Assembly: GCA_041737385.1 (NCBI GenBank) | Contig: JBGSRU010000001.1 | Coordinates: forward strand, 3,539-67,538 | Reading direction: 5' to 3' | DNA: 64,000 bases | Source of the DNA: Candidatus Saccharimonadales bacterium | GTDB lineage: Bacteria; Patescibacteriota; Saccharimonadia; Saccharimonadales; SZUA-47 | In this document: positions 1-64,000 of the stretch, piece by piece | How the letters are laid out: the number at the start of each line of letters is the position of its first letter | Numbering within the stretch: the first letter of the stretch is position 1 | Translations under genes and position numbers: made by a program | The notes under the pieces: model-generated | Database searches by the model: none | Told to the model about the DNA's origin: nothing | Seen by the model: the letters and a program-made list of their open reading frames with translations, nothing else

Positions 1-40
1 TGGCAGCAATGATAGTAGAGCTCGCTAGCTAGCTAATTCC

Positions 41-934
41 TTAGGAATTCCGTTGTATAAATTCGGCGATGCTTTTTACTGCTTCTCTGGATTCAGGAAT
101 ATATTTTGTCATCATGTGCCATACATGCCACATATCTGCTGGCGCAAATAGCTCAGATGTGCCGCCTGAATTCTGTATTTTTTCGTGCATACGAATACTA
201 TCACTATACAAAAGCTCTGATCCAGACACATGCAGCAGGACCGGTGGCAATCCGGTGACATCTGCAAATAGTGGAGATATCCTAGCATCCTTTTTATCGT
301 GTTCACCGGCATAGGCATCAAGGAAAAACTCTAGCTTATTTTTAGTTAACATCTGATCTAAGGTTTTATTGTGTTCAATAGAATGCCCCGAAAACGTTCC
401 GTCTAATGCTGGAGCAATTGAGACAATACACTTTGGCATTGATAGGCCTCTGTCTCGGCGTGTAATAGCTACTGACAACACCAAATTACCCCCTGCCGAA
501 TCTCCAACCAGCGAGTACTCTTCATCAACAGCATCTAGTACCGCATCGACGTCTTCGAGCGCTGCCGGGAATTTATCTTCGGGTGCAAGCCTATAGTCGA
601 TCGCTATAATAGTCGCCTGTGCTTGCTTCGAGAGCAGACTTAACATATGCATATGTGCATTGTTCCCGCCGTAAACGAACCCACCGCCGTGAGCGTACAC
701 TATTGTTCTCTGGGGGCTCTCGCAGTTGACCACTATATCTACTGGGATTCCACCCAAAGTGTCCCTTTTAGTTCGTGTGCCTGCTTCTGGCTGCATAAAG
801 CGTCCAAGTCGATAAAATCCTAGGCGTCTCTCTGCTAGATTCTCTAAGCTAGGTTCGTGACGAACAAAATCGCCCAGCCCAACAAGTCTTCTCATCACTG
901 ATGCTTGTATACTCATATCAAAATATTGTACCAA
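41..934 (-). CDS. alpha/beta hydrolase fold-3 esterase/lipase (hormone-sensitive-lipase-like)
   Basis: 297-aa ORF; oxyanion-hole motif YAHGGGFVYGG and nucleophile elbow GDSAGGN. Confidence 0.8.
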   Translation of the reverse strand: MVQYFDMSIQASVMRRLVGLGDFVRHEPSLENLAERRLGFYRLGRFMQPEAGTRTKRDTLGGIPVDIVVNCESPQRTIVYAHGGGFVYGGNNAHMHMLSLLSKQAQATIIAIDYRLAPEDKFPAALEDVDAVLDAVDEEYSLVGDSAGGNLVLSVAITRRDRGLSMPKCIVSIAPALDGTFSGHSIEHNKTLDQMLTKNKLEFFLDAYAGEHDKKDARISPLFADVTGLPPVLLHVSGSELLYSDSIRMHEKIQNSGGTSELFAPADMWHVWHMMTKYIPESREAVKSIAEFIQRNS

Positions 935-967
935 AAAATGGAGTTCGATTCACCGAAACTATCTATG

Positions 968-1771
968 TTAATCACGTTTTGCTACGTCACTAATCGTCTG
1001 AACAGCAGCGACGTTTCCATGTTCATTGATCATACCTTGGGCATCATAGCCCTTATTAATAACTGCTGTGATTTGGTCTTCAGGTAACCCGCTTTCCCGA
1101 AGCTGTACTCTTATCTCACTAGCTATATTCCCAGCTAAGTCAACAAGGTTCGTCGCTGACTGAATAGCAGGAACGAGCGTTTCCCATTCAACGTTAAACC
1201 TATCTATATCAGTCTTATCCGTAATACCGAACTCTACTTTCGTATCTTCATCTAACTTCCCTAGTCGAGCAAATTCTAGATAACGCATCGTTTGGGCTGG
1301 TAAAAATCTATGCGGTAGCGCACCTCCATGAATTTTAGTGTCATCAACACCTTCTGGGTATCGAACTGCACCATTTATAAAGCCTATTTCCCTGTCAATT
1401 GGGGCTTCCCACTCTTCTCTTAATCCTTCAGGTAAGTGTAGTCGCACAAATCTATCGAACTGGTTTTTTGTTGTATAACTATCGTAGGTTGAGTCCATAC
1501 CTTCCTCTCCTCTTAAACTTGCAAGTTGTTCAGTGACACCGCAAGCATGCGCGGCTCCAGCTATTGCTACCATATCAGGAGTTATCTCATCAGGAGCTGG
1601 ATAGCCATTCGTCATAATGTCTGCGAGTGTTGCTTCTCTGTTTCTACCATTCCATGCATGTAGTTTTTTAAGTGCACTGAACTCCGCCCCCGTAGCACGA
1701 CTATCACCAAATTGCTCAGGATTAGAGGCTCTAAAGGCTACAGAAACTTGTTCGGCATACAATGCTTGCAT
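968..1771 (-). CDS. hypothetical protein
   Basis: 267-aa uninterrupted ORF, no motif recognised; the antisense ORF is only 60-65 aa. Confidence 0.45.
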   Translation of the reverse strand: MQALYAEQVSVAFRASNPEQFGDSRATGAEFSALKKLHAWNGRNREATLADIMTNGYPAPDEITPDMVAIAGAAHACGVTEQLASLRGEEGMDSTYDSYTTKNQFDRFVRLHLPEGLREEWEAPIDREIGFINGAVRYPEGVDDTKIHGGALPHRFLPAQTMRYLEFARLGKLDEDTKVEFGITDKTDIDRFNVEWETLVPAIQSATNLVDLAGNIASEIRVQLRESGLPEDQITAVINKGYDAQGMINEHGNVAAVQTISDVAKRD

Positions 1772-1845
1772 ATTAACATATTATATCATTTTTATATATT
1801 TAATACAAGCATGATAGTGTAAGAGCTCATGTTTTCTATGTAAAA

Positions 1846-2349
1846 CTAATTAACTGCAATAACTAACTGGCCTTCCATGCCCTGTGAACGGTGGCTTCCA
1901 ATGCTACAGTAAAATGCGAATGTTTGACCGGCTGCATCTTCAGGAATAGTAAACGTCACGCTATCTGTGTCGCTTCCGGCGATTGTTTTGCTTTGTACAT
2001 TTAGCTCATCAATGACGAAATCATGCGAGCCGCTTTCAACTGATAGATTAACCGTGACTGTATCACCAGGTGCAGCATTTATAGTGTCCCGTGAAAACTC
2101 GAAATTCTTTAATGACAAATCTATAGTCATATCGGCGTCTTTCATCATCGTGTCATCAGAGTCTCCAGATTTTTCAATAGCCTCCATAGACTCAGACTCA
2201 GAAGCTTCTCCAACTGTAACTTGATTCGTCGCTGAAGAGTCTACTTCCGCATTATCTTGTGAATCATCGTTACTTGTCAGCGCATAAGCACCAACTCCCA
2301 ATACTCCAACTACAACGAGTGCGATTAGTATTCCAACTGTTTTATTCAT
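1846..2349 (-). CDS. membrane-anchored cupredoxin (type-1 blue copper protein)
   Basis: N-terminal TM helix, acidic linker; copper-ligand pattern SGSHDF ... FYCSIGSHRSQGMEG (His, Cys-x4-His-x4-Met). Confidence 0.7.
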   Translation of the reverse strand: MNKTVGILIALVVVGVLGVGAYALTSNDDSQDNAEVDSSATNQVTVGEASESESMEAIEKSGDSDDTMMKDADMTIDLSLKNFEFSRDTINAAPGDTVTVNLSVESGSHDFVIDELNVQSKTIAGSDTDSVTFTIPEDAAGQTFAFYCSIGSHRSQGMEGQLVIAVN

Positions 2350-2449
2350 CCTTGAGCTCCTAGCTATTTTGTATTACTAGTACAGTATACCGTTTGCGGT
2401 TAGCTTATCTCATATTTATGCTCAGCTCTGAATAATGGCTAATGGCTTC

Positions 2450-3418
2450 TTATCCTCGATAGACAAGAAATCCAATATAGCTGGCATATAAGAGCAAGAA
2501 TAAAACACCTTCTATTCTGGTGAGGCGATGTCTTTTGCCCAAAAACATCACTAGAAACAAAAGCAATGTAGCGCCGACGGCGACAAGCACATCTATTGAG
2601 GCTGCTGAGTTAAATGGTAGCTGTAGAATTGTCCCTGATAGTCCAAGAATCCAAAAAACGTTGAATATATTCGAGCCAACAACATTTCCAATTGCTATAT
2701 CTACTTGGCCTTTTCTGGTTGCGACAACTGAGGTTGCAAGCTCCGGTAGCGACGTACCAATTCCGACAACTGTTAGTCCAATAAGCGACTCACTAAGGCC
2801 TGCTGACTTCGCAATAGCAACTGCGGCCGTCACTAATAATTGTCCACCACCAATTAGTCCGCCAAGCCCCAAAACAATCATGCCGACCGACATCCATAAA
2901 CTATATTCTTTTATTTCTTCTTCGTCGGCAACTCCTTTGGCTTTATCAGCCCTTGCCATACCGACGATATAGAACATGAATATTGCCATCAGTGACATCA
3001 ACACTATGCCGTCAGAGCGTGAAATTGCGTTTGTCATAGTACCGTCAATAAGCACATCATTACCCATAACAAACACGAGACTTATACCTAATAGCGCGAG
3101 TGGTATCTCTTTCCAAACGGTAGAACTTTTGATTGATAGTGGTTTAATAAGCGCACAAATACCGAGAATAAGTAGTATGTTAGCAATGTTGCTCCCGATA
3201 ACGTTACCGATTGCGAGATCAGGTGAGCCGTTAATGACTGAGGCGATGTTCACTGTTAGTTCCGGTGCAGAAGTACCAAAAGAGACTACCGTCAGCCCTA
3301 TAACTAGTGCTGGGATGCCTAGTTTAGAAGATATTGAAACAGCTCCGCGGACTAGTGTCTCAGCAGCCGCTATTAATACGACTAGCCCCACGATGAGGAA
3401 CACTATATTAGTTATCAT
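2450..3418 (-). CDS. Ca2+/Na+ antiporter, CaCA (YrbG-like) family
   Basis: 322-aa polytopic protein with the two alpha-repeat signatures GNVIGSNIANILLILG and GNVVGSNIFNVFWILG. Confidence 0.85.
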   Translation of the reverse strand: MITNIVFLIVGLVVLIAAAETLVRGAVSISSKLGIPALVIGLTVVSFGTSAPELTVNIASVINGSPDLAIGNVIGSNIANILLILGICALIKPLSIKSSTVWKEIPLALLGISLVFVMGNDVLIDGTMTNAISRSDGIVLMSLMAIFMFYIVGMARADKAKGVADEEEIKEYSLWMSVGMIVLGLGGLIGGGQLLVTAAVAIAKSAGLSESLIGLTVVGIGTSLPELATSVVATRKGQVDIAIGNVVGSNIFNVFWILGLSGTILQLPFNSAASIDVLVAVGATLLLFLVMFLGKRHRLTRIEGVLFLLLYASYIGFLVYRG

Positions 3419-3460
3419 TTTTATTCATTTTAGTTGAATTAATTATATACTGCGCTCAAC

Positions 3461-3494
3461 AAAAAAACCATCAATAGAATGGTTTCTTATTTTG
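3461..3494. terminator. bidirectional rho-independent terminator-like hairpin
   Basis: aaaccat-caataga-atggttt stem-loop flanked by an A-run and a T-run, downstream of the 3580..4299 gene; flanks resemble the tRNA-Asp terminator at 5028-5062. Confidence 0.45.
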
Positions 3495-3579
3495 GTAGGC
3501 CTTGAGTCTGGAGATATGGAACTGTTTTAGTCGTCAGAATCCCATAGTCACCAAGACCTAAGTAGGTATGAACAGGCGC

Positions 3580-4299
3580 TTAAACTGGAGTCCTTGCCTG
3601 AGGGGGGTCGTAAGGAACCTCGTTCCGGACTGCAGCATAGTTGATGAAGGCTTGATCGCCCTCACCATAAGAATCTAACCTAATGGTATCAAGGTACAAA
3701 TTATCTGCTGCGATTGACTCCGGCTTTGCTCTATCAAGCACTAGCACCCCACCTGGCTCAAGTGTTCGTGGGGCCTCATCGCTCACAAACCTTGACTCAG
3801 CATCAGGATGTAGTGCGATAGAATACAGTGCGCCAACACTGCCATCTGGTATCGGAAGAACGGTTGCATCACCTATAAAATCGACGTTGTCTCTTACCTG
3901 AGTCGTATCCCAGCTACCGGGTACGGGCTCGGTTTTAAAATCAGCTCCTATAGGTCGCCAAGTGCGAGGTGACGGGGTATCGTCACGATGAGTAATAAAC
4001 TTACGCTCACCAGTTAGGCGGCGTTTATAGGCTGTTCTAATCGTTTCTGGTTGGTAGTGGTTCGAGGTTAGCAGACGCTTATTAATCCCGCCTAATTCTA
4101 AGAGGGAGTCTCTAGGCCTAGGACTGCTAGGCACCGCCCCTACCTCTATAAAAGGTCCTTGAGTGGCATCTATGAGTGTCTCAATAGATGGCCCAACTCT
4201 CATTTTTTCAAACAGCACTCGTGCGGATATTCGTCCAGCTTTAGTTCTGCGTGGCTTGGTTTCTTCTTGATGCTGTAGATGGTTTGGACTATTTGGCAT
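3580..4299 (-). CDS. class I SAM-dependent methyltransferase-like protein (degenerate motif I)
   Basis: C-terminal half reads like a Methyltransf_11 fold: FIGDATVLPIPDGSVGALYSIALH ... LEPGGVLVLD; the N-terminal half is unrecognised. Confidence 0.4.
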   Translation of the reverse strand: MPNSPNHLQHQEETKPRRTKAGRISARVLFEKMRVGPSIETLIDATQGPFIEVGAVPSSPRPRDSLLELGGINKRLLTSNHYQPETIRTAYKRRLTGERKFITHRDDTPSPRTWRPIGADFKTEPVPGSWDTTQVRDNVDFIGDATVLPIPDGSVGALYSIALHPDAESRFVSDEAPRTLEPGGVLVLDRAKPESIAADNLYLDTIRLDSYGEGDQAFINYAAVRNEVPYDPPQARTPV

Positions 4300-4427
4300 T
4301 TCTGTTTCTGACTAACATAAAATATATTAGCATAAAAATTGTAAAAAGTCAATATTTCGCGGGCTATAGAGTCAGATTTTAGAACTATCTGACCAATAAG
4401 GTCAGCTCCATGTCCCCTGACTTTCAT

Positions 4428-4859
4428 TCAGAGGACTAGCTGTAGCTCAGAAACAAGTACATCCATCGCTGTGCTGGTCATCGGTATATACCCCATGCCT
4501 CTAGACTCGTACACTACCCCTGCTAAGTCCAAGAGATGTCTCTCAAGCACCGAATCACCAGCTCTATCGACATTTAGATGGCCTATTCTACATATATCTT
4601 GTGTGCCGCCAGCTGCTAGTTCAATAGTGGTGGGCATACCACCTTCGTCTACAAAACCACTAAAGACCCTGATATTACGCATACTGCCCCATTCACCCCT
4701 AATTTCCCTAGTGTAGGGTCGTTCTTCATCATGATCTACTAAATCTGGATCAATTTCTTCTAAGCCAGGCTCTTGATTGGCTAATGACCTTAGCACAGTC
4801 AGCCTATGCATATTTTCAAAACTAGGTGTCCAGTCACTCATATAAAAAACACTATACAA
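4428..4859 (-). CDS. hypothetical protein
   Basis: 143-aa ORF, no motif recognised. Confidence 0.45.
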   Translation of the reverse strand: MYSVFYMSDWTPSFENMHRLTVLRSLANQEPGLEEIDPDLVDHDEERPYTREIRGEWGSMRNIRVFSGFVDEGGMPTTIELAAGGTQDICRIGHLNVDRAGDSVLERHLLDLAGVVYESRGMGYIPMTSTAMDVLVSELQLVL

Positions 4860-4884
4860 CTTTAGTCATATAGTGTCAATATAC

Positions 4885-4904
4885 TGGCGGGCCCGACCGG
4901 ATTT
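4885..4904 (-). repeat. exact 20-nt copy of the tRNA-Asp 3' end (T-loop/acceptor/CCA)
   Basis: tggcgggcccgaccggattt is identical to 5063-5082, 178 bp away in direct orientation. Confidence 0.85.
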
Positions 4905-5027
4905 CGCTTTGCTTGAACGTCAATAAATTTCTTACATGCTAAGAGGTAGCATGACAAAATTTTTGTCTGTAGACCCGACGCCGCTTTGCGGCTATGCCGG
5001 TTCTTAATCCGGATCGGGTTCGTTAAA

Positions 5028-5062
5028 ATAAAAAAACCACCATAAAGGTGATTTTCTTATTT
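5028..5062 (-). terminator. rho-independent terminator of tRNA-Asp
   Basis: Minus strand: aatcacc-tttat-ggtggtt hairpin followed by a U-run, directly after the tRNA CCA. Confidence 0.5.
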
Positions 5063-5139
5063 TGGCGGGCCCGACCGGATTTGAACCGGCGATCTCCTCC
5101 GTGACAGGGAGGCATGTTAGGCCACTACACCACGAGCCC
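5063..5139 (-). tRNA. tRNA-Asp (GTC)
   Basis: Hand-folded 77-nt cloverleaf: acceptor GGGCUCG/CGGGCCC, anticodon stem CCUCC/GGAGG, loop CUGUCAC, T-loop UUCAAAU, discriminator G, encoded CCA. Confidence 0.9.
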
Positions 5140-5519
5140 GCATTTTTGTTACCAAGGCGTAACAAAAATTTGTCACGTCTTGAAACTTCGATAATATTAC
5201 CATCTTAAGGAGTTAAAAGCAACAATTGAAACCAGATTCTCTGTAGCCAATCAGCATAAAGCAGGAAAACCGATGAAAAATCTAAAATAATGTCGAGTCA
5301 TTTTCGAGGCTTGGCAAAAATCTTTAAATAGTTACTATATTTTTTGCCCGACCAGAGGGAGTTCCGGAGAAACAATGTTATTTTTGATTTATCAATAGTT
5401 GTTATTCTTGCCCGCTGTTGCTTCTTTGCATACTTTCTAGTCAATACAAGAATGTATGTTAGGGCGTGGGACGAAGTAACCCACAATATTTGTGTAGCGA
5501 TGAAGGGCTACAAACTTCA

Positions 5520-6587
5520 CTACTCAGGCAATGATACATAAAGTCGATATGGCTGGCTATCTTTTCGATCATTCAAACTAGCTGCAAGGTCTTGAAGCCT
5601 GAAGATGATGTGCGCACCTCGTGCACCGCTTCCCTTCTTTTCTAGATTCTTTACGATCTCTAGTGCATAGCCGTTTTCGTACGGGATAACATTGATCCCT
5701 GAATATTGTCCCTCCGACAAACGAAGCAATGTATCGACTGTTTGTTGAGAAACATTACGATTAGTCGGATCTACTTCTCCAAAATCACCGCCAGTTTCTT
5801 TTGTTATTTCTTCATCAGAGTATTCTGCAACTATTTCACTAAACTCAGCTCCTGCTTCGAGTTTTGCAAGCGCTTGCTTAGCGCGGTTTTCCGTTGTCGC
5901 GTCTAGTGCTCGAGTAACTTTTTGCACTAACAATTCGTTAGACAGACTTCTCCTGAAATCGCTAATAGACCAGTTCCAATAGTTGCGGAGTACGTCTTCA
6001 AATATTTCCTCGCTACTTCCGAGTCGTTTTTGCTCTCTGGCAATCCGAATTTGCTCATCAATTTCTTCACTCGATACGGTAACGCCGTTTTCTTCAGCAA
6101 GTATTTTGGTATATGCAAAGTTCACGACATCATCGAGAGCGCGCTTTTTATAGCTTGCGAGCTGAGCCTGCCCAGCCTCTGTCTCAAAACTAAGCTGTTG
6201 TTGCGTTTCGTAATAGTGGATGTAATGCCGAAGTTCAAATAAATAATTCTCATATGCAACAAATGTATTCCCAGTGCGGGCGACTGGGAAAGGTAGGACT
6301 TTTGTCACTTGATACATGAAACCGCTTGAAGTTTGACGTCTGTAGAGCAAAAACACTGTAGTAGTAGCGAACACAAGCACTGAAGCAATAGCGAGAGATA
6401 TAGACAGTATGACAATACGATGTTTTGAGTGCTGAAGTGGATATATATATTTTCGAGCACCGGACAGAATCACCTCTCGGTGTTCGGCAACATTATCGTT
6501 CGTAATACGTGGGACAATGCCGTTTTCAGCTTGCTCTTTTTTTAAGCTGCGTTGTTCTCTAAGCGCTTGGATTTTTTTCTTTACCAC
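5520..6587 (-). CDS. membrane-anchored parvulin/SurA-like peptidyl-prolyl isomerase (PpiD/PrsA-like)
   Basis: N-terminal TM helix, long helical chaperone-like region, then a parvulin-like stretch AKLEAGAEFSEIVAEYSDEE..TGGDFGEV. Confidence 0.5.
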   Translation of the reverse strand: MVKKKIQALREQRSLKKEQAENGIVPRITNDNVAEHREVILSGARKYIYPLQHSKHRIVILSISLAIASVLVFATTTVFLLYRRQTSSGFMYQVTKVLPFPVARTGNTFVAYENYLFELRHYIHYYETQQQLSFETEAGQAQLASYKKRALDDVVNFAYTKILAEENGVTVSSEEIDEQIRIAREQKRLGSSEEIFEDVLRNYWNWSISDFRRSLSNELLVQKVTRALDATTENRAKQALAKLEAGAEFSEIVAEYSDEEITKETGGDFGEVDPTNRNVSQQTVDTLLRLSEGQYSGINVIPYENGYALEIVKNLEKKGSGARGAHIIFRLQDLAASLNDRKDSQPYRLYVSLPE

Positions 6588-7135
6588 TATGTTTCCTGTT
6601 CTTGTTGTTGCTGACTTTGCGGAGCTGAACTAGCGTTTGTTGCATATCCACGTGAACGCAATATGCCGAGTAGCTCGTGTTGTATATGTGCAGGTTTATG
6701 GACGTCATGAATACTTAGGTTGCCAACAAAAGTCTGCACTGTTATTGTACCAAAACCAAGCAACGTTTCTTGTATACCTTCCACTTCATAATTAACCATT
6801 TGTATCTGATTGAGTGCAAGGTCTATGACTTTTTTATTGAAAAACCCTTTTTGCGTGCTTTGGATAAACCGCTGATCAGTAACTATATAGACACTGAAAT
6901 ACCAATACACCCATGATGGGAATGCAACTAGTATTCCCAGTAAGAACCCTCCACCTATCCCGAAATAGAAGTAATTCAACTGCGCGTTAGGCAAAAAAGA
7001 TGGAATTGTACCGACAAGTACTGCAATCATAAAATAGATTAGACCTCGACGCATCACAACCGGATGCTTACGAAAGACGAATAACACTTCTTCGTCGTCG
7101 TACTGACCTCTAAATTGTTTGTTGTTTTTTGCCAT
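6587..7135 (-). CDS. membrane protein with bacterial PH-like (YdbS/YdbT-type) domain
   Basis: 182 aa, two TM helices followed by a beta-rich domain; overlaps the downstream gene by 1 nt; assignment is by general resemblance only. Confidence 0.35.
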   Translation of the reverse strand: MAKNNKQFRGQYDDEEVLFVFRKHPVVMRRGLIYFMIAVLVGTIPSFLPNAQLNYFYFGIGGGFLLGILVAFPSWVYWYFSVYIVTDQRFIQSTQKGFFNKKVIDLALNQIQMVNYEVEGIQETLLGFGTITVQTFVGNLSIHDVHKPAHIQHELLGILRSRGYATNASSAPQSQQQQEQET

Positions 7136-7169
7136 ATGCTCTATTTTACGCTAATGGTTTCATAAGTTC

Positions 7170-7194
7170 TAATTGGTGACCTGGGAAGGAGTCG
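7170..7194 (-). repeat. exact 25-nt copy of the tRNA-Arg 3' end plus 5 flanking nt
   Basis: taattggtgacctgggaaggagtcg is identical to 7362-7386, 192 bp away in direct orientation. Confidence 0.85.
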
Positions 7195-7330
7195 CTCACG
7201 CTAGCGCGAGCCCGAAAATACATGACTTTAAAACAAGTTTTCATCAGTATGTTTCCTTGCAAACTGTCACTGGCAGTTTTCACCTTCAACCTATAAAGGT
7301 TTTGACCGACGTCTTCCCGCATCACCTTAT

Positions 7331-7362
7331 AAAAATACCACCTTCAGGGGGTGGCGTTTTTT
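7331..7362. terminator. bidirectional terminator-like hairpin after tRNA-Arg
   Basis: ccacc-ttcaggg-ggtgg stem-loop with T-runs on both strands. Confidence 0.5.
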
Positions 7363-7365
7363 AAT

Positions 7366-7441
7366 TGGTGACCTGGGAAGGAGTCGAACCTTCAACCTTT
7401 TCCTTAGGACGGAACTGCTCTATCCATTGAGCTACCAGGCC
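7366..7441 (-). tRNA. tRNA-Arg (CCT)
   Basis: Hand-folded 76-nt cloverleaf: acceptor GGCCUGG/CCAGGUC, D arm GCUC-AAUGGAUA-GAGC, anticodon loop GUCCUAA, T arm GAAGG-UUCGACU-CCUUC, encoded CCA. Confidence 0.85.
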
Positions 7442-7477
7442 AAAAGCGCCACAGTGTGACGCCCATGATAGAAGCTG

Positions 7478-7936
7478 TTAGTTGTGGTTTTCGTAAACGT
7501 GCATAAACTCTGACTTATCGTAGTCAAACAGTTCGTCAGCATTGAAGAAACGTGCTACTTCAGTCATGCCATTCTCAGTACTATCAGAAGCATGTACAAG
7601 ATTTCTACCCGTGTCCATCGCCATGTCACCGCGAATCGTTCCTGCTTCTGCTTGTCGTGGATTAGTAGCTCCTAAAATAGTACGTATTGAGCTAATACAC
7701 TCCTTGCCCTCAAGCGCCATTGCAATGACGGGAGAACTTTTCATGAAATCTTCAACTCCTTTATAAAATGGTTTATCAGCAATATGTGCATAGTGTGCTT
7801 GCAGCATTGCGCTGTCTAAGCTCATCATTTTCATACCGATAATTTTTAAGCCTTTTTTTTCAAAACGTGTAACAACTTCGCCCGTTAGGCCTCGTTGGAC
7901 TGCGTCTGGTTTTAAAATTATAAGTGTTCGTTCCAT
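7478..7936 (-). CDS. ndk: nucleoside diphosphate kinase
   Basis: MERTLIILKPDAVQRGL..., catalytic-His region NLVHASDS; 152 aa. Confidence 0.9.
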   Translation of the reverse strand: MERTLIILKPDAVQRGLTGEVVTRFEKKGLKIIGMKMMSLDSAMLQAHYAHIADKPFYKGVEDFMKSSPVIAMALEGKECISSIRTILGATNPRQAEAGTIRGDMAMDTGRNLVHASDSTENGMTEVARFFNADELFDYDKSEFMHVYENHN

Positions 7937-8022
7937 GTGTGATAATTCCTATTTATTACTCTCAAGTATAGCAAACTAACAGATATACGAGAAGTGTGGA
8001 GAACGTCGCACAATAAAGTAAT

Positions 8023-8955
8023 ATGCGTTACAATGGTCTTATGCTTTTCTCAAAAACAAAAACTGACTTTCTAGAGTATCTAGAGATAGAGCAAGGACGC
8101 TCACAAAAAACTATCCAGAACTACGATCACTATCTTATAAGACTCGTCGATTTTGCCGGAGACATTACCATAGCTGATATTGATCCTGAGCTTATCAGAA
8201 AGTGGCGACTATGGCTCAATAGGCTTGGTACAAACACTTCTGATGAGCTCCAAAAGAATACACAGAACTATCACCTTATTGCACTCAGAAGCTTCCTAAA
8301 GTTTTGTGCTAAGCGCGATATAACCGCAATGCCAGCCGACAAGATCGAGCTTGCGCGTGCAACGCGAAAACAAGTGACGTTTCTCAACCAAGATGAGCTA
8401 GAACGGCTTTTTACATCGCCAAATCTAGATACGGTTCAAGGTGTGCGTGATAGAGCCATTTTAGAGCTTTTATTTTCAAGTGGGCTTCGTGTATCCGAAC
8501 TCGTGGGCTTAAATATCGGTGACATCAACCTGAAAAGAAAAGAATTTATGGTGCGTGGTAAAGGTCAAAAGGATCGCCCAATCTTTATCAGCGACGCGGC
8601 GGCATGGTGGGTGCAACAATATACGGACAAACGCACAGACAACAGCACCCCACTATTCATCCGCTACAGCGGAGCCAAGAAAGTATCGGTGAGTGGGAAT
8701 TATAATCGGCTTACCTCTCGTAGCGTGCAGCGGCTCGTTGCTCGTCATGCACTACTAGCAGGAATAACGAAACATGTCAGTCCTCATACTTTGCGGCATT
8801 CGTTCGCAACTGATCTACTCATGAACGGTGCGGATCTGCGCTCAGTCCAAGCGATGCTGGGACACAGCAATATTTCAACAACACAGATATATACACACGT
8901 GACTGATCCTCATCTCAAAGCAGTCCATCAGAAATTCCACCGCTCAACCGAGTAA
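8023..8955 (+). CDS. tyrosine recombinase, XerC/XerD family
   Basis: N-terminal SAM-like domain; C-terminal HTLRHSFATDLLMNGADLRSVQAMLGHSNISTTQIYTHV with the R..H-R-H..Y catalytic pattern. Confidence 0.85.
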   Translation: MRYNGLMLFSKTKTDFLEYLEIEQGRSQKTIQNYDHYLIRLVDFAGDITIADIDPELIRKWRLWLNRLGTNTSDELQKNTQNYHLIALRSFLKFCAKRDITAMPADKIELARATRKQVTFLNQDELERLFTSPNLDTVQGVRDRAILELLFSSGLRVSELVGLNIGDINLKRKEFMVRGKGQKDRPIFISDAAAWWVQQYTDKRTDNSTPLFIRYSGAKKVSVSGNYNRLTSRSVQRLVARHALLAGITKHVSPHTLRHSFATDLLMNGADLRSVQAMLGHSNISTTQIYTHVTDPHLKAVHQKFHRSTE

Positions 8956-8966
8956 GATTCGTAACC

Positions 8967-10040
8967 TTAAGGATAGACGCAGCTGTCAATAACGCGCGGT
9001 GCCGCAGGAATACTTGCATCGACTGCAAGTAGTTTACAAACACCGTCAAAAGCTTGAAATACTGCTTCAGGTGGACTATTAACTCCGGCAACCGGTATCG
9101 CTACTCTTAGGCGCCTCACAACATCTGTTGCTTTAGCAGTTACATCAATACTTGTCTGTGCTTGTCTAAACTCTACCGTCTCTATGCCACCTGTCGGCGT
9201 AATTTCGGTTGCCGATATCACAAGCCGTGCGCTGTCGTATACTGACCTAAATCTACCAGCGTAAGCATTCGATGAGAATCCTGTAATAGTGATGTCACAA
9301 GGTAGTTCTTGCCCTGCAACACATGACACGCCAATCACTTTACCCGGAGAAGATGCTGGGCTGTAAGCATAAGTAGTCGCTGATCCACCTTGACATGGTG
9401 CGAGATACAGGTAATCCGTTGAGTTTATAAGTGCATCACGGCTCAGCGTCGAAGTATTCGTAATGTCGATGCGTATGAGCGGCACAACGCCTGATCGTGA
9501 TGCAGGAAAGTTCCCTGCATCAGGGCCACAGTTAGGTAGGCTATCAATAGCGTTGTTACCCTGCTCATTCGCCCAACGAAAGCGCATAGTAGAAAAAGGG
9601 TTTCCACTATCTGTTTTTAGTTCAGTCACGCGTGATTCTGAAGTGTTTAAGCTGTAGACGAGTTCTGTTGGCGTTTTGTCGTAAAGCGCGCATGTGTAAG
9701 CTATATTACCATCTGAACTTAAGGAGCCAGCGTCTATTGCTGGATTTGGTTGTCCGTTTGACAATGGATTCTCAACATCACAATCTGTTTTTTCGGCTGG
9801 TAAATTAGGGTTAGCCTGCAACGCGCCGTAAATATCATTGATACCTGATTCTGCTGCATACAAAGCCTGTCGAGACAGTTGCCTGTCTAATGTTTGTCGC
9901 TGTTCTCGCTGCATAATTCTAGTGAAGCCAATAGTGATAAGCGATAGTATGATCATAATAAGCGAAGCAACAATAATCGCAACAAAGCCGGCTTCAGGAC
10001 GAGTATGGTTTTTGGTGTTCTTTGTATTCATAAGCATCAT
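8967..10040 (-). CDS. PilX-like T4P minor component (PilX_N-type hydrophobic N-terminus, no Glu+5)
   Basis: N-terminus RPEAGFVAIIVASLIMIILSLITIGF...RQALYAAESG; last gene of the minor-pilin block. Confidence 0.55.
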   Translation of the reverse strand: MMLMNTKNTKNHTRPEAGFVAIIVASLIMIILSLITIGFTRIMQREQRQTLDRQLSRQALYAAESGINDIYGALQANPNLPAEKTDCDVENPLSNGQPNPAIDAGSLSSDGNIAYTCALYDKTPTELVYSLNTSESRVTELKTDSGNPFSTMRFRWANEQGNNAIDSLPNCGPDAGNFPASRSGVVPLIRIDITNTSTLSRDALINSTDYLYLAPCQGGSATTYAYSPASSPGKVIGVSCVAGQELPCDITITGFSSNAYAGRFRSVYDSARLVISATEITPTGGIETVEFRQAQTSIDVTAKATDVVRRLRVAIPVAGVNSPPEAVFQAFDGVCKLLAVDASIPAAPRVIDSCVYP

Positions 10041-10717
10041 TATAACCTTTTTTGTACGGTGACTAAATATTTTGTTGTTGCGCAGAATTCCGTCCCTACA
10101 AAACTACCCTCGCAAGTTAGCTCAGTTGGAGTTCCAGAAGGCCTTGGACTAAGCAAATCATTGTCGCCGTAGGCAACACCAATAGATACTTGATAGGTCT
10201 GGGTTGTCGCATTGATTAATGATATTTGAAGCTGATAGAGCCGCATATTTTCTGGGAGCAAATCTTTACCGTCACTGCTTGGTCTATCTGCGTTCAAATC
10301 AGCAGATGTTCCACAGCCAGCAAGCTGATCAACCCACAAAGCATGTTTCTTGTGTTTTGCTTCAGGAATTGGGCTTGGGTTACTCTTTACCTGCCTATCT
10401 ATCGCGTATGTATACCGCTTTTGTCCAATGCAGAAATACGCGACGTCATCAGATCCCGAAGGCACTTGTGGTCCCGCAACCTGCGGTACACCAATCTGGA
10501 TAGTCTGATTCGTGAAGCGTATAGCTTCGGCTATTTCATCAACGACTGTTCGCGCAACTTCACGAGTTTTATTCTGTGTGACGCTACGGTAGTACATCTT
10601 TGTAATCTGCAGAACACCGGCGAGACAGATCATCAGCACAAGCGAGAATATAGTCGTTGAAATCATCAACTCTATAATAGTAAAACCTTTTTTATTTGTT
10701 TTCTGAAAACTCCTCAT
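10040..10717 (-). CDS. prepilin-type minor pilin (PilW-like position)
   Basis: Class III signal KKG|FTIIELMISTTIFSLVL with Glu+5. Confidence 0.75.
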   Translation of the reverse strand: MRSFQKTNKKGFTIIELMISTTIFSLVLMICLAGVLQITKMYYRSVTQNKTREVARTVVDEIAEAIRFTNQTIQIGVPQVAGPQVPSGSDDVAYFCIGQKRYTYAIDRQVKSNPSPIPEAKHKKHALWVDQLAGCGTSADLNADRPSSDGKDLLPENMRLYQLQISLINATTQTYQVSIGVAYGDNDLLSPRPSGTPTELTCEGSFVGTEFCATTKYLVTVQKRL

Positions 10718-10719
10718 AA

Positions 10720-12378
10720 TTAGTTTCCTTCAATTTCAATAATATAATAAGCATTTGAATCGAAAACTCCATTCCTGAACCAATCATTCCAGGTCCCAGC
10801 CCCTACCCAGTTCATTGCTGCACAATCTTCACCCGGATTACCTAAATTATAATCATTAGGCTCTTCTACGCCAGGGGTAGTACTATCATCATACCAATTT
10901 GTATAATTTACCGATTCACCAGTCACCCACCTCCAAACACCTTCAGTGTCTTTATCATTTAACCCTAACCATATTCTATTTCCAGCTGCTACTGAGTTTG
11001 AAATAAAGCTATTTTCTTGAGTAGAACTGATAGTGACTAAATGGCCACCACTGCCAATAGCTGCAGAATAAGCCTGGTCACAACTCACAGGTGACGAAGA
11101 AAGATAGTATCTATTATTGTTTGGCGGATTTGCAATCTCTGTTACTCCTGCAGGTAAACTACCTGGAGCAGCGGTACTATACTCTATAACGTATCTATTT
11201 GTATCACTAGCTCCTTGATCATCCCATCTTCCATTGCTAGCAGTAGGCCAGTTCATTAACGCATAATTTTGAGCTCCTAACCAGTTATCTGGCTGACCAG
11301 GATTCCAGTTGGTATAGTTATATGGTTCACCCGTTTCCCACAGCCATTCACCTTCTCTGTTTTGGTCAGTTAGTCCAATCCAAGCTGTTTGAGAAAACTT
11401 AGTAGACACATAGCTATTCTCAGCAGGAGACTCGAAAGTTACTAAATGCCCACCTAAAGCTTCAGCATTTGCTTTCGCTTGAGTCCACGTGACTAACTCA
11501 TCTACAAAATAATAAGAACTGCCGTTAGGTCCAATTCCTAGATACGTACTGTTAGGAATAGTTGGGGCAGTAGTAGCAAATGTTTGCTCAGCGCTAGATA
11601 CTTCCTCTCCAGTTCCTGAATTTCTAACTATCAATGTGTATCTATAGGTCTGGCCGGGTATGAGTGAATCGATAGTTCTAGATAGATTGTTTGATGAGAG
11701 GGGTATGGTTGTAACGACACCGGTACTATCTCTTGTGAGTAGTAGCTGACGCGTAGTAGCTACACCCAATATTGATCCAGTCATTGAGGCAGTAGTAACG
11801 TTTCCAGAAATAGTAATAGATCCTATAGAAAGTGGCACAGGAGTTGGTGGGGGTGTTGGTGGTGCTACGACTAAAGGCACTGCCGAGAAGGCATTGCTGC
11901 CAGCTGGATAGACACGGTAGCCTGTTGTGAGTTCTTTCAGTGGCCCGCCACCGAGTGGATCCCACCTTGCACGAATAGTGAATAGATAATCAGCAGATTT
12001 TGTAACGGACATCGAATACCTTCCATTGACTCCATGGTTACATTCAGCGGGATAATTCTGTGCATCATTTAGCTCGTCTTCAGTGAGTGGAGAAGGAAAC
12101 TCTAAATATTGGGCGTTATCGTTTCTAAAACAAAATGAACTCCCGGCCGGCAGAGCTACTAAAGGATTCGTGGTTAGCGTACTTAGCGCACGTAGTTGCT
12201 CTAATTGTGACTCAGCGACTTTCAGCGCCTCGGTACGTTCCTGTGCGTCTTGACCTATAGCAACACTCCTATTCGCAATACCGAAAGCTGCACCCAGAAC
12301 AAGCCCAATAACAGACATGGCAAGTAGTACTTCAATAATAGTATCACCACGCTGAGACATACGGCGGTAGCTCATCAT
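10720..12378 (-). CDS. modular PilV-like minor pilin with FN3/Ig-like spacer and two C-type lectin domains
   Basis: QRG|DTIIEVLLAMSVIGLVLG pilin N-terminus; PPTPPPTP linker; two CTLD signatures (WIGLTDQNREGEWLWETG..NWNPGQPDN..WDD and IWLGLNDKDTEGVWRWVTG..EEPNDY..GEDCAAMN..WND). Confidence 0.8.
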   Translation of the reverse strand: MMSYRRMSQRGDTIIEVLLAMSVIGLVLGAAFGIANRSVAIGQDAQERTEALKVAESQLEQLRALSTLTTNPLVALPAGSSFCFRNDNAQYLEFPSPLTEDELNDAQNYPAECNHGVNGRYSMSVTKSADYLFTIRARWDPLGGGPLKELTTGYRVYPAGSNAFSAVPLVVAPPTPPPTPVPLSIGSITISGNVTTASMTGSILGVATTRQLLLTRDSTGVVTTIPLSSNNLSRTIDSLIPGQTYRYTLIVRNSGTGEEVSSAEQTFATTAPTIPNSTYLGIGPNGSSYYFVDELVTWTQAKANAEALGGHLVTFESPAENSYVSTKFSQTAWIGLTDQNREGEWLWETGEPYNYTNWNPGQPDNWLGAQNYALMNWPTASNGRWDDQGASDTNRYVIEYSTAAPGSLPAGVTEIANPPNNNRYYLSSSPVSCDQAYSAAIGSGGHLVTISSTQENSFISNSVAAGNRIWLGLNDKDTEGVWRWVTGESVNYTNWYDDSTTPGVEEPNDYNLGNPGEDCAAMNWVGAGTWNDWFRNGVFDSNAYYIIEIEGN

Positions 12379-13232
12379 AGATCACATCCTCTGTCATAAG
12401 TATCAATATCTAGTTTCGTCGCATTGCTGCCAAGTGCACCTAGACTCACAGAAGCTTTCATATTATTCTGATCGATGAGGCACAGTACTATACCTTCAGG
12501 TGTATTCGTATTGATATATCCATTTGTAGCTGATTGTGTAGGATCATCAGTTAGGCTGTTGATTATAGTAACTGCTTGCCCCTCAGTCTGCCCGAGTGAC
12601 GTTCCAACGATTCCTCCAATTTTAATTGACTGTGCATCAGACACACTGACACCACCGAAGTTTGACATGAGGCCAATAGTTCCGAAGTCCGTATTTACCG
12701 ACGGGCTTACTGGGCGAATAACCTTACGCACTCTTAACCCGTATAAAAGCATGTATTCTTCTACTGAGCTGTTAAAGGTCGCGTCACTTGTCATTGATAC
12801 TGCCTTAGGCTTCGCATTTGCTATTGTGCTACTTGGCGTTAGTTTAGAATCTTGATAGCGCTTGCCTGCAAGTGTATAAATTCTAAGTACATCCTGCCGA
12901 CCTTCGGGCTGAAACTGCAATGCTTTACCTACATACAAACAGTCGTCACTAGTTCCAAGCTTTTCGCCACCCGCAGTAACATTGTTTATTTGGACATCAC
13001 CTGCCGTTACCTGGCAAGAAATTGTCTCATTCGTTGGAAAGAAACCTGTAGAAACGTCATTTACAAGATCAGCGATCTTAGCGTCAAACTCACGAACAGA
13101 TTGAGCGAACTGTACTTGTTGCTGCCTACCACTGATAGCAGCCATTGCTGCAACAAAAATAACTGCCGATACGGCAATAAATATTAGCACTTCGAGGATT
13201 GTATAGCCCTTATTGGACTTACGCACTTTCAT
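12375..13232 (-). CDS. prepilin-type minor pilin (FimU/GspH-like position)
   Basis: NKG|YTILEVLIFIAVSAVIFVAAMAAI with Glu+5; 4-nt overlap with the next gene. Confidence 0.7.
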   Translation of the reverse strand: MKVRKSNKGYTILEVLIFIAVSAVIFVAAMAAISGRQQQVQFAQSVREFDAKIADLVNDVSTGFFPTNETISCQVTAGDVQINNVTAGGEKLGTSDDCLYVGKALQFQPEGRQDVLRIYTLAGKRYQDSKLTPSSTIANAKPKAVSMTSDATFNSSVEEYMLLYGLRVRKVIRPVSPSVNTDFGTIGLMSNFGGVSVSDAQSIKIGGIVGTSLGQTEGQAVTIINSLTDDPTQSATNGYINTNTPEGIVLCLIDQNNMKASVSLGALGSNATKLDIDTYDRGCDL

Positions 13233-13275
13233 GCTATCAAGTATATAGCATAAGCTTTATTATTTCACCTCTGTT

Positions 13276-14085
13276 TTATAGATACAAAAACGTTGAAGCG
13301 TACCAATCAACTATTTGACTACCAAACAAGTAGGTGAATATTAGCCCAGCTATGAGAAGTGGCCCAAAAGGCAACTTCATTTTAAGTGTGTTTTTGTCTT
13401 TTATAAGCTTCGGCAGAGAAATAATGACTCCAACGGTAGAAGCGACAAATACAGCCAACCATGCTTCTACTGGTGAACCGAGGAATAACCCCATAACAAC
13501 ACCGAATCGCACATCACCGTACCCGATCCATTTACCTTTTGAAAATGTATACAGCAACCAAAATGTGCCTGCGACCGCTAACACTGCGGTGGCGCTCAAC
13601 AATAGATTTCTTAAGACCGCTTCTGGCGAATTAGCGATAGAGACCACTCTGTAAATACCCGCCACTACTATCAACGGATAGACGAGATTATTCGGCAACA
13701 AGTACCATCGTAGATCATACACCGCTAGCCCCATCATCAACACTACTCCAAGTAGCCACACGGCGAGTAATACGCTGCTAACACTCGAGGCTTCTACCTC
13801 TGCTCTATGCAACCAAGAAAGTAAGAATACGGCTCCAGTGATAAACTCCACAACTGGGTAAGCTATAGTGAGCTTTTTTTTACAGTGACGACAACGTCCA
13901 CGCGCCAGCAACCAGCTCAATAGTGGTACAAGATCCCGCGGCTGCAACACGTGGCCACAATGATCACAGTCAGAACGACCTTTAACCCAGTCTTTGCCGG
14001 CTTTCATGCGATCAGCCATTGCTAAGGCAAAACTACCAAACAGTAACCCAAGTATAAACACGTAACAATTAATAAATACATCCAT
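13276..14085 (-). CDS. pilD: prepilin peptidase / N-methyltransferase (A24 family)
   Basis: Cys-rich CDHCGH..CRHC motif, polytopic membrane protein, GYGDVRF active-site Asp box. Confidence 0.9.
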   Translation of the reverse strand: MDVFINCYVFILGLLFGSFALAMADRMKAGKDWVKGRSDCDHCGHVLQPRDLVPLLSWLLARGRCRHCKKKLTIAYPVVEFITGAVFLLSWLHRAEVEASSVSSVLLAVWLLGVVLMMGLAVYDLRWYLLPNNLVYPLIVVAGIYRVVSIANSPEAVLRNLLLSATAVLAVAGTFWLLYTFSKGKWIGYGDVRFGVVMGLFLGSPVEAWLAVFVASTVGVIISLPKLIKDKNTLKMKLPFGPLLIAGLIFTYLFGSQIVDWYASTFLYL

Positions 14086-14159
14086 ACTGTTTATGGTAGC
14101 AGATAAATTAAAAAGACACCCAACGAATTGAATGTCTTTTTAGAGAATTCTATTTTGAC

Positions 14160-14648
14160 TTAGAGATTATCTATACAGAATATCGCGCCACCTTCTTGCT
14201 GTATCCAAAGTGCAAAGTTCCTTGCACTACCACCCGCAAGCGCCTCACCGTTACAAGAACGTGAATTTCTATAGAACACTTGACCAAGAGCTGGCAAATC
14301 AGCACCTGTGGGAACTCCAGTTGCGGGAGCTGTCGCAACATAAGTTATTGTCATGGGCGAACCTGTTCTAGGATCTCTCCTCTCAACTCCGTTAAAATAT
14401 CTTGTCTGTAAATCAGTGATATTTGTAGCACTTGCTGGTATATTACCGTTGTTATTTCCCGCGTAGTTGTTAATTTCTGTGCTCATACGAGCAACAATGG
14501 CTTGTCTCGCGCTGTTTCGTTGGTTTCTCTGTAGTTGTGGCACTGCAATCAATACAACAACCATAATTAGTCCAGCAATTGCTAGCACAATCATCACTTC
14601 GATGATGGTGAAGCCTTTTTGTCTATTTCTCTTTAATTTCTCTATCAT
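14160..14648 (-). CDS. pilA: major type IV pilin
   Basis: MIEKLKRNRQKG|FTIIEVMIVLAIAGLIMVVV. The ORF track extends to 14726, but the upstream 26 codons look non-native. Alternative start: 14726. Confidence 0.8.
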   Translation of the reverse strand: MIEKLKRNRQKGFTIIEVMIVLAIAGLIMVVVLIAVPQLQRNQRNSARQAIVARMSTEINNYAGNNNGNIPASATNITDLQTRYFNGVERRDPRTGSPMTITYVATAPATGVPTGADLPALGQVFYRNSRSCNGEALAGGSARNFALWIQQEGGAIFCIDNL

Positions 14649-14741
14649 TTGTGGTGCCCTGTTACCCTTTATATTACAATTCTTGATTATACTTATTATC
14701 TTACCGCTGAACAAATTAAAACACAAGCATTATTTTATCAG

Positions 14742-15956
14742 TTACCCTCCGAGGTTCTGGCCTACTAGTCCGTATATTGGGAGTAGAATAGCGCTGACAA
14801 TAGTGATAGCCACAACCCCCAGTACAACCATCAACACCGGCTCTATAATAGTTGAGATGGATTTCACTTGGTTATCTACTTCTTTCTCAAAGTAATCTGC
14901 TGTTTTATCAAGCATCTGTTCGAGCGCACCAGAATCTTCTCCAATCTTGAGCATCTTAGGGACGAGATCAAGGAAGTATTCTTCTGGCTCAAGTGATTCT
15001 GACAGTGCTTTACCTCCTTTGACCTTATCCGTTGCACGACCAATCGCCGCCTCGATATGAACATTTGCGATTGCTCTAGAGGTGACATCTAATACTTGAA
15101 TGAGCGGCACCCCACTTGAGACGAGCGTTGTCCCCGTTCTAGAGAACCGGGCCATATACATCTTACTGAACAGCGGACCGATAGGCCACATTTTAAGCTT
15201 AAGTAAATCTACTACTTGCTTACCTGGTCCTGTTCGTGCCCAGCGCGTGGTAAAGAACGTAATTACCCCAATCGCAATCAGCACAAGCCACCAAAACGAA
15301 ATCACAAAACTAGAAGTTGCAAGCAACATCCTTGTAATAAGTGGCAGCTCTGCACCGGGGATGCCATCATAGAGTTCTTCAACTTGCGGCAACACACTGA
15401 CAAGCATAAACGTCACTACTGCAACCATGACTAATATGACTATCACTGGATATATCATCGCACCGCGTACTTTGCTGGCGAGCTCTGCATCTTTTTCCTG
15501 CTGGTTTGCGATTCGATCGAGTGCAGTATCTAAGGTTCCTGATACTTCTCCAGCTGCAACGAGACTGACAAACACTTGGTCAAATATTTTGGGGTGCGCT
15601 CCTAAGCTCTCAGAGAATGACTTTCCGCCTTCAACACTTGAAATAACTTCGCTTAATACCACCTGCAGTTTCTTATTGTTTGTTTGGCCCAGTACAGATC
15701 GGAGGCTCTGGACCAGCGGAAGTCCAGCGTTAATAAGTGTTGATAATTGTCTCGAAAATATAACTTTATCTTTACCTTTTACACGACCATTAATAAATCC
15801 TAACAACCCTGAAGATTCTTTAGTTTGCACTTCTAAGAGTGCGTAGCCTTGTTGCTCGACTGATTTGGCTACAGACTTTTCGCTGTCTGATTGTATATTG
15901 CCTTTGATCTTTTTGCCGGTTGCTGGATCGCGTGCTGTATAAGAAAATTGCACCAT
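14742..15956 (-). CDS. pilC: T4P platform protein (GspF/PilC family)
   Basis: 404 aa, duplicated T2SSF-type domains, three TM segments, typical ...LLPIYGLVGQN C-terminus. Confidence 0.9.
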   Translation of the reverse strand: MVQFSYTARDPATGKKIKGNIQSDSEKSVAKSVEQQGYALLEVQTKESSGLLGFINGRVKGKDKVIFSRQLSTLINAGLPLVQSLRSVLGQTNNKKLQVVLSEVISSVEGGKSFSESLGAHPKIFDQVFVSLVAAGEVSGTLDTALDRIANQQEKDAELASKVRGAMIYPVIVILVMVAVVTFMLVSVLPQVEELYDGIPGAELPLITRMLLATSSFVISFWWLVLIAIGVITFFTTRWARTGPGKQVVDLLKLKMWPIGPLFSKMYMARFSRTGTTLVSSGVPLIQVLDVTSRAIANVHIEAAIGRATDKVKGGKALSESLEPEEYFLDLVPKMLKIGEDSGALEQMLDKTADYFEKEVDNQVKSISTIIEPVLMVVLGVVAITIVSAILLPIYGLVGQNLGG

Positions 15957-15957
15957 A

Positions 15958-17076
15958 TTACCCCCTCATCAACCTATCTAGTTCTTCGATATCGACTGCA
16001 TAGTTTCTTGCCTCATCATAACTAATCGTGCCTGCGTGGATCATAGAAACGAGCATCTTATCCATTGATTGCATACCGTACTCAGCACCAGTTTGTATCA
16101 CTGCATCCAGTTGATGCGTTTTGCCTTCTCTGATTATGTTTCGAACTGCTGGTGTCGCAATCATGATTTCAGAGGCGACAACACGGCCTCCACCAATTGA
16201 TGGGACAAGTCGCTGTGAACAAATTGCCATCAATATGTTGCTGAGCTGCGAGCGGATTTGCGGTTGTTGGTGCGGAGGAAATACATCGATAATACGATCA
16301 ATACTCTGCGCTGCTGAGTTGGTATGCAGGGTTGCGAAGACTAAGTGCCCCGTCTCAGCGATTGTTATCGCACTTGCGATTGTCTCAAGATCACGCATCT
16401 CACCGATGAGCACTACATCCGGATCTTGACGTAAACTAGAGCGAAGCGCTGCAGAAAATGAGAACGTATCGTAATGCACTTCTCGTTGCACGAGTACTGA
16501 TTTCTTAGATTTATGCGTAAACTCAACTGGATCTTCAATGGTGATGATGTGCATTGCTTTTTCAGTATTAATCTTATCAACAAGCGCAGCAAGCGTTGTT
16601 GATTTACCAGAACCAGTTGGACCTGTAACGAGCACAAGACCTCTTGGGTAGTCTGCGAATTTCTTCACGATTTCTGGAAGTCCAAGTTGCTCAATAGTTA
16701 AAATTTCATTTGGGATTAAACGCAGTGCAGCTGCAAGATTGCCTCTTTCGTGAAATGCATTGACTCGAAAACGACCAAGGTCACCGAAAGCAAAACTGAA
16801 GTCAAACTCTTTATCTTTTAGCAAAATTTGCTTCTGATCATCGTCTAATATAGCAAAAATCAATGCTTCGACTGCTTCTTCTGTCAAAATGTCTGAACCT
16901 GAGACAGCAACAAGTGAACCATCGACACGCAACATCGGTGGTAAGCTCACCTGTAAGTGTAGATCAGATGCTTTCTTCTTCACTACTTCTTCTAAGAGGA
17001 GCTCTATTCTTGGTTGTACTGATTGTGCTGCCACCCTGGTTACTTCCTTTTCTTTAAGATGAGCCTTCGGCTGCAA
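15958..17076 (-). CDS. pilT: T4P retraction ATPase
   Basis: Walker A GPTGSGKSTT, Asp/His boxes, PilT-type AIRNIIREGK signature (PAVRNIIREGKTHQ). Confidence 0.9.
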   Translation of the reverse strand: MQPKAHLKEKEVTRVAAQSVQPRIELLLEEVVKKKASDLHLQVSLPPMLRVDGSLVAVSGSDILTEEAVEALIFAILDDDQKQILLKDKEFDFSFAFGDLGRFRVNAFHERGNLAAALRLIPNEILTIEQLGLPEIVKKFADYPRGLVLVTGPTGSGKSTTLAALVDKINTEKAMHIITIEDPVEFTHKSKKSVLVQREVHYDTFSFSAALRSSLRQDPDVVLIGEMRDLETIASAITIAETGHLVFATLHTNSAAQSIDRIIDVFPPHQQPQIRSQLSNILMAICSQRLVPSIGGGRVVASEIMIATPAVRNIIREGKTHQLDAVIQTGAEYGMQSMDKMLVSMIHAGTISYDEARNYAVDIEELDRLMRG

Positions 17077-18835
17077 CTCTGTTAACTTCTGAAACGGTTG
17101 TCATGCCGCTTAATGCTTTTAAATATCCATCCTGACGCATCGTGATCATTCCTTCAGCTTGTGCTGCTCTCTGAATTTCCGAACTCGTCGATCGTTTCAA
17201 TATAAGATCTTGAATCGCATCCGACACTTCAAAAACCTCGTAAAGGCCCATTCTCCCCTTGTAGCCTTCTGGCGTATCAGGGCTAGACTTGCCTTTGAAT
17301 AAAGTATAAGCGTTTTGACCGTCTAGAGGCAAGTTAGAATATCCTAACTCACGGGCAACCTTTGCTACTTCTTCAGGTTTTTTAGGTAAAAGCGCACCAA
17401 GTGACGTCACGACAGCATCAGTTTCAGCCTTACTCGACTTATAGGCTTCTTTCTCTGCGACATTTCTTCTCACCAAACGCTGTCCAATAACGGTGTGGAC
17501 TGTACTGGCAATCAAGAAAGGCTCAATCCCCATATCGAGTAGACGAGGCAGAATACCGGCAGCGGAGTTGGTGTGTAGCGTGCTGAACACGAGGTGACCG
17601 GTTAACGCGGCCTGGACCGCAAGTGTCGCTGTTTCTTTGTCACGAATCTCACCAACCATAACAACGTCTGGATCTTGACGTAGAATAGACCTCAAACCTG
17701 AAGCAAATGTCAGCCCAACTTCAGCATTAACCTGTATCTGATTAATGCCGCTCATCTTATACTCAACGGGATCTTCAAGCGTGACAATGTTTATCTCGTC
17801 GCTCTTTATTTCCTGCAGAAGCGCATAAAGAGATGTAGATTTACCAGAACCAGTCGGTCCACTCGTCAATATCATACCGTTTGATTGCAGAAGCCCTTTA
17901 CGAATTGTACGTAGCGCCCTCCCAACATAACCCATATCTTCCAAATTCAAGGTGGTACCGCTCTTATCAAGAAGACGTATGACGACTTGCTCACCCCAAA
18001 CAACTGGCGATATAGCAATACGTAGATCGATCGACGACTCACCGGCTTTAATCGAGAACTGTCCATCTTGTGGAATACGGTGTTCATCAATCTTTAGGTT
18101 CGCTAGAATTTTTATACGAGATATAAGCGGTGCTTCTATAGACTTCGGTAGTGCCATAATTTCTCGTAAAACACCATCAACTCTTGCGCGAATCTTAAGC
18201 TGCGTTTCATTGGGTTCAATGTGGATATCACTCGCTTTATTCTTCGCAGCGTATTCTAGAATGCTTGAGAGTGCTTTACTAATCGGCGAATCTTGCGTAA
18301 TAGTTTTTACTGCTACTACTTGTTTGGCTTCGGCTTCGTCAATTTGCGCTTTGATCTGAGAGTCTAGCACGCTGCCCACATCATGGCCAATATCTGATTT
18401 ATACTGAGATAGTACGTTACGTATACCTTCTTCACTGGCTGTATATACTTTAAGTGGGCGCCCAATCTTGTTGCTCAGAAAATCAACTGCTTGTACATTA
18501 TCGGCGTCAAGCATTGCAACAACAAGCCGTGAATTCATCTCTCCAAGAGGTACCGCCATGTATCGTTCGGCTATTTCTTGTGGAAGCATAGATAATATTT
18601 TTGGATCAATATGTGCGGTCGTCAGATTAACATACGGCATTTTCGTAACATGCGCTATCGTTTTAGTCAGCGCTTCGTTCGTCAAGAATCCTTCAGATAT
18701 AAGTATCGAAAACAGCGGTGTGGTTTTTTGCTTAGCCTCTTCTTGTATCTCACGAAACTTCTCAGGAGTAAGTAGCCCTTGCTCAACAATAGCTTTCTCA
18801 ACCTGCTTCTGCACGACAGAAGACATGATACTCAT
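17054..18835 (-). CDS. pilB: T4P extension ATPase (GspE/PilB family)
   Basis: 593 aa, N-terminal GSPII domain, Walker A GPTGSGKSTS, ...GRMGLYEV...; overlaps the pilT start by 23 nt. Confidence 0.9.
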   Translation of the reverse strand: MSIMSSVVQKQVEKAIVEQGLLTPEKFREIQEEAKQKTTPLFSILISEGFLTNEALTKTIAHVTKMPYVNLTTAHIDPKILSMLPQEIAERYMAVPLGEMNSRLVVAMLDADNVQAVDFLSNKIGRPLKVYTASEEGIRNVLSQYKSDIGHDVGSVLDSQIKAQIDEAEAKQVVAVKTITQDSPISKALSSILEYAAKNKASDIHIEPNETQLKIRARVDGVLREIMALPKSIEAPLISRIKILANLKIDEHRIPQDGQFSIKAGESSIDLRIAISPVVWGEQVVIRLLDKSGTTLNLEDMGYVGRALRTIRKGLLQSNGMILTSGPTGSGKSTSLYALLQEIKSDEINIVTLEDPVEYKMSGINQIQVNAEVGLTFASGLRSILRQDPDVVMVGEIRDKETATLAVQAALTGHLVFSTLHTNSAAGILPRLLDMGIEPFLIASTVHTVIGQRLVRRNVAEKEAYKSSKAETDAVVTSLGALLPKKPEEVAKVARELGYSNLPLDGQNAYTLFKGKSSPDTPEGYKGRMGLYEVFEVSDAIQDLILKRSTSSEIQRAAQAEGMITMRQDGYLKALSGMTTVSEVNRVAAEGSS

Positions 18836-18856
18836 GAGCGTTCAAGCTCCATACAG

Positions 18857-19132
18857 CTATATGCCCTCAAATACAGATTCACCGTTTGATTGTCCACCAA
18901 ATGGATTACTATTCGGATCAGTTCCAACATCGATATTCTGTGCTGGATTAATTGCATCAGCGCTAAAATATACCTGAGTAGGTCGATCAAAAGTCGTTGC
19001 AATAGGCTCTACAACTTCGACGCTCTGTGCACGGTCTGAAGGTGTTGAAAAGAATATTCCCGACAAAATAATCGAAATCACACCACTAACTATTGCGACA
19101 ACCACAAGGATACCTATGTCTTTTGCCTTCAT
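18857..19132 (-). CDS. small membrane-anchored protein of the pilMNO block (function unknown)
   Basis: 91 aa, single N-terminal TM helix; abuts the PilO-like gene without a gap. Confidence 0.4.
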   Translation of the reverse strand: MKAKDIGILVVVAIVSGVISIILSGIFFSTPSDRAQSVEVVEPIATTFDRPTQVYFSADAINPAQNIDVGTDPNSNPFGGQSNGESVFEGI

Positions 19133-19822
19133 TTATTTGACCTCCTTTGTGCCAAGCTCAAATGTCTTAGGCTGTGTAAAAAAGGTGTGCAAACTAAGCC
19201 GCGTTTGCAGGATACTTTCACCTATCTGAATTTGCATATTATCTACATACATCGGTCGTATTGATTTCTCTAATGTCTCCAAAAGACGCTGTGTACCGTC
19301 GCTATTCGAGCTAACTGAAAACGCATAGGGCACTTCTACAGGTTGTGCTGTACCTGAAGCAGTTTCTCCACTAACAGCTAAACTCGTATCTTCTGTGCCT
19401 CCTATTGAATCAATATCGTAGCCACCATCTCTCAATATTTTTTCGAAGCTACTAGATAGTGCAGGATAATCATAGCTTCCTGGCAGAGCATCAAGAACAA
19501 GTTTAGCGTTTTTGCCGTCTAGTGGCCCCTCACCACTTGGATTTCCACCGAGGATGTTTATAGTTTCATCCTGGAACGCAGTGAATGACTTTTTGAGCTC
19601 TTCAAGTGATTGCTTATTATCTTCTAGCTGATCAAGCGCTTTTTCTTTCTCTGAGATAATGCGACCTTGATATAAACTCTGACTTATCAATGCCTTAGCG
19701 GCGAATGCACTAAAGACGAATACGAACGTTGCAAATGCAACTGCTAACAGCATGCGCTTATTGGCTTTATCAACAATCTCGTGTTTCACTGACTTCTGTG
19801 AACTAAATACTTTGTCCGGCAT
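19133..19822 (-). CDS. pilO: PilO-like T4P alignment protein
   Basis: N-terminal TM helix plus coiled coil (EKEKALDQLEDNKQSLEELKK); position after pilN. Confidence 0.5.
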   Translation of the reverse strand: MPDKVFSSQKSVKHEIVDKANKRMLLAVAFATFVFVFSAFAAKALISQSLYQGRIISEKEKALDQLEDNKQSLEELKKSFTAFQDETINILGGNPSGEGPLDGKNAKLVLDALPGSYDYPALSSSFEKILRDGGYDIDSIGGTEDTSLAVSGETASGTAQPVEVPYAFSVSSNSDGTQRLLETLEKSIRPMYVDNMQIQIGESILQTRLSLHTFFTQPKTFELGTKEVK

Positions 19823-20487
19823 TATTGTTGCACCCCGCTGTTATCAACCTTTGTTGTTACTGATTGATCTCCTAGATACATAACTATCTCTTTTGTGTTA
19901 TCAAATATTGTCTTGTCGAAAGTAAACTCTATCTTGAAACTCGCCGTATCATTGTCTCCGCTTAGCTGGGTTGCGACCTGCGTGAACGGAGCTAGCTTAG
20001 TTGCAGTGGCATTATCTTCATCTTGCACGACTACACTATATCTTGTCGCTTTTATGTTATCGACGAACTTGTTGATAGTTGCAATAGTATCCGCAGTTCC
20101 TTGCAGCGACATTGTGCCTGATGCTGAATCATAATCAAGCAACCCTACTTTAACTTGAAGTGGGCTCACAAATGGAATATAGGTAAATATTCGAGACGTT
20201 TTTGGTTTTTGCTCATGAAGTGACGGAAGCACGAGAAGTTGGTTCTGCACAGTGAGCAACTGGCCAAGGTTTTCTGTAGACTGGATAGCGTTTGCTTCCT
20301 TTTGAATATCGTCTGTTAGATCAGATATGTGTGCTTTTTGGGCTACCTGAACAATACTAAACAAAATCAAAACTATACCAGCTGATGCTGCTGATATAAC
20401 AAACGAACCGGTCATTATCAGCCGTTTTGTACGCTTGGCTTTGACGTATTCTTTCTTTACGTCAGGTAATAAGTTGAACTGAATCAT
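19822..20487 (-). CDS. pilN: PilN-like T4P alignment protein
   Basis: MIQFNLLPDVKKEY start (INLLP-type motif) followed by a TM helix; 1-nt overlap with the PilO-like gene. Confidence 0.65.
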   Translation of the reverse strand: MIQFNLLPDVKKEYVKAKRTKRLIMTGSFVISAASAGIVLILFSIVQVAQKAHISDLTDDIQKEANAIQSTENLGQLLTVQNQLLVLPSLHEQKPKTSRIFTYIPFVSPLQVKVGLLDYDSASGTMSLQGTADTIATINKFVDNIKATRYSVVVQDEDNATATKLAPFTQVATQLSGDNDTASFKIEFTFDKTIFDNTKEIVMYLGDQSVTTKVDNSGVQQ

Positions 20488-20492
20488 ACGGT

Positions 20493-21530
20493 CTATTCTT
20501 GCCTCTCTGCTAAGCCGGTTGCGACTGCAAAACGGCTCGATACTGCGAGTAATTCATTTTGTTTTTGGGCAGGAAATGTCGCGTTTCGCCACGAATTACC
20601 AATCTCGACACTAATACCAAACTTATTAGCTATAGTCAGCGGGAATTCAGGTAGGGTTGACGCACCGCCAGTGACAAGTACACGCTCAATTTTGCTATTT
20701 GGATAACGAGTGTTGAAGAATTTGATGGATTTTTCAATTTCAGCGAGCAGAACATCAACTGTTCCGCTAATTGCGTTGAATATCTGTCCTTCGAGCTTGT
20801 CTTTGCTCATACCAAATTTGAACACAAACTGTTGCGCTTGTTTCTCATCGATACCAAGTGACTGTTGAGCTGACTTAATGATTCCTTCTATGCCAACCGG
20901 TATTGATCTAATCAGTCGAGGCGCATCGTTAAGCGTGATAATCAGGTCCGTTGCGATATCGCCCATATCTAGAATAAGTGTTGCTGAAGCAGCATTTGGA
21001 GCAAGTAACGACCGTGTAATAGCGAGGCTATCTGGCTCAAAAGCAATCACATTTAGGCCGATTGATTCTAAGAGATCGAGTCGTTGCTCAATAAAATTGT
21101 TGCTAACACTCGATAATAATAACTCAACCTTACTTGCTTCTTTTGGTGAATCACCAAGTAGCGCCCAATCAACTTTTGATTCTGTTAGAGGAGTAGGAAT
21201 CAATGAATCTGCTTGGAACCTAATGGTTTTTTCTAGTTCTGCAGGACTGAGTCTATCTACGTCAACAACAGTACTAAACACCTTCTGAGAAGGCAGACCA
21301 ACCGCGACGTTTGGTGTTGATATATTAGCTTGTTTGATTACCTCCTTGATCGCTGCTGCTAACTTCTGTTGATCGACATTTGCATCACTACGAGATATCC
21401 TTGGATCAATCTCAATAGAACCATAGTTAACTAAAACTTTAGTCTTTCCACCCCGCATCTGTACCACCCTGATTGCAGTTGTACCGATGTCGAGCCCGAA
21501 GAAATCAGATCCTATCGATAATATGCCCAT
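20493..21530 (-). CDS. pilM: PilM actin-like ATPase of the T4P alignment complex
   Basis: GLDIGTTAIRVVQM phosphate-1 motif, ILDMGDIATD, VLVTGGAS; 345 aa. Confidence 0.85.
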   Translation of the reverse strand: MGILSIGSDFFGLDIGTTAIRVVQMRGGKTKVLVNYGSIEIDPRISRSDANVDQQKLAAAIKEVIKQANISTPNVAVGLPSQKVFSTVVDVDRLSPAELEKTIRFQADSLIPTPLTESKVDWALLGDSPKEASKVELLLSSVSNNFIEQRLDLLESIGLNVIAFEPDSLAITRSLLAPNAASATLILDMGDIATDLIITLNDAPRLIRSIPVGIEGIIKSAQQSLGIDEKQAQQFVFKFGMSKDKLEGQIFNAISGTVDVLLAEIEKSIKFFNTRYPNSKIERVLVTGGASTLPEFPLTIANKFGISVEIGNSWRNATFPAQKQNELLAVSSRFAVATGLAERQE

Positions 21531-21589
21531 AACTTGTGTTTAATTATACTGCATATGTTTATATTTAGCACCCAATTTGTAAAACTTTT

Positions 21590-24157
21590 TTACAATGCTG
21601 GCGGGAGAGACAAGATCGAATCAAATCTACCACCGTATTCGTCTTGGTTTACAGATAGCAGTGCAAGATAAAATTCTGGTGAAAAACGAAACACTTCAGC
21701 GATGTTGGTTGAGGTGTATGGTTCCGGTATGTCGCTCGCATAGGCAACATTTCCTACTGTTCTATTGAGGTTAACTCGCTGCGCAATAAATGCTCCTATA
21801 ACCGTTAGCTTATTGCCACAAGTGGCAACTGCAGTTGAGCAAGTATTGATTGTGTCCTTGGTGGCATAGAGCCCGTTAAGCGCAGAAACGCTTCCATCGA
21901 TAGTAATTTTGCCCGTTGCGTAAAGTCTTAACAGTGGTATATTTTCAATTTCGGTTCCCCAACCACCTGTAACGCCTTCATAGAGGATATCTCCTTGTAT
22001 TGTCACGTCACCGTCAACAACTAGAGTGACTTGGGATCCTACCAAAACACTACTGGCAGCAAGGACTATTGACCTATCCGCAAAATAATTACCATCTAAA
22101 CCAGTTAGCGTGTTCGAAGTTAGCGCATCAAAGTCACTTGCGTCTGGGAATTCATCAGCACACAGCGCACTACCGAATCCACCACCGAACTCCAAAGGCC
22201 CTGTAGCCGCAGCAGTGTTAGCGAAAGACAGCGCTGAAGTCGACACCCAGCTTATATTTTGCGATCCAGGCAACACACCTTGTATGCGCCCAGTCGCAAA
22301 CACCGCGAGCTCAGAAGCAGAACCTTTATAGTTGGCGTGGCTGTTTGTATTGTTTACGAATAGTCCGTTGGCTTCAGCGTTCGCACTGCCCGCAGCAACA
22401 CACGTTGAGCCATATGAACCACCGGCAAAAACATCGTTTCCGTAGAACCGTACGTATGGTTTCGACCTGACTTGCACTTCATAATCTCCGCAAGTAAATG
22501 GGGCTGAAGTAATGCCGCTGAGCCCAGCGCGAGCAGCAAATGTCCCCGTCGTAGTCGCGACAATACCCCTCTTATACATAAAGAATGGTCCCCTGGCACT
22601 TGCACTGCTGATACTGCCCGATAAAGTCGAAGCATCCTCTACCGTTTGTGATACGTACATCGGACCATTATAAAATCCAGCAAAATCAAGCTTCGTTGAG
22701 TAAGTATACGCAGGGATACTTCCACCTAAAGATTGCGATAGTTCGAATGCAAAGGTTGCGTTAAATGGCTCGCCTAACCAAACGGCGGTTGGCGTGAGAT
22801 AACTACAAGTGAGCGTAGTACAAGCAGTAGCCGTCGTCACGATATCGGTGGTAACTTCACGCCCACCGGCTTCAGTATCGATGGCTTTAACTTGGAAGTT
22901 ATGTTGTCTTACATCAACCCATGATTCGATACTAAAATCACCATTTCCAGGCGATTGACCTGTTTTACGATAAACTCCTGATTGTTCAACCCCGTCGACA
23001 ATGAGGACAACAGTGATTACTGCACCTGCATCATCATCAGTTATCTGGTAGTTAAGTGTGCTACACGATGGAATACCAGAAATAGCGACACTAACTGGTG
23101 CATTGTACACTCTCACACAACGTACCGGGCCTGCCCTTGCACCTGTTGAAGTAATTGTTAGAGATGGAGTTGATACACCTTGGAATGGTTCTATTATCGC
23201 CCTAAAACAAACTTCTGTGTCGTTACTTAAAGTAGTAGGCAAAGTGTAGCTAGAGCTAAATGAGCTTGACGTAGCTCCTCCACCTAGCCCAGCTCCAGAA
23301 CTGTTTTGTATAGCTGACCAACTATCACCTCCAGCGTTCTGCTGGAAAGTATAGACATAATTAGCTCCCGTACCGTCACCATCATTTTTCACTGTACCTG
23401 CGAGATTAACCGTACTTCCATAATCAACTCGTGGATACGGTGAAGAGCTGCCGGTTGAGCTTGCAGTAAAAGCTTCGTGTTTATATTCCCAATTCTGCGG
23501 CAGAAATACGTTTAAATAGAAATCAAACCCAGAGAAACCAGACGAAGGACAGCTACCAAAATCGCTTTGATTACTTGGCGAGCCCGGATTACCAACGCAC
23601 CTGAATGTAGAGCTTATACTATAACGATGTATTCTTTTATCTGACACTTCTAATCTGTAGTATCCACTCGTCACAAATCCACCCGTAGGTGCGGTATATG
23701 TAAAGGTTGTTTGATTGGTCGCCCAGTATCCTTCTGCATCTACGGCGTAGGCGTATGCCAGCTGGACATTATTTAGGCTTGGCGTATTGGGTGATGTTGT
23801 AATGATGCCGTTATTAGTTGTCTGTAGCCCCCCAAGAATACCAGCTCTACATACTATCATAGCGACGTTATACTGCAACGTGACACTTGTCTGCCCGCTC
23901 GGCACATCAATAACGGTTGCGTCCGGATCGCCTGCAACCGACAACCAACTTATTTGCGCAACACCATTATTTGTGCCACCACAATCAAGCAAGTAGGATC
24001 TAATGCTTGCTGGCATTGCTCCACCAGTCGGATAGTTCTCAGCAACAGGCGCAGCGCTGACCGATTTTGTAGAAAATAACAGTATGGTAAGAAACAACAT
24101 AATACTCGCAAAAAATGCGTATTTTAACTTGTTGTTAAGTACTTTTTCGTAGATCAT
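21590..24157 (-). CDS. large secreted protein, paralog of 24724..28335 (putative pilus-associated surface protein/adhesin)
   Basis: 855 aa, signal peptide ...STKSVSA|AP; C-terminal ~300 aa alignable to the 1203-aa neighbour (KPYVRFYGNDVFAGGSYGSTC ... NIAEVFRFSPEFYLALLSV ... LSLPPAL). Confidence 0.6.
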   Translation of the reverse strand: MIYEKVLNNKLKYAFFASIMLFLTILLFSTKSVSAAPVAENYPTGGAMPASIRSYLLDCGGTNNGVAQISWLSVAGDPDATVIDVPSGQTSVTLQYNVAMIVCRAGILGGLQTTNNGIITTSPNTPSLNNVQLAYAYAVDAEGYWATNQTTFTYTAPTGGFVTSGYYRLEVSDKRIHRYSISSTFRCVGNPGSPSNQSDFGSCPSSGFSGFDFYLNVFLPQNWEYKHEAFTASSTGSSSPYPRVDYGSTVNLAGTVKNDGDGTGANYVYTFQQNAGGDSWSAIQNSSGAGLGGGATSSSFSSSYTLPTTLSNDTEVCFRAIIEPFQGVSTPSLTITSTGARAGPVRCVRVYNAPVSVAISGIPSCSTLNYQITDDDAGAVITVVLIVDGVEQSGVYRKTGQSPGNGDFSIESWVDVRQHNFQVKAIDTEAGGREVTTDIVTTATACTTLTCSYLTPTAVWLGEPFNATFAFELSQSLGGSIPAYTYSTKLDFAGFYNGPMYVSQTVEDASTLSGSISSASARGPFFMYKRGIVATTTGTFAARAGLSGITSAPFTCGDYEVQVRSKPYVRFYGNDVFAGGSYGSTCVAAGSANAEANGLFVNNTNSHANYKGSASELAVFATGRIQGVLPGSQNISWVSTSALSFANTAAATGPLEFGGGFGSALCADEFPDASDFDALTSNTLTGLDGNYFADRSIVLAASSVLVGSQVTLVVDGDVTIQGDILYEGVTGGWGTEIENIPLLRLYATGKITIDGSVSALNGLYATKDTINTCSTAVATCGNKLTVIGAFIAQRVNLNRTVGNVAYASDIPEPYTSTNIAEVFRFSPEFYLALLSVNQDEYGGRFDSILSLPPAL

Positions 24158-24672
24158 GGATTAAAGCTACTCCCGTTGCCATATACTTCGTCTCTAGCCT
24201 TAGAAACCCCTTCAAGCAAATCTTCTAGCTGAGCCAAGCTCAGTGAGTTAACAATATTCTTTTGATACAAACTTTCAGCGCTATTTTTAGAACTCAGTAA
24301 TTCAAACGCTCCTTTTGCATTATCCCAGTCAGTCTTATTTGCATAATAAAACGACTCGATATACAGGCAACTTGCACTGTCGTTATGTTCGGTGGTTTGC
24401 TTACTTTGTTTTAGCTGCTGCGCTAGAATTTCATCGTTCGTAGTAGCGAATAGTTGCGCCTGAGAAACTTCGCTATAGTTTTCTAGTACCGGACAGATGT
24501 TATCAGCTACTTCTGTTATAGCCTCACTGGAAATTTCATCATTTTTGCTTGGATCCTGTAGCTGTCCGAGAGCTAAAAACCCAAACAAAATGATTGTCAC
24601 TGCAAGCACTGAATACAACCAGTTTTTCTTTGAGCTATCAGGATTAGTAACCATAACCTTTATCATAGACAA
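24154..24672 (-). CDS. small membrane-anchored acidic protein, partner of the 855-aa protein
   Basis: 172 aa, one TM helix; its stop overlaps the downstream start (ATGA); weak similarity to 28316..28810 (SASCLYIESFYYA vs YSSCIYYAELAG). Confidence 0.5.
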   Translation of the reverse strand: MSMIKVMVTNPDSSKKNWLYSVLAVTIILFGFLALGQLQDPSKNDEISSEAITEVADNICPVLENYSEVSQAQLFATTNDEILAQQLKQSKQTTEHNDSASCLYIESFYYANKTDWDNAKGAFELLSSKNSAESLYQKNIVNSLSLAQLEDLLEGVSKARDEVYGNGSSFNP

Positions 24673-24723
24673 TTTAACTGTAAAATGAAACTGTTATGTT
24701 AAGGAATAAGCCAACTAAACCAG

Positions 24724-27700
24724 TTACAATGCTGGAGGCAAAGTGAGTAGTGCATCGAACCTACCTTCGCCGCCACCGACAGACAATAGGGCGAGATATA
24801 GTTCTGGTGAGAATCTAAATACTTCAGCAATATTTGAAGATGTATATGACTCAGTTGGAGATCCAGGCACCACTCCGTCATTTATTATACTTAGGTTGTA
24901 ACACATCCCCCAGCCTACGTCTACTCCTGGTATACTTGGGGAGCTATTGATTCTAATCTTGTCTACGCTCTGAACCGCTATTATATTATCACCTACCCTG
25001 AGTAGGGTTTTTGCTGGGAAAGTAGTGTTAGTTGCTGTGACAGTATTGTTTTGGGTAACTGCTTCTTGACCGTTTATATACACACGATACCAATCATCAG
25101 CAATCACAAACAGACTCAGATTTGACCCAGATAGTTGCAGTGAATCATACTGCGCTTGAGTCAAATTAAACTTGTTACGCACTAATGAATAGCCATTACT
25201 CTGGCTAAATGGTGCTCCAGCAGAAGTCCCATTTCTCTCCCACAGCACATTTTGATTTCTACCATCATAGTTAGCGTCAGGATAGTTGCTGTCTCGATTA
25301 GACACCGGTACATTTGCCCATATTCTATCTAAAGGATTACCATTGTAAGTACATGCATCAAGTTTGCTGCTATTCGAACCGCCAACTCCGCCTGGCGTAA
25401 ATTGACCTGCGTTAAAGCTCGGGCTGTTAGATGACCAGCCACCAAAAGCATCAGCCTTAAACCAAGCCCCATCGCCTGCGTCTATATAACTAAACAACAT
25501 TTTTGTGCTATCGCATAGGCCAAATTGTTTATCAAATTTATTCTCCGAAGGTTTATAAGGAGAAGATTTAGGTCTAGACCCAGATCCAGTGTTAGTTATG
25601 CAGGTCCCCCAATTTTCCATTTCTGATATATAGTTAGGTGTTTCCTGTAAGCCTATCCACTTCGCTTCCATGGAGCTTATATCTCCGCTATCTGAAAGAT
25701 TCGTAACTGTAGGTGCGCTTATTGTCGGCTGAGCGGGTATATAGCCTCCGATATTACCTGCTACCCGCAAAAGATGGACTCGCTTAGAAATAAATGCTCC
25801 GTTAATAGTCAGGTTGCGTCCACAATGTGTTGCAACTGCTGACTGATTAAGTGATGGATAGACAAGGTTAAGCCCTGCATTAAAGAATGAGCAAGTGTGT
25901 ATTTCTCCGCTTGGCGTCGGAGCAGTTGTTGGATTCTGAACCGCCACATACATACCGTCTATCTGCGTGACGTTATCATCAACATACATGTTACCTCGAG
26001 TTACCACTTTAACCAGAGGAATATCGTCAATGGTTGCCCATGGGCCAGGAGCGTAAGCAATAGAAGTTGCACCAGCAACATTTCCTATCACAGTTGTCCC
26101 GTCGACATATAGCGTGACTCTTTTCCCTGCCGGTACCTGCCCACTTGCAAATATGTGTAGCTGCCCACTGAATTGATAAACACCGCTTGGTAGAGTGCTG
26201 ACGTCAACGCGCTGTGCTCCTGGATTTCCAGCATAACTATCACTCGTTATGTTTGGAGAAGCTAACCTAGTTATAGTTGTAGGTTTCTCTGCCCAATAAT
26301 CATCCGCGCAAAGCGTGTTGCCGAAATAACCACCAAATGGCTTAGAGCCAGACCCAACTGCAGTATTTGCGAAACTGAGCGCAGTAACAGAAGACCTAGT
26401 CGTGTCCTCCGATCCTGGAAGCACTCCATCTATTTGACCGATCGCAAATATTGCAAGCTCTGATGCTGCCCCTGTATAAGTTGAGTGATTTGCAGGAGTA
26501 CCGAATAATCCATTACCTCTTGCGCTAGCGGACCCAGCGACAGTACATGTCGAGCCGTAAGAGCCTCCAGCAAACACATCATTGCCGTAAAACTTTACAT
26601 ACGGCTTAGAAGTAACGTCAATAGCTCCTGGTCCTCCTGGTCCTCCTGGTCCTCCAGACCCACAATCGCCAATAGCCGGCATATTTATATTTGGGCCAAC
26701 ATAATTTGTGACATCCCAACGAAGGCCGAACAAACCAGTAGTTGAAATATTAAGCGGTGTATTTGAGCGAACAATCATCGTGCCCCCTGCTGGGATAGTT
26801 TGGGGATAAGCTAGATACGTGGAAGTATACGGGTTGCCGTTACCAGTCAGAATTGGCGTTGTAGGGGGGGGTGTATAGACAGTGTAGGTTGCCGGTCCGG
26901 CGACCGGTATCGTAGTCGTCGTATTGTTTCGTAAAGAAACTTGAATATAGAAATCTTGTCCAGCTGTTACGGATATTGTACTTATTTCACACTCAGCTAT
27001 CGGGATACATATATATTCTGCGTTTAATGGGAATGTACCGCCATTTTCATCTGTTATAGTACCCGACACTGTTCGTGTTTCTGCCGCCCCATCGTAGTTC
27101 GGGATAAATAGACCGTCCGGAGGTAGTGGAGCAACAGTAATATCTCCCGTACCCGTTCCTGACACGTTGGTTGTTCCGCCTTGCCTACTAACCGCTAAGG
27201 CTACCGTCACATTTCCCCCATCAGGATGTGATGCGGTTAAGCTCTTGATGAAGAAGCGTCCACCGTTTGGTGTGCAAGAAATAGTGATAGTTCCCGTCGG
27301 CGGCGATCTACCGCAGTCGCCTAACAGTGCTGCACTGGGTAGAATCTGTACAGCTTCGATAGCTGGCAATGCACTAGTTCGTAATGTATAGATAGTATTT
27401 GCAGTAAGATTGTCTCGGATATCTTTGTATTGATTATTGCCAGTTGCCCCGTGTATTATACTTCTGCCACCTCCAGAAATTGTGACAGTCTGTCCTGCTT
27501 GATCGAAGTCGTAAAGACTTAAGATACCCTCTGCGGCGCACGCACTTTGAAAGGTTGCGGTGTGTACATGGGTTTCTCCTGGTGAGCCATAAAATGAGCT
27601 ATACACCCAACTCGTGTATAGTGAATTGAGCGGTGGCTCCAACCAATCAGCTGTTCTTGCCCCAGGACAGCTAATAGGATAAGCACTACTGCTGCATGGC

Positions 27701-28335
27701 CATCCGACAGGCGATACGCCAACCTTAACATCGCCTTGAATATCGGCAGGCACATTAACACTGAACCGTTCCATGTATCTTCTCTCTCTATTTGCTCCAC
27801 CCTCCAGCATAACTCCATCAGCCACTAGAATGTAAGGTTTGTAGCTCCTGCCGTCCGTACCTGTTATAGTTCTGAGCCCCGCGCCCGCTGCACTAAAGCT
27901 AATCGAGCCATCACAACCTGCCTTGCTCCCTAAAGCAGTAGCAAAATTTGCACCGAAAACACGAAAGTTAATATATCCAGCCCACAAATCATTACCCCCA
28001 GGGCCGCATGGCACATCAAGAGTAACTTGCCCTGTAACACTCTGCTCAACATACACTGCGGCTACTGTGGTTCGTGCTTTTAGTTTAGTCTGGGCATTGT
28101 AATTTCGATTACTCTCAAGGCATGGAGTTTGACTTACCCTGCAGCTGTGCGAGCGACTACCGGTCACCTGGACTACGGCATAGTTACCAACACCCGTACC
28201 CGGAAACGACGTGCCTGCAGCACTAATTACCGCTGTTTGTGCACTACCATTAGCACCGGACAGTAATAGCATTGTGAGAAAGAACCCACCAAAAAAGATC
28301 AATAAAAACGAAGTCTTACTGCGCAGCATTTTCAT
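24724..28335 (-). CDS. giant secreted protein with PA14-like insertion, paralog of 21590..24157
   Basis: 1203 aa, signal peptide; shared module KPYVKFYGNDVFAGGSYGSTC...; insertion with a PA14-like strand pattern LFVIADDWYRVYINGQEAV; tail ...LTLPPAL. Confidence 0.6.
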   Translation of the reverse strand: MKMLRSKTSFLLIFFGGFFLTMLLLSGANGSAQTAVISAAGTSFPGTGVGNYAVVQVTGSRSHSCRVSQTPCLESNRNYNAQTKLKARTTVAAVYVEQSVTGQVTLDVPCGPGGNDLWAGYINFRVFGANFATALGSKAGCDGSISFSAAGAGLRTITGTDGRSYKPYILVADGVMLEGGANRERRYMERFSVNVPADIQGDVKVGVSPVGWPCSSSAYPISCPGARTADWLEPPLNSLYTSWVYSSFYGSPGETHVHTATFQSACAAEGILSLYDFDQAGQTVTISGGGRSIIHGATGNNQYKDIRDNLTANTIYTLRTSALPAIEAVQILPSAALLGDCGRSPPTGTITISCTPNGGRFFIKSLTASHPDGGNVTVALAVSRQGGTTNVSGTGTGDITVAPLPPDGLFIPNYDGAAETRTVSGTITDENGGTFPLNAEYICIPIAECEISTISVTAGQDFYIQVSLRNNTTTTIPVAGPATYTVYTPPPTTPILTGNGNPYTSTYLAYPQTIPAGGTMIVRSNTPLNISTTGLFGLRWDVTNYVGPNINMPAIGDCGSGGPGGPGGPGAIDVTSKPYVKFYGNDVFAGGSYGSTCTVAGSASARGNGLFGTPANHSTYTGAASELAIFAIGQIDGVLPGSEDTTRSSVTALSFANTAVGSGSKPFGGYFGNTLCADDYWAEKPTTITRLASPNITSDSYAGNPGAQRVDVSTLPSGVYQFSGQLHIFASGQVPAGKRVTLYVDGTTVIGNVAGATSIAYAPGPWATIDDIPLVKVVTRGNMYVDDNVTQIDGMYVAVQNPTTAPTPSGEIHTCSFFNAGLNLVYPSLNQSAVATHCGRNLTINGAFISKRVHLLRVAGNIGGYIPAQPTISAPTVTNLSDSGDISSMEAKWIGLQETPNYISEMENWGTCITNTGSGSRPKSSPYKPSENKFDKQFGLCDSTKMLFSYIDAGDGAWFKADAFGGWSSNSPSFNAGQFTPGGVGGSNSSKLDACTYNGNPLDRIWANVPVSNRDSNYPDANYDGRNQNVLWERNGTSAGAPFSQSNGYSLVRNKFNLTQAQYDSLQLSGSNLSLFVIADDWYRVYINGQEAVTQNNTVTATNTTFPAKTLLRVGDNIIAVQSVDKIRINSSPSIPGVDVGWGMCYNLSIINDGVVPGSPTESYTSSNIAEVFRFSPELYLALLSVGGGEGRFDALLTLPPAL
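26627..26655 (-). repeat. three tandem 9-bp units (cctggtcct) encoding GPGGPGGPG
   Basis: Perfect triplicate inside the 1203-aa gene, at the junction between its unique N-terminal part and the shared module. Confidence 0.8.
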
Positions 28336-28810
28336 CGGCTATACTATCCCCTCCACTAGCAGGAATACTACTGATTCCTGTGTACTGTTCCTCCAGTGTT
28401 CGTTGCCAAAAAACGACCCCCTCTTGATCTTCAATCTCGCTACTTAACTCTAGGCCTTGGTTGTAACACACATCTTTTAAGTCTCTGTCACCAGCCAGTT
28501 CAGCGTAGTAAATACAGGAGCTATAAGATTGCAAACGCATTATGATGAAAGCACTATCATCGCGCGCTAAGTCATAAGAAGACTGTGCTGCGGTGCTGTA
28601 ATCTTCAGACTCTGCGTTTTCAGCAATTGATTCGAACTTGTCCATTCGAACCTGATCTTCTTGAGCCTGTTGAACCTGTACATCCACAATTTCTTGATCT
28701 GTTTCATTACCATTATCGTTGTCTCTTGTGATGATAAAAAACAAACTGGTTGTAGCAGCTGCAATCACAAGCAAAACGATAGTCAGTATTCTTTTATTCA
28801 TAAGCACCAT
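28316..28810 (-). CDS. small membrane-anchored acidic protein, partner of the 1203-aa protein
   Basis: 164 aa, one TM helix; 3' end overlaps the giant gene by 20 nt. Confidence 0.5.
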   Translation of the reverse strand: MVLMNKRILTIVLLVIAAATTSLFFIITRDNDNGNETDQEIVDVQVQQAQEDQVRMDKFESIAENAESEDYSTAAQSSYDLARDDSAFIIMRLQSYSSCIYYAELAGDRDLKDVCYNQGLELSSEIEDQEGVVFWQRTLEEQYTGISSIPASGGDSIADENAAQ

Positions 28811-28922
28811 ATATGATGACTATTGTAATGCTTAGATTGTAAATGACCTAATTAACTATTTCAATTGGTCACATAAATGGACTTTTCATAAATCATGTAT
28901 AGAAATGCTAGAGTGATTGATT

Positions 28923-29879
28923 CTAGGTACATACTTCATATGCACCAGCAGGATTTCCCACAGCATCGTATACTGTTACTCGGGTGCAGTTAGGTGGGTC
29001 TACTACGCCGCCTGAGCCGCCTGGGGCTGGGGCTGGTTGACCGTTGCTGCCTGAGCCGCCTGAGCCTGAGTTAGTGTTAGCTGCCGCTTGTTCAGCCGCT
29101 ATTATTTCTGCTTCCATTTGCGCTGCTACCGCTGTAAAAAATGCTTCGACTTGTGCATTGTAAGCAACGCTAGCTGCATACAATATCAGCTCAGCGCCTT
29201 CTAGTGAATTAACTGCGGTCTCGTAATCTGTGGACAAGCTATCCATGAGGCCTTGTATAGCATCCAGATGTTTATCGGCGGCAACAGTGTCTTCAGCGAA
29301 CAGACTGCCAAGCACCTTTTTAGCTAGGCTATCAAATACAGCTAGATCGTTGTAGCGTGAAGGTAGGCGCCCTTCTGCACCGTCTGGATCAGTTGTCTCG
29401 GCTAGTCCTGCAAGAGAATCTATAACACCAGTCGCACTATCGACAATCTCTGTGCGAGTTGCGTCGTCAGCAATACTTTGATCATCAGCAATTTCTGGAT
29501 CATCAAGCGCTATATCAAGCGCCTCTTCGGCTTTAGCAGTCGCTGCTTCTTTCGTCGAATCTGTTGCTGTGAGTATTGCTTCGGCTGAACCTTCAGCAGG
29601 CTCACCATCTTCCGTAGCAGTGAACTGACCAATATACCTGTTCAAACGTTCCATTCGGCTGTTTATAGCATCTCGTAGCTCTGCATCTAGCTCCGCAGGA
29701 GGAAGCGTTGTGGTCGTTTCAGGAACAGTGCTGCCAATAGTACTATTAGGAACTAAATCCTCTTCTCCGGGTGTAGTCACTTCAACGATAACTGCTTGAC
29801 GTGGTTCCTGTTCTGGTCCTGCACATGCAGCTGTTAGAGTTAATCCTGCTACTAGCACTCCGTTGGTGAATCTGCTCAT
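28923..29879 (-). CDS. acidic lipoprotein, function unknown
   Basis: Lipobox LTLTAAC|AG; Asp/Glu/Ala-rich helical body; Gly/Ser-rich segment SGSGGSGSNGQPAPAPGGSGG; Cys-containing C-terminal knob. Confidence 0.55.
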   Translation of the reverse strand: MSRFTNGVLVAGLTLTAACAGPEQEPRQAVIVEVTTPGEEDLVPNSTIGSTVPETTTTLPPAELDAELRDAINSRMERLNRYIGQFTATEDGEPAEGSAEAILTATDSTKEAATAKAEEALDIALDDPEIADDQSIADDATRTEIVDSATGVIDSLAGLAETTDPDGAEGRLPSRYNDLAVFDSLAKKVLGSLFAEDTVAADKHLDAIQGLMDSLSTDYETAVNSLEGAELILYAASVAYNAQVEAFFTAVAAQMEAEIIAAEQAAANTNSGSGGSGSNGQPAPAPGGSGGVVDPPNCTRVTVYDAVGNPAGAYEVCT

Positions 29880-30028
29880 TATTCTATATTCCTTCTGCGC
29901 CTAATTTCGTTACTTCGTAAAAATATACACATAAAGTATACAATATTACCGCTTGATAGACAAGCATAATTCACCCACACTAATTTCTACTGCTCAGCTC
30001 TCATACAACTTAAAGAACTTGAACTTAG

Positions 30029-30114
30029 GAGAACTCAAGGTCCAACCTCTATAGGTGTATGAGAACTCAAAGAGAACTCAAGAGAACTCAAGGTCCAACC
30101 TCTATAGGTGTATG
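30029..30114. repeat. two 33-nt direct repeats plus three gagaactcaa decamers
   Basis: gagaactcaaggtccaacctctataggtgtatg at 30029-30061 and 30082-30114; contains the small hairpin acct-ctat-aggt. Confidence 0.8.
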
Positions 30115-30141
30115 TTTTTACAAATTTTATATCTCAATCTG

Positions 30142-30755
30142 TTAATTATCAGCAAGATCATACTTAATTTCCTCTAGCATGTTTCTATGATCTTCATAGT
30201 CATATACAAAATTCATGTAATCTTGTCTACTGTCGAACGTCTCCATGACTTTATTAGTATTAAGCCATTCCGGTTCTTTACCTTTTCTGTAATAGTTTAT
30301 GCTTGAATACTTGAAATACTTCCAGCTTCTAGGATTTAAATGAATATATCGAGTAATATGTGAAAAATATGCATCTTCATCTATTCTTGAAGCTTTGAAG
30401 TTGCCTTCGAACAGAGAGCCACTTCGTCTATGCTTCAATTGAAATATCTAACGTAGCTAGTTAACATGCTGCGCATAAATTTTGTAAGATCGCCTTTTTT
30501 TTCCTGATGTATAAATAAATGAAAATGATTATCCATAAAACAATATGCTAATAAATCTATGCTTCCCCTATAGTTCGGATACGCCACTCCCATACTACTG
30601 AGTACTTTTTTCTTCGACAGGTAGCGAGCAAATAGACTTATAAACTTCTGTTTGTCAGCTTGGTCTAAATAGATTTTCTGCTTACTTGCACCACGAAGGT
30701 ACACATGATAGTAAGAATCTTCTATATCTTGGCGAATAATATTACGTGAAGGCAT
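30142..30755 (-). pseudogene. RayT/IS200-like Y1 transposase interrupted by a -1 frameshift
   Basis: N-part (30435..30755) has YHVYLRG and HUH box DNHFHLFIH. C-part (30142..30438) has GSLFEGNFKAS...TRYIHLNP with the catalytic Tyr. Frames meet at TTCAATTGAAGCAT. Confidence 0.7.
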
Positions 30756-30789
30756 ACATATATTCTAGCTGTTAACTTTAATAGTTGCA

Positions 30790-31134
30790 ATGTTCCCCTT
30801 CTTTAGAGGTCCAACCTCTAAAGAATTGCCATCTCACCTGAAGCGAAGCATCACCTTAGACAATGGTACAGAGATGAATGACTACGAAGAGCTGGAGATC
30901 CGTACCAAAGCTACCGTCTACTTTGCTCATCCATACCACTCATGGGAGCGTGGAACCAACGAGAACTTCAATGGATTACTGCGTCAGTTCTATCCAAAGA
31001 ACAGGGAGATACGAACAATAGATCAGGATGAACTTGACCTAGCGGCCAAGCTCCTCAATACTAGACCTCGTAAACGACACGGCTACAAAAGCCCAGTCGA
31101 GCTACTCAAGCCTTACCTAGATGTCGCTTTTTGA
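30790..31134 (+). pseudogene. C-terminal fragment of an IS30-family DDE transposase
   Basis: ITLDNGTEM ... VYFAHPYHSWERGTNENFNGLLRQFYPK. The N-terminal two thirds (HTH and first Asp) are missing. Confidence 0.75.
30801..30823. repeat. perfect 9-bp-stem hairpin ctttagagg-tccaa-cctctaaag
   Basis: Shares ggtccaacctcta with the 30029-30114 repeats; lies exactly where similarity to IS30 transposases begins. Confidence 0.7.
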
Positions 31135-31374
31135 ATGATCATTGAGGTAGTGCTACCAGAGCTGTGCTATTAATCCACACGTCTAAGTTTTCTATAAATA
31201 GCATTATAAAAAGTAGCGTTGAGAACAAATTGTATCATTAAGTATCGGTATAGTAGAGATATAACCAACTACCTTTTGAGCTAAAACTGACCATGCCACC
31301 GACTGATAGAGGTGGACGTGGCTACTCCGACGAATATGTAGCTAAAATACAGAAAGAACTATGTAACAAATACC

Positions 31375-34026
31375 CTACGCAGCCATAGCTGCTACTTCGC
31401 CTCTTACCCTCTCGTAGGCAAGCTCATAGATTTCTGGGTACTTATTTCTAAATGAATCACGACTTGCGTCACGGTAAGTTTCCCAACGTCCATGTACATA
31501 ACCAACTTTATTTGGTTCTATTTTAGCTGCAATCTTCTGTGGATCTGCACCTAATGCAAGCATTTCGTTAATCGTATACACCCAAACTGTATTTACTTCA
31601 GGGTTATCTAGTAAGTCATTTACATCGACTTTAGCCCCGTGTTTTACTGCTTCTGTGAGGTGGGTTAAAACATCATTTGGGTTCATTGAGCCAACTAGTT
31701 CATTAATATCAAGCTCAGCACCGTATTGCTGTAGTTCATCAAACCTATCTAATTGATATTGCTTTGCTATATGTTTTACAATATCCTGAATATCGCAACC
31801 GTACTCCAGAAGTGAAGCAATATTCTTTGATACATAATATGTCCTATCGTAGTCAGCATCATCACCATTGAAAATACGCCCGTCACGGCCAAGGGTCATT
31901 CCGTCAAGCAGTGCTTGCTTATCAACGCCAAGTTCCATAAATTTCGCAAGGTCACCTCCGTGTTCACTGCCATCAACACCCATCTTTATCGCCACAGTAT
32001 TCACGTCAAACCCATTTTTCAAGAAATCATTCTTGAAATTATATGTGCCGCCCCCATAGTTGCCGACGAATGTGTCTTTATTATCACGTATTTTTCCATA
32101 TAAAAGGTCAATGAAGCGCCCTTGCTCAAGGTCAGATTGTGGCACTGCACTTATAATCGTTTTCAGCGCCCCCACAGCGCTACTTGCATGCATTCCGCCC
32201 TCTCCGTAAAGTGCAACATCCTGACTCTTCGCCATCTTTAGCATTTTCAGCATTAGTTCAGGCGACGCGCCTCCTCGGAGCCAGTTATCCATCTCGATTT
32301 CTGACACTCCTTCTTTAAGTCCAATTACTTCCGCCTCTCCGTAAGTACGGACAATTAAATCATCAACATCAAATTTTGCGCCTATTTTTTTAAGTTCTAT
32401 AAGATTAGCAAGTTTACCCTTGTCGTCGAATTTCTCGACAACGTCGTCAGGCGTGATATTTGCACCAATAAACGTAAGGCGACCATAATTATCGAGCAGT
32501 TCTCTTGGATGAAATTTTGCCGCCAGCTCATCTGGATCAATATCTGCGCCTCTTTCTTGTAGCTTAACAAATACCCCCAGCTGTGCATTCGGTGTTTTAA
32601 ATTGGCTATACAAATCATTTAGGTCTATGTGTGCACCAACGTTAGTTAGCTCATCAAGGAAATCAACTCTTGCCTTGGGCGACAGTTTACTTGCAACAAT
32701 ATTTGCATCGAAACCTTGACCCAAATATCGTCCAAGATTAGTCTCTAACTTATCAGCAGACGTTACCATGAGCTCTGCTTCTTTCATATCAATCCCTTCC
32801 ATTTCTGCAAGCTGCTGGATATGTTTAGACCTATCTCTTTTGAACTGCCCTACCCTCGGATCCCTTGCATAAGTATCCATATATTTAATAGGCCGTTCAG
32901 CTTCATATAAGAAAAGAATCTCTTCGCGGGTAAATGGTTCGTCACTCTGAAACTTTTTGTCCATCTGTATAAGCATTTGTTTATCTTCAAAGGCCTGTAG
33001 ATATCTTTCTCCACCCGGTAGTTGTATAACCTTTTCCTGAATAGTTGGTAGAAGCGCATCTTCCACATATTGACTAGCTCCACCCTTTAATCCTGACAAC
33101 TCGGCTACCCTACCGCTTCCATCCAAACGGACTGATGCGGCTGCTGTGGGGCTTATTTTGCCAGTTTCTGGATCTTGCAAATGAAATAATAAAAATCTTC
33201 CGCCGCCATATGTGTAGGATTCTGCATTTGAACGCCCTGCAATGCACCAAGGTGTGCCTTCTGCAGCTTCTGTTATTGCTTGAATATCGGCACTCGTATA
33301 CTCTCTCCATTCACCACGGACATCTTCTGGCTTCTCTGGAGTTGGAACTATAGCTTTCTGGTCAAGGAGCATATGACTATAAAGTTTATTGAAATTGCCA
33401 CTTTTGACTAGCTTAGCGACACTTTCATCATCACCGCCTTGATCTTTTACTGCCTCATAGACTTTCGCAAGTGCTGCTGGATTTAACTGTGGGTAAGGAG
33501 CAACAGTTCCTTTTGAGCGTTTGCTATAGTTACCTTTTGCTTTATCAAAAGTACCCAAACGTGACATTCCATCCCAAGCATATAACCTAAACCATACCGG
33601 GTATTGATCGCCGGTCATTTCTAGGTAATCACGCCAAGATTCCAGTCCTGTTCTCTGCGCTTCTTGTAGTTGGTCGGTTAGCTCCTCCTTTTCGTGACGT
33701 CCTAAATGGACATCGCCTAGACCGTTATCGCGTGCTATTTGTTTTTGCTGTTCCCAGTATCCGTCAGATATATCTTCTGGCTTGATTACTAGCTCTTTAA
33801 CAGCGCTATCCCAAACTCTTGCCTCTACACCTTCATGCTGTAAAAGCTTCGTCAGTCGAGCTAGGTGCGCTCCTACTCGTCGTTCACTATTAGCTCTTAC
33901 CCGTTTGTCTCCGTTATTCTCAGCATGAACTACAGAGTTTTCAACACGCTGTTGGTCCGCTAGATTCGGCATTAATCTATTTAACGTAGCAGCATCACTG
34001 GGTTGATTAGGAGTTATTTCTGACAT
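31375..34026 (-). CDS. large hypothetical protein with at least 10 degenerate ~28-aa helical repeats
   Basis: 883 aa; recurring L-x3-G-[AF]-x-[IVF]-D-x-[ND]-[DE]-L units (ERGADIDPDEL, NVGAHIDLNDL, KIGAKFDVDDL, YGAELDINEL, HGAKVDVNDL ...). Confidence 0.55.
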   Translation of the reverse strand: MSEITPNQPSDAATLNRLMPNLADQQRVENSVVHAENNGDKRVRANSERRVGAHLARLTKLLQHEGVEARVWDSAVKELVIKPEDISDGYWEQQKQIARDNGLGDVHLGRHEKEELTDQLQEAQRTGLESWRDYLEMTGDQYPVWFRLYAWDGMSRLGTFDKAKGNYSKRSKGTVAPYPQLNPAALAKVYEAVKDQGGDDESVAKLVKSGNFNKLYSHMLLDQKAIVPTPEKPEDVRGEWREYTSADIQAITEAAEGTPWCIAGRSNAESYTYGGGRFLLFHLQDPETGKISPTAAASVRLDGSGRVAELSGLKGGASQYVEDALLPTIQEKVIQLPGGERYLQAFEDKQMLIQMDKKFQSDEPFTREEILFLYEAERPIKYMDTYARDPRVGQFKRDRSKHIQQLAEMEGIDMKEAELMVTSADKLETNLGRYLGQGFDANIVASKLSPKARVDFLDELTNVGAHIDLNDLYSQFKTPNAQLGVFVKLQERGADIDPDELAAKFHPRELLDNYGRLTFIGANITPDDVVEKFDDKGKLANLIELKKIGAKFDVDDLIVRTYGEAEVIGLKEGVSEIEMDNWLRGGASPELMLKMLKMAKSQDVALYGEGGMHASSAVGALKTIISAVPQSDLEQGRFIDLLYGKIRDNKDTFVGNYGGGTYNFKNDFLKNGFDVNTVAIKMGVDGSEHGGDLAKFMELGVDKQALLDGMTLGRDGRIFNGDDADYDRTYYVSKNIASLLEYGCDIQDIVKHIAKQYQLDRFDELQQYGAELDINELVGSMNPNDVLTHLTEAVKHGAKVDVNDLLDNPEVNTVWVYTINEMLALGADPQKIAAKIEPNKVGYVHGRWETYRDASRDSFRNKYPEIYELAYERVRGEVAAMAA

Positions 34027-34111
34027 TTTTTTGTTTTTTTATTTACACTCTGATTATAGCACGCTTATGCTTATTTGTCAATTCTATTTGCCTCTGTTAG
34101 AATATACATAT

Positions 34112-35197
34112 ATGGCATTATCAATTGGAATCGTAGGTTTGCCGAACGTTGGTAAGTCAACATTATTCAACGCATTAACTGACAGCTCTGTCTTAGCGGC
34201 AAACTATCCTTTCGCAACTATCGAACCGAATACCGGTATCGTTCCAGTGCCGGACAACCGACTTGGAAAACTTGCTGAACTATACAAATCAGAGAAAATA
34301 ATTCCCGCTACAGTGACATTTGTAGACATTGCCGGCCTTGTCGCTGGTGCAAGCAAAGGCGAAGGGCTCGGCAATCAGTTTTTGAGCCATATTCGTTCTT
34401 GCAATGCTATATGCCAAGTGGTGCGTGCATTCGATAACCCCGATGTACTTCGTAGTGATAGCTCAAGAGATCCAGCCCACGATATAGATGTCATTGTCAC
34501 TGAGCTTGTTTTAGCTGATTTACAAACAGTTAACAACCGGCTGCCAAAGCTTGAAAAAGAAGCAAAAGCCAACCCAAAGCTGAAGCCAATATTAGATATC
34601 TTGAACACAATTATTACGCACCTAGATAGTGGTGATCCTCTCTGGAAGAACAGCGAACTACTTACCGACTACACTGCCGAGCTATCTGACCTACATCTCA
34701 TGACTGCAAAGCCGATATTGTATCTGTTCAACCTTGACGACTCTCAGCTGAACGACGAAACGAAAAAAGCTGAACTACGTGAGCTTGTTGCACCTGCACC
34801 AGTTGTCTTCGTAAGCGCAAAGCTAGAAGATGAACTGCGTGGGCTGGACGAACACGACCGTATAGAAATGCTTGAGAGCTATGGCCAAAATGAGCAAGGA
34901 CTTAACCAAGTAATACATACAGCCTATGATCTGCTTGGACTGCAAAGCTACCTCACTGCCGGAGAAAAAGAAGTGCGTGCTTGGACTGTCAAGAAAGGTT
35001 CCACCGCTCCTCAAGCAGCCGGAGTCATACACACTGATTTTGAAAAAGGCTTCATAGCGGCACAGATTGTGAACTATGAAGACCTTATGACTGCCGGTTC
35101 AGAAGTAGCAGCAAAAGCAGCAGGCAGAATGAGAACTGAAGGTAAAACTTACATCATGAAAGAAGGAGATGTTGTTGAATTTCGTTTTAACAACTAG
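34112..35197 (+). CDS. ychF: ribosome-binding ATPase YchF
   Basis: MALSIGIVGLPNVGKSTLFNALT, TGS-like C-terminus ...IMKEGDVVEFRFN; the ORF-track start at 34031 is an upstream extension. Confidence 0.9.
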   Translation: MALSIGIVGLPNVGKSTLFNALTDSSVLAANYPFATIEPNTGIVPVPDNRLGKLAELYKSEKIIPATVTFVDIAGLVAGASKGEGLGNQFLSHIRSCNAICQVVRAFDNPDVLRSDSSRDPAHDIDVIVTELVLADLQTVNNRLPKLEKEAKANPKLKPILDILNTIITHLDSGDPLWKNSELLTDYTAELSDLHLMTAKPILYLFNLDDSQLNDETKKAELRELVAPAPVVFVSAKLEDELRGLDEHDRIEMLESYGQNEQGLNQVIHTAYDLLGLQSYLTAGEKEVRAWTVKKGSTAPQAAGVIHTDFEKGFIAAQIVNYEDLMTAGSEVAAKAAGRMRTEGKTYIMKEGDVVEFRFNN

Positions 35198-35206
35198 TCT
35201 ATCGTC

Positions 35207-35590
35207 ATGAAAAATAGCTCCGAAGACTTCAAACATTTTATTACTCACTTACGGTTTGAGTCAGTGGCTCTCGCTGTACTTATGATAGTTCTTACCTACA
35301 AATCAACCTACAGTTTGTGGTGGATACTAATTGGGTTTCCGTTTATAGATATATGTATGGTTGGGTATTTGTTCGGTCCTAAAAGCGGCGCGCTAGCGTA
35401 TAACCTTATTCATAACGCAACAATTCCAACGCTACTAATCTCAATAGGTGTACTGACCAGTAACGGCATACTATCCGTCATTGGCTACGTCTGGGTGTTT
35501 CATAGCGCGTTCGATAGAATTCTAGGATATGGCCTCAAACATAAGCACTCTTTCAACGAGACACATATGGGTAAAATAATAAAAAGCTAA
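35207..35590 (+). CDS. DUF4260-like small membrane protein
   Basis: 127 aa, four hydrophobic segments, ...HSAFDRILGYGLKH motif recalled from that family. Confidence 0.45.
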   Translation: MKNSSEDFKHFITHLRFESVALAVLMIVLTYKSTYSLWWILIGFPFIDICMVGYLFGPKSGALAYNLIHNATIPTLLISIGVLTSNGILSVIGYVWVFHSAFDRILGYGLKHKHSFNETHMGKIIKS

Positions 35591-35600
35591 CTAGCTAGTT

Positions 35601-36506
35601 CTAGAGGGCAAAAACTCTTTCCAGCTCTTCACCGAATGAGGCTATTTTGCGGGTGCCGACGCCAACGGTCAGCACCGACACAATTACTCTGCGTCCATCG
35701 GTCAGCTCAATTATTGCCACATCGTGATACTCATCGAATTCGTTAAACCCAACTTTGTTGTAGACTGTTGAAGTTGTGAACCCTTTATTAAGAGCGTCCT
35801 GAAAAATCTGGTTCTTCATAGAATCCAAAAATGCTATCTGTGAAACAGTACTCAGGCCTTCACCGCTAGAGATTCGTTGGAGAATCTTTGCAGTATCAAG
35901 CGGTGTTGTCCGTAAGCCGCCAACATTAGTGTTCTGTATTCCGTAAGTTTGTATATTGTCGTTTATAACGTCAGCTCCAATTTCTGAAAGCACAGCTTCA
36001 GCGCAGGGGCTGTCGGACTCTCGTATCATTAGGTCCAAACACTCATACCTCGTCCTGCCATCGTTATACTGTTCACTTGGATCTGCCTGCTCACTATCAA
36101 CCAATCTATATCCTTCGTAAGCGACAAAAATTTTATATAGACTTGCAGAAAAGAAATCTTTATTTGGTTCATAAGCAGCTAAAAGAGCCCCGTCGCTGCG
36201 CATAACAACAACCCCTGCTTGGTCGTCAGGACCGAGACTATTCACCCAAGTATCAATCACTGATTGAATCTTGCTACTGCTAAACTCATCCTCAGTTGCA
36301 TCCGTATCGACTGGCTCAAGCGGAGGTGTTTCAACAACAGCTACGACAGGTTCAGTAACACTTGTTACGGGAGTGGCCGCATCTCGATCATAGAAAGCCC
36401 ATAATATAAGTGCGACAAACGACAAGAGCAATACAAGCACAACTCCGAGCAGTAGTTGACTTCTCTTTGAGCCTTGTAAATAGTGTTTTTGGATTTGCTT
36501 CACCAC
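35601..36506 (-). CDS. membrane-anchored serine hydrolase (class A beta-lactamase-like fold)
   Basis: N-terminal TM helix; S-x-x-K box FSASLYKIF. Confidence 0.45.
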   Translation of the reverse strand: MVKQIQKHYLQGSKRSQLLLGVVLVLLLSFVALILWAFYDRDAATPVTSVTEPVVAVVETPPLEPVDTDATEDEFSSSKIQSVIDTWVNSLGPDDQAGVVVMRSDGALLAAYEPNKDFFSASLYKIFVAYEGYRLVDSEQADPSEQYNDGRTRYECLDLMIRESDSPCAEAVLSEIGADVINDNIQTYGIQNTNVGGLRTTPLDTAKILQRISSGEGLSTVSQIAFLDSMKNQIFQDALNKGFTTSTVYNKVGFNEFDEYHDVAIIELTDGRRVIVSVLTVGVGTRKIASFGEELERVFAL

Positions 36507-36532
36507 AATACTAAAAGCGTATCACGAAGTCG

Positions 36533-37030
36533 CTACTGTTGAACAGTAAGAGTGTACTTACCAATCTTTCTTTTACTCAACAGTGAGTATGGACGCCATT
36601 CATGGGCTGCCGGCCTAGTGATCTCGACCATATGCTCTAACTGTCGAGCCCGAGTAATCTGGTTCTGTACAAAACTGCATAGATTACGCAACCTTGCATC
36701 AGCAAAAGATCTGAATTTAAGTTGTTTATTACCTGTATGTAGCTGAACTGCTGCATCAAGTAAGCGACCTGCAAAATCTACTTCGTTTATCATTTCGTAT
36801 CGAATATCTTCCAGATTAAGAAAAAATGGTCTTTTATCGATTAATAAAAGCCGTGTATTCGTTGCAACCAGCAGCGCAGAGCCCCCTTGGTAAAACCCAA
36901 AAGTGCAGTGATAAATTTGTTCGCCCTCATTTAAAACATTAGCAAGTTCTTTAACTTCTGGCTTGCCGAACACTCTAAATTCAAGGCCGAGAGCCTTCAG
37001 TTGTGCTTTAACTTGTATGAAATCAGTCAT
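36533..37030 (-). CDS. bacterial PH-domain (YokE-like) protein
   Basis: GEQIYHCTFGFYQGGSALLVATNTRLLLIDKRPF pattern. Confidence 0.4.
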   Translation of the reverse strand: MTDFIQVKAQLKALGLEFRVFGKPEVKELANVLNEGEQIYHCTFGFYQGGSALLVATNTRLLLIDKRPFFLNLEDIRYEMINEVDFAGRLLDAAVQLHTGNKQLKFRSFADARLRNLCSFVQNQITRARQLEHMVEITRPAAHEWRPYSLLSKRKIGKYTLTVQQ

Positions 37031-37109
37031 GATATGCTCCTATCTCCTCTTGTACTTATAGTAAACTACAAAATCACAATAATTAATGTAAATATACACA
37101 CCTTATAGT

Positions 37110-37125
37110 TGTGATGTTGATCACT
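37110..37125. promoter_or_regulatory. CRP/FNR-type palindrome TGTGA-N6-TCACT
   Basis: tgtgatgttgatcact, 9/10 match to TGTGA-N6-TCACA, in the divergent region 38 nt upstream of the Crp-family gene. Confidence 0.35.
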
Positions 37126-37162
37126 ATTGCTTTTTTTGTGTGATATTGAAACAATACATACT

Positions 37163-37813
37163 ATGAAAACACGCATACTTAAATGGGAACTACTCGATTC
37201 GTTTTTTAAAGCGCACACTCGTATACAATATAAAAAAGGTGAAACTATAGTTCGTCCTGAGGACGATCCAAGCGGAGTGTACTTAATTGAGTGGGGGTTT
37301 GTTAAAGCGTATACGATTACTAAATACGGCGAAGAAAACCTCCTTATTGTCAGAGGCTCAGGAGGTGTGTTTCCGCTCATATGGGCTTTTACTGGAGAAC
37401 ACCGCAGCGTTACCTATGAAGCTATGGAACCGACGTCGCTCTGGCGTGTTGCAAAGGCAGACTATCTAGAATTCCTCGATAGAAATCCAGATATTATTCC
37501 TGTGATATTGGATATGGCCATTGATGCTTATCGTCTGCATTCTGAGAGAGTAATGACCTTGAGTTACCGAACCGCTCGAGAAAGAATCATCTCATTCTTA
37601 CTCACTCACGCTCAGCGTTTTGGTGTTCAAAACAAAGACGGCAGCATGACAATTCACGCGCCATTTAGGCAATCAGATATTGCCAGTTCCGTTAATGCAA
37701 CCCGCGAGACAACCAGCCGCGAGATTAATAATTTGAAGAAAAAAGGCTTACTTGATGTTGTTGATCATAAAATTGTCATAAAAGACATCAAAAGCATGAG
37801 AGCAATACTCTAG
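37163..37813 (+). CDS. Crp/Fnr family transcriptional regulator
   Basis: cNMP-binding beta-roll followed by HTH SDIASSVNATRETTSREINNLKKKGLL; start chosen at MKTRIL. Confidence 0.8.
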   Translation: MKTRILKWELLDSFFKAHTRIQYKKGETIVRPEDDPSGVYLIEWGFVKAYTITKYGEENLLIVRGSGGVFPLIWAFTGEHRSVTYEAMEPTSLWRVAKADYLEFLDRNPDIIPVILDMAIDAYRLHSERVMTLSYRTARERIISFLLTHAQRFGVQNKDGSMTIHAPFRQSDIASSVNATRETTSREINNLKKKGLLDVVDHKIVIKDIKSMRAIL

Positions 37814-37814
37814 C

Positions 37815-38525
37815 CTAAATAGACTTAAGTTTATAAAATCGTTCGACATTTCCTTTAGCACCTGCAACTTGCGAATCAGCTTTATCTAGGATGACGAACC
37901 GGTTAGTTTGTAGCCACTCTTCGAAATTTTTAAGTATCTGACGTCTAATAGCGCTGTTTTTTATAATTCCCTTATTCACTTGCTCCTTGCCCGCCTCGAA
38001 TTGAGGTTTACACATATAAACAAGAATTGAGGATGTAGACATGAGATTTAAGATCGACGGGAGCACAACTCTACCTGAGACAAAAGAAACGTCAGCAACA
38101 ACAATATCAATCGAAGTTTCTGTGGTAAATTTACGTATATCTGTTTTTTCATGAAGCTCTATTTTTTCGTTACCGTGCAAACTACTATGAAGCTGGTCTG
38201 TTCCAATATCGACTGCAATCACCTTGTGGGCGTCATGTTGCAAGGCATAATCAGTAAACCCTCCAGTGCTACTACCGACGTCGAGTACTATCTTATCCCT
38301 AAAATCTAGCTGAAACTGCTTTGCAATTGAGGCTAATTTCAGTGCAGCTCTCGAAACATATTGCTCACTAGCAAGTACGATACTATCACTACTCGAGACC
38401 GCAAAGCTTGGTTTAGTAATTTTCTTACCATTAACCGTTACCACTCCAAGCTTAATATAATTTTCAGCTTGCGAACGGCTTGAAACAACGCTCCGCTTAA
38501 GAAGCTCTTTATCGAGTCTTTTCAT
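37815..38525 (-). CDS. tlyA: TlyA-family rRNA 2'-O-methyltransferase
   Basis: N-terminal S4 domain (RLDKELLKRSVVSSRSQAENYIKLGVVTVNGK) plus FtsJ-type MTase motif VLDVGSSTGGFTD. Confidence 0.85.
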   Translation of the reverse strand: MKRLDKELLKRSVVSSRSQAENYIKLGVVTVNGKKITKPSFAVSSSDSIVLASEQYVSRAALKLASIAKQFQLDFRDKIVLDVGSSTGGFTDYALQHDAHKVIAVDIGTDQLHSSLHGNEKIELHEKTDIRKFTTETSIDIVVADVSFVSGRVVLPSILNLMSTSSILVYMCKPQFEAGKEQVNKGIIKNSAIRRQILKNFEEWLQTNRFVILDKADSQVAGAKGNVERFYKLKSI

Positions 38526-39160
38526 AGCTTCTCGCTTAATAATTTTCTTACTTCTGACTGAGATAGCAAAAAACTATCAGGATTTACAGCTTCATTTTCA
38601 GGAAATAATAATGATAATGCTGTATACCCCACATAGTGTAAATGGTATATTCTTGATACAAAAGGCCCAACTGGTATTTCAGGATACTCAACTACTACTT
38701 TTTCAGCAGCCTCTTGAGCAGTCATAGCAAGCGTGTGACCTTTTCTGTCTTTATGAACCTCTGGTATAAATGGTAGATTTTTAGTCTGCAAAAAGTACTT
38801 TTCAAATTGCACCGCAAAGCCTTCTTCTATAGCAATAGAAGCAGCACTATCCTGCAACATAACTCCAGAGGCGTCTCTTATTGCGTGCATTGATTCATGC
38901 GCAGTAACAACTAAAACGGAACTTAGAAAATTATCCACTGGCTGTTTAATTTTCCTAGGTATATTAGTTATTAATGTCGAATCTGCTGAACTGTACCCAC
39001 CTAGATGATAAGGACTACCTCTTTGTATTGCTAGCGTCAAATTATCGGGAATCGCTACACCAACACAGCCAAAACTATCGACAACAGCTTGTTCCGCTGT
39101 TTCAACAATATCTTGTATGTGACGGTGTTTTCCAACTTTATCACCTACAACGATATTCAT
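38522..39160 (-). CDS. putative zinc metallopeptidase (HExxH + downstream Glu)
   Basis: VTAHESMHAIRD and IEEGFAVQFE about 25 aa later (gluzincin-like spacing). Confidence 0.35.
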   Translation of the reverse strand: MNIVVGDKVGKHRHIQDIVETAEQAVVDSFGCVGVAIPDNLTLAIQRGSPYHLGGYSSADSTLITNIPRKIKQPVDNFLSSVLVVTAHESMHAIRDASGVMLQDSAASIAIEEGFAVQFEKYFLQTKNLPFIPEVHKDRKGHTLAMTAQEAAEKVVVEYPEIPVGPFVSRIYHLHYVGYTALSLLFPENEAVNPDSFLLSQSEVRKLLSEKL

Positions 39161-39162
39161 AT

Positions 39163-39729
39163 TTAGTCTTTCTTGCGCTCTCTATAATTTCCGTTGTCTG
39201 TATCAACAGAAATAATATCTCCAACTTTTATGAAAGCCGGTACGCGGACTGAAATGCCGGTTTCAAGGGTCGCGCTTTTTAACACAGTACTAGTCGTGTC
39301 GCCCTTCACTACATCTTCTGTGTAGGTAACTTTTAGGTATACATTTTTTGGTAGTTCAATACTAACGGCTAGTCCATCCAGCTTCATCGCCTTAACAATG
39401 TCACCTTCTTTTAAGTATCCTGCCTGATCTGCGATTACTTCAGCGTTCAGCTCAATCTGTTCATAAGATTCATTGTCCATGAAATAGAACTTCGCGCCAT
39501 CAGTATATAGATACTGAATATTGCTGTAGCTGAGATCAACATTATCGAGCTGTTCGTTGCCTTTAAATGTTTTTTGCAGAACTTTACCGTCTATCAGGCT
39601 TTTAATCGTGACATTGACGATTGATCCACCTCGTCCAACTACTTTTTGGGCATACTCAACAACACGGTACGGCGTACCTTCCCATGAAAATACTGCTCCT
39701 TTACGTAAATCTGTTACTCCTAATGCCAC
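39163..39729 (-). CDS. efp: elongation factor P
   Basis: 188 aa; DLRKGAVFSWEGTPYRVVEYAQKVVGRGGSIVNVTIKSL. Confidence 0.9.
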   Translation of the reverse strand: MALGVTDLRKGAVFSWEGTPYRVVEYAQKVVGRGGSIVNVTIKSLIDGKVLQKTFKGNEQLDNVDLSYSNIQYLYTDGAKFYFMDNESYEQIELNAEVIADQAGYLKEGDIVKAMKLDGLAVSIELPKNVYLKVTYTEDVVKGDTTSTVLKSATLETGISVRVPAFIKVGDIISVDTDNGNYRERKKD

Positions 39730-39739
39730 TTTAGTACTC

Positions 39740-40015
39740 CTATCTTATTTTTTGTAGGCTACTGCGAATCCAACTTTCAATTTCTGTAACGTCACCGTGG
39801 CTCATAACGGCTTCGTCCATCGATTGACAAATGTTTTCAATTTGTTTCAAGTCATCCCTGATTGTGTAAGGGTTTTTCTTAACTTGAACATCATCTTCTA
39901 GTTTTTGGAAAACTTTTTCAAGTTTTCTCGCGTCAGCGTGGCTTGGTTCATCTATGCAGTCTCTCATCCGGTGTTGCATTGATATCACTTGCTTGTAGTA
40001 GTTGTCATAATCCAT
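39740..40015 (-). CDS. hypothetical small helical protein
   Basis: 91-aa ORF, no motif. Confidence 0.4.
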   Translation of the reverse strand: MDYDNYYKQVISMQHRMRDCIDEPSHADARKLEKVFQKLEDDVQVKKNPYTIRDDLKQIENICQSMDEAVMSHGDVTEIESWIRSSLQKIR

Positions 40016-40062
40016 GCTATTGCTCCTTATGTTAGTCCGCGCATCCAGTTCCGTTATAGCGA

Positions 40063-40422
40063 CTAGCTAAAATCTGAATCGAATTGCTTACTCAATAACT
40101 CTTCTAGTTCTTTGGCGATAACGTTCAGTGCGCTATACACACTATTACTCATTGCACCCCTCTGATGCAACTCAAACAGATCACTACCTACTTCGTTTAA
40201 ATCTTTTTCAGCATTTTTTATCATCAGAGATTGTTCTGTTGCGTTAAATGCAGTAGATATACCACTTATATACTGCTTCATGTTCCCAAGGTGGTTATGA
40301 AGTGAAGCAATTGTTCTATCCGGAAAATCGGTGTTTTTTAGCCCAGATTCATTAATCTCTGGGTAGCTATTCACCCGTTCGATCAATTCCAAAAGCTTTA
40401 ATATGGTTACGTTATCTTCCAC
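40063..40422 (-). CDS. hypothetical small helical protein
   Basis: 119-aa ORF, no motif. Confidence 0.4.
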   Translation of the reverse strand: MEDNVTILKLLELIERVNSYPEINESGLKNTDFPDRTIASLHNHLGNMKQYISGISTAFNATEQSLMIKNAEKDLNEVGSDLFELHQRGAMSNSVYSALNVIAKELEELLSKQFDSDFS

Positions 40423-40431
40423 GCCTAAAAA

Positions 40432-40635
40432 CTATCCGTGGTTAACAAATGGTAATAATGCGAGGTGTCGTGCGCGCTTGATAGCTTTTGAAAGCTGACG
40501 TTGTTTGCTTTCAGCGAGACCTGTTTTCTTTCGTTGTTCGATTTGTCCGTATTGGTTCACATATCGTTGCAAGGTCTTGAAGTCCTTGTAATCAAAATAT
40601 GGAATATCTGTCTTGTGTTTAAAAATTTTAGCCAT
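40432..40635 (-). CDS. rpsR: 30S ribosomal protein S18
   Basis: ...LQRYVNQYGQIEQRKKTGLAESKQRQLSKAIKRARHLALLPF. Confidence 0.9.
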   Translation of the reverse strand: MAKIFKHKTDIPYFDYKDFKTLQRYVNQYGQIEQRKKTGLAESKQRQLSKAIKRARHLALLPFVNHG

Positions 40636-40766
40636 ATAGTTTCCGCTTCGCTACTCAAGACAAACCTACGGTTTTTCTCGACGCGCGGGACAGTGAAATA
40701 AATTCTCTGTTCCGGCTGCTCTTTTCCCTTGAGCTACAAGGGCTCCCGAGCGTAACGTTCCTTTCT
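40636..40766 (-). repeat. structured repeat copy A (candidate 5'-UTR RNA of rpsR)
   Basis: About 75% identical to 41447-41579. Helices P0-P3 can be drawn with compensatory changes. The element spans from the SD-like GAAAGGA box to the rpsR AUG. Confidence 0.65.
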
Positions 40767-40889
40767 TAACTTATTTAATTATTCTTGTGGTACTGGTACT
40801 TGTTGAACTTCAGCTGCCGGTGTTATTGCTCGCATGTCTCTTGTAACAACTACCGGTGTTTCAACTGTAGTACCCATTTACTATGTAGT

Positions 40890-40965
40890 GCTCAGGGGTG
40901 AGCAGCCGGCCTGAACGAATTTATTTAGTTCGTCCGCGCGATGAGAGGGGATATTCCACTCTCAT
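40890..40965 (+). repeat. structured repeat copy C (inverted, partial)
   Basis: gagcagccgg-[hairpin with loop gaatttattt]-tccgcgcg on the opposite strand. The stem sequence differs from A/B (GAAC/GUUC vs ACAG/CUGU) but pairing is kept. Confidence 0.55.
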
Positions 40966-40969
40966 GGTA

Positions 40970-41446
40970 TTAAAAAGGGATGTCGTCCAAATTAATAGGC
41001 TCGTCGCCAATATCGTCAGACGTTGTTTCTTTCTTCTTGGCTGGAGCTGAGCTTGAATCAGCGCTAGAACTGCTTGAAGAGCTTGACGTAGAACTATTTC
41101 CACCACTTCCGCCTTCATTGCCACCACCAACAAAGTTGAAGTCTTCTACGACTACCTCAACCTTGCTGCGCTTTTGGCCTTCTTGCTCCCATGATCGCTG
41201 TTGTAAGCGTCCTGACACCAATATACCGCTACCTTTGCGCATGTATTGATTGATGATCTCTGCAGGTTTTGCCCAGATATTACAGTCGACATAGTCCACT
41301 GCTTCTTGCTGCTCACCTTGTGCATTTTTCCACGTACGATTAACCGCTAGTGAAAAACTACAGACCGTCTGACCATTAGGTGTTGTTCTCAGCTCAGGAT
41401 CCCGAGTTAAGTTACCCATCAATACTACTTTGTTAAATCCTCGCAT
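40970..41446 (-). CDS. ssb: single-stranded DNA-binding protein
   Basis: OB-fold N-terminus MRGFNKVVLMGNLTRDPELR, Gly/Ser-rich linker, acidic tip DDIPF. Confidence 0.9.
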   Translation of the reverse strand: MRGFNKVVLMGNLTRDPELRTTPNGQTVCSFSLAVNRTWKNAQGEQQEAVDYVDCNIWAKPAEIINQYMRKGSGILVSGRLQQRSWEQEGQKRSKVEVVVEDFNFVGGGNEGGSGGNSSTSSSSSSSSADSSSAPAKKKETTSDDIGDEPINLDDIPF

Positions 41447-41579
41447 ACTTTTATCGCTTCGCTAGTTCCAAGCAAAACCTACAGTTTTACTTTGGCGCGC
41501 GGGACAGTGAAATAGATTCCCTGTTCCGGCTGCTCTTTTCCCTTTGGGCTCCCGAGCCTAACGAATACTCTCCTTTCAT
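41447..41579 (-). repeat. structured repeat copy B (candidate 5'-UTR RNA of ssb)
   Basis: Same architecture as copy A; runs from GAAAGGAG to the ssb AUG. Confidence 0.65.
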
Positions 41580-41736
41580 CTTTTACTTACGTTCTGGTGT
41601 CGTTGTACAATTTCATTTTACCACTCAATTCGCCGGATTTTGTGAAAGCCTGCTTTTAGCGGACTAAGGGCGTAATGCAGCGAAGCGAAATGGTCTGATG
41701 AAAGTTGGCTTACGCCAAAATCCAATCACCCTCACC

Positions 41737-42126
41737 TTAGTCTTCGTCGTCTGAATCGTCTTCGTCGTCATCATCTTCGTCAGTCATTTGACTAAGACGC
41801 TTATCACGACTAACTTTCATCGCTTCTGCTTTAGCAATAGCCTTAACGTCAGGTTTAGTAATCAAAAATCTGATCACTTCACCAGTAATATTTAGTGCGT
41901 CATTTAGCGTACGTACACCTTGAGCAGGTAGCTCAAGCGTATAAAAAACATACACTGCATGTTCGTGACCTGCGATTTTGTACGCAAGCTTTCGTTTGCC
42001 CCAATTATCGGTTTCGGTGATTTTACCACCAGCAGCATCGACAAGCTTCTCAACTTGTTTTGTTGCTTTGTCTAGATCTATTTCTAGATCTGGGTGAAAA
42101 AGCACAGCTAATTCGTAACTGTCCAT
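41737..42126 (-). CDS. rpsF: 30S ribosomal protein S6 with poly-acidic tail
   Basis: MDSYELAVLFHPDLE...; C-terminus DEDDDDEDDSDDED. Confidence 0.9.
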   Translation of the reverse strand: MDSYELAVLFHPDLEIDLDKATKQVEKLVDAAGGKITETDNWGKRKLAYKIAGHEHAVYVFYTLELPAQGVRTLNDALNITGEVIRFLITKPDVKAIAKAEAMKVSRDKRLSQMTDEDDDDEDDSDDED

Positions 42127-42151
42127 CTAGTATCCTTTCTTTGGTTTAATC

Positions 42152-42228
42152 AGTCTATGTACCTAAGAGTCATAGACTAAAGTTGTTATTACAGGTGTAA
42201 TTATACACTAAATCAAATATTTATTCAA
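42152..42228 (-). promoter_or_regulatory. rpsF promoter (TTGAAT-17-TATAAT) and leader hairpin
   Basis: -35 at 42223-42228, -10 at 42200-42205 (minus strand). 8-bp hairpin AGUCUAUG/CAUAGACU at 42152-42178 just upstream of SD AGAAAGGA. Confidence 0.5.
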
Positions 42229-42232
42229 AATT

Positions 42233-42463
42233 CTATACTTGCCAAATTCTGAAAACAAGACTATGAACGGGAATAACTGCAAACATTCCAAAAAAGATGG
42301 CAAATATAATCACGAATGTTCTTTCAGGAATTGTCTTCCTCACAGATTTTGGCAAAAATTTATTATAAATAATGTGCCCAAAAATTGAAAATAGATATAT
42401 ACAAATTCCTACTCCTACAATAATCGCTGTCAAGTACAATAAAATAACTACTAGATAACCCAT
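42233..42463 (-). CDS. small membrane protein
   Basis: 76 aa, two hydrophobic helices. Confidence 0.4.
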   Translation of the reverse strand: MGYLVVILLYLTAIIVGVGICIYLFSIFGHIIYNKFLPKSVRKTIPERTFVIIFAIFFGMFAVIPVHSLVFRIWQV

Positions 42464-42487
42464 AATATTGCCTTGTTCGGTAAGTTT

Positions 42488-44707
42488 TTAAATTTCATCT
42501 AACGCGGCTTCTTCGTCAGCCTCAACCGCGCTCATGCCATCAGTAGAGCCAAATACATCATCCATACTTGTAATCAACACGTCTCGTGGCTTTGAACCAG
42601 ACGACGGTCCAACGATGCCCTGTTCTTCCATCTCGTCTATCAAACGAGAAGCTCGGCCGTAGCCAATTCGTAATCTTCGTTGCAACAAACTTGTACTCGC
42701 TTTACGATTCTCAACGATCACGTGCACTGCGTCGCGCCACATATCATCATCTGAGCTACTGCCTGCAGTATCATTATCAGGTACAACGCCACCCTTGCCG
42801 TTGAGCTGAACCGGCTGGCTCACCACTTCATCGTCATACTGTGGCGGGCGCTGCATACGGAGGAAATCATTCACTTTTATCGTTTCTTCATCACTTATAA
42901 ATGCACCTTGTACACGCATTGGCTTTGGCATTTCAGATGTCGAAAACAGCATATCTCCCATACCGAGAAGCTTCTCGGCACCCATACCGTCGATTATGGT
43001 TCGTGAGTCGATCTGACTTGCTACGGTAAAGGCGATTCGAGCTGGTACGTTTGCTTTAATGAGACCAGTAATAACATCAACAGACGGACGCTGCGTTGCA
43101 AGTACTAGGTGGATGCCGGCAGCACGTGCTTTCTGTGCGATTCGTACAATCAGTGCCTCAACGTCTCGCGCTGCCATCATCATAAGATCAGCCAGCTCAT
43201 CAATAACTATAACTACGTACGGCATTGCGTCTTGGTCTTGGAGGTTATTGTATTCAGCGATATTTCTCTTATGCACACCAGCGAATGTTCGAAGCCGTCG
43301 TTCCATCTCTGAAACTGCCCACTTGAGCGCACTAATACACTTTTCTGGCTCTGTAATAACTGGTGTAAGCAGGTGCGGTATGTCGTTATACGGCGTAAGC
43401 TCAACCTGCTTTGGATCAACCAAGATAAGCTTTAAATCAGCAGGGCTGTTGTTATAAAGCAGGCTGGTTAACAACGTATTGATCATAACTGACTTACCTG
43501 AGCCAGTTTGTCCAGCTATCAATAAATGAGGCATTTTATTAAGAGAAGCCACCACCGGTTGCCCCGCTATATCACGGCCAATAGCGAAAGCTAACGGCTC
43601 TTTTGTGATGTTCTTCCATACTTTATCATCCAATACACCAGCAATTCGAACTGTTGCCGACTTCACGTTCGGCACTTCGATACCCACCGCTCGTTTTCCT
43701 GGAATAGGTGCTTCTATTCGGATGCTTTGTGCTGCAAGATTCAGCGACAACTCACGGTCAAGCGCAGATATCTTACTTAGCTTTGTGCCAGAAGGTGGCT
43801 TGAGCGTAAATTGTGTCACACGCGGACCGATGTTCGCACCCTCCATCTCGACATCAATATTAAAGTTCTCAAATGTATCCTTGATAATATCTGCGTTGCC
43901 GTTAACATCACCTGCATCCGCTTTGTCTTGTTTCTTAATTAGGAGATCCGTTGTAGGAAACTGCCAATTAGGATCGCGCGCCTCGGTGAGTGCTTCATGG
44001 TTTTCTTCAGGTGCTAGTTTAGCAGATACAGTATTCTTCATTGAACTTCTCTGTGGGCTGTGTTCTACCGGCACACCTTCGTTTAGTTTAAAGCCCTGAG
44101 GTGCAGCCGTTACTTTTGCCTTCAACTGCTCCATATCCTCTTCATCACTATCAGATCGTTCGCGTCGTTTAAACGGCTTCAAAAACACCTGAAGCGGAAT
44201 ACCGAACGCCCAACAAGCAGCAAGTATCGTCAAGACAAAGAACATAATACTTGCTGGAAGCTTATCAAGCGCTGCGAGTGCTGCATTACCTATAATTTCT
44301 CCGAGTCCTCCTCCGTTACCACCGGAATACTCTGCTGCAGTGTTTGGTCGCGATACAAAAGCAACGTGTAACCAGCTTGAGAGCGCCAATATAAGCGCAC
44401 TCATACTTAGTAACCTTGAAGTAGGAAGATCATATTCCTCTGCCTTAAACTTATACACCGCCCAATAGACTAGTGCGATTGGGGCGAGATATGCAGCCTG
44501 ACCAAGCACTTTATAGACGAGATCAAACATACCAACTGGTAAGCTACCGCCGGTACCAAACCCACCAAGCAGCATAAATATTGCCAATATAATTAGCGCA
44601 ACCGCGCCAACCTGCCTTACGAAAAGATTCGGTTCGCTAAGCTCACTGCTCATTTTCTTTTTGGAGCTAGACTTCTTTTTTGATGATCGTTTTTTTCTTT
44701 TTGCCAT
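42488..44707 (-). CDS. ftsK: DNA translocase FtsK/SpoIIIE
   Basis: N-terminal TM domain, Walker A GQTGSGKSV, C-terminal gamma winged-helix (LLQRRLRIGYGRASRLIDEME). Confidence 0.9.
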   Translation of the reverse strand: MAKRKKRSSKKKSSSKKKMSSELSEPNLFVRQVGAVALIILAIFMLLGGFGTGGSLPVGMFDLVYKVLGQAAYLAPIALVYWAVYKFKAEEYDLPTSRLLSMSALILALSSWLHVAFVSRPNTAAEYSGGNGGGLGEIIGNAALAALDKLPASIMFFVLTILAACWAFGIPLQVFLKPFKRRERSDSDEEDMEQLKAKVTAAPQGFKLNEGVPVEHSPQRSSMKNTVSAKLAPEENHEALTEARDPNWQFPTTDLLIKKQDKADAGDVNGNADIIKDTFENFNIDVEMEGANIGPRVTQFTLKPPSGTKLSKISALDRELSLNLAAQSIRIEAPIPGKRAVGIEVPNVKSATVRIAGVLDDKVWKNITKEPLAFAIGRDIAGQPVVASLNKMPHLLIAGQTGSGKSVMINTLLTSLLYNNSPADLKLILVDPKQVELTPYNDIPHLLTPVITEPEKCISALKWAVSEMERRLRTFAGVHKRNIAEYNNLQDQDAMPYVVIVIDELADLMMMAARDVEALIVRIAQKARAAGIHLVLATQRPSVDVITGLIKANVPARIAFTVASQIDSRTIIDGMGAEKLLGMGDMLFSTSEMPKPMRVQGAFISDEETIKVNDFLRMQRPPQYDDEVVSQPVQLNGKGGVVPDNDTAGSSSDDDMWRDAVHVIVENRKASTSLLQRRLRIGYGRASRLIDEMEEQGIVGPSSGSKPRDVLITSMDDVFGSTDGMSAVEADEEAALDEI

Positions 44708-44785
44708 ATATTTCTATTTTAACACTTTAAGCAGTAGCGATACTACAATGTTGTTATTTTAACATATAAACATAAGCTTTGTCAA

Positions 44786-45226
44786 CTAGTTTTGGGTTAG
44801 CCACTCCTCTAGGGCCTTGATATCTGGAAATGTTTCATTAAATATTTGGTACAGCGTTTCTGTCTTTTCTGGCACCCCTACCGCATAGCATTTTTTGCCC
44901 ATGCCATACGACGCACCTGCTTCAACATGACCTGATATGCCAGCCGGTAGCACGAGTAAAAAGCTCTCACTGTCTCTTTGGGCCTGCATATCTCTTTCGA
45001 AAATTTTCTTGATCAAGCCATCATCAGCATCTAAAGCTTCAAGCTTCTGCATTGATTCTTCGATAGAGCTGTCAGGGTTGAGTTCAACCTTTTCACCTTC
45101 ATATTGATTTTCAATAAAACAGTATGCTGTTTTTCCACTCGCTCGAACGGCATCTAATACTAGTTTAACTTGCTCATGATTACGCCAACGCCCCGCAACA
45201 AAGAAATTATATTTGTATTTACTCAT
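44786..45226 (-). CDS. nucleoside 2-deoxyribosyltransferase-like protein
   Basis: FFVAGRWRN... and DSESFLLVLPAGISGHVEAGASYGMGKKCYAV resemble the family pattern; start chosen at MSKYKY (the ORF track extends to 45364). Confidence 0.4.
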   Translation of the reverse strand: MSKYKYNFFVAGRWRNHEQVKLVLDAVRASGKTAYCFIENQYEGEKVELNPDSSIEESMQKLEALDADDGLIKKIFERDMQAQRDSESFLLVLPAGISGHVEAGASYGMGKKCYAVGVPEKTETLYQIFNETFPDIKALEEWLTQN

Positions 45227-45442
45227 CTTAGGAAAATTATAGCATCTAAAGACTACTGTACTAAAACGCTCTGGCTTGAGTGCAGCTTGGACTTTTTCGT
45301 TAACGCACGGAACGAGTCGTACGCTATGGTACGGTGAAGTGAGTACGTTGACGAAAAAGTTCAAGATGTGTCAAGACACAAAAATCCCCAGCGCGTAGAG
45401 CTATGCTCTGCGGCAGGGGGATTGTTTGTGGACCAGAGTGTT

Positions 45443-47542
45443 TTAGTCGGTGCGGGGATCGTGGCCGAGAAGTTGCTGCCGCATCATAGCAAAGCGGTCT
45501 TGTTGTTCTGCTGCAATTTGCTCGGGTGTTTTCTCGGGTGCTTGTGGCTTGTTGTTCTGGTCATTACGGTTGTTATTTGAACTACTATTGTTTCCAGATT
45601 TACCGCCTCCACCACTAATAATGTTCACGACAGGAATCACAATCGGACTTCGCTGTGTTTGTTCATACAAGAAGTGCGTGACGTAATCTTTAATCTCTGC
45701 TTTAAATCTATCAAGGTCAACACGCTTGAATCGTTGTACAACTGCACGCTTAAGCTCTGATCGGAATAGGTTCATGAGTTCTTCGTTATCACGCATATAG
45801 ATGAATCCACGGCTAATGATATCTGGGCTAGTCATCAACTGACCAGTTTTCTTATCCATGGTCAGGATCACAACGACAAGCCCGTCTTCGCTGAGGATCA
45901 AGCGATCTTTGACGACAATGTTGCTCACTGTCGCCCCAGTTTGGTCAACAAGTACCGTCCCAACAGGCACTTCACCGCTCGACTTCATAGAATCCGCGGT
46001 CAGCTCTATTACTTCACCGTTATCAATCGTCCGAACATTGGCTTTCGGAAAACCACGTTTGATTGCTTCTTTATTGTGATATTTCTGTGCGGTGTACGCG
46101 CCATATATAGGCAGCAAGAACTTCGGTTGGATCATATCGATCATTTCCATATAGTCATCAAGTGAACAGTGGCCTGATACGTGCAGTGGACCACAACCAT
46201 CGACTTCACGCGTCTGGTGTCGGAATACTTGCACATCTTTTCTGTTCAGATCATCAACCATGTCAGCGATAAGTTTGTCGTTACCGCTCTCTGGGATCGG
46301 CGTACTCGATAGGATAACCGTATCAAGTGCTTTGAGCTTAATGTGCTTGTGGTCACCACTCGACATACGTTGCAGCGCTGAATTTGGCTCGCCCTGCGAA
46401 CCAGTACAGATAATCACTACTTCATTATCTTTCATGTTAGGGACGCTAGCGATTGGCACAAAAGTTCCTTTTGGAATCTTAATCATCCCCAACTTAATCG
46501 CGACCTCAAGCGTAGAAAGCATACTTCGGCCGTCCATAGCAATTTTTCGGTTATGGGCAGTTGCCGCATTCACGAGCATCTGGATTCGGTTCATGTTACT
46601 TGAGAAACAAGCAACAAACACCCGTCCTGGTGAACGTTCAAACAAGTCAACAAATGTGTGTTCAATAGTACTTTCTGAAGGCGTACGTCCAGGTTTAGCA
46701 GAGCTCATACACTCGTTTAGGAGTAGCAATACTCCTTCGCGGCCGAGCTCTTCAAGCCGTTCGATATCTGATCTCTCATGATCGTGCGGGTTCGGATCAA
46801 GTTTGTAATCGCCCGTACAAACGATTCTACCGACAGGTGTATCAAGTACAACAACGGTGCTTCCGGGGATCGAGTGTGTCACGCGTACGAGCTCAACAAA
46901 GAACTGTCCGATTTTTAGCTTCTCGTGAGTTGTTTCATTCATGGTAACTGTTTCAAGCTTGAAACCTTCTGGCATCGGAATACCAAAATTATCAAAGAAC
47001 CGCTCAACCATACCAATGGTAAAGTTAGAGCCGTAAATTGGCGCCGGATACTTCGGCACGATATGTGGCAGCCCACCGATATGATCAAGGTGACCGTGCG
47101 TGATGATATACGCCTTTAGTTTATGTTTAATCGAGTCTAGGTAGGTGGTATCAGCGATACCATAGTTGATACCCGGCAAGTCAACGCCGAGGTCGTTACC
47201 GGCGTCAATAATGACTGCCTCGTCTTTGTACTCAACGACGATCATGTTCTTTGAACCACCGCCGTCCATGCCACCGAGACCGATAACTTTTAGGACTGGT
47301 CGATCGTCGATTTTGTTGGCACGGTTCATTGGCTGAACTTCAGCGAGGTTATACTGACTGATAAGCCTGTTGGCGTCATCATTGTTACGTCGCTGCGCAC
47401 GAATAGCTTCGCCCCTAGATGCACTTCGTGCAGTTTCGGTTGTCTTCAGACGCGGTGACGACGAGCTTAGTGCAGGTTTATTATTACTATTGCCGCCCCC
47501 ATTTCGTCTTCCTTGTTGATTTGGATTTTTTTGTTTATTCAT
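45443..47542 (-). CDS. rnj: ribonuclease J with low-complexity N- and C-terminal extensions
   Basis: Metallo-beta-lactamase motif ITHGHLDHIGG, beta-CASP core; N/G/Q-rich tails. Confidence 0.85.
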   Translation of the reverse strand: MNKQKNPNQQGRRNGGGNSNNKPALSSSSPRLKTTETARSASRGEAIRAQRRNNDDANRLISQYNLAEVQPMNRANKIDDRPVLKVIGLGGMDGGGSKNMIVVEYKDEAVIIDAGNDLGVDLPGINYGIADTTYLDSIKHKLKAYIITHGHLDHIGGLPHIVPKYPAPIYGSNFTIGMVERFFDNFGIPMPEGFKLETVTMNETTHEKLKIGQFFVELVRVTHSIPGSTVVVLDTPVGRIVCTGDYKLDPNPHDHERSDIERLEELGREGVLLLLNECMSSAKPGRTPSESTIEHTFVDLFERSPGRVFVACFSSNMNRIQMLVNAATAHNRKIAMDGRSMLSTLEVAIKLGMIKIPKGTFVPIASVPNMKDNEVVIICTGSQGEPNSALQRMSSGDHKHIKLKALDTVILSSTPIPESGNDKLIADMVDDLNRKDVQVFRHQTREVDGCGPLHVSGHCSLDDYMEMIDMIQPKFLLPIYGAYTAQKYHNKEAIKRGFPKANVRTIDNGEVIELTADSMKSSGEVPVGTVLVDQTGATVSNIVVKDRLILSEDGLVVVILTMDKKTGQLMTSPDIISRGFIYMRDNEELMNLFRSELKRAVVQRFKRVDLDRFKAEIKDYVTHFLYEQTQRSPIVIPVVNIISGGGGKSGNNSSSNNNRNDQNNKPQAPEKTPEQIAAEQQDRFAMMRQQLLGHDPRTD

Positions 47543-47574
47543 TGTTTTTACTCCTTAGATTGTATAAAAAATGT

Positions 47575-48159
47575 TTATTGTTCTGTTACTAATGTATGTA
47601 CGTTTTGGAAATCTTCGAGTAATGTACTCCGAAGACTGCCGTTATATAACGCTGCTGCTGGATGATAAAGAGGCAAAACAAGCATGCTTGTCTCTTTATT
47701 CTCTAGTAGCATTTTTACTTTTTTTGTTTTGCCATGATCTGTACTGATTTGTAGATCCTTGATAAATGCTTGACCACTGTGTCTCCCGAGCGTTGCAACT
47801 ACTTTTGGTCTGATTATTGCTAGTTGCTGCAAGAGATACGGCCAAAACTCTGTCTTCTCAGTAGGCAATGGATCACGATTGTTCGGTGGTCGATATTTTA
47901 CTATGTTGGTAATGTACACGTCTTGCCTCTTAATGTTTACTGAATCCAGCATTTCGTCGAGAAACTTTCCTGCTACTCCAACAAATGGTTTTCCAGTTTT
48001 ATCTTCGTTCTTACCCGGCGCTTCCCCTACAAATACGATGTCTGCATCCGGATTGCCCGAGCCAAACACCAACTGATTAGCGGTGACTGCTAGCTCTTTG
48101 GCTGGCTGATTTGTCTCAATGAGCTTTTTTAGTTGTTCGAGCTGTTCTTGTTTTGTCAT
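47575..48159 (-). CDS. uracil-DNA glycosylase, family 4-like
   Basis: LVFGSGNPDADIVFVGEAPGKNEDKTGKPFVGVAGKFL. Alternative start at 48228 would overlap the small membrane ORF further. Confidence 0.75.
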   Translation of the reverse strand: MTKQEQLEQLKKLIETNQPAKELAVTANQLVFGSGNPDADIVFVGEAPGKNEDKTGKPFVGVAGKFLDEMLDSVNIKRQDVYITNIVKYRPPNNRDPLPTEKTEFWPYLLQQLAIIRPKVVATLGRHSGQAFIKDLQISTDHGKTKKVKMLLENKETSMLVLPLYHPAAALYNGSLRSTLLEDFQNVHTLVTEQ

Positions 48160-48385
48160 GTGTCTGCTTAAAAAATCGTTTTTTAATTGCTTCTTTTGTA
48201 TAGTAGGCGGCGTAATAAAGGCTGACATAGGTGATTATGTAGGCAAGAATCTTGCCACTATCAACTGCCCAAGACGCGAAGATGTATGCAAGTATATATG
48301 CGACAACTGCAGCGCCTAAAAGTTTAAGCCATGAGCTGTCTCTGATTGCTACAGATGATTTTTTTGCCATATGTATTTGCCCCAC
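48116..48385 (-). CDS. small membrane protein (uncertain)
   Basis: 89-aa ORF with two clear hydrophobic helices; its 3' end overlaps the UDG gene. Confidence 0.3.
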   Translation of the reverse strand: MGQIHMAKKSSVAIRDSSWLKLLGAAVVAYILAYIFASWAVDSGKILAYIITYVSLYYAAYYTKEAIKKRFFKQTHDKTRTARTTKKAH

Positions 48386-48408
48386 TTTTTTTAGTTAGCC
48401 TTTATCTA

Positions 48409-50547
48409 CTAATTTTCTAGTTCTCGCTTGGCTGCTTTCATTGATAATTGTAATCGTCCTCGATCATCAATTGCAACTAGTTTAACGGTGACAAGATCAC
48501 CTTCTTTAACAACATCAGACACTTTCTCGACACGTTCTTCTGATAACTCACTGACATGAACTAGGCCGTCTTTTCCGGGCATAATCTGTACGAAGGCACC
48601 GAAGTCCATGACACTCATGACTGGCTTATCTCGGTAAATAGCGCCTATTTGTGGTTCGGCAACAATATCGTTGATCATTTGCTTCGCAACCTCAATCTTT
48701 GCTTTGTCAGGGCTTGCGATCATCACGGTACCATCATCTTTGATGTCGATTTCTGTACCACTCTCGGCAGTAATTCTTTGAATTGTTTCACCACCTTTGC
48801 CAATTATCTCACGAATCTTATCTGGGTTGATTTTGATTGATTCAACTCGTGGCGCATAAGGACTCATATCTTTTGGTGAACTGATGATAGTTTCCATGTG
48901 CGCGAGGATTTCGTTTCTTCCAGTTTTACCCTGTTCAAGAGCCATTGCAAGTATTTCTGTTGGCAGTCCGTGGACTTTCATGTCCATCTGAAGCGCAGTA
49001 ATACCATTCTTTGTACCAGTCACTTTAAAGTCCATGTCTCCGGCAAAATCTTCAGCGTCTGCAATATCGCTCAACACGTAAGGCGTGTCGCCGTCGAGCA
49101 TCAAGCCCATTGCAATACCACTCACCATACCTTTTAATGGGACACCGGCATCAAGTAGTGCAAGACATGACGAACATGTTGCAGCCATAGAAGTTGAACC
49201 ATTTTGGCTCATGATTTCTGTCACTGATCGGATTGCATAAGGAAAGTCTGCTTCGTCTGGCAACATTGGTAACAGGGCACGTTCTGCAAGGTAGCCATGT
49301 CCTATCTCACGTCGGCCAGGCCCCATGAGACGCTTTACTTCACCAACTGTCCAGCCTGGAGCGTTGTAGTGGTGCATATAGCGTCGTTCCATATCGCGTT
49401 CCATTGTGTCGACAATCTGAGAGAAGCTAAGTGGTGCAAGCGTGACGATGTTCATCGCTTGTGTCACACCGCGTGTGAATATACTTGAGCCATGAGCACG
49501 TGGTAAGAAACCAGTCTCACTAGAAAGATCCCTAACCTCTGTCATCTTCCGACCGTCTGGACGTATTTGTTCGTTGACAATGCCAGCGCGTGCATCAAGG
49601 TGCACAGTCATCTGAAATGCTTCTGCGTAGTCGCCCTTTACTGCTGCATACGCTTCTTCACCAAGCTCAGCTTCGAAATGAGTATGTAGTGCGCTTCTGA
49701 TCTCGTCTATCATTGCATTACGAACTGGATACTCTTTGCGTAGCTCAACTCCTAGTTTGCCAGCACACCATTCGTCAACTGCTTTTTGTATATCAGCGTC
49801 TGGCTTCACGAGTTCATATTCAAGTGGCTTCACACCGACTTTTTCTACCAGCTCTTTTTGAAGCGCAATCGCTGGTTGCATAGCTTCTTGTGCCCATGCA
49901 ATCGCCTCAATAACCTCTTGTTCGGTGACTTCGTTTGCACCAGCTTCAACCATCATGACGCCACCGGTTGTGCCAGCTACGACAAGATCAAGTTTGCTGT
50001 TGTCATACTCTTCAGCACTCATGAATGCTTTATAGTCGCCTGATTCTGTCATTCCTACACGCAAACCAGCAACAGGACCATCGAACGGCGCACCCGTTAG
50101 TGATAGCGCGGTACTTATTGCGATCATCGCGATCATATCTGGGCGGAAACTCGGATCAGTACTGAGCACTGTTGCGATTCCTTGCACTTCTTGTCGATAG
50201 CCTTTTGGCCAAAGCGGTCGAATCGGTCGGTCAATAATACGACCTATCAATATTGCTTCTTCTGACGGACGACCTTCGCGCTTGATAAACCTTGAGCCGC
50301 TGATTTTACCAGCAGCATATAGTTTTTCTTCATAATCAATACTTAAAGGGAAATAATCCATGCCGTGCACTGGTCGATTACCAACCATAGCTGTACCAAG
50401 TACTACCGTGTCGCCATATCGTACGAGCACTGAAGCAGTTGAACGAAAGCCTACTCTATTAATCTCAAGAGATAGCTCTTGTCCACACAACTCAGTCTTA
50501 ACGCTCAAGACATCTTTGCCGAACGGGTTAATAATTGCTGAATCCAT
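48409..50547 (-). CDS. pnp: polynucleotide phosphorylase
   Basis: 712 aa; two RNase PH domains, KH (IIGKGGETIQ) and S1 domains. Confidence 0.95.
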   Translation of the reverse strand: MDSAIINPFGKDVLSVKTELCGQELSLEINRVGFRSTASVLVRYGDTVVLGTAMVGNRPVHGMDYFPLSIDYEEKLYAAGKISGSRFIKREGRPSEEAILIGRIIDRPIRPLWPKGYRQEVQGIATVLSTDPSFRPDMIAMIAISTALSLTGAPFDGPVAGLRVGMTESGDYKAFMSAEEYDNSKLDLVVAGTTGGVMMVEAGANEVTEQEVIEAIAWAQEAMQPAIALQKELVEKVGVKPLEYELVKPDADIQKAVDEWCAGKLGVELRKEYPVRNAMIDEIRSALHTHFEAELGEEAYAAVKGDYAEAFQMTVHLDARAGIVNEQIRPDGRKMTEVRDLSSETGFLPRAHGSSIFTRGVTQAMNIVTLAPLSFSQIVDTMERDMERRYMHHYNAPGWTVGEVKRLMGPGRREIGHGYLAERALLPMLPDEADFPYAIRSVTEIMSQNGSTSMAATCSSCLALLDAGVPLKGMVSGIAMGLMLDGDTPYVLSDIADAEDFAGDMDFKVTGTKNGITALQMDMKVHGLPTEILAMALEQGKTGRNEILAHMETIISSPKDMSPYAPRVESIKINPDKIREIIGKGGETIQRITAESGTEIDIKDDGTVMIASPDKAKIEVAKQMINDIVAEPQIGAIYRDKPVMSVMDFGAFVQIMPGKDGLVHVSELSEERVEKVSDVVKEGDLVTVKLVAIDDRGRLQLSMKAAKRELEN

Positions 50548-50650
50548 ATTTTTAATCCTTTTCTTGGAGTATCAGTAACAGGGTTCAGGTTGTATATGAT
50601 ACAAACTGTGCTCTACTACTGATTTTAACCCCTATTATTTTCTTCTAGCC

Positions 50651-50680
50651 CACGCATCTGTTATTGCTAAGAGATGCGTG
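50651..50680 (-). promoter_or_regulatory. 9-bp-stem hairpin in the rpsO-pnp spacer
   Basis: cacgcatct-N12-agatgcgtg, 29 nt downstream of the rpsO stop. No U-run follows, so it is a processing or attenuation candidate rather than a clean terminator. Confidence 0.4.
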
Positions 50681-50708
50681 CGTAAAAAGAAACAAACTTT
50701 CTACTAAA

Positions 50709-50987
50709 TTAACGACGAAGACCGAGTTTTTTAATGAGCGCTAGATAAGCTGCACTATCTTTACTAGCTAAGTAGCGTAATAATTTCTTTCTTCTTCCAA
50801 CCATAACAAGCAAGCCGCGGCGTGCCATGTGGTCTTTTTTGTTCACTTTCAGGTGTTCAGTAAGTTCGTTAATACGCGTCGTAAGCGCAGTTACCTGCAC
50901 TGATGGTGAGCCAGTATCTTCGACTGTGGTGGTTGCAGCACTTTTAGCGGTGCTTTTCTCTTTAGTTTCTGTCATTGTTGGAGACAA
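50709..50987 (-). CDS. rpsO: 30S ribosomal protein S15
   Basis: ...[32 protein letters not shown]. Confidence 0.9.
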
Positions 50988-51007
50988 CTATAGCACGCCT
51001 GACTTCT

Positions 51008-51694
51008 TTAGACAAGAGTTTTTTGCAATTCCTCTTCGGTCAACTCTGAAATTGCTTGCGCTTGTGTAACCGTGTATTCGCCTATTGATACCCGCCGTAA
51101 CTCCGACAAATACGCTCCACAACCTAGTGTGTCTCCAAGATCTCGTGCCAAACTACGTATGTATGTTCCTGACGAAACATGACAAACAAATGCTACTTCT
51201 GAGCCGGTCACAACGATTGACTCAATCTTATAAATGTTGACTTTTCTCGTTTTCAATTTTGGTGTTTCGCCAGCTCTAGCGATGCTGTAGGCACGTTTTC
51301 CTTCAATTTTTATTGCACTGTAAGCTGGTGGCAGTTGATCTATCTCTCCGACGTAGCTTTTTAATGCAGTAGCTACTTGATCGAGAGGCATCCGGGGTTC
51401 AACTCCACTACTTGTCAGCTCTCCTTCCGCATCATCGGTGGTGCTTCTCGCACCAAACGTCACTTTAGCGCGGTAGATCTTATCTTTCTTCATGAAACTG
51501 TCTTGTTGCTTTGTCAGAGCGCCGACCAAAACAATCAAAAGCCCTGTTGCCATCGGGTCCAACGTGCCAGCATGACCAACTTTAATTTTTTTGTCACCCG
51601 ACAGCTGACGTAATTGACCACGAACTTTAGCAACAACGTCAAAACTTGTCCAACCTTTTGGCTTATCTATGAGCAGTAAGCCTTTAATATTCAT
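51008..51694 (-). CDS. truB: tRNA pseudouridine(55) synthase
   Basis: GLLLIDKPKGWTSFDVV...GHAGTLDPMATGLL (catalytic Asp). Confidence 0.9.
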   Translation of the reverse strand: MNIKGLLLIDKPKGWTSFDVVAKVRGQLRQLSGDKKIKVGHAGTLDPMATGLLIVLVGALTKQQDSFMKKDKIYRAKVTFGARSTTDDAEGELTSSGVEPRMPLDQVATALKSYVGEIDQLPPAYSAIKIEGKRAYSIARAGETPKLKTRKVNIYKIESIVVTGSEVAFVCHVSSGTYIRSLARDLGDTLGCGAYLSELRRVSIGEYTVTQAQAISELTEEELQKTLV

Positions 51695-51722
51695 ACTCCA
51701 AGCTTACCATTGTTGTTTTGTT

Positions 51723-53291
51723 TTACGAGTTTGGGTTCAAGAATGGATTGTTGTTGCTGCCGTCAGCGTCAAAAAATTGTGGTTGCGTGGGCGCTTGTGG
51801 CATAAGTGGGGGCGGCACACTTGGAGGTGATGACGGATTGACTACTTGCGGGGTTGGCTCAGGTACCTGAACAACGTCTTCGACTGGCGGCGTAGGCGTC
51901 TCAGGTTTTACTTCTTCGACAGGTGCTGCTGGCGCAGGAATTTCTGAGACGACAGGTTCAATCACAGGAGCTGCCCGCGATGAGCCGAGGAAATCATCGA
52001 CATTAGCGGTTGCATCTGGACTAACGTGGGGACTATCAACAGATTTTTCTATATCGGTAAGTGTTTGTTGCGAATCGTCTCGTGTAGGAGGCTCGACAGT
52101 TTCTTCGGGAGATAATGGCTCAATAACTCTTTGCTTGTGAGCCGCTACTTCCGGAACTGGAGGCTCTGGAGCTACTTCTGGCTCATTATCATTAGATTTA
52201 TTATCTTCAAAAAGTGGCTGAGCAGTTTCTTTGCCACTGTCATCTTGACCGTATAACTGTGCAGGCTCTTCAGACTGCATGTAGAGATGTCCCTTATCTG
52301 CAGCACTTGACTGTGAATCGCCTTCTTCGATTGGCTGTAGCGTGTCTTGTTCTTCCTTAACAGGTTGTTCAATTGGTATTGATGCTACTGGCTCATCTTG
52401 CTGAGCCGGAAGCTGTAACTCACCAGTATCGTCTATATGGATATTTTGGATTTCGTCGTCATGATTAATTTCTAATGCTCCGTCATCATTTGAGTTGTCT
52501 AGTGGAGATTCAACGAGCGGATGTCCAGTAGAGCTCATATCAGGAGCTTCCAGCTTTTCGACTATAAGCTGCTGATTCGCTCCAGCAGTCATCAGTTTTG
52601 AGCTGAGTGCGAGAACGTTAGGTGTCGTGTTCGCATTTTTGAATCGATCAGTCTCAGCAACAATACCCGTTAACAGCGCTGTTGCAATCTGACCATCAAG
52701 TACATCCGGACCAAGCTGGTCAACAATGCTTGCGATCATTTCAGATACACTACTCGCTTGTTGTTCCTGCCAGTTTATAGAGCCTATCTGGCTTACCGCA
52801 TCATGCTTAGTGACAGTTATAACCGCTGCGTCATGCAGAATTCTACCGTGCGCGGTAACTGCTTGGTCAAAATCTTCTTTCGTCACTACACCGAGTGCGA
52901 TAACCGCATCGACGTTGAAATCGCCTTGGCTAAAATCTAAATCATTCTGGGTAATTGATGACTTATAAGGAGTAATAAAAATTCGAACAACGTTGTCTTC
53001 TACTTTATAACGCAGTTTGTCGGCTTTAGACTTATCAAGAGCGATGATGAAGTCGCGTAAACTATCCGTCGTATTATCTATAGCCATGTCTGGCTGCAAG
53101 AATTCTAAAGTCGAGGGCACTCTACCGCTAAACACTGTTACCGCGTGCTTATCCATGCGGTTCAACAACAAAGTAAGCCCTATCGCGGCAGTAAGCTCAT
53201 CAACAGATGGGCTGTTCTTCACTGTGACAAGTACGTTATTAGCCTCTTTGAGGGTTTTTACAATTTGTTCTGCTACTGCTTGATTTTGCAT
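51723..53291 (-). CDS. DHH/NrnA-like protein with degenerate catalytic motifs and a ~230-aa Pro/Glu-rich tail
   Basis: Position upstream of truB and overall N-terminal pattern fit NrnA-type DHH-DHHA1. The expected DHH/GGGH boxes are not evident. Confidence 0.4.
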   Translation of the reverse strand: MQNQAVAEQIVKTLKEANNVLVTVKNSPSVDELTAAIGLTLLLNRMDKHAVTVFSGRVPSTLEFLQPDMAIDNTTDSLRDFIIALDKSKADKLRYKVEDNVVRIFITPYKSSITQNDLDFSQGDFNVDAVIALGVVTKEDFDQAVTAHGRILHDAAVITVTKHDAVSQIGSINWQEQQASSVSEMIASIVDQLGPDVLDGQIATALLTGIVAETDRFKNANTTPNVLALSSKLMTAGANQQLIVEKLEAPDMSSTGHPLVESPLDNSNDDGALEINHDDEIQNIHIDDTGELQLPAQQDEPVASIPIEQPVKEEQDTLQPIEEGDSQSSAADKGHLYMQSEEPAQLYGQDDSGKETAQPLFEDNKSNDNEPEVAPEPPVPEVAAHKQRVIEPLSPEETVEPPTRDDSQQTLTDIEKSVDSPHVSPDATANVDDFLGSSRAAPVIEPVVSEIPAPAAPVEEVKPETPTPPVEDVVQVPEPTPQVVNPSSPPSVPPPLMPQAPTQPQFFDADGSNNNPFLNPNS

Positions 53292-53464
53292 ATTTTTATA
53301 ACTGTTTTTTGATTTTTATTGCTTACGGTAATAATATACCATGTTTTATATTATGCTGTCTAGTGTATTTACTTCTTTAGGATATTCCGGTATAATTAGC
53401 CGAAATTGCAACAATAATAAGCTCTGTTTTACACAAAACGGACATCAAGGAGAAAGTTCACACA

Positions 53465-53866
53465 ATGCCAATTATTAAATCAGCTAAAAAGCGTGTCAAT
53501 GTAACCCGCGTTAAGAGTATCGCTAACGCAAAAACAAAACGAACGCTTCGTGAGTCACTTAAAGCTTTCCAAACAGCTATTTCTGGTGGTAAAAAAGTTG
53601 AAGAAGCTCAGAATCAAGCACAAAGTGCTTTAGACACAGCTGTTAAAAAAGGCATCATCAGTAAAAATAAAGCTGCTCGTAAGAAATCTCAGCTAAACGC
53701 TGCAGCAAAAGCAGCAAACGGCGGCAAACGAACTATCGTTAAAAAAGCTGCAAAACCAGCAGTCAAAAAAGCAGCAACAAAGCCTACTGCAGTTACAAAG
53801 AAAACATCTGCAGCAAAGAAACCAGCTGCTAAAAAAGCCCCAGCAAAAAAGCCCACTAAGAAATAA
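53465..53866 (+). CDS. rpsT: 30S ribosomal protein S20 with Lys/Ala-rich C-terminal extension
   Basis: MPIIKSAKKRVNVTRVKSIANAKTKR...; tail AAKKPAAKKAPAKKPTKK; canonical SD AAGGAG upstream. Confidence 0.9.
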   Translation: MPIIKSAKKRVNVTRVKSIANAKTKRTLRESLKAFQTAISGGKKVEEAQNQAQSALDTAVKKGIISKNKAARKKSQLNAAAKAANGGKRTIVKKAAKPAVKKAATKPTAVTKKTSAAKKPAAKKAPAKKPTKK

Positions 53867-53898
53867 CTACCAACCAAGCTGTAGTTGTCTTTTATTAT

Positions 53899-55308
53899 CT
53901 AAGCAGCAACTTTAGCTGTATATTCTTGTCCTAGAACTTCCTGAGGGGTGCTTCTGAGAAGAGCGCCTACTGTTCCACAGGCATAGGTTAGAGCCAGTCG
54001 CCATGGTTTTCCTAATGCCATATGCTCTGCAATTAATTCTGCAACTTTTGTACTCACCTTGTCTAGGGATCCTGTAACACCTAATTCTCGGTCAATCTTG
54101 CCCTTAAGCCATGCTTCGCCTTCACTGCTACTAGGACCATCCTTTGCATAAGCTAGCGCTACTTGTTTCATTGAAAACCCATTATCCGAAAGCTCAATGA
54201 GACTATCTAAGAGGTCTCTAGGGTGTCTGTACGCATGATCACTTCCTTCATTTTGGCCAGCACCAAATATTTCTTCTATGCCTCGATCTCCATTTATCAC
54301 TTGGGCTAGATGCTCTGTAACTGCCTCGTTCAGCCAAGTGTGTTCATTACTAAAAGATCCCAGTAATGCATGATTAAGTTCGTGCTTTGCCGCGTGCTCT
54401 ATGACTCCTTTGTTCTTACCGAATACTATGTATTTCTTATTCTTAATCGAGTAGCCTCCCCTGTCTTGATGTGACAAATCAAATGAATCAGCAAATCGTA
54501 CCGTAACATCATCGATTTTAGTTATGGTCTCCAAATGGCTGCTTTGTATCCAACCTTCTTCGATACCTTTTCTTACTCCTTCTCCCCACTCTTCTTTTTC
54601 TTGCTGATATGTTTCGACTAGCTCTGGATCGTCTTGTGCCTTTTCGGAACGATCAACATTAAACTTCACAAAGTTAATCAGCCGTTCTCTTCCTTCAGAT
54701 GTGTTCTCTGTTAGCCACTCTACAGGATCCTGAATAGGACGACCAAGCTCTAGTGCTTCATTATTACTTCGAGAATATAATGCTTGTATATAGGGAGGAA
54801 AAGTTTTTCCTATAAAATGTCTATTCTCTTCATTCTTAAATTCTGGCGCTTCTTTTATTTTCTCACGAACTTCGTCTAGCAGTTCTGCAACTCTTGCTTC
54901 ACTAGCAGCTAACGTAGTGCTTAGACTATTTTGGTCAGAGTCCAACCTATCGATTTTACGCCTTAGACCTGGTAGAGGCCTAGCCTGCCACTTAGCCAAG
55001 TATCTAATTTTTTGAGCTGTAGTCATTGAGCTCATTCGTCGTTCATACGCTTCTGCTGCTTGACCTTTCAATTGTGCTGTATTAAAAATCGTTTCTTCAA
55101 GTGGCAATATAGCTTCCATGGTCGCTACAGCAGTTGCACCTAGTGCATGCTCCAAGCGAAGTTCATGATTGTGAACTCTTCTAACTTCAGGCTTGAGTTT
55201 TGGTTCAGGAACATCTGGATATGCTTGAAAATGATCTTGGAAAGATTCGAGTGGTCTTTTTTGCACATCGACAACTTGTTGTGGTGCGGGCTGTGGAGCT
55301 ATTTCCAT
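53899..55308 (-). CDS. hypothetical protein with HExxH zinc-metalloprotease-like motif
   Basis: 469 aa; AAKHELNHALLG ... WLNEAVTEHLAQ. Confidence 0.35.
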   Translation of the reverse strand: MEIAPQPAPQQVVDVQKRPLESFQDHFQAYPDVPEPKLKPEVRRVHNHELRLEHALGATAVATMEAILPLEETIFNTAQLKGQAAEAYERRMSSMTTAQKIRYLAKWQARPLPGLRRKIDRLDSDQNSLSTTLAASEARVAELLDEVREKIKEAPEFKNEENRHFIGKTFPPYIQALYSRSNNEALELGRPIQDPVEWLTENTSEGRERLINFVKFNVDRSEKAQDDPELVETYQQEKEEWGEGVRKGIEEGWIQSSHLETITKIDDVTVRFADSFDLSHQDRGGYSIKNKKYIVFGKNKGVIEHAAKHELNHALLGSFSNEHTWLNEAVTEHLAQVINGDRGIEEIFGAGQNEGSDHAYRHPRDLLDSLIELSDNGFSMKQVALAYAKDGPSSSEGEAWLKGKIDRELGVTGSLDKVSTKVAELIAEHMALGKPWRLALTYACGTVGALLRSTPQEVLGQEYTAKVAA

Positions 55309-55380
55309 TTTTTGTTTTATTAAACAGTGATATTTTACTATAATAAAGTATCATAGTTATGCTTAAAAGTCAAGGATAGT

Positions 55381-56289
55381 TTATAAGTTTAACAGATAAA
55401 GCTCTAAACCTGCATCAGCATCAGTGTCGGTTTTTATTTGTCCATCTAGTTCGCTGAGATCAATAATCATTTTTTTAACGTCTGCTTTGTTGAGTCGCTT
55501 AGCCAGCGACAGGGATTTTCGCGCTGAAAAAGGTGATTGCCGTGCTTCGATTAGAGCTGATTCTGTTTTATCTTCAGCATACACAGCCTGCGCTACTGAC
55601 ATGAGTTGCCAGACCAACATTGCGAGGATGTAGTGTGGCTCGATACGTGCACGGCGCTGTTCTCTGTACAACTCGACTGCTCGCTTATTATCTCCACTAA
55701 ATGCCGCGTCGAGCAGCGTAAAGACGCCGTGCTGCAATGATTCTTCTGTAAGCGCAGTGATACTTTCTTTATCAATTTTATTGTTATACAAAGATAACTT
55801 CTCTACTTCATTTGAGAGAAGCTGCTGGTTAGCTCCAACTCGCTCGACGAGATAGTCGGCGTCTGTTTTTGAGATTGTAGCCCCATGAGTTTTGGCTTGC
55901 TCTACAATCCAACGAGGCAGCTCAAAAGATTTAGGTTCTGCAAACTCTCGCATCGACGTCAGTTTTTGTAATAATTTATATGAGCTTTTACGTTTATCTA
56001 ATGCTGGTTCGACAAGTATCACATCGACGTTTTCTGCTGTTCTGTTAACGACGTCTTCGAGTTTTTCTATAAGCACTGTGTTGCTTTGAATGTTACGTAT
56101 AATCACCGTTTTTTTGGGCACGAGAAATGGTACACTTTGTACTGCTTGAAGCAGTATGTCGGCTTCAGAATCGCTCGCATCAAATCTCTCGACAGCAAAC
56201 TCCCCAGATTCTTCTATAGCAGTAGCTACTAGCTTATTGAGCTCCGTTTGCAGCGTAAAGCTATTTTTACCGGTGAAAGTGTATATCAT
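55381..56289 (-). CDS. holA: DNA polymerase III delta subunit
   Basis: 302 aa; typical MIYTFTGKNSFTLQTELNKL start and helical C-terminal domains. Confidence 0.7.
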   Translation of the reverse strand: MIYTFTGKNSFTLQTELNKLVATAIEESGEFAVERFDASDSEADILLQAVQSVPFLVPKKTVIIRNIQSNTVLIEKLEDVVNRTAENVDVILVEPALDKRKSSYKLLQKLTSMREFAEPKSFELPRWIVEQAKTHGATISKTDADYLVERVGANQQLLSNEVEKLSLYNNKIDKESITALTEESLQHGVFTLLDAAFSGDNKRAVELYREQRRARIEPHYILAMLVWQLMSVAQAVYAEDKTESALIEARQSPFSARKSLSLAKRLNKADVKKMIIDLSELDGQIKTDTDADAGLELYLLNL

Positions 56290-56322
56290 CGATTACTAGT
56301 ATCAAGCATCAAGTATCATCTA

Positions 56323-57234
56323 TCAAGTATCAGTTCTCTGACATAGTGGACAAGTGTGCGTTCCTCGCCCGGCAACACGCGACTTTTCAATAATTGTATT
56401 GCAGCGAGGACACGCTAGTCCCTCGCGTCGAAACACTCGTGCAAAATCGATATAGCTGCCTTTTTTGCCTTCTGCATTCACATAGTTTTTATCTGTGCTA
56501 CCACCCTTTTCTATTGCAAGTCGCAACACAAAAATAAGCTCTTTGTGTAGTAGCTCTAGTTTTTTAGAACTAATATCTTTCACACGCTCAGCAGGGTGTA
56601 TCATTGCGCCCCACAAACTCTCATCTGCATAGATGTTCCCCACTCCGGCTAGCACCGACTGATCAAGCAAAGCAGCTTTAACAGTAGTGTTAGCTCTCTT
56701 GTTGATTCGCTCTATGAACACATCTGCAGTGAAGCTATCCTCTAGGGGTTCAGGCCCGACTTTCTGGAAAAACGGCAACTCATTTATTTGAGATGTTGGC
56801 AGCATTCTAACCCAGCCAAACTTGCGTTGATCGTTAAAAAACAGATGAGAACCATCTTTGAACACAAAATGTACTCTGGTTGATTTATCAGGTAACGATC
56901 CAACCAAACTTTCGTTTGGATGCCCTGCCCCGAAGCGGACTTCGTCCTTTGATGTTTGAGATTTGATAGTTGATATTTGAGTAGCAACAAATACCATTTG
57001 TCCTGTCATTTTGAGGTGAGTGACGAGAGTATAGTCAGAGCTAAGGTCAATGAGCAACACTTTTGCTCGTCGCCTGACGGCAACAACCTTAGAATTTATC
57101 AGGAAAGCTTCGACGTCATTCTCTGAATTCGGAAAGCTTTTCGGCCAATCATGCGTTACAGACGTAACCTCGCGGCCAATTATTAAATCACTCAATCCGC
57201 GTTTAACTGTCTCAACTTCTGGTAACTCCGGCAT
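56323..57234 (-). CDS. mutM: formamidopyrimidine-DNA glycosylase
   Basis: MPELPEVETVKRGL N-terminus (catalytic Pro2), H2TH, zinc finger CPRCNT...CPLCQ; the ORF-track start at 57285 is an extension. Confidence 0.9.
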   Translation of the reverse strand: MPELPEVETVKRGLSDLIIGREVTSVTHDWPKSFPNSENDVEAFLINSKVVAVRRRAKVLLIDLSSDYTLVTHLKMTGQMVFVATQISTIKSQTSKDEVRFGAGHPNESLVGSLPDKSTRVHFVFKDGSHLFFNDQRKFGWVRMLPTSQINELPFFQKVGPEPLEDSFTADVFIERINKRANTTVKAALLDQSVLAGVGNIYADESLWGAMIHPAERVKDISSKKLELLHKELIFVLRLAIEKGGSTDKNYVNAEGKKGSYIDFARVFRREGLACPRCNTIIEKSRVAGRGTHTCPLCQRTDT

Positions 57235-57238
57235 AGAA

Positions 57239-58162
57239 CTATTGTATGCTACGCAGTCTATCTTCTTCGCTAACAAGTTGTGCAAACTCTACTATTCTAC
57301 CTGCTACCGACAAGGAACCTTCACCATGCAAAGAAGTAAGATGTCTGCCCTCTTCGACGAAATTATATTCTGACAGGAACTCAGCACCTGGAACAAAATC
57401 TTGGGTTCTAGATGTATGAATAACTGGTACTCCCTTATCTCTTAGCTTATTAACGACAGGACGTTCATCCAAAGTCGATAAGTATTCTACTTCACCGAGA
57501 AGAAACAAGCCTTCAAACGGGGAAAGACCATGCTTCAAAAAGTCCACACCCATACGAAAACGCTCTTTAAACCCCATCTTTATTAAATCTGGCACACAGT
57601 TAGCAGCGAGTCCTCCTAGTTCAAAAAGCAACTGGCCTTTAGACTCAATCTGATCGTGCACCGGGGAGTCAATAGTTACAACGCCTTTCCTTAAATCCAT
57701 GAAGTCAGCCAGTAGTGCATCTCCAATATCAATATCTGCCGTAGTTGCATAGTCAACTGCTGCACTCATGCCGTCGGCTGCAGTTATGCCCCCCTCTGAC
57801 TGACCAAACGCAATCAATGTAGAAAGACTTCTGTATTTGCGAACGCCCCCAAATATTGCTCCAGTCATGCTACGCTCTCTTTCTGATCGAGCTTGCTGGC
57901 TGGCTGGCAAAGCCTGATGTGGTAACCACGGACGTTTGGTTCGGACTAAGCCGACGGCCATATCACCGTCACTAATTTTGACTACATTGTGTGCGATATC
58001 CCCAACAGAAGAGCTACCAATATCCCCCAAACCACCCTTTCCTAAAGCTAATAATTCTGGGCTTTTATTTCCCGGATGCCTGAACACAACAACCTCAAAG
58101 CCTGTGCCCTCAAACACGCCATCGTATTGATCAGAGACAAAGCTTTGTTTTTTTTGCGCCAT
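57239..58162 (-). CDS. putative alpha/beta hydrolase
   Basis: G-x-S-x-G elbow AFGQSEGG. Start chosen at MAQKKQ, which avoids overlap with the divergent gene at 58216. Confidence 0.4.
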   Translation of the reverse strand: MAQKKQSFVSDQYDGVFEGTGFEVVVFRHPGNKSPELLALGKGGLGDIGSSSVGDIAHNVVKISDGDMAVGLVRTKRPWLPHQALPASQQARSERERSMTGAIFGGVRKYRSLSTLIAFGQSEGGITAADGMSAAVDYATTADIDIGDALLADFMDLRKGVVTIDSPVHDQIESKGQLLFELGGLAANCVPDLIKMGFKERFRMGVDFLKHGLSPFEGLFLLGEVEYLSTLDERPVVNKLRDKGVPVIHTSRTQDFVPGAEFLSEYNFVEEGRHLTSLHGEGSLSVAGRIVEFAQLVSEEDRLRSIQ

Positions 58163-58215
58163 GCTTAAGCATGATGATACAACTTCACATTCAATAAAAA
58201 TGTATAATATATCAC

Positions 58216-58455
58216 ATGAACTCAATAGAAGATTTACTGAAAAACAAAAAACCACATGAGCCAGCACAAGTTGCAGCCCTCAAAAAATACGTCTATGACA
58301 ACTACAAGGAGACAATTGCTGTGAGAGTGGCATCTAAACACTATCTGATCACTGTTCCAGGAGCTGCACTCGCGCAACGGCTTCGTGTAGAGACAAAAGC
58401 AATCACCGAAGAGTGCAATCTCGACAAAAAACTAGTTATTCATATCGGGTATTAG
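58216..58455 (+). CDS. hypothetical small protein
   Basis: 79-aa ORF, convergent 24-nt overlap with the HAD gene. Confidence 0.4.
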   Translation: MNSIEDLLKNKKPHEPAQVAALKKYVYDNYKETIAVRVASKHYLITVPGAALAQRLRVETKAITEECNLDKKLVIHIGY

Positions 58456-59025
58456 AAGTAATCGTTCAATCTGCGATTTGAAGTCTGTAAAATGAGTATA
58501 ATGAATTGCTTGCATGCCGGCATTAATCGCACCATCAACATTTTTTGTCAGATCATCAATAAACACACACTCTTCCGGCAGTACGCCAAGATCTTCAGCA
58601 GCTAGTTCGTAGATACGTCTATCTGGTTTTACGAGTCCTACATCACTGCTTAGTATAAGTGCGTCAAAGTACTCAGTTGCTGGTTTATCAACAAACATTC
58701 GGTCGATAAATCCATGGCCAACGTTGGAGATCATACCTATTTTATATTTGTCTTGATGCCCATCGATGAATGATAGCAACCGCTTGTCTAGCCCGCCGAA
58801 CTCTTTCAAGCGCTCATAGACTTCTTCGGCCGTGGTACCGGTCATTGCAGCAAAATTACTCCACAATTCATCTCTCGTAATACGGCCGAGGTCTACTTCT
58901 TTTATGAGATCATGAAGTTGAGGTTTTTTGACATCAAAATTCTCTTCCAAGTATTCACGGGCCATTGTCCAGAATGTATCAGGGTACAAAACCCCATAAC
59001 AGTCGAATATTATCGCTTTAATCAT
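58432..59025 (-). CDS. HAD-superfamily hydrolase
   Basis: Motif I IIFDCYGVLY, motif III/IV ...CVFIDDLTKNVDGA. Confidence 0.8.
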   Translation of the reverse strand: MIKAIIFDCYGVLYPDTFWTMAREYLEENFDVKKPQLHDLIKEVDLGRITRDELWSNFAAMTGTTAEEVYERLKEFGGLDKRLLSFIDGHQDKYKIGMISNVGHGFIDRMFVDKPATEYFDALILSSDVGLVKPDRRIYELAAEDLGVLPEECVFIDDLTKNVDGAINAGMQAIHYTHFTDFKSQIERLLLIPDMNN

Positions 59026-59045
59026 TAGCTACAGTATAGCAACCA

Positions 59046-59651
59046 TTATCGTCTGTTAAGAACTGTATCCTTAACCATGTCTTCAAAATCTGGTATTTGC
59101 TTTGCAAATAGGCTACGCATTGTGGTCATTTTGCCTGCAGCAGTTCCCTGCAATCGATCACAAGATGTCGTCCAACGACGGATATCACTATCTAGTTCTA
59201 GTATGTAGCGTCGACCATCAGGGCAAACTCCTTGGTCTGCATAGTCATCCTCGTCGTTAGTCCCTTCGTAGCGGGCTGTTGCATTTGCCTCTTCGAGAGA
59301 TTTGATAAAAGTATCAAATGCTTCAGAATTATTGGTATAACTTTTCGTTCTAACGACGTTCTGACCGTAGTCAGAATACACGTTCATCATAACCACATTT
59401 CGTGATATTTCTATCTTATAGCTACGGTGTTCAGAACTTGCAACAACCGGACCATCAACGATGTATTTGGCTGAACTGGTTCCCTCTAAGCTATTGTCGG
59501 CGGTCTCTTCTGAGATACTAACAGCGTCTGGTCCACTCGAGCGGTTAAACACGTTTCGTGCAACTGCTGATAATCCCCACCCAACAAAGATGAGAACAAA
59601 CAGTAGTATAAAAACTACCAATATCCAGCGTAATTTTGACGCAAACTCCAT
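59046..59651 (-). CDS. membrane-anchored hypothetical protein
   Basis: 201 aa, N-terminal TM helix. Confidence 0.45.
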   Translation of the reverse strand: MEFASKLRWILVVFILLFVLIFVGWGLSAVARNVFNRSSGPDAVSISEETADNSLEGTSSAKYIVDGPVVASSEHRSYKIEISRNVVMMNVYSDYGQNVVRTKSYTNNSEAFDTFIKSLEEANATARYEGTNDEDDYADQGVCPDGRRYILELDSDIRRWTTSCDRLQGTAAGKMTTMRSLFAKQIPDFEDMVKDTVLNRR

Positions 59652-59713
59652 AATGCAAACATTATATCATAATGTAAGCATAAATGCAATACTATTTAAG
59701 AAGCTTTTTATAC

Positions 59714-60737
59714 TAAGCCCCAGTCTCCCCGACACTTTAGTTTTAGAATATGGGTATGTGTATGAAGAAGCATTTAAATAAAAGACAAGTAGTAGCATAT
59801 CGTAGAAGAGTATTGTTTGATGCAGATAAACTAGGTGTAGTTGCAGCTGCAAGAAGATACGGTATTCATAGAGACACTATCTATGACTGGAGAAAAGAGA
59901 TACTACCCCAAAAACCTGGCCCAAGAGGTAGAGTCTACTGGCAAACAGACACAGATGCTGAAGAACTAGTTATCCAGATAAGGTTAGCTACTAACTATGG
60001 TCCAAAGCGTATTAGGAGTGAGCTACTAGATGTTAATGTTGATGTCGGCGAGAAAGCTATTAGAAACATTATTGAAGCTGCTGGTTTAACTAAGAAACAA
60101 CGTAAACCTAAAAAGAAACTAAACAAACCGTTCTATGCACCATACCCTGGCTACAGACTACAAGTAGACACTAAAGCCGTTCCAAACGATGAAGATAAGC
60201 GCAGAAGCAGGAAACATCAGTTTACAGCAATAGACATTGTCTCTAAGGTGCGCTATTTACGAGTTCTGGATGGTCTGAGCAACGGCAACTCCGTTGCCTT
60301 CGTTCGAGAAGCCTTAAGCTTCTACGAAGAGATTGGGATTAATATTGAGTGTGTACAGACAGACAATCATGCTACTTTTACTAACCTATACCTAGGAGGT
60401 AACAAAAAAGCTGATCATGAACTAATGAAAGTACACCCGCTAACACTCTACTTAGTCAGTAGAGGCATAGAACATAAATTATCTAGACCCGGAACACCAC
60501 AACATAATGGCTTTGTTGAGCGTAGTCACAGAACAGATGAAGAAGAGTTTTACTCAGTAACAAAAACCGCCAGCCTAGACACAGAAACACTGAACTCAAA
60601 GATGCATACTTGGCAAGACGAATACAACATAACAAGGCGTCACTCTAGCTGCAAAAACCTACCACCAATTGAATACTTTAATGTTTACTGGAAGTCGAGG
60701 ATAGCTTATGTGTAGGTGTCGTGACAATTGGGGCTTA
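59714..60737 (+). mobile_element. IS481-like insertion sequence, apparently intact
   Basis: Imperfect 22-bp terminal inverted repeats (taagccccagtctccccgacac / gtgtcgtgacaattggggctta) and 4-bp direct duplication ATAC at 59710-59713 and 60738-60741. Confidence 0.75.
59750..60715 (+). CDS. DDE transposase (rve integrase-core, IS481-like)
   Basis: N-terminal HTH; D (LQVDTK), D (VQTDNHATF), E (FVERSHRTDEEEF). Confidence 0.85.
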   Translation: MGMCMKKHLNKRQVVAYRRRVLFDADKLGVVAAARRYGIHRDTIYDWRKEILPQKPGPRGRVYWQTDTDAEELVIQIRLATNYGPKRIRSELLDVNVDVGEKAIRNIIEAAGLTKKQRKPKKKLNKPFYAPYPGYRLQVDTKAVPNDEDKRRSRKHQFTAIDIVSKVRYLRVLDGLSNGNSVAFVREALSFYEEIGINIECVQTDNHATFTNLYLGGNKKADHELMKVHPLTLYLVSRGIEHKLSRPGTPQHNGFVERSHRTDEEEFYSVTKTASLDTETLNSKMHTWQDEYNITRRHSSCKNLPPIEYFNVYWKSRIAYV

Positions 60738-61024
60738 ATACAATTATGTTATAATATGTAGAAATATAAGACTATAGCCGACAATTTACGATGCATCAGG
60801 ATACTAGACCCAAGAAGGTAGTTTAGAGCTAACCTGTTTGTCAGAGGGCATGCAGAGCAACCTAATTACTGCTCTTTTAGCCTATAGAATAAACCATGAC
60901 GGCTTTAAGCCTATTCCTTTTTGAAATTTTGCACCACGAAGATGTCCACTGGAAAATTAATCTTGTCGACTATCTCTGTGCAGGTACAACTATCGTAACT
61001 AGACCATACCGAAACGATAGTTAG

Positions 61025-61188
61025 TTGATTGTAAGAGTTGGTATGTATATGTTAGCTACAAGCCAAATTACGGGAAGCTACTCTCAGGTGAAATATTCTA
61101 ATAGTATTTAGGAATTTTTTGTCAGCCGTAAAAACGGCTTCTCTTTGTTTATTTTTGTTTTATTTTTTGTTTGTATTTTTATAAATAC
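61025..61188. repeat. intergenic repeat R1 (paralog of 62875-63064)
   Basis: Shared blocks ttgattRtaagagtt, tttgtcagcc, ttatttttgt and the near-palindrome gtattt-ttat-aaatac. Confidence 0.6.
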
Positions 61189-61214
61189 AATTTCAATATA
61201 TCACGCATTTTGAT

Positions 61215-61676
61215 TTAATTACAGGTAGCTAAGTTTTGTGGATAATAGATACCATTACCAACTACAAGCCTGTTAGACGAGATGCTATCACTTGCAATGA
61301 ATTGAACTCTATCATTCAAATATCTTGAAACGTATATGTCCATCCCCGCCACAACACCGAACAACCATTGATTTTGTAGAGTAGGACTACTTAAAAAGTT
61401 TTGTCCTGGAGCTAAACGGTAATAAGACATACCGATGACATTGTTGTTATTATTATTCCTGTAAGCCTGAAATGTTACTTTCCATAAGGGACCATAAACA
61501 CTACTGTTAACAGCTACTTTACATGTTCTTGCCCATCTATACTCTTCTTGCAGAGTAGGTTGTAGGGGTAAGTATGTCCAGCTGGTTGACGCTTCTGTCT
61601 GTTGAGGGTTAACAACTACTAAACTAAAACTTAATGCTAGAACAAAAACTGCTATATAATTTGCTACTTTTTTCAT
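61215..61676 (-). CDS. small secreted protein
   Basis: 153 aa, signal peptide MKKVANYIAVFVLALSFSLVVVNPQQTEA. Confidence 0.5.
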   Translation of the reverse strand: MKKVANYIAVFVLALSFSLVVVNPQQTEASTSWTYLPLQPTLQEEYRWARTCKVAVNSSVYGPLWKVTFQAYRNNNNNNVIGMSYYRLAPGQNFLSSPTLQNQWLFGVVAGMDIYVSRYLNDRVQFIASDSISSNRLVVGNGIYYPQNLATCN

Positions 61677-61892
61677 AATAACCTCTTTTATACCATAACA
61701 ATATCATAATTCTACAGATATGCAAAGCATAGTTCATCAACTCACAACTTTTACGATACGGCTGGTATCGGCTTAGTCCGGATCTCTGGTTGTTCATAAC
61801 TTCCTTTTTTGAATTAGTATTTTACAACAAGCAGTTGCATTGCTTATGCCAACTATATTTCTTCGCTAACACATTGAGTTACCAAATAATAA

Positions 61893-62729
61893 TTATAGTA
61901 AATAAGTTTTACAACTATTAATCATGGCTTGTTCGAAGCTTGATCTAAGTTTCTGCATATTTTCTTCAGATGGTTCTAGCGTTGTTTGGTCGTGGGTGAT
62001 GCTCGTGTTGTATTCGACTTGGAACGAATGTACGTTTGCCGTAACTCCTATTTGTTTAAGCGAATCGTTTCTCCGTGAGTTATAGATATTTGCAACTTCC
62101 CCACCCTTAAATACCAAGTTTAGGTACACGTCGCTTGGTAGGTTGTTACGCTCTAGTTGTACTCGCAAATTATCTGCTAACAGTTCTAGGAAGACAGGAT
62201 CACAACTGACTTTGCCAGAATCACTCGTAGCTGTGCCCTCGTCACCAAAGTTTGACAGTATTATTGGTTTCATAATAATGGGCTCGTTGTTGGGATCTTT
62301 GCCTATTTCATAGTGCGCTGTATTATCCCACGCAACCACAAAGATATCTGGTGAGTCTATCCTTTTGATTAAGTCGATGATCGCTTGATGATACGGTTTA
62401 TAGATAGCTTCTATATTAAAAAGCTTTTCAGACTCTGATAGAGCTTGGTCTGCTTGCCATACAGAGTTTGCTGGACGAGCAAAGTCAACTTTAGGAAATA
62501 ATTCAGCATGCTGAAGAGGCCTGTTGAGATCAACAAGTCCTCTGCTGGTGTTCGCTATGATGGACCTAAAACCGTTCCGAGGAACTGTTTCAGCGCTACC
62601 ATAGTCTGAAAAACGAACCTGTTGTTCGCTCGTAAGCGCGACTCTATCGGAAAATAATCCGAAACTATGACTTGCATGATGGACGCTATACACGACTGGT
62701 GTAACGCCAGTACCTTCGAATATCTTCAT
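61893..62729 (-). CDS. N-formylglutamate amidohydrolase-like protein
   Basis: VYSVHHASHSF and NTSRGLVDLNRP resemble the FGase family boxes. Confidence 0.45.
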   Translation of the reverse strand: MKIFEGTGVTPVVYSVHHASHSFGLFSDRVALTSEQQVRFSDYGSAETVPRNGFRSIIANTSRGLVDLNRPLQHAELFPKVDFARPANSVWQADQALSESEKLFNIEAIYKPYHQAIIDLIKRIDSPDIFVVAWDNTAHYEIGKDPNNEPIIMKPIILSNFGDEGTATSDSGKVSCDPVFLELLADNLRVQLERNNLPSDVYLNLVFKGGEVANIYNSRRNDSLKQIGVTANVHSFQVEYNTSITHDQTTLEPSEENMQKLRSSFEQAMINSCKTYLL

Positions 62730-62874
62730 AGGACTCCATTGTAATAGAAAACATCAATTACAAAAACTGTAACTTAAAGTCCTAGATCGACCTGGTAGCT
62801 TTGGGCCATTAGCAGGCTGTACCATTATTTGGCAGGTTGTATTGTCATTTTATTTGATGCACCGATGACAATAA

Positions 62875-63064
62875 TTGATTATAAGAGTTAGTGCGTGTGT
62901 TAAGACGAGAGAACCCTTAAGGAGAATCTTCTCGAGTTAAGAATCTTTTGTGAATTAATGTCATTTGTTTGTCAGCCATGACGTTGCTCCTCTTTTTTAT
63001 AAAGCCCACAAGATGTGCGACTTCATTATTTTATTTTTGTGTTTATTTGTATTTTTATAAATAC
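62875..63064. repeat. intergenic repeat R2 (paralog of 61025-61188)
   Basis: Same conserved blocks as R1. Contains a strong SD plus a 20-codon ORF on the minus strand (62917..62979). Confidence 0.6.
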
Positions 63065-63128
63065 CCTTTTAATGTACCTCTAAAGCAATACTGAGTCAAT
63101 ATCTATAAATATAAAACATCAGTCCTAT

Positions 63129-63548
63129 CTATCCAACGAGATCAACTACAGAGTCATATAAAGAGAGTACCGTAGGTCGTCTATTTTCTGAATCAACTGC
63201 TGCTATTAACTCTACTGGCACATCGCCTGAATAGCGATCGGCTAAATGCATGAATACTCTAGCTGTTTCAAGGTCATATGCTCTAGTAATTTCAGCACTG
63301 ACAACTGTGAATACCCCCAGCTTTAGTCTTTCTTCCTCCTTGGGCAGCTCCCCATTTCCTCTTGAAAGATCTAGTATTCTATGCCCGTTATTACTCCCGA
63401 GTGCCACTACAGCAAGTCTCTGACCAATAATGTAAGCCTCCTGTGCGACTTTATGCGTTGGAAACAACATTCTCGTATCGCCCTCAGCCAACTCAGACAT
63501 TCTGCAGAAAAATGGGTCAACTACACGAGGCTCCTTAGAGTGTGTCAT
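63129..63548 (-). CDS. hypothetical protein
   Basis: 139-aa ORF, 4-nt overlap with the upstream ORF. Confidence 0.45.
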   Translation of the reverse strand: MTHSKEPRVVDPFFCRMSELAEGDTRMLFPTHKVAQEAYIIGQRLAVVALGSNNGHRILDLSRGNGELPKEEERLKLGVFTVVSAEITRAYDLETARVFMHLADRYSGDVPVELIAAVDSENRRPTVLSLYDSVVDLVG

Positions 63549-63898
63549 TTTTGTACTGGGATTAGTTGCCTCACAAGTGACATTGAACCTCGGCCATCCT
63601 GATCAAACCACGGTCCTATTAATCCATTTTCAGCACCTGGATCTGTAGCAAGTACCATAATACCCCTACTGCAGACCTTTCCTTGCTCGTCTACCTCTTT
63701 ATATTCACCTTCCAAGAGGCCCCCTACTTCTTCAGCATCAATGTGCATAGTCTGGCCATCACCAAAAAGATTAAACAAGCCCTTGCCAACATATCGTTCA
63801 CCAACTTTTGCAAAAGTTATCACGTCATCAGACCATACCTCAGCACCAACTGTATAAGCGATACTGTATTTGTATCCAACATCAATCATAAGCAACAT
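63545..63898 (-). CDS. hypothetical protein
   Basis: 117-aa ORF. Confidence 0.45.
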   Translation of the reverse strand: MLLMIDVGYKYSIAYTVGAEVWSDDVITFAKVGERYVGKGLFNLFGDGQTMHIDAEEVGGLLEGEYKEVDEQGKVCSRGIMVLATDPGAENGLIGPWFDQDGRGSMSLVRQLIPVQK

Positions 63899-64000
63899 TA
63901 TACCATATTTGTCAATATTTTATACTAAATCAAAGGCAAAATTGGTTTTACTTTATGAGGTTTCTTTTTTGTATAGACTCTCCTACAATTAAGCTATGTA

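Follow-up and report, generated by a model that had tools for sequence, protein, structure and literature searches.

Behind the tRNA-Asp(GTC) gene of a Saccharibacteria genome we identified a 178-bp segment (positions 4885-5062) that we are inclined to regard as a gene-less, non-autonomous integrative mini-cassette, seated at a tRNA attachment site and mobilized in trans. Positions refer to the whole stretch of DNA that was analyzed, 64 kb in length and hereafter called the window. The general kind, an att-flanked insertion at a tRNA gene, is known. New to our knowledge is a gene-less unit of 134-192 bp that combines inverted and direct target-derived modules, conserved pairing on a single strand and structured domains specific to the T-loop. 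Genes flanking the locus encode a nucleoside diphosphate kinase, a bacterial PH-domain protein, a SurA-like PPIase, a Na/Ca exchanger, a Xer-type recombinase and a type IV pilus cluster, and a BLAST search of positions 4400-7600 against a phage collection returned tRNA-sized matches only. Judging by its sequence, the locus is part of the chromosome of an ultra-small CPR bacterium (Saccharibacteria, TM7) and not of a phage.

The tRNA-Asp gene (5063-5139, minus strand) is intact and encodes its CCA end, as determined with ARAGORN and the Rfam tRNA family (RF00005, 61.6 bits). Its last 20 nt, AAATCCGGTCGGGCCCGCCA, comprise the last four bases of the T-loop, the 3' strand of the T-stem, the 3' strand of the acceptor stem, the discriminator base and CCA. 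A preliminary description, made from the sequence alone, had reported that this tail (5063-5082) is repeated exactly at 4885-4904, and the repeat search confirmed it (20/20 nt). The second copy lies downstream in the direction of the tRNA, with a start-to-start spacing of 178 nt. When the 18-mer ATCCGGTCGGGCCCGCCA was searched with up to 3 mismatches, the two tail sites were the only ones in the 64-kb window, and no match was obtained in 100 shuffles. A second public assembly (Logan SRR28170464, reached through an exact-protein look-up) is 100% identical over 2801 nt that span both this element and a sibling element at tRNA-Arg, which rules out an assembly artefact.

We then compared the window with 68 related loci (L001-L040 and L042-L069), the best relatives of the PPIase locus in genomes and metagenomes of Candidatus Saccharibacteria. 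Locus L003 provides an empty site. The 3' half of its tRNA-Asp gene (aligned positions 40-77) is identical to that of the window, and the tRNA is directly joined to a native hairpin, CCA/GATATTGACACCATATAGTAAAAGTTGTATGGTGTTTTTATTATG (slashes mark junctions; also given as ...CCA/GATATTGACACCATAT..GTTGTATGGTGTTTTT). In the window, the counterpart CCA/GTATATTGACACTATATGACTAAAGTTGTATAGTGTTTTTTATATG occurs only after the distal repeat copy and leads into the same hairpin and T-run (4848-4879, minus strand), so that a three-way alignment leaves a clean 178-bp gap in L003. From this comparison it follows that the extra 178 bp of the window are a discrete insertion with a 20-bp direct repeat at its ends, that the distal copy is the displaced original tail, and that the proximal copy, a terminator and the body arrived with the insert. 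The proximal copy completes the functional tRNA, the distal copy stays on the native flank, and the insert places its own terminator directly 3' of the tRNA. A second filled and empty pair was found for a sister unit: in L039 the tRNA-Asp gene abuts a terminator, and in L019 an extra 166-bp unit carrying an 18-bp repeat lies between the two. The Asp locus displays two marks of a tRNA-targeting element, an intact tRNA with a displaced 3' fragment and presence or absence between relatives.

The native hairpin has changed in a compensatory manner between the two loci, from ACACTATA paired with TATAGTGT in the window to ACACCATA paired with TATGGTGT in L003. The same segment contains a promoter-like TTGACA-17-TATAGT that scores 11/12 against the sigma-70 consensus and lies ahead of the next gene. 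Both observations suggest that 4848-4879 is probably the native terminator of tRNA-Asp and also the promoter of that gene (4428-4841, minus strand, 137 aa, without a family match), the first of a strain-variable region behind tRNA-Asp.

Within the insert, the order of parts given in the preliminary description (tRNA, terminator hairpin, multi-hairpin segment, tail copy) proved correct. Following the attL-like repeat copy at 5063-5082, which reaches from the 3' part of the T-loop to CCA and belongs to the functional tRNA, the insert-borne terminator occupies 5026-5062 on the minus strand and consists of an A-run, the hairpin CACC-UUUAU-GGUG and a U-run; being symmetric, it is potentially bidirectional. 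Next to it, on the plus strand, 4996-5025 is a degenerate inverted copy of the tRNA-Asp 3' half, covering the T arm and the acceptor 3' strand (GCCGGTTCTTAATCCGGATCGGGTTCGTTA). A local alignment gave this 30-nt stretch a score of 25, equaled by 1 of 2000 shuffles, and folds of the minus strand show it base-paired to the distal copy of the repeat. A 10-nt complement to the tail, noted earlier at 5009-5018, is real and turns out to be part of this longer inverted copy. The remainder (4905-4995, minus strand) is a hairpin-rich body without an open reading frame that ends in ...AAGCG before the attR-like copy at 4885-4904. It includes a hairpin GCCGC-AAA-GCGGC (4980-4992, minus strand) and a degenerate copy of the T-stem 5' strand, GTCGGGTC (4972-4979, minus strand), followed by TACAG. 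No open reading frame is present anywhere in the 158-bp interior of the insert. From the end of the terminator to CCA, the minimum free energy (MFE) fold is far more stable than those of dinucleotide shuffles (z = -4.75), and it contains all three hairpins listed earlier, GCCGC-AAA-GCGGC, GACAAAA with UUUUGUC, and AUGCUA with UAGCAU.

To place the Asp insert in context, we surveyed 150 tRNA genes in the window and the 68 related loci. Comparable downstream units (n = 20) were found at 17 of them, distributed among Asp (14), Arg (4), Thr (1) and Gly (1). The layout, whose absence elsewhere would have counted against the proposed common mechanism, recurs among related Saccharibacteria. All but one of the units measure 134-192 bp (19/20), the exception being 39 bp. 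The repeat ends exactly at CCA in every unit except the Arg unit of the window, where it extends 4 nt further. Among 15 undegraded units, 9 have the repeat start at canonical position 59, and 5 of the remaining 6 have it at 55-60. Extragenic copies of the terminal 16 nt of the tRNA are always in direct orientation. A terminator hairpin opens every unit (in relatives, every class-A unit); in most units, a degenerate inverted copy of the tRNA 3' part comes next and begins with TGG. Many units also contain a direct copy of tRNA positions ~44-58, then a structured insert of 50-90 nt and finally the exact tail. Such a unit looks like a partial tRNA 3' half, interrupted in the T-loop and preceded by its own inverted image. 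In the predicted folds, the inverted and direct tRNA parts would form a long stem from which the insert bulges out at the T-loop position. A GCG trinucleotide at the junction of the tail copy, previously taken as a hint of a common mechanism, is indeed found in both elements of the window but is not a feature of the family: junctions in relatives read CAC/ATCC, GCT/ATCC, GAT/ATCC, ACC/ATCC, ATT/TCC and CTC/CTC, and the trinucleotide common to Asp and Arg is coincidental.

The sibling element follows the tRNA-Arg(CCT) gene (7366-7441, minus strand; ARAGORN and Rfam). Here the 3'-end duplication is likewise real, with a 25-nt repeat at 7170-7194 and 7362-7386. The Arg cassette (7170-7365, minus strand) has its terminator at 7337-7355 (minus strand), a weak inverted copy, and a direct copy of tRNA positions 44-54 (AGGTTGAAGGT). 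It also encloses a structured domain, which we call type 1, at about 7185-7287 (minus strand). This domain of ~90 nt has the form GGU/GARAnnnGCC-loop-GGCnnnUYGCAAGG, then a long hairpin, then a GC hairpin ending in GUGRGC/. We built two covariance models, R1 for the Arg-type domain and R2 for Asp units of the TACAGG type. R1 detected 8 copies in 516 kb, with 7185-7287 as the only one in the window, and each of them sits at the place of the T-loop in a copy of tRNA-Arg, tRNA-Asp or tRNA-Gly and has the same orientation as that tRNA. Across the copies, 91% of cells are paired, and 19 double-change pairs were counted against 10 +/- 1.9 in shuffles (0/500) and 4-9 in slid controls. The covarying domain has no match in Rfam and is a candidate for a new family of structured nucleic acids.

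A fold shared by the Asp and Arg inter-repeat segments, for which the preliminary description had proposed a test, was not found. R1 matches the Arg unit only and R2 neither, giving no match to the window Asp insert at E <= 10, and nhmmer detected no similarity between the two inserts. The likeness of the window Asp insert to the TACAGG type is modular, with short common strings only (TACAG after the T-stem copy, AAGCGAAATCCG before the tail). Of the proposed common mechanism, the single modular layout and its recurrence hold, whereas the inter-repeat segments are neither homologous nor alike in fold. Since one modular layout is found at both tRNA genes and again in relatives, the Asp and Arg loci very likely arose by a common process.

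Type-1 domains are also found on the other side of the gene. L068 and L048 each have, upstream of the intact tRNA-Arg gene, a nearly complete second copy that is split by the domain, and the intact gene itself abuts the flank that in the window follows the distal repeat. Similar interrupted copies lie upstream of Asp (L002, L019, L035, L039) and Gly (L019, L032) genes. The upstream and downstream arrangements could both derive from a single crossover between the tRNA of the host and a circular molecule with an interrupted tRNA segment, on either side of its insert. This scheme fails for short 'a' segments and so cannot explain everything. We also considered, and rejected, the T-loop inserts as introns of the archaeal bulge-helix-bulge type or of group I or II; by eye, neither a fitting boundary pairing nor a splice-site consensus was apparent, the sizes are too small and the interrupted copies are truncated.

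Units are not confined to one per tRNA gene. Tandem units occur in L035, L019, L060 and L042, and the order of two unit types is reversed between L019 and L035, whose outer flanks are orthologous. The window Asp unit has an ortholog in L002 (6017-6198; nhmmer E 5e-20) that can be aligned over its full length but occupies another place in its array. It follows a small unit of promoter plus ORF, which in turn has tail copies at its ends (5658-5675 and 6017-6025). Similarly, L019 has a deeper array member (6873-6999; 108 bits with R2) behind a gene of 258 aa. Degenerate tail copies are found deeper in arrays and upstream as well, and in some relatives the tRNA and its cassette unit are inverted together. 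Behind the conserved hairpin, the first gene differs between the window, L002 and L003; these variable genes have no homologs in the other loci and no match in Pfam, NCBIfam or PHROGs. As read from these alignments, the units form an array of cassettes separated by partial tRNA copies, beside a strain-variable region. A 39-bp junction of trailer plus tail in L002 has an illegitimate appearance.

In most units, the pairing is biased toward one strand. Of 13 units, 10 have a more stable fold on the sense (tRNA) strand than on the antisense strand, with more G.U pairs. The TACAGG-type Asp units (L019, L026, L035, L060) have several U.G pairs in common that do not vary and that correspond to A.C mismatches on the other strand. 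The terminators of the window unit and its L002 ortholog differ in sequence and both pair, with 6 compensatory pairs, and one hairpin of the body is compensated too. The window Asp unit is less clear-cut: its outer stem contains four A.C mismatches when read on the sense strand, at places where the antisense strand has G.U pairs, and both strands reach folds of similar stability. The compensatory pairing and the invariant U.G pairs that relatives show on the tRNA-sense strand point to a single-stranded form (RNA or ssDNA) and not to double-stranded protein-binding sites. At permissive thresholds, Rfam 15 reported only tRNAs in the window region and six related loci, with the inserts at noise level.

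No gene for a mobilizing enzyme lies with the cassette: we found no integrase, transposase or reverse transcriptase in or beside it. A Pfam scan of 50 of the 64 window ORFs of at least 80 aa returned no reverse transcriptase, phage-type integrase or Y1 transposase, and the only transposase among them (DDE/rve, 59750-60715) is 55 kb away. The sole tyrosine recombinase of the window (8023-8955) is of the Xer type. Its gene is syntenic and 65-87% identical in 53 of 68 loci (tblastn), has no paralog in the window or the loci, and its product scores 139.6 against a cut-off of 265 for the integron-integrase subfamily. A conserved and syntenic gene of this sort is presumably housekeeping, and the protein is presumably the chromosome-dimer resolvase. 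We do not regard it as an integrase specific to the cassette. Folded single-stranded DNA can serve as a substrate for Xer enzymes, as in CTX-phage integration. The protein therefore stays a candidate catalyst, although none of our observations ties it specifically to the units. No larger, gene-carrying version with an integrase was found in the 68 loci, nor any integrase beside the units there. Among IMG/VR viral contigs, the type-1 motif gave 12 pattern matches, all at 15 bits or less with R1 and with no tRNAs nearby, which we therefore treated as chance. The TACAGG-type junction gave 0 matches there, with no sign of a phage-borne attP.

Taken as a mobile cassette, the Asp segment would integrate site-specifically into the 3' end of the tRNA gene, whose tail (positions ~59-76) would serve as an attB-like partner and recombine with its identical counterpart on a circular or folded cassette. 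The recombinase would act in trans from a gene outside the cassette, and each newcomer would settle beside the tRNA, displacing earlier cassettes away from it. The inverted and direct tRNA-derived modules, forming a long hairpin with the body bulging at the T-loop position, may serve as the recombination module. This model predicts an empty-site sequence in which tRNA-Asp ...GCCCGCCA is joined to GTATATTGACAC, and a circle junction of the form ...CAAGCAAAGCG + AAATCCGGTCGGGCCCGCCA + AAATAAGAAAATCACC. Two features fit poorly with a classical attP. The unit of 158-178 bp is smaller than a typical arm-bearing attP, and an attP of this kind leaves the conserved pairing of the tRNA-sense strand unexplained. 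Another possibility, which we think unlikely, is an undescribed class of mobile element in which a folded ssDNA or RNA module of target-derived sense and antisense segments targets the stretch from T-loop to CCA, retargeting among Asp, Arg, Thr and Gly being achieved by segment swap. That class would include the T-loop-interrupted tRNA copies and may rely on attC-like folding or bridge-RNA-like guidance, not on a tRNA-specific integrase and a double-stranded attP.

Other origins, which partly overlap with this model, have to be weighed as well. An integrase that acts on a tRNA gene classically leaves direct repeats of the tRNA tail behind, and such repeats, together with the lack of a gene, the strain-variable region behind tRNA-Asp and the degenerate tail copies in deeper and upstream positions, would suit an inert scar, that is, an immobile and functionless remnant of a larger prophage or island that has lost its interior and integrase. 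We judge this improbable. Random deletion should leave broad sizes and arbitrary content, yet 19 of 20 units fall within 134-192 bp and follow one module order; distinct unit types stand in tandem and in swapped order, pairings have been kept by compensatory changes, and no full-size relative appears in the 68 loci or the viral contigs. Some of the same evidence bears on a structured small RNA, transcribed in the tRNA direction (for example by read-through of the terminator) and acting as a processing substrate, decoy or regulator, with its tail kept by selection or gene conversion. The 5' part pairs with the tRNA-identical 3' tail, folding far exceeds that of shuffles (z of -4.75 and -4.27), the bias toward the tRNA-sense strand and the invariant U.G pairs of the TACAGG type would be expected, the Arg-type domain covaries strongly, and at the Asp locus a second terminator follows the distal copy. 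Such an RNA gene seems to us a doubtful explanation nonetheless, given that the unit lies behind a strong terminator, that neither window insert has a promoter-like site, that the outer stem of the window Asp unit pairs better on the antisense strand and that no Rfam family matches. Presence or absence, tandem copies and reshuffled order are moreover traits of insertions and not of a conserved RNA gene. The two ideas are compatible, and an RNA could be the functional form of a mobile element itself.

Two further origins fare worse. The tail, terminator and inverted copy make up a long imperfect palindrome whose mismatches are 6 transitions and one 1-nt indel, and the DUP-INV-DUP layouts are typical of template switching. 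Repair or recombination could therefore have produced the unit as a by-product, either by template switching at the terminator and T-arm palindromes or by homology-facilitated illegitimate recombination during natural transformation with the conserved tRNA as anchor. The type IV pilus system in the window, which may function in DNA uptake, the inverted tRNA-plus-cassette units and the L002 junction would agree with this. A by-product is nevertheless very unlikely in our assessment, as it leaves unexplained why bodies of the same family lie behind different tRNA species in distant genomes, and why units universally start with a terminator and have uniform repeat boundaries. Hardly credible is an origin by tRNA-primed reverse transcription, in which the copy would represent the 3' 18-20 nt of mature tRNA up to A58. 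It is true that a reverse transcriptase copies this stretch before a modified A58, that the near-uniform repeat limits (CCA with one exception, position 59 in 9 of 15) would match, and that the TGG-initiated inverted copy behind the terminator of most units resembles a primer-binding site. But CCA is encoded in the genome and is hence no sign of an RNA origin, the Arg repeat of the window runs 4 nt beyond it, the inverted copies are too degenerate at their CCA end for priming, and no reverse transcriptase is present among the 50 window ORFs.

If the units are mobile cassettes, as we are inclined to think, their closest counterparts are the integrative elements of tRNA genes. Elements that integrate at a tRNA gene come to be flanked by partial tRNAs, older insertions are displaced outward by newer ones, and variability peaks beside the tRNA (Hackl et al., bioRxiv 10.1101/2020.12.28.424599); Islander-type islands are a further precedent (PMC4383910). 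Islander islands and Prochlorococcus tycheposons have in common with our units an intact tRNA and a displaced partial copy as direct repeats bounding the insert, a crossover segment in the part of the tRNA gene from T-loop to 3' end, and successive tRNA-adjacent insertions that build arrays separated by partial tRNAs in a variable region. Those elements span kilobases and encode their own tRNA-specific tyrosine or serine recombinase, whereas the units described here are 134-192 bp, gene-less and without a linked integrase that we could find, and, unlike them, contain tRNA-derived modules in inverted and direct form, which together fold as a long hairpin.

Other small elements resemble the cassettes in part. 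CIMEs, known from the streptococcal literature, are att-flanked remnants of ICEs or IMEs without recombination genes; they are deletion derivatives of identifiable parents and usually far larger. Like them, our units have attL- and attR-like bounds, lack recombination genes and are presumably mobilized in trans, but they have no autonomous relative in the 68 loci or the IMG/VR motif scans and possess a conserved architecture of their own. Integrons collect small units in an array at one site, in an order that varies from genome to genome. Their attC sites are imperfect palindromes with an inverse core and a core, in which structure counts for more than sequence and one strand is favored, and some cassettes are very short or consist of one gene with or without a promoter. 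The pairing of inverted and direct tail copies and the existence of arrays recall attC, a resemblance only: we found no IntI-type integrase, the core is an 18-25-nt tRNA tail and not GTTRRRY, and the attachment site is a tRNA gene. REP sequences and REPINs (mobilized by RAYTs) and the Rickettsia palindromic elements are dispersed genome-wide with family-wide conserved sequence. They share with our units a non-coding hairpin of 100-150 nt, strand-specific pairing and a location after genes or terminators, but only the units described here duplicate a tRNA tail and restore the gene. PATEs, derived from IS200/IS605, are small and structured, with strand-specific hairpins but neither terminal inverted repeats nor target duplication. 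Insertion 3' of a short specific sequence is common to both, in our case after the T-loop TTCG or TTCA in partial copies; our units differ in being bounded by an 18-25-nt repeat, and no Y1 transposase was present among the scanned window ORFs. A MITE was rejected, as the ends of the Asp insert (AAATAAG... and ...AAAGCG) are not inverted repeats and the repeat is 18-25 nt of tRNA sequence. A literature search for T-loop insertions, miniature tRNA-targeting elements and Saccharibacteria att sites returned nothing specific.

Saccharibacteria and other ultra-small CPR bacteria have genomes of ~1 Mb with single-copy tRNA genes, and we know of few mobile elements described in them. The cassettes are also far below the size of any integrative element known to us, yet their architecture and their single-strand pairing are conserved. 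Our observations suggest that tRNA genes of Saccharibacteria are docking sites at which tiny non-coding and single-gene cassettes accumulate and are reshuffled, which would provide these episymbionts with gene variability among strains by simple means. The cassettes may represent a minimal substrate for some recombinase, or a pointer to structure-guided insertion. On a practical note, the units give rise to partial-tRNA matches and tRNA pseudogenes, which can mislead annotation and island-finding tools.

The cassette behind tRNA-Arg(CCT), a gene-less, hairpin-rich insert like that behind tRNA-Asp(GTC), occupies 7170-7441 (-) together with its tRNA gene. Its direct repeat is 25 nt long (7170-7194 identical to 7362-7386) and runs 4 nt beyond CCA, and it carries its own terminator at 7337-7355 (-). 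Positions 44-54 of tRNA-Arg are duplicated exactly inside the cassette as an 11-nt stretch, AGGTTGAAGGT. In the related locus L002 this internal copy covaries with the T stem of the tRNA (GAAGG/CCTTC to GTAGG/CCTAC).

Part of this cassette is a structured domain of about 90 nt, located in the window at 7185-7287 (-). The domain, for which a covariance model (R1) was built, shows strong covariation, with 19 compensated pairs, a number reached by none of 500 shuffles, and no match for it was found in Rfam. Further copies were detected in L002 (3121-3223 and 5399-5496), L019 (7891-7992), L032 (2108-2213 and 6664-6753), L048 (2567-2669) and L068 (2616-2718). The domain occupies only the T-loop position of tRNA-Arg, tRNA-Asp and tRNA-Gly copies and is always in the orientation of the tRNA. 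In L042, a genome close to that of the window (75% identity of the SurA-like PPIase), the region behind tRNA-Arg (2625-2880) contains a complete 157-bp unit. A simple long hairpin forms the body of this unit and has no relation to the Arg domain of the window. Beyond the unit, its terminator and first ~55 nt occur a second time; this copy stops abruptly at the host flank and thus represents a truncated tandem repeat.

Several relatives harbor a second, near-full-length tRNA copy on the upstream side of the intact gene, at a distance of 33-50 nt. In each of these copies the T-loop is split by a structured insert of 80-120 nt and the 3' side is truncated. Interrupted copies were found for tRNA-Asp (L002 5353-5526, as well as L019, L035 and L039), tRNA-Gly (L019 and L032) and tRNA-Arg (L048 and L068). 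In some of them the anticodon loop has changed and the anticodon stem is still paired, as in L068 (TTCC/GGAA to CTCC/GGAG). The window itself contains the sequence CTCCGGAACTCCCTCTGGTCGGGC followed by an A-run at 5346-5369 (-), roughly 200 nt upstream of tRNA-Asp, which looks like a decayed T arm and acceptor 3' strand of tRNA-Asp, possibly left over from an earlier interrupted copy of the upstream kind. Around this site, ~310 nt of the window are missing from L002.

Further TACAGG-type units (model R2, built from cassettes of tRNA-Asp) were also found at least 1 kb away from the tRNA in L019 (5880-7000, 108 bits), L035 (6637-6782, 29 bits) and L032 (5536-5628, 33 bits). The unit in L019 lies behind a 258-aa gene and has decayed tail copies on its borders. 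L032 has the R2 match, yet the part of this locus that was fetched showed no tRNA-Asp.

With the conserved NDK-bPH-PPIase genes as reference, the orientation of both tRNA genes switches among the related genomes (L001-L069). tRNA-Arg is reversed in L002, L003, L004, L006, L009 and others, and tRNA-Asp in L001, L003, L004, L005 and others. The entire unit of tRNA-Arg and cassette is inverted between the NDK and bPH genes in L002. The spot adjoining tRNA-Asp is hypervariable: the hairpin/promoter behind the tRNA is conserved, and the orphan genes beyond it are entirely different in the window (3580-4841 (-), three open reading frames of 137, 75 and 239 aa), L002 (5720-5986) and L003 (5614-6144). 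None of the three window reading frames had a homolog in any fetched locus or a match in Pfam, and those of 137 and 239 aa had none in NCBIfam or PHROGs.

A divergently oriented gene encoding an Xer-type tyrosine recombinase (8023-8955 (+)) adjoins NDK and tRNA-Arg. It scores above the cut-off of the archaeal XerA model and below those of XerC and XerD, is syntenic in nearly all Saccharibacteria loci, and is better conserved there (65-87% identity) than the neighboring PPIase (39-77%). A large type IV pilus cluster (8967-21530 (-)) encodes PilX_N and N-methyl pilins, prepilin peptidase, T2SSF, two T2SSE ATPases, PilM and a protein of 552 aa that contains C-type lectin domains; several very large reading frames after the cluster (855, 1203 and 883 aa) had no Pfam match. 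Finally, a DDE transposase (rve_3/rve integrase core, 59750-60715 (+)) within a low-GC patch (60001-62000, G+C 0.369) is probably an insertion sequence without relation to the tRNA cassettes.

Follow-up and report, generated by a model that had tools for sequence, protein, structure and literature searches.

In a 64,000-nucleotide stretch of DNA from a Saccharimonadales bacterium (the window), two tRNA genes, tRNA-Arg(CCT) and tRNA-Asp(GTC), are each followed by a short, structured unit without genes that ends in an exact copy of the 3' end of the tRNA itself. With slightly less than even confidence, we propose that these units are miniature, non-autonomous, protein-less integrative cassettes with the T loop of the tRNA as their site of recombination. 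The host lineage of the cassette family is Saccharimonadia-like (Patescibacteria/CPR). Of the two cassette boundaries, one falls within the T loop, the other on the CCA or just past it. The cassette brings a fresh T-loop-to-CCA segment and a terminator, so that the tRNA gene stays whole, while the old 3' end and its flank are displaced downstream.

The tRNA-Arg(CCT) gene (7366-7441, minus strand, as are all parts of both units given below) is intact with an encoded CCA (ARAGORN; Rfam tRNA model, 60.8 bits). Its last 21 nt, from T-loop C56 to CCA, together with the flanking ATTA form the attL-like upstream copy of a direct repeat (DR1, 7362-7386), and the exact attR-like copy lies downstream (DR2, 7170-7194). 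The identity of 25 of 25 nt reported in the initial annotation was reproduced; with one mismatch allowed the repeat extends to 28 nt, at a spacing of 192. The duplication is not a product of chance, as had been argued: the 19-nt 3' end of tRNA-Arg, with up to 3 mismatches, has just two sites in 64 kb against a chance expectation of 0.01, and none of 100 shuffles contained two matches. The DNA between the copies (7195-7361, 167 bp) begins, as annotated, with a terminator, beyond which the rest forms several hairpins (MFE -65.2 kcal/mol, z = -4.1 compared to shuffles). In the orientation of the tRNA, the parts are (i) a cassette-borne intrinsic terminator for tRNA-Arg (AAAAAACGCCACC-CCCTGAA-GGTGGTATTTTT, 7331-7362; stem 7337-7355 and a T run); (ii) a decayed inverted copy (IR) of the variable-loop-to-CC segment of tRNA-Arg (GGTGATGCGGGAAGACGTCGGTCAAAACCTT, 7296-7326), deduced by local alignment and folding; (iii) the turn TAT and a direct copy of the variable loop and T-stem 5' strand (AGGTTGAAGGT, 7282-7295); (iv) module Xa (7195-7281), which is 87 nt long with three hairpins according to the covariance model and RNAalifold, and occupies the T-loop position of a partial tRNA-Arg copy; and (v) DR2, after which the original flank, the region upstream of the bPH gene, resumes. 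The IR measures 31 nt, and its match with the reverse-complemented 3' part of the tRNA was equalled in 12 of 3000 shuffles. Its outer part is the 14-mer at 7313-7326, which had been annotated as able to pair with the 3'-end sequence over 12 of its 14 positions; on the tRNA strand this amounts to 11 Watson-Crick pairs and one G-U, and the folding model predicts that the IR can pair with either DR1 or DR2. The direct T-stem fragment has 11 nt identical to the tRNA, with a match as good in 5 of 2000 and 25 of 3000 shuffles.

No credible ORF was found inside the unit; a 63-aa ORF on the plus strand (7173-7364) was judged spurious, other Arg units being unrelated in sequence there. A simple tandem duplication was also rejected: the sequences past the two copies are unrelated and the interior as such is not a copy of the tRNA. 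The idea that the left part of the Arg unit is the decayed 5' half of a pseudo-tRNA was dropped: compared to the pseudo-tRNAs of two relatives (L162 and L163) this part shows no significant similarity, whereas it does resemble the tRNA 3' part in reverse complement.

The same architecture, already indicated by the initial annotation, is found at tRNA-Asp(GTC), where the exact copy is 20 nt long and the spacing 178. The gene (5063-5139; ARAGORN, Rfam) is intact and its last 20 nt (5063-5082) constitute the Asp DR1. It is followed by a cassette-borne terminator with a 16-bp stem and a U run (5025-5062), an IR made of the inverted T arm and acceptor-stem 3' strand (core CCCGATCCGGATTAAGAACCGGC, 4996-5024), for which 0 of 2000 shuffles scored equally well, and a small central hairpin (ATAGCCGCAAAGCGGC) with a direct fragment of the T-stem 5' strand (GTCGGGTC; 4972-4995). 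Module Y (4905-4971; alignments A1 and A2), which consists of a small hairpin and a long one with the loop CCUCU, sits at the T-loop position of the partial tRNA-Asp copy and is followed by DR2, the exact copy from T-loop A57 to CCA (4885-4904). Beyond it lies the original flank of tRNA-Asp with its terminator hairpin (4848-4884), the homologue of which is located directly 3' of the tRNA in L001. This flank also fits a sigma-70 consensus (TTGACA-17-TATAGT). A 19-aa antisense ORF with a Shine-Dalgarno-like sequence (~4953-5012, plus strand) was considered as the cause of the Y hairpin and discarded, because L175 has no start codon for it and the stem changes are compensatory, not codon-wise.

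The orthologous loci of relatives (L numbers) were gathered via homologues of the neighbouring bPH gene, the genome scan alone giving two syntenic loci; the sample is one syntenic region in 13 relatives (14 genomes with the window), in which five tRNA species were seen. A metagenome scan with the NDK protein retrieved, among the matches listed, solely distant relatives without these tRNAs. Both checks suggested by the initial annotation, for empty sites and for other tRNAs with the pattern, were positive. L172 (bPH protein 82-83% identical) and L163 have empty sites where the window has the downstream Arg unit; in both, tRNA-Arg is directly followed by ATTAGAACTTAT.AAAC.TTAGCGTAAAATAGA, the post-copy sequence of the window, and the Arg terminator is not present. 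For the downstream Asp unit, L001, L162 and L168 are empty, and the L001 flank corresponds to the post-copy flank of the window. As the empty sites join the tRNA to the post-copy flank, the segment is a discrete 192-bp insertion/deletion unit. Besides this genome, the Asp pattern occurs in six of the ten others in which tRNA-Asp was seen (one being a short variant), and the Arg unit is missing from most relatives; this presence and absence could reflect repeated loss via the direct repeats and not repeated gain. Each copy matches its own tRNA, though the tRNA-Arg alleles of the window, L002 and L178 differ. Units are stacked in tandem in L162 (3.3 x 180 nt), L173 and L177 (two Asp units each), and no further unit copies were detected in the 64-kb window by BLAST and covariance models.

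The breakpoints fall in the T loop throughout. In all downstream units (8/8) identity to the tRNA begins at T-loop positions 56-59 and continues to the CCA, in upstream (5'-side) units the 5' part of the pseudo-tRNA stops at T54, and the old pseudo-tRNA-Arg of L162 is truncated in the T loop as well. Covariance-model matches to Xa were obtained in the window, L162 (three) and L178 (E <= 1e-23), Xa in the Arg context of L162 being 87% identical over 85 nt to Xa in the Asp context of L178; L163 has the sister module Xb at Arg, L162 at Asp. In other genomes, Xa and Xb are thus found in partial copies of both tRNA-Arg and tRNA-Asp. The insertion points vary by module family between positions 54/55 and 58/59. 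Hairpins are located at or close to both ends of the modules, which show neither terminal inverted repeats of their own nor target duplication at the module/T-loop junctions. Covariance models detected no module outside T loops in the ~0.49 Mb searched.

Such modules could be non-autonomous hairpin transposons of the IS200/IS605 type (PATE- or REPIN-like), a reading that we consider very unlikely. It holds that a Y1 (HUH) transposase moves Xa, Xb and Y as folded single strands into the T-arm DNA hairpin and that they survive solely in partial or duplicate tRNA copies. The end-proximal hairpins and the bare junctions fit it, as does the folded strand, which is tRNA-sense and by its GC skew would be the lagging-strand template. 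A Y1_Tnp (IS200-like) gene (Pfam 1e-9, plus a weak match to REP-associated transposases) does lie within the Asp-unit array of L177, in a 2.3-kb coding insert; the insert, however, interrupts the 3' copy of the first unit instead of bordering units cleanly, and the proposal that this transposase borders units as REP-associated transposases border REPs was therefore rejected. Against the transposon reading are also the lack of any Y1 transposase gene in the 64-kb window, the confinement of the modules to T loops and the family-dependent insertion points, and it leaves the direct and inverted tRNA copies and the new terminator unexplained.

The units have kept both sequence and structure across genomes whose neutral sites are saturated (17-39% identity at four-fold degenerate sites). 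Without the repeat, the Asp units are 60-79% identical, compared to 59-72% nucleotide identity for the adjacent genes, and the two most similar units, those of the window and L173 (0.79), belong to hosts that are among the least similar (0.64); by sequence comparison, the units are more conserved than the neighbouring genes in spite of the saturated synonymous sites. The hairpins of the Asp unit are paired in 94% of the alignment cells (35-46% in slid controls), with 12 pairs in the Asp unit and Y showing double, compensatory changes; these values were reached in none of 500 shuffles. For Xa, RNAalifold gives 34 pairs, 8 of them compensatory. The tRNA-sense strand folds at -32.8 kcal/mol and the antisense strand at -24.1 kcal/mol, G-U pairs on the former being C-A mismatches on the latter.

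This conservation bears on the suggestion that the repeats are a decayed scar, the two inert att-proximal ends of a kilobase-scale prophage, plasmid or island that was deleted internally. A tRNA 3' end repeated in direct orientation is the classic footprint of attL and attR; furthermore, the gene content downstream of tRNA-Asp varies among relatives, the L177 array holds its 2.3-kb coding insert and the copies of L163 (3 mismatches), L165, L173 and L177 are visibly decaying. Independent deletions would not, however, have generated one and the same architecture of 138-192 bp at two tRNAs and in four module families. The units can be aligned over their full length, pairing was maintained through double substitutions, and Xa in an Arg and in an Asp context of different genomes is 87% identical. 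The scar, to which we assign little probability, is the least supported of the three readings offered, without a choice, by the initial annotation. The one larger insert, nested in the L177 array, is not an ordinary prophage boundary, which that annotation named as an observation that would speak against it.

The same data are more favourable to a structured small RNA gene linked to the tRNA, inherited vertically and occasionally lost by recombination between the 3'-end copies, which we regard as possible, albeit rather unlikely. Its transcript would start either at the tRNA promoter, by read-through, or at a promoter that escaped recognition, and the tRNA-processing enzymes could trim its 3' end, given the T-arm/acceptor/CCA-like terminus; rtT RNA of Escherichia coli and the tRNA 3'-ETS sponges are examples of such 3'-trimmed RNAs. 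The tyrT locus of E. coli consists of 178-bp units (x 3.14), each of which ends in the last 19 nt of tRNA-Tyr and gives rise to rtT RNA, and the 192- and 178-nt units located 3' of their tRNAs and ending in the last 21 and 20 nt thereof, respectively, like the tandem arrays that such units sometimes form, are similar to it in architecture only. The covariation of the hairpins, the 8.7 kcal/mol advantage of the tRNA-sense fold with its strand-specific G-U pairs and the conservation above the neighbouring genes all support an RNA. So does the loop of the Y hairpin (UACCUCUUA / UACCUCCUA), which resembles the anti-Shine-Dalgarno end of 16S rRNA. Further support comes from the terminator that follows the copy in the Asp unit of the window and in L175, L173 and L002, and from the altered anticodon loop, (A/G)CACCUCAA, common to the pseudo-tRNA-Arg of L162 and L163, the bodies of which match different resident alleles. 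Conversely, between the tRNA and the structured part there is a strong intrinsic terminator, unlike in rtT, and no sigma-70-like promoter was found inside either unit. Rfam searches recognised just tRNAs and no RtT (E up to 10 for window positions 4000-9000, up to 0.1 for five relatives). The units differ from rtT also in their inverted tRNA copy and in the occurrence of the same modules at two tRNAs and in 5'-side arrangements. The Arg unit is dispensable, since most relatives do without it, and the RNA reading leaves the movement of modules between Arg and Asp contexts and the T-loop breakpoints unexplained.

Compensatory changes in hairpins can arise by template switching without selection (PMC8794818), and a replication template switch might have generated the units themselves as tandem-inversion duplications, without any mobile element. 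A snap-back at the terminator hairpin would yield the inverted copy and a second one at the AACC..GGTT turn the direct copy. The order of DR1, terminator, IR, short turn and direct copy is exactly that of a tandem-inversion duplication, with hairpin turns at both junctions and a continuous palindrome that runs from the CCA of the tRNA through the terminator into the inverted copy. The mechanism in general is documented (PMC8794818). Nevertheless, the terminator, Xa and Y are not present at the empty sites and hence did not come from local sequence, the same modules are found at different tRNAs and genomes, and the inverted copy has decayed much further than the second direct copy, which is exact, a difference that speaks against both having arisen together in one event. 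Tandem-inversion duplications are known from Salmonella and count in favour of this origin, which on balance seems improbable to us.

The mobile-cassette reading calls for a recombinase. The sole tyrosine recombinase gene of the window (Pfam, and phmmer against all window ORFs) encodes an Xer-family enzyme (8023-8955, plus strand; Pfam Phage_integrase 3e-45; NCBIfam XerC/XerD/XerA), 0.6 kb from the Arg unit, which is a candidate agent of cassette recombination. The gene looks like an ordinary housekeeping one; it is found at the same position in the loci of 11 of the 13 relatives, whether cassettes are present or not, the exceptions being L162, where none is called, and L172, whose contig is too short (BLAST with L001/L002, called genes). 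No unit contains a recombinase, and no autonomous element with these modules was found in the 14 genomes sampled or in phage or viral collections. In the viral contigs of IMG/VR, no exact match was found to either tRNA 3' end, to the conserved 29-nt core of Y or to the 5' hairpin of Xa, and no GenBank phage was matched when the interiors of both units were compared by blastn; no free form of the unit was found either. Literature searches on Saccharibacteria tRNA repeats and on rtT/tyrT turned up nothing directly relevant.

We propose that the cassettes would be gained and lost by site-specific recombination of the tyrosine-integrase type with the crossover in the T loop, catalyzed in trans by a recombinase from an unseen helper element or by the nearby Xer-family enzyme. 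The T loop is a documented crossover site of integrases, mycobacteriophage Ms6 in tRNA-Ala being an example of a T-loop-targeting tyrosine-integrase system (PMC1762012), and the integration of elements is known to generate partial tRNA genes (PMC9897764). As at integrase attL/attR sites, the direct repeat spans the T loop to the 3' end, both tRNAs are intact (normal scores), the displaced 3' end and the old flank lie downstream, relatives have empty sites and units stack in tandem. As at T-loop-sublocated att sites, the left edge of the repeat is in a tRNA loop flanked by a symmetric stem (8/8). In contrast to integrase elements, the units carry no integrase or any other gene, measure 138-192 bp and not kilobases, hold an inverted copy of the target, and have a hairpin module that splits the T-arm half-sites. 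In a textbook attP, the core half-sites directly flank the crossover; here a module of 67-87 nt lies between the T-stem 5' fragment and the T-loop 3' half, and the inverted tRNA copy is not a classical attP feature. A circle of ~180-190 bp is, moreover, at the lower limit for double-stranded recombination substrates, which counts against the cassette reading.

The IR and the direct arm are predicted to pair into a rod that would rebuild a duplex "T-arm-to-CCA" site, the module forming a side branch. Given this pairing and the better fold of the tRNA-sense strand, the substrate may be a folded single strand, similar to CTX-phage attP or integron attC. The CTX-phage attP(+) used by XerCD and the integron attC used by IntI are recombination sites of this folded, single-stranded kind. 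The units would share with them two inverted target-like copies ~100 nt apart that can fold to restore the target as a duplex and leave an unpaired branch where the crossover presumably occurs; they also share a strand that folds better than the other, a structure conserved over sequence and an Xer/IntI-family gene nearby. Their target would differ, being the T arm of a tRNA and not dif or attI, and they contain no phage or cassette ORF. The borders also set them apart from IMEX, as they are tRNA 3' segments and not dif-like sequence.

Two further classes of small or non-autonomous elements are relevant. Cis-mobilizable elements (CIMEs), known from streptococci, have been reviewed along with other integrated elements that are non-autonomous and have att sites at their ends (PMC5704250), and the units are similar to CIMEs in their att-like bounds at a tRNA-type site, the absence of recombination and transfer genes and the presumed helper recombinase. 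CIMEs are kilobase-scale derivatives of known ICEs or IMEs with identifiable same-site helpers, while the units, of ~0.15-0.19 kb, have no recognisable parent and possess a conserved folded architecture. The initial annotation had also considered a MITE-like element that targets tRNA 3' ends, and of its readings this comes closest: like MITEs, REPINs and PATEs, the units are small, non-coding, hairpin-forming and polymorphic for presence and absence, with a Y1 transposase in one related array. Those parts of the comparison that do not stand are the target, since the anchor is the T loop, and the nature of the repeats, which are 18-25-nt copies of the resident tRNA that differ between Arg and Asp; there are no dispersed copies in the window and no element-borne terminal inverted repeats.

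A broader version of the cassette reading, which we hold to be unlikely, is a hitherto undescribed T-arm recombination system of Saccharimonadia in which the Xa, Xb, Y and "type B" Arg modules, as structured, protein-less cassettes of ~90-190 nt, would act as folded single strands. With an Xer-family or Y1 recombinase supplied in trans, they would enter T loops of tRNA genes or of fragments of these and move from one to another, following an integron- or CTX-like logic with the T arm as attachment site. Each event would rebuild the tRNA, flip its orientation and replace alleles, and the system might deliver small RNAs with anti-Shine-Dalgarno-like loops.

tRNA genes are classic landing sites of integrative elements, the known occupants of which are of kilobase scale and carry their own integrase. 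To our knowledge, the cassettes are an order of magnitude smaller than any non-autonomous integrative element described. They are conserved in structure, and their modules are shared between different tRNAs. If the units are mobile, they would represent a substrate of minimal size for recombination directed at T loops in the CPR bacteria, which are ultra-small and poorly understood, and would account for the local inversions of tRNAs, the replacement of alleles and the arrays of pseudo-tRNAs in these genomes. If they are RNAs instead, the family of tRNA-linked RNAs that they form would be new. In both cases they matter in practice for annotation, since pseudo-tRNAs and partial tRNA copies located beside real tRNAs can mislead tRNA counts and the programs that call prophage boundaries.

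The tRNA-Arg(CCT) gene of the window is located on the minus strand (7366-7441) in a region with the gene order Xer-family tyrosine recombinase (8023-8955), nucleoside diphosphate kinase (NDK), tRNA-Arg, bacterial-PH-domain membrane protein (bPH), PpiC-type isomerase and tRNA-Asp; the G+C content of the window is 37-48%. The last 21 nt of tRNA-Arg (T-loop C56 through CCA) plus ATTA (7362-7386) recur exactly at 7170-7194, 192 bp downstream in the tRNA orientation, and no third site for this 3' end (up to 3 mismatches) was found in the 64-kb window, the chance expectation being about zero. The 167 bp between the repeats start with a terminator-like hairpin and fold far better than shuffled sequence (z = -4.1). 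The same layout is present at tRNA-Asp(GTC) (5063-5139), where a 20-nt exact copy occurs at 4885-4904 with a spacing of 178 and the unit folds with z = -7.1. Repeat, spacing and hairpins, as reported for the Arg locus in the initial annotation, were re-derived and proved right in every checkable detail, and the recurrence it claimed at tRNA-Asp was borne out.

Both units are protein-less, hairpin-rich segments. In tRNA-strand order, the Arg unit comprises the tRNA-side repeat DR1 (7362-7386), a new terminator (7331-7362), an inverted, decayed version of the variable-loop-to-CC segment (7296-7326; equalled in score by 12 of 3000 shuffles), a TAT turn, the direct AGGTTGAAGGT corresponding to the variable loop and the 5' strand of the T stem (7282-7292), the 87-nt module Xa with three hairpins (7195-7281) and the downstream repeat DR2 (7170-7194). 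The Asp unit is built likewise from a terminator (5025-5062), an inverted copy of T arm and acceptor (4996-5024; equalled by 0 of 2000 shuffles), a small hairpin followed by the direct GTCGGGTC, the 67-nt module Y (4905-4971) and DR2 (4885-4904). The 14-mer noted previously as complementary to the tRNA end is the outer part of the inverted arm of the Arg unit. In both units the inverted arm is predicted to be able to pair with the real tRNA end, lengthening the terminator stem, or alternatively with the downstream copy, a pairing that would close a rod from which the module branches off.

For NDK, the best hits lie in metagenome-assembled genomes that bear the label Candidatus Saccharibacteria or Patescibacteria. 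The syntenic region was gathered from 11 further genomes (L162-L178) via bPH homologues and exact look-ups, and two more syntenic loci (L001 and L002) came from a genome scan, the comparative data being one syntenic region in 14 genomes; the Logan assembly L161 represents the same organism as the window and has identical units. Four-fold degenerate sites are saturated between the window genome and nine relatives (17-39% identical). Among the tRNA species seen in the region (Arg, Asp, Thr, Gly and Val), no units were found at tRNA-Thr, Gly and Val.

Empty sites, in which the tRNA is joined directly to the flank that follows DR2 in the window, had been suggested as a check and were found for both tRNAs. 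In L172, whose bPH is 82-83% identical to that of the window, and in L163, tRNA-Arg is followed directly by ATTAGAACTTATTAAAACGTTAGCGTAAAATAGA or a near variant, homologous to the sequence after the Arg copy in the window. The tRNA-Asp of L001, identical to that of the window, runs straight into the hairpin ACACCATA...TATGGTGT, the homologue of which comes after the Asp copy in the window; L162 and L168 also have no unit downstream of tRNA-Asp, and the L162 flank is that found after a decayed copy in L163. The Arg and Asp units are thus discrete indels, and each locus must have undergone a minimum of two gains or losses.

After the Asp copy, positions 4848-4879 match the sigma-70 consensus at 11/12 (TTGACA-17-TATAGT) and at the same time form a 13-bp hairpin with a T run behind it. 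L001 preserves this hairpin by a compensatory change, and the stretch may accordingly act as the tRNA terminator, as the promoter of the next gene or as both. The window genes 3' of tRNA-Asp (3580-4859) are two ORFs (143 and 239 aa) without significant family match. Gene content downstream of tRNA-Asp varies between the window, L001, L162, L163 and L175, so that this side of the tRNA is a gene-turnover hotspot beyond the small units. Amid pilin-like genes (PilX_N, N_methyl) elsewhere in the window, the minus strand encodes at 10720-12378 a protein of 552 aa that combines a prepilin-type methylation motif at its N terminus with two C-type lectin domains (Pfam 5e-29) and is possibly a host-attachment pilin of an epibiotic bacterium.

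The Y-type Asp units of the window, L175, L163 and L173 can be aligned over their whole length, and a covariance model recovers these four at E < 1e-38 and L165 weakly. A sister subtype is present in L165 and L177, tandem pairs of Asp units occur in L173 and in L177, and the L176 unit is a 46-nt short form. At tRNA-Arg, a different "type B" unit (138-145 nt) occurs in L002, L177 and L178, ending in each case in 18-19 nt of the genome's own tRNA-Arg allele, which differs from that of the window; the terminal copy is exact in L002 and L178 and has 2 mismatches in L177. Identity to the tRNA starts at T-loop positions 56-59 in 8/8 downstream units. A mirror-image arrangement, consisting of a pseudo 5' tRNA part reaching T54, an X module, the 3' half of the T loop and a further ~35-40 nt, stands upstream of tRNA-Arg in L162 (3.3 tandem 180-nt units) and L163 and of tRNA-Asp in L162 and L178. 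The two X subtypes are each found with both tRNAs: Xa at window-Arg, L162-Arg and L178-Asp (the latter two 87% identical over 85 nt), and Xb at L163-Arg and L162-Asp (73% identical). A model of the X module detected copies solely at these unit sites and none elsewhere in 0.49 Mb.

The L162 array (4250-4846; 94% matches) is made of units in which Xa is joined to a pseudo-tRNA-Arg fragment (5' two-thirds; anticodon loop of 9 nt, ACACCTCAA); beyond the array, an older tRNA-Arg allele remains, truncated by a break in the T loop. The pseudo-tRNA-Arg bodies of L162 (~4790-4841) and L163 (~4685-4741) match their own, differing, resident alleles; their common altered anticodon loop, (A/G)CACCTCAA, 2 nt longer, may reflect either concerted evolution with the neighbour or selection for the loop. 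In L177, two 208-nt Asp-type units (8388-8595 and 10923-11130; 89% identical) lie either side of a 2.3-kb insert, which breaks the 3'-end copy of the first. The genes of the insert (8600-9214 and 9366-10715) are that of an IS200-like Y1 transposase (Pfam 1e-9; weak match to REP-associated transposases) and a 449-aa ORF without family match. Downstream of the L173 tRNA-Arg, an apparently truncated type-B-like unit (4859-4960) has a terminator, TGGT, a hairpin, an inverted T-arm fragment (ATCGAACCCCC) and a direct GGTTCG, without the terminal 3'-end copy.

Between genomes, Asp units without terminator and 3' copy have an identity of 60-79%; flanking protein genes show 59-72% nucleotide identity, with silent sites randomised. 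The units do not appear to be neutral debris. A decayed scar would agree with the repeats but is at odds with this conservation and with the recurring architecture, and we regard it as improbable. In the Y alignment (four sequences), pairing extends to 94% of cells, with double compensatory changes in 12 of 38 pairs, values reached by 0 of 500 shuffles, and sliding the partners lowers pairing to 35-46%; for Xa, also aligned from four sequences, 34 pairs are predicted, of which 8 are compensatory. Apparent compensatory evolution can also result from template switching between hairpin arms (PMC8794818). That the units themselves are tandem-inversion products of template switching would agree with the direct-inverted-direct order and the hairpin junctions; it is nevertheless improbable, as the terminator and modules are foreign and missing from empty sites.

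The consensus fold is more stable on the tRNA-sense strand (-32.8 kcal/mol) than on the opposite strand (-24.1 kcal/mol), where C-A mismatches take the place of the G-U pairs. In the Y hairpin, the apical loop (4930-4953, UACCUCUUA; UACCUCCUA in L175) resembles the anti-Shine-Dalgarno 3' end of 16S rRNA; the opposite strand there reads AAGAGG-N5-ATG, the start of a 19-codon ORF for which L175 shows no conservation. A tRNA-linked small RNA would account for the conserved structure and the strand bias, and agrees with the anti-Shine-Dalgarno-like CCUCU/CCUCC loop and with the altered anticodon loop common to the L162 and L163 pseudo-tRNAs. However, a strong terminator precedes the structured part, no promoter was found, the unit is dispensable, and T-loop breakpoints and module exchange are left unexplained; we consider a small RNA possible but rather unlikely.

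The indels are bounded within the T loop on one side and at or immediately past CCA on the other, and the incoming DNA brings a new tRNA end and a new terminator. We tentatively read the unit as a miniature non-autonomous integrative cassette, at somewhat less than an even chance. Tandem stacking, modules common to different tRNAs and local inversions were all observed and, together with the T-loop edges, would be the mark of site-specific recombination targeting the T arm. The T-loop sublocation is used by tyrosine integrases, e.g. Ms6 (PMC1762012), and partial tRNA genes are a known by-product of such integration (PMC9897764). Relative to NDK and bPH, tRNA-Arg(CCT) is inverted in 5 of 13 relatives (L001 6471-6546, L162 4228-4302, L168 4843-4917, L171 4742-4817 and L175 4861-4936); a simple flip of the tRNA alone was rejected because the flanks differ between the two orientations. 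In L178, tRNA-Asp is inverted.

Because the units encode nothing, a recombinase would have to act in trans. Within view, the Xer-family gene is the sole candidate; it lies 0.6 kb from tRNA-Arg and ~3 kb from tRNA-Asp, and its product falls short of the equivalog cut-offs for XerC and XerD and exceeds that of archaeal XerA. The gene occupies the same position in 11/13 relatives' loci (in L162 no recombinase gene was called there, and the L172 contig, too short to show the position, is outside the 11), with or without units, and is thus a candidate agent at most. An IS200/IS605-type hairpin element would agree with the end hairpins of the modules and with the Y1 transposase nested in the L177 array, but the tRNA duplications do not fit and no module copies occur elsewhere in the 0.49 Mb searched, which leaves it little probability. 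Speculatively, the inverted and direct arms of the cassette would pair to rebuild a duplex from T arm to CCA with the module bulging at the T loop, a single-strand folded substrate of which one strand folds preferentially; this duplex and strand preference would resemble the sites that CTX phage and integrons use as folded single strands, and GC skew would make the folded strand the template of lagging-strand synthesis. The more radical reading, a T-loop cassette system, is unlikely.

No description of such units was found in the searchable literature, and neither rtT nor any other Rfam family matches them. The E. coli tyrT repeats (rtT) are 178 bp long and end with the tRNA 3' end, and the units are similar in size and terminal sequence. 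In functional terms, the unit is comparable to an attL-element-attR insertion in the T loop of a tRNA, from which it differs in having no integrase gene and in size; like CIMEs it is without genes, but it is 10-100 times smaller and without known parent. By these comparisons we rate the units as a variation on the theme of tRNA T-loop insertion, and the readings are partly compatible, since a mobile cassette could carry an RNA.

Follow-up and report, generated by a model that had tools for sequence, protein, structure and literature searches.

The window, a stretch of 64,000 nucleotides, contains a complete gene for an 883-aa protein, which is separated from the divergently oriented ychF by an 82-bp spacer and has remnants of insertion sequences on its other side:

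31375..34026, minus strand: complete gene of 883 codons plus stop (ATG-to-stop frame in the ORF list)
34053..34081, minus strand: candidate sigma-70 promoter (TTGACA, 17 nt, TG-TATAAT), a pattern match from a consensus scan
34109..35197, divergent from the 883-aa gene: ychF
30142..30755, on the other side of the gene from ychF: split IS200-like Y1 transposase (Pfam Y1_Tnp, E 1e-6)
30790..31134: ORF, apparent IS30 C-terminal fragment, recognised by eye and without match in the Pfam search

The predicted promoter is located in the common spacer, agrees with the sigma-70 consensus at 12 of 12 positions and ends 27 nt upstream of the ATG. A protein identical to the 883-aa product is present in public data (P0001), and its contig carries the same neighbours. 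The initial annotation had described the 883-aa ORF with these coordinates, its divergence from ychF and the adjacent IS fragments; all of this held, the Y1 transposase being identified by Pfam and the IS30-like piece by eye. Also, the reported lack of a signal peptide was borne out. The protein is of the soluble type: in a Kyte-Doolittle scan neither a signal peptide nor a TM segment was found (maximum 19-residue mean 0.99). Its pI is 5.0. The protein has no recognisable secretion signal, and there are no T4SS genes among the 20 annotated neighbouring ORFs of the window.

The initial annotation took the gene for an orphan, possibly acquired horizontally. In this version it would have arrived recently with the adjacent insertion sequences, for which the distance of only 240–1,230 bp between its 3′ end and the IS200-like and IS30-like fragments could speak. 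The composition of the gene is native, however. Compared with the 28 long ORFs of the window (target gene included), its GC content was 0.429 vs 0.442 ± 0.020 and its GC3 0.335 vs 0.369 ± 0.038, both in keeping with the window; no compositional deviation was found. The closest ortholog (61% identity) is encoded in another Saccharimonadales genome, where it adjoins ychF, bPH, Crp-like and methyltransferase genes; the IS fragments are present only in the source genome and are missing from the locus of this syntenic ortholog. Thousands of family members are found inside the same phylum, while relatives were detected on just 2 of 2.9 million viral contigs (IMG/VR), and one of these two lacks clear phage genes. 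The gene is thus chromosomal, native and syntenic, horizontal acquisition is not supported, and a recent arrival is already contradicted by these observations and hardly credible. A phage-borne family was likewise considered and rejected, as there were only the two viral contigs and a tblastn search of 50,697 phage records gave zero family matches.

The family and its N-terminal module

Far from being an orphan, as had been assumed, the protein belongs to a very large and unstudied family centred on Saccharibacteria. The first homology search yielded at least 766 matches, and phmmer with the N-terminal 425 aa alone found 1,361 representative clusters at E ≤ 1e-3; as a lower bound, the family, defined by its N-terminal ~400 aa, therefore comprises at least 1,361 clusters at 50% identity. 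Almost all of the 80 loci examined for taxonomy belong to Saccharibacteria (TM7), and single assemblies carry up to four divergent paralogs. Analysis of conserved neighbours across the loci revealed no partner gene that is kept. Only housekeeping genes were found next to the family members, which reflects orthologous positions of the loci.

The N-terminal half comprises the following features, all on the minus strand:

32752..34026: N-terminal module, residues 1–425 (AlphaFold2 model, phmmer)
32842..33864: most conserved stretch, residues 55–395 (family alignment)
33238..33258: GTPWCIA motif, residues 257–263 (family alignment)
33058..33096: invariant Gly-rich loop S311-G312-L313-x-x-G316-x-x-Q319-x-x-E322-D323, from b4 to a3
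33022..33324: PcfJ-like alpha/beta core, residues 235–335 (AlphaFold2 model, Foldseek, hhalign)

In the AlphaFold2 model (pLDDT 87.9 and pTM 0.80 for the module) a helical bundle (residues 8–137), the alpha/beta core and a helical cap (323–420) are predicted. An alignment of 69 divergent homologs contains 43 invariant columns, located between residues 55 and 395. W260 is invariant, as is C261, the single Cys of the module; the string GTPWCIAGRS... highlighted in the initial annotation was found at the residues given there. The Gly-rich loop is the part of the model with the lowest confidence (pLDDT below 50 at 313–319). Two candidate motifs were discarded, a Cys-His catalytic dyad because of zero invariant His and a CX5R phosphatase motif because it varies among homologs. 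PF28018 was rejected as a model of the module, since its precomputed matches are faint 'YshB' signals in the repeat region.

The module gave no match in Pfam, NCBIfam, PHROGs, PADLOC or the PDB, and Foldseek with its model found nothing significant in the PDB; for the complete protein, HTH_40 (E 0.033) was the sole Pfam match at E ≤ 10. The N-module of about 400 aa is thus a domain missing from the Pfam copy searched. The earlier statement that the N-terminal part resembles nothing known stands for curated libraries and needs correction with respect to a remote PcfJ-like signal, seen in profile-profile comparisons and in the top Foldseek matches.

Conservation differs strongly between the two halves. 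For the same genome pair, the N-module is 83–84% identical to that of the syntenic ortholog (84% over residues 55–395), compared with 69% for YchF and 47% for the repeat half, and across 15 homologs identity is 62–86% in the N part vs 23–48% in the C part. Conservation as high as that of the N-module would also suit an internal housekeeping role.

In a reading of this kind, the protein would serve housekeeping as a scaffold or as an assembly factor. Its N-module would dock on a conserved machine of the Saccharibacteria cell, such as the pilus, the T4SS, the ribosome or the division apparatus, while its repeats would serve as adaptor surface. A conservation exceeding that of YchF, the adjacency to ychF in a second genome, the perfect consensus of the predicted promoter and the housekeeping genes as neighbours agree with this. 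However, up to four divergent paralogs in tiny genomes and the lack of a partner gene conserved across loci do not, and the wholesale replacement of the C-terminus and its hypermutation by diversity-generating retroelements (DGRs) observed in relatives (see below) are atypical for housekeeping factors; we consider this reading rather improbable.

Fold comparisons of the alpha/beta core

The modelled core consists of b1 (238–243), a1 (245–254), the Trp-Cys pair (260–261), a2 (265–272), b2 (277–284), b3 (291–301), b4 (307–311) and a3 (323–335). Foldseek against BFVD gave two PcfJ-like proteins as the best matches, both weak (E 0.10 and 0.16; probability 0.30 and 0.15), while no solved PcfJ structure surfaced in the PDB fold search. 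PcfJ (Pfam PF14284) is known from the Enterococcus faecalis plasmid pCF10, many Herelleviridae and temperate phages of Bacillota.

When modules were scored against PcfJ, 15 of 300 outscored all shuffles, and among the eight listed top scorers the alignment covers the same b2–b4 part of the core. With hhalign, the core of a distant subfamily aligned to a diverse PcfJ core with a score of 27.2 (P 2.5e-4, probability 43%), compared with a maximum of 18.5 in 200 permutations (z about 6.9); this P-value carries some selection bias, because the subfamily had been picked for its top score. The whole module against whole PcfJ gave P 0.0066, and the alignment register was identical in all hhalign runs. 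Profiles of the clade of the 883-aa protein, trimmed or wider, were not significant (P 0.22, 0.25 and 0.045), and the link is therefore transitive for this protein. There was no signal when the family was compared by hhalign with one PcfJ sequence alone or with a PcfJ profile of little depth from Enterococcus, and the Pfam PcfJ model at E ≤ 10 misses the 883-aa protein as well as eight distant members.

Core and PcfJ have the same order of elements, i.e. a b-strand, a helix with an E-G end, an x-C motif, a helix and three strands (G..I.F.R / ..T.E.. / ..V.Q.RG in PcfJ vs G..F.LFHL / ASIRL / V.E.SGL in the family). C261 is aligned with the Cys of the PcfJ 'HC(V/I)G' motif. Both proteins are soluble, have about 400–450 aa (in the Saccharibacteria family, the module) and lack a signal peptide, and PcfJ-like proteins are the best viral fold matches of the N-module. 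They differ in that PcfJ has His-Cys where the Saccharibacteria family has Trp-Cys, the position of the His being taken by the invariant W260. Also, the core is C-terminal in PcfJ, whereas in the 883-aa protein it precedes a helical cap and an extended array of repeats, and PcfJ is carried by plasmids and phages, whereas the 883-aa gene is chromosomal and syntenic. Taken from profile comparisons and the model, the alpha/beta core appears to be remotely related to the PcfJ domain found on conjugative plasmids and in phages, with a weak link for the clade of the 883-aa protein. Our literature searches found neither a functional study nor a biochemical function of PcfJ, so that the homology supplies no mechanism.

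The fold searches also returned weak matches to acyltransferases in both libraries, namely RimI (7n1l), CBU0801 (9mto; TMt 0.36), EctA and HAT1, in addition to malonyl-CoA decarboxylase and a Klosneuvirus GNAT (probability 0.57). On this view the N-module would be an acyltransferase of the GNAT type, or some other transferase that uses CoA or nucleotides, and the protein would acylate the targets bound by the repeats. This would be in line with the order b1-a1-a2-b2-b3-b4-a3 and with the invariant Gly-rich loop between b4 and a3, presumably reminiscent of the GNAT pyrophosphate-binding loop. Since all E-values are above 0.3, those of the GNAT matches being at least 0.33, the TM-scores are at most 0.36, the b5-a4-b6 half is absent after a3 in the model and a Pfam acetyltransferase match is absent, we regard such an activity as a long shot.

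Repeats, exchanged C-termini and DGR targets

The rear half of the protein is divided as follows, again on the minus strand:

32326..32757: repeat block 1, residues 424–567, five ankyrin-like units of ~28 aa (model; four significant in the family HMM search)
32050..32325: helical insert separating the two blocks, residues 568–659 (model secondary structure)
31507..32049: repeat block 2, residues 660–840, six units, the first two degenerate (model; two significant in the family HMM search)
31375..31506: C-terminal helical tail, residues 841–883 (...YPEIYELAYERVRGEVAAMAA; tail comparison, model helices 854–882)

The AlphaFold2 model contains 11 helix-loop-helix units with pLDDT above 90, five in 424–567 and six in 660–840, and all 11 repeat strings quoted in the initial annotation occur at the residues assigned to them. 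The insert has no similarity to the repeat units, and the tail is kept in the protein's own clade only. Statistical support for the repeats, left open at first, was obtained for a part of them. An HMM of the repeats of the whole family detected six units of the protein at i-E ≤ 0.01, and alignment of block 452–564 to 757–839 gave a score of 71 vs 26.6 ± 4.5 for shuffled sequences (z = 9.8); the sequences of the remaining five units (at ~435, 669, 697, 797 and 823) have decayed too far for such statistics. A repeat motif expression, derived post hoc, had 8 matches vs 0.35 in shuffles (maximum 4 in 2,000). A cross-family HMM anchored on GAD[IV][DN] was dropped as too insensitive, and an HMM seeded with the protein's own repeats was circular and detected no extra copies. 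At the DNA level, no repeat was found within the gene.

The resemblance to ankyrin repeats lacking the full consensus, as noted initially, was confirmed. In phmmer and family-profile searches of PDB sequences, matches were confined to the repeats, and the family profile matched DARPin fusions with E 3e-7 to 8e-4 and many single DARPins more weakly. None of the Pfam Ank models (Ank, Ank_2-5) exceeded its gathering threshold on the 883-aa protein; four homologs (P0031, P0058, P0095 and P0045) were above the Ank_4 threshold by summed score only, at model positions 11–26. With DARPins and the Ank effectors of Legionella and Coxiella, the repeats have the L-L-x-x-G-A-D-[IV]-[DN] helix-loop signature in common, and the predicted helix-loop-helix units may stack into a solenoid as in those proteins. 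However, the canonical unit has 33 aa, compared with 25–29 aa across the Saccharibacteria family and 26–29 aa in the protein studied here. The G-TPLH beta-turn segment of the 33-residue unit is absent, and the alignment to DARPins therefore costs a gap of ~5 residues per repeat. In Foldseek, the full-length model matched nothing more specific than designed or helical-repeat proteins in general, with TM below 0.2. As judged from repeat statistics and the predicted structure, the rear half is best described as a probable ankyrin-related solenoid of 11 shortened units.

In relatives, this half can be exchanged. Among 311 members surveyed, 174 have at least three ankyrin-like repeats and 92 have none. 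P0378 combines the same N-module with 10 DUF4116 repeats (PF13475), whereas the repeats of the 883-aa protein have no DUF4116 match in Pfam; LRR-like and LRR_5-like C-termini are present in P0347 and L080, respectively. P0378 apparently comes from a Bacillota contig.

Three other relatives are, by their template and variable repeats, bona fide DGR targets. Mismatches are located at template adenines in 24 of 25 cases for L094 (p 2e-16), where bAvd-like and RT genes adjoin, in 12 of 12 for L072 and in 15 of 17 for L033 from Nanosyncoccus alces (p 4e-10). The L033 protein has an N-module about 60% identical to that of repeat-bearing members. The 883-aa gene itself has no DGR, as no DGR-type RT motif (IGNLTSQ...YxDD) was detected in the window. 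An independent survey reports CPR DGR target genes in which the variable region is preceded by a 'PcfJ-like protein' motif (Wu et al., NAR 2018, PMC5758913), which adds to the evidence for the PcfJ link; the family is undescribed in that survey and its repeat-bearing members are unlinked there. Like these targets (category g), L094, L072 and L033 carry a VR at their 3′ end and are accompanied by a TR, an RT and a gene of the Avd type, whereas in the 883-aa gene ankyrin-like repeats take the place of a lectin-type domain with a VR. The Saccharibacteria family is very probably that of the 'PcfJ-like' DGR targets.

Diversified C-termini would also suit an intracellular immune sensor or conflict protein, in which the C-terminus senses proteins of phages or mobile elements and the N-module executes the response. 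Variable binders and DGR diversification in cytoplasmic proteins are consistent with the logic of innate immunity, and the missing signal peptide and TM segment, the several copies per genome and the position of L094 among recombinases point in the same direction. Against this, PADLOC defence models gave zero matches, members are located outside defence islands next to housekeeping genes, PcfJ relatives belong to the attackers, namely phages and plasmids, and there is no recognisable NTPase or nuclease effector domain. We consider an immune role unlikely, if still worth keeping in mind.

Proposed function and significance

We give about an even chance to a protein built of a constant functional module and an interchangeable module for target recognition, used as adaptor or effector in an antagonistic interaction. 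The strongly constrained constant module (1–425) would be the active part, whether as an enzyme or by docking onto a conserved machine, and the fast-evolving repeat solenoid (424–840) would choose the target. The rear module is swapped across the family (ankyrin-like, DUF4116, LRR-like) and DGR-hypermutated in some members, a pattern that marks recognition modules engaged in an arms race. The most plausible opponent of the epibiont would be its host bacterium, while the host of Ank effectors is a eukaryote. The suggestion of an interaction scaffold or effector-like protein in the initial annotation thus fits the ankyrin-related, fast-evolving and in relatives swapped rear half; its other element, horizontal acquisition, was not supported.

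Delivery could possibly occur through the Gram-positive-type T4SS of Saccharibacteria, which is essential and closest in resemblance to Gram-positive conjugative systems (PMC10633639). PcfJ originates from such a Gram-positive conjugative system, that of pCF10. Since neither a secretion signal nor a conserved neighbour nor a nearby T4SS gene accompanies the protein, delivery to the host is something we purely infer. The supplement of the Southlakia Tn-seq study contains no PcfJ or DUF4116 entry, and its small ankyrin-annotated proteins could not be tied to the family. A more far-reaching version, which we think improbable, would make the family the long-sought cargo of this T4SS, descended from the PcfJ proteins of conjugative elements, with an enzyme that uses the invariant Cys being injected into the host and the interchangeable rear half (ankyrin-like, DUF4116, LRR or DGR-diversified lectin) guiding it to targets that differ among host strains. 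If true, the PcfJ domain, widespread in phages and plasmids, would thereby gain its first function.

Saccharibacteria live as obligate epibionts that recognise and manipulate host bacteria, and their genomes are smaller than 1 Mb. Up to four large genes per genome are devoted to one scheme of constant and putative recognition modules, the former more conserved than a universal GTPase and the latter swapped, expanded or hypermutated. Thereby, the PcfJ domain known from phages and conjugative plasmids, the CPR 'PcfJ-like' DGR targets and the ankyrin-like proteins of oral and gut TM7 are newly connected, and the family offers testable candidates for interaction with hosts or mobile elements in a phylum for which genetic tools are now available.

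Genomic setting of the query gene

The 883-aa open reading frame proved to be real. The eleven quoted repeat strings and the GTPWCIAGRS string were all located at their annotated residues, and the acidic product (pI 5.0) carries neither a signal peptide nor a hydrophobic segment.

Genes around the query gene
30142-30438 and 30435-30755 (-), IS200-like Y1 transposase, broken into two ORFs that overlap
30790-31134 (+), 114-aa ORF resembling the C-terminal part of an IS30 transposase, no Pfam match
31375..34026 (-), query gene
34109..35197, ychF, divergent from the query gene

By pattern match only, a perfect sigma-70 consensus promoter with extended -10 is located at 34053-34081 (-), 27 nt upstream of the ATG of the query gene. 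In the 82-bp spacer to ychF, a second promoter match (34075-34103 (+), 10/12) is directed toward ychF and overlaps the first. The automatic ORF call starts ychF at TTG 34031, probably too far upstream; a start at ATG 34109 agrees with the G1 motif. Just past ychF are a DUF4260 membrane protein (35207-35590 (+)) and a class A beta-lactamase-like protein (35601-36506 (-); Beta-lactamase2, E 4.5e-25) with an N-terminal TM segment.

The window is otherwise consistent with a Saccharibacteria chromosome, encoding FtsK, RNase J, PNPase and a type IV pilus cluster followed by two very large ORFs (together 14742-28335 (-)); these ORFs are possibly pilus-associated adhesins. A 552-aa protein (10720-12378 (-)) contains a pair of C-type lectin domains of eukaryotic type (Pfam Lectin_C, E 5e-29), unusual for a reduced-genome bacterium.

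Genes of the pilus cluster and the two ORFs after it
14742-15956 (-), PilC/T2SSF
17054-18835 (-), PilB/T2SSE+MshEN
20493-21530 (-), PilM
21590-24157 (-), 855-aa ORF, no Pfam match
24724-28335 (-), 1,203-aa ORF, no Pfam match, N-terminal hydrophobic segment

The initial annotation regarded the protein as an orphan, possibly acquired horizontally. Instead, at least 766 homologs were obtained in the first database search. Recent acquisition together with the IS elements is contradicted by the composition of the gene (GC 0.429, GC3 0.335; within one SD of the long ORFs of the window) and by synteny with the closest genome ortholog (locus L001, 61% identity), where the same ychF, bPH, Crp-like and methyltransferase genes adjoin. 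The IS patch (30142-31134), on the side opposite ychF, is missing there, and its fragments are private to the query genome.

For the N-terminal 425 aa (N-module), exhaustive phmmer against 1.84 billion representative proteins yielded 1,361 clusters at E <= 1e-3, of which 464 reached E <= 1e-30; in nearly all cases the module occupies the N-terminal end of a protein of 500-1,000 aa. The best 80 loci across 185,579 species genomes belong almost throughout to Candidatus Saccharibacteria (Nanosyncoccus, Nanosynbacter, Saccharimonadales). Their sources are the human mouth, the ruminant gut and some samples from the environment, and one assembly can hold as many as four loci. No neighbour is common to more than 14 of 81 loci; elsewhere the neighbours are unrelated housekeeping genes. 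Because the contig of homolog P0378 (L098, 4001-6718) carries GerA and a RimP-NusA-YlxR-IF2-RbfA operon and locus L080 was binned as Bacilli, the N-module may reach into Bacillota, unless both are binning errors.

A conserved N-module with a remote relation to PcfJ

The N-module alone is confidently predicted to fold (pLDDT 87.9, pTM 0.80), and the AlphaFold2 full-length model (mean pLDDT 87.7) shows eleven helix-loop-helix units behind it.

Regions of the query in the predicted models
8-137, helical bundle
157-161, 166-169, 238-243, 277-284, 291-301 and 307-311, strands of an alpha/beta core with intervening helices
323-420, helical cap
424-567, five repeat units
660-840, six repeat units, separated from the first five by a helical insert

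Among 69 divergent homologs, 43 columns of the N-module are invariant, including W260-C261 of the GTPWC motif, with C261 the sole cysteine of the query's module, and the Gly-rich loop S311-G312-L313..G316..Q319..E322-D323. Between the query and L001 genomes the N-module is 83-84% identical, the adjacent universal GTPase YchF 69% and the repeat half 47%; 15 homologs show the same asymmetry (N part 62-86%, C part 23-48%).

The initial statement that the N-terminal part matches nothing holds for curated libraries, as no match was found in Pfam, NCBIfam, PHROGs, PADLOC or PDB sequences, nor any significant one by Foldseek against PDB. PF28018, precomputed for some homologs, was rejected as the module's family, being a faint 'YshB' match within the repeats. 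The statement fails at the level of profile-profile comparison, which indicates a remote relation to PcfJ of Enterococcus faecalis plasmid pCF10 and phages. In a viral structure library, the two best Foldseek matches were 'PcfJ-like proteins', at weak E values of 0.10 and 0.16. The C-terminal core of PcfJ comprises a strand, a helix ending in EG, xxHC(V/I)G, a helix, GxxxIxFxR, xxTxE and xxVxQxRG, and the query family displays the same succession with EGTPWCIA, GxxFxLFHL, ASIRL and VxExSGL. Every hhalign run gave one register, Cys on Cys; with profiles dominated by the query's clade the alignments were not significant (P 0.22, 0.25, 0.045). With a PcfJ-core HMM, 15 of 300 family modules scored above every shuffled decoy, and the eight listed top scorers all aligned over the same b2-b4 stretch. 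All but one of these eight represent a distant subfamily (GDFYVYYTRD..VPRVAIRM..G.V.EVRG), none of whose proteins is detected by Pfam's PcfJ model. The subfamily core aligned to a diverse PcfJ core with a score of 27.2 (P 2.5e-4, probability 43%), compared with 11.4 +/- 2.3 (maximum 18.5) in 200 column permutations, with some selection bias because the subfamily was picked after HMM scoring; whole module against whole PcfJ aligned over 317 columns (P 0.0066). Since the query and this subfamily are homologous beyond doubt (E ~1e-45 to 1e-54), the link from query to PcfJ is transitive.

Reading the module as a GNAT-type fold is only a lead: weak matches turn up in each of the two fold libraries and the element order b1-a1-a2-b2-b3-b4-Gly loop-a3 resembles the first two thirds of that fold, but its second half is absent from the model. 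As for PcfJ, the searchable literature yielded no function. At L081 12208-12984 (pCF10 37207-37983), pcfJ overlaps the end of a gene that carries a Cas9-inhibitor annotation (AcrIIA9 family), and in large phages PcfJ genes adjoin those for PhoH, thymidylate synthase, dNMP kinase, DNA polymerase or ligase. Such surroundings suggest an early or host-takeover role for PcfJ.

Repeats, exchanged C-termini and retroelements

The repeats exceed chance: aligning blocks 452-564 and 757-839 gives z = 9.8, and a family repeat HMM built from 645 units across the whole family detects six query units at i-E <= 0.01, the remaining five being too degenerate for sequence statistics. A regular expression, derived post hoc, occurs eight times versus 0.35 in shuffles (maximum 4 in 2,000). 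No DNA-level repeat was found within the gene, so the units are old. Judged by sequence profiles, the repeats are ankyrin-related. The family profile matches DARPins at E 3e-7, with a gap of about five residues in each family repeat in place of the TPLH turn. Several homologs reach the Ank_4 threshold by the sum of many partial matches, which cover model positions 11-26; the query itself matches no Ank model.

Across the family, the period is 25-29 aa and the copy number 0-26. At least three ankyrin-like repeats occur in 174 of 311 members of at least 500 aa, and none in 92. P0378 ends in ten DUF4116 repeats (E 1.5e-165), P0347 and L080 carry LRR-like segments, and further members have C-termini matching no Pfam model. 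From this we infer that the rear half is an interchangeable recognition module.

In some relatives, the C-terminus is targeted by a diversity-generating retroelement (DGR), as in locus L094.

DGR arrangement in L094
7977-10016, family gene, ending in a 110-nt repeat (9901-10010)
10332-10441, second repeat copy, 431 nt downstream, followed by a bAvd-like gene and the reverse transcriptase (RT)

The L094 RT bears the IGNLTSQ...YGDD hallmark, and 24 of 25 mismatches between the repeats fall at adenines of the downstream copy (Fisher p = 2e-16). Just upstream of IGNLTSQ, an in-frame (AGAC)n microsatellite (11301-11404) encodes (DRQT)n, which could reflect misassembly or act as a switch prone to slippage. 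The same arrangement was found in L072, an environmental Saccharibacteria MAG (12/12 mismatches at template adenines), and in L033 of Candidatus Nanosyncoccus alces (15/17, p = 4e-10). L072 also has two DGR-type RT motifs (989, ~8713) within 8 kb and another 106-nt repeat pair (1-106 and 1670-1775, 85% identity), which may mark a second DGR cassette. The L033 protein combines a typical GTPWC module, about 60% identical to that of members with ankyrin-like repeats, with a terminal lectin-type variable domain (...FWSAS...AYYLGF...SVRCV). Some distant members lack a nearby DGR, and a search of the 64-kb window gave no DGR-type RT motif.

Proposed role of the family

The query is a repeat-bearing variant in an uncharacterised family whose sole literature trace is very probably a 'PcfJ-like protein' motif, which an independent DGR survey reported in CPR target genes ahead of their variable region (PMC5758913). 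According to the searchable literature, three points appear to be new: that a ~400-aa module can be defined, that it is more conserved than YchF, and that PcfJ, arrays of ankyrin-like, DUF4116 and LRR type, and domains diversified by DGRs are linked.

The comparisons show a module that stays constant under very strong constraint, joined to a recognition module that varies by expansion, exchange or hypermutation. On that basis, the N-module would be the active part, as an enzyme or by docking to a conserved machine, and the rear half would select variable targets in an antagonistic interaction. Less probably, the protein would serve as an intracellular immune sensor or a housekeeping adaptor; the query has no recognisable secretion signal. 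For the antagonistic reading, the epibiont-host interface is the most plausible setting. The T4SS of Saccharibacteria is essential and closest to Gram-positive conjugative systems (PMC10633639), the type of system PcfJ comes from; the query may be a putative T4SS substrate.
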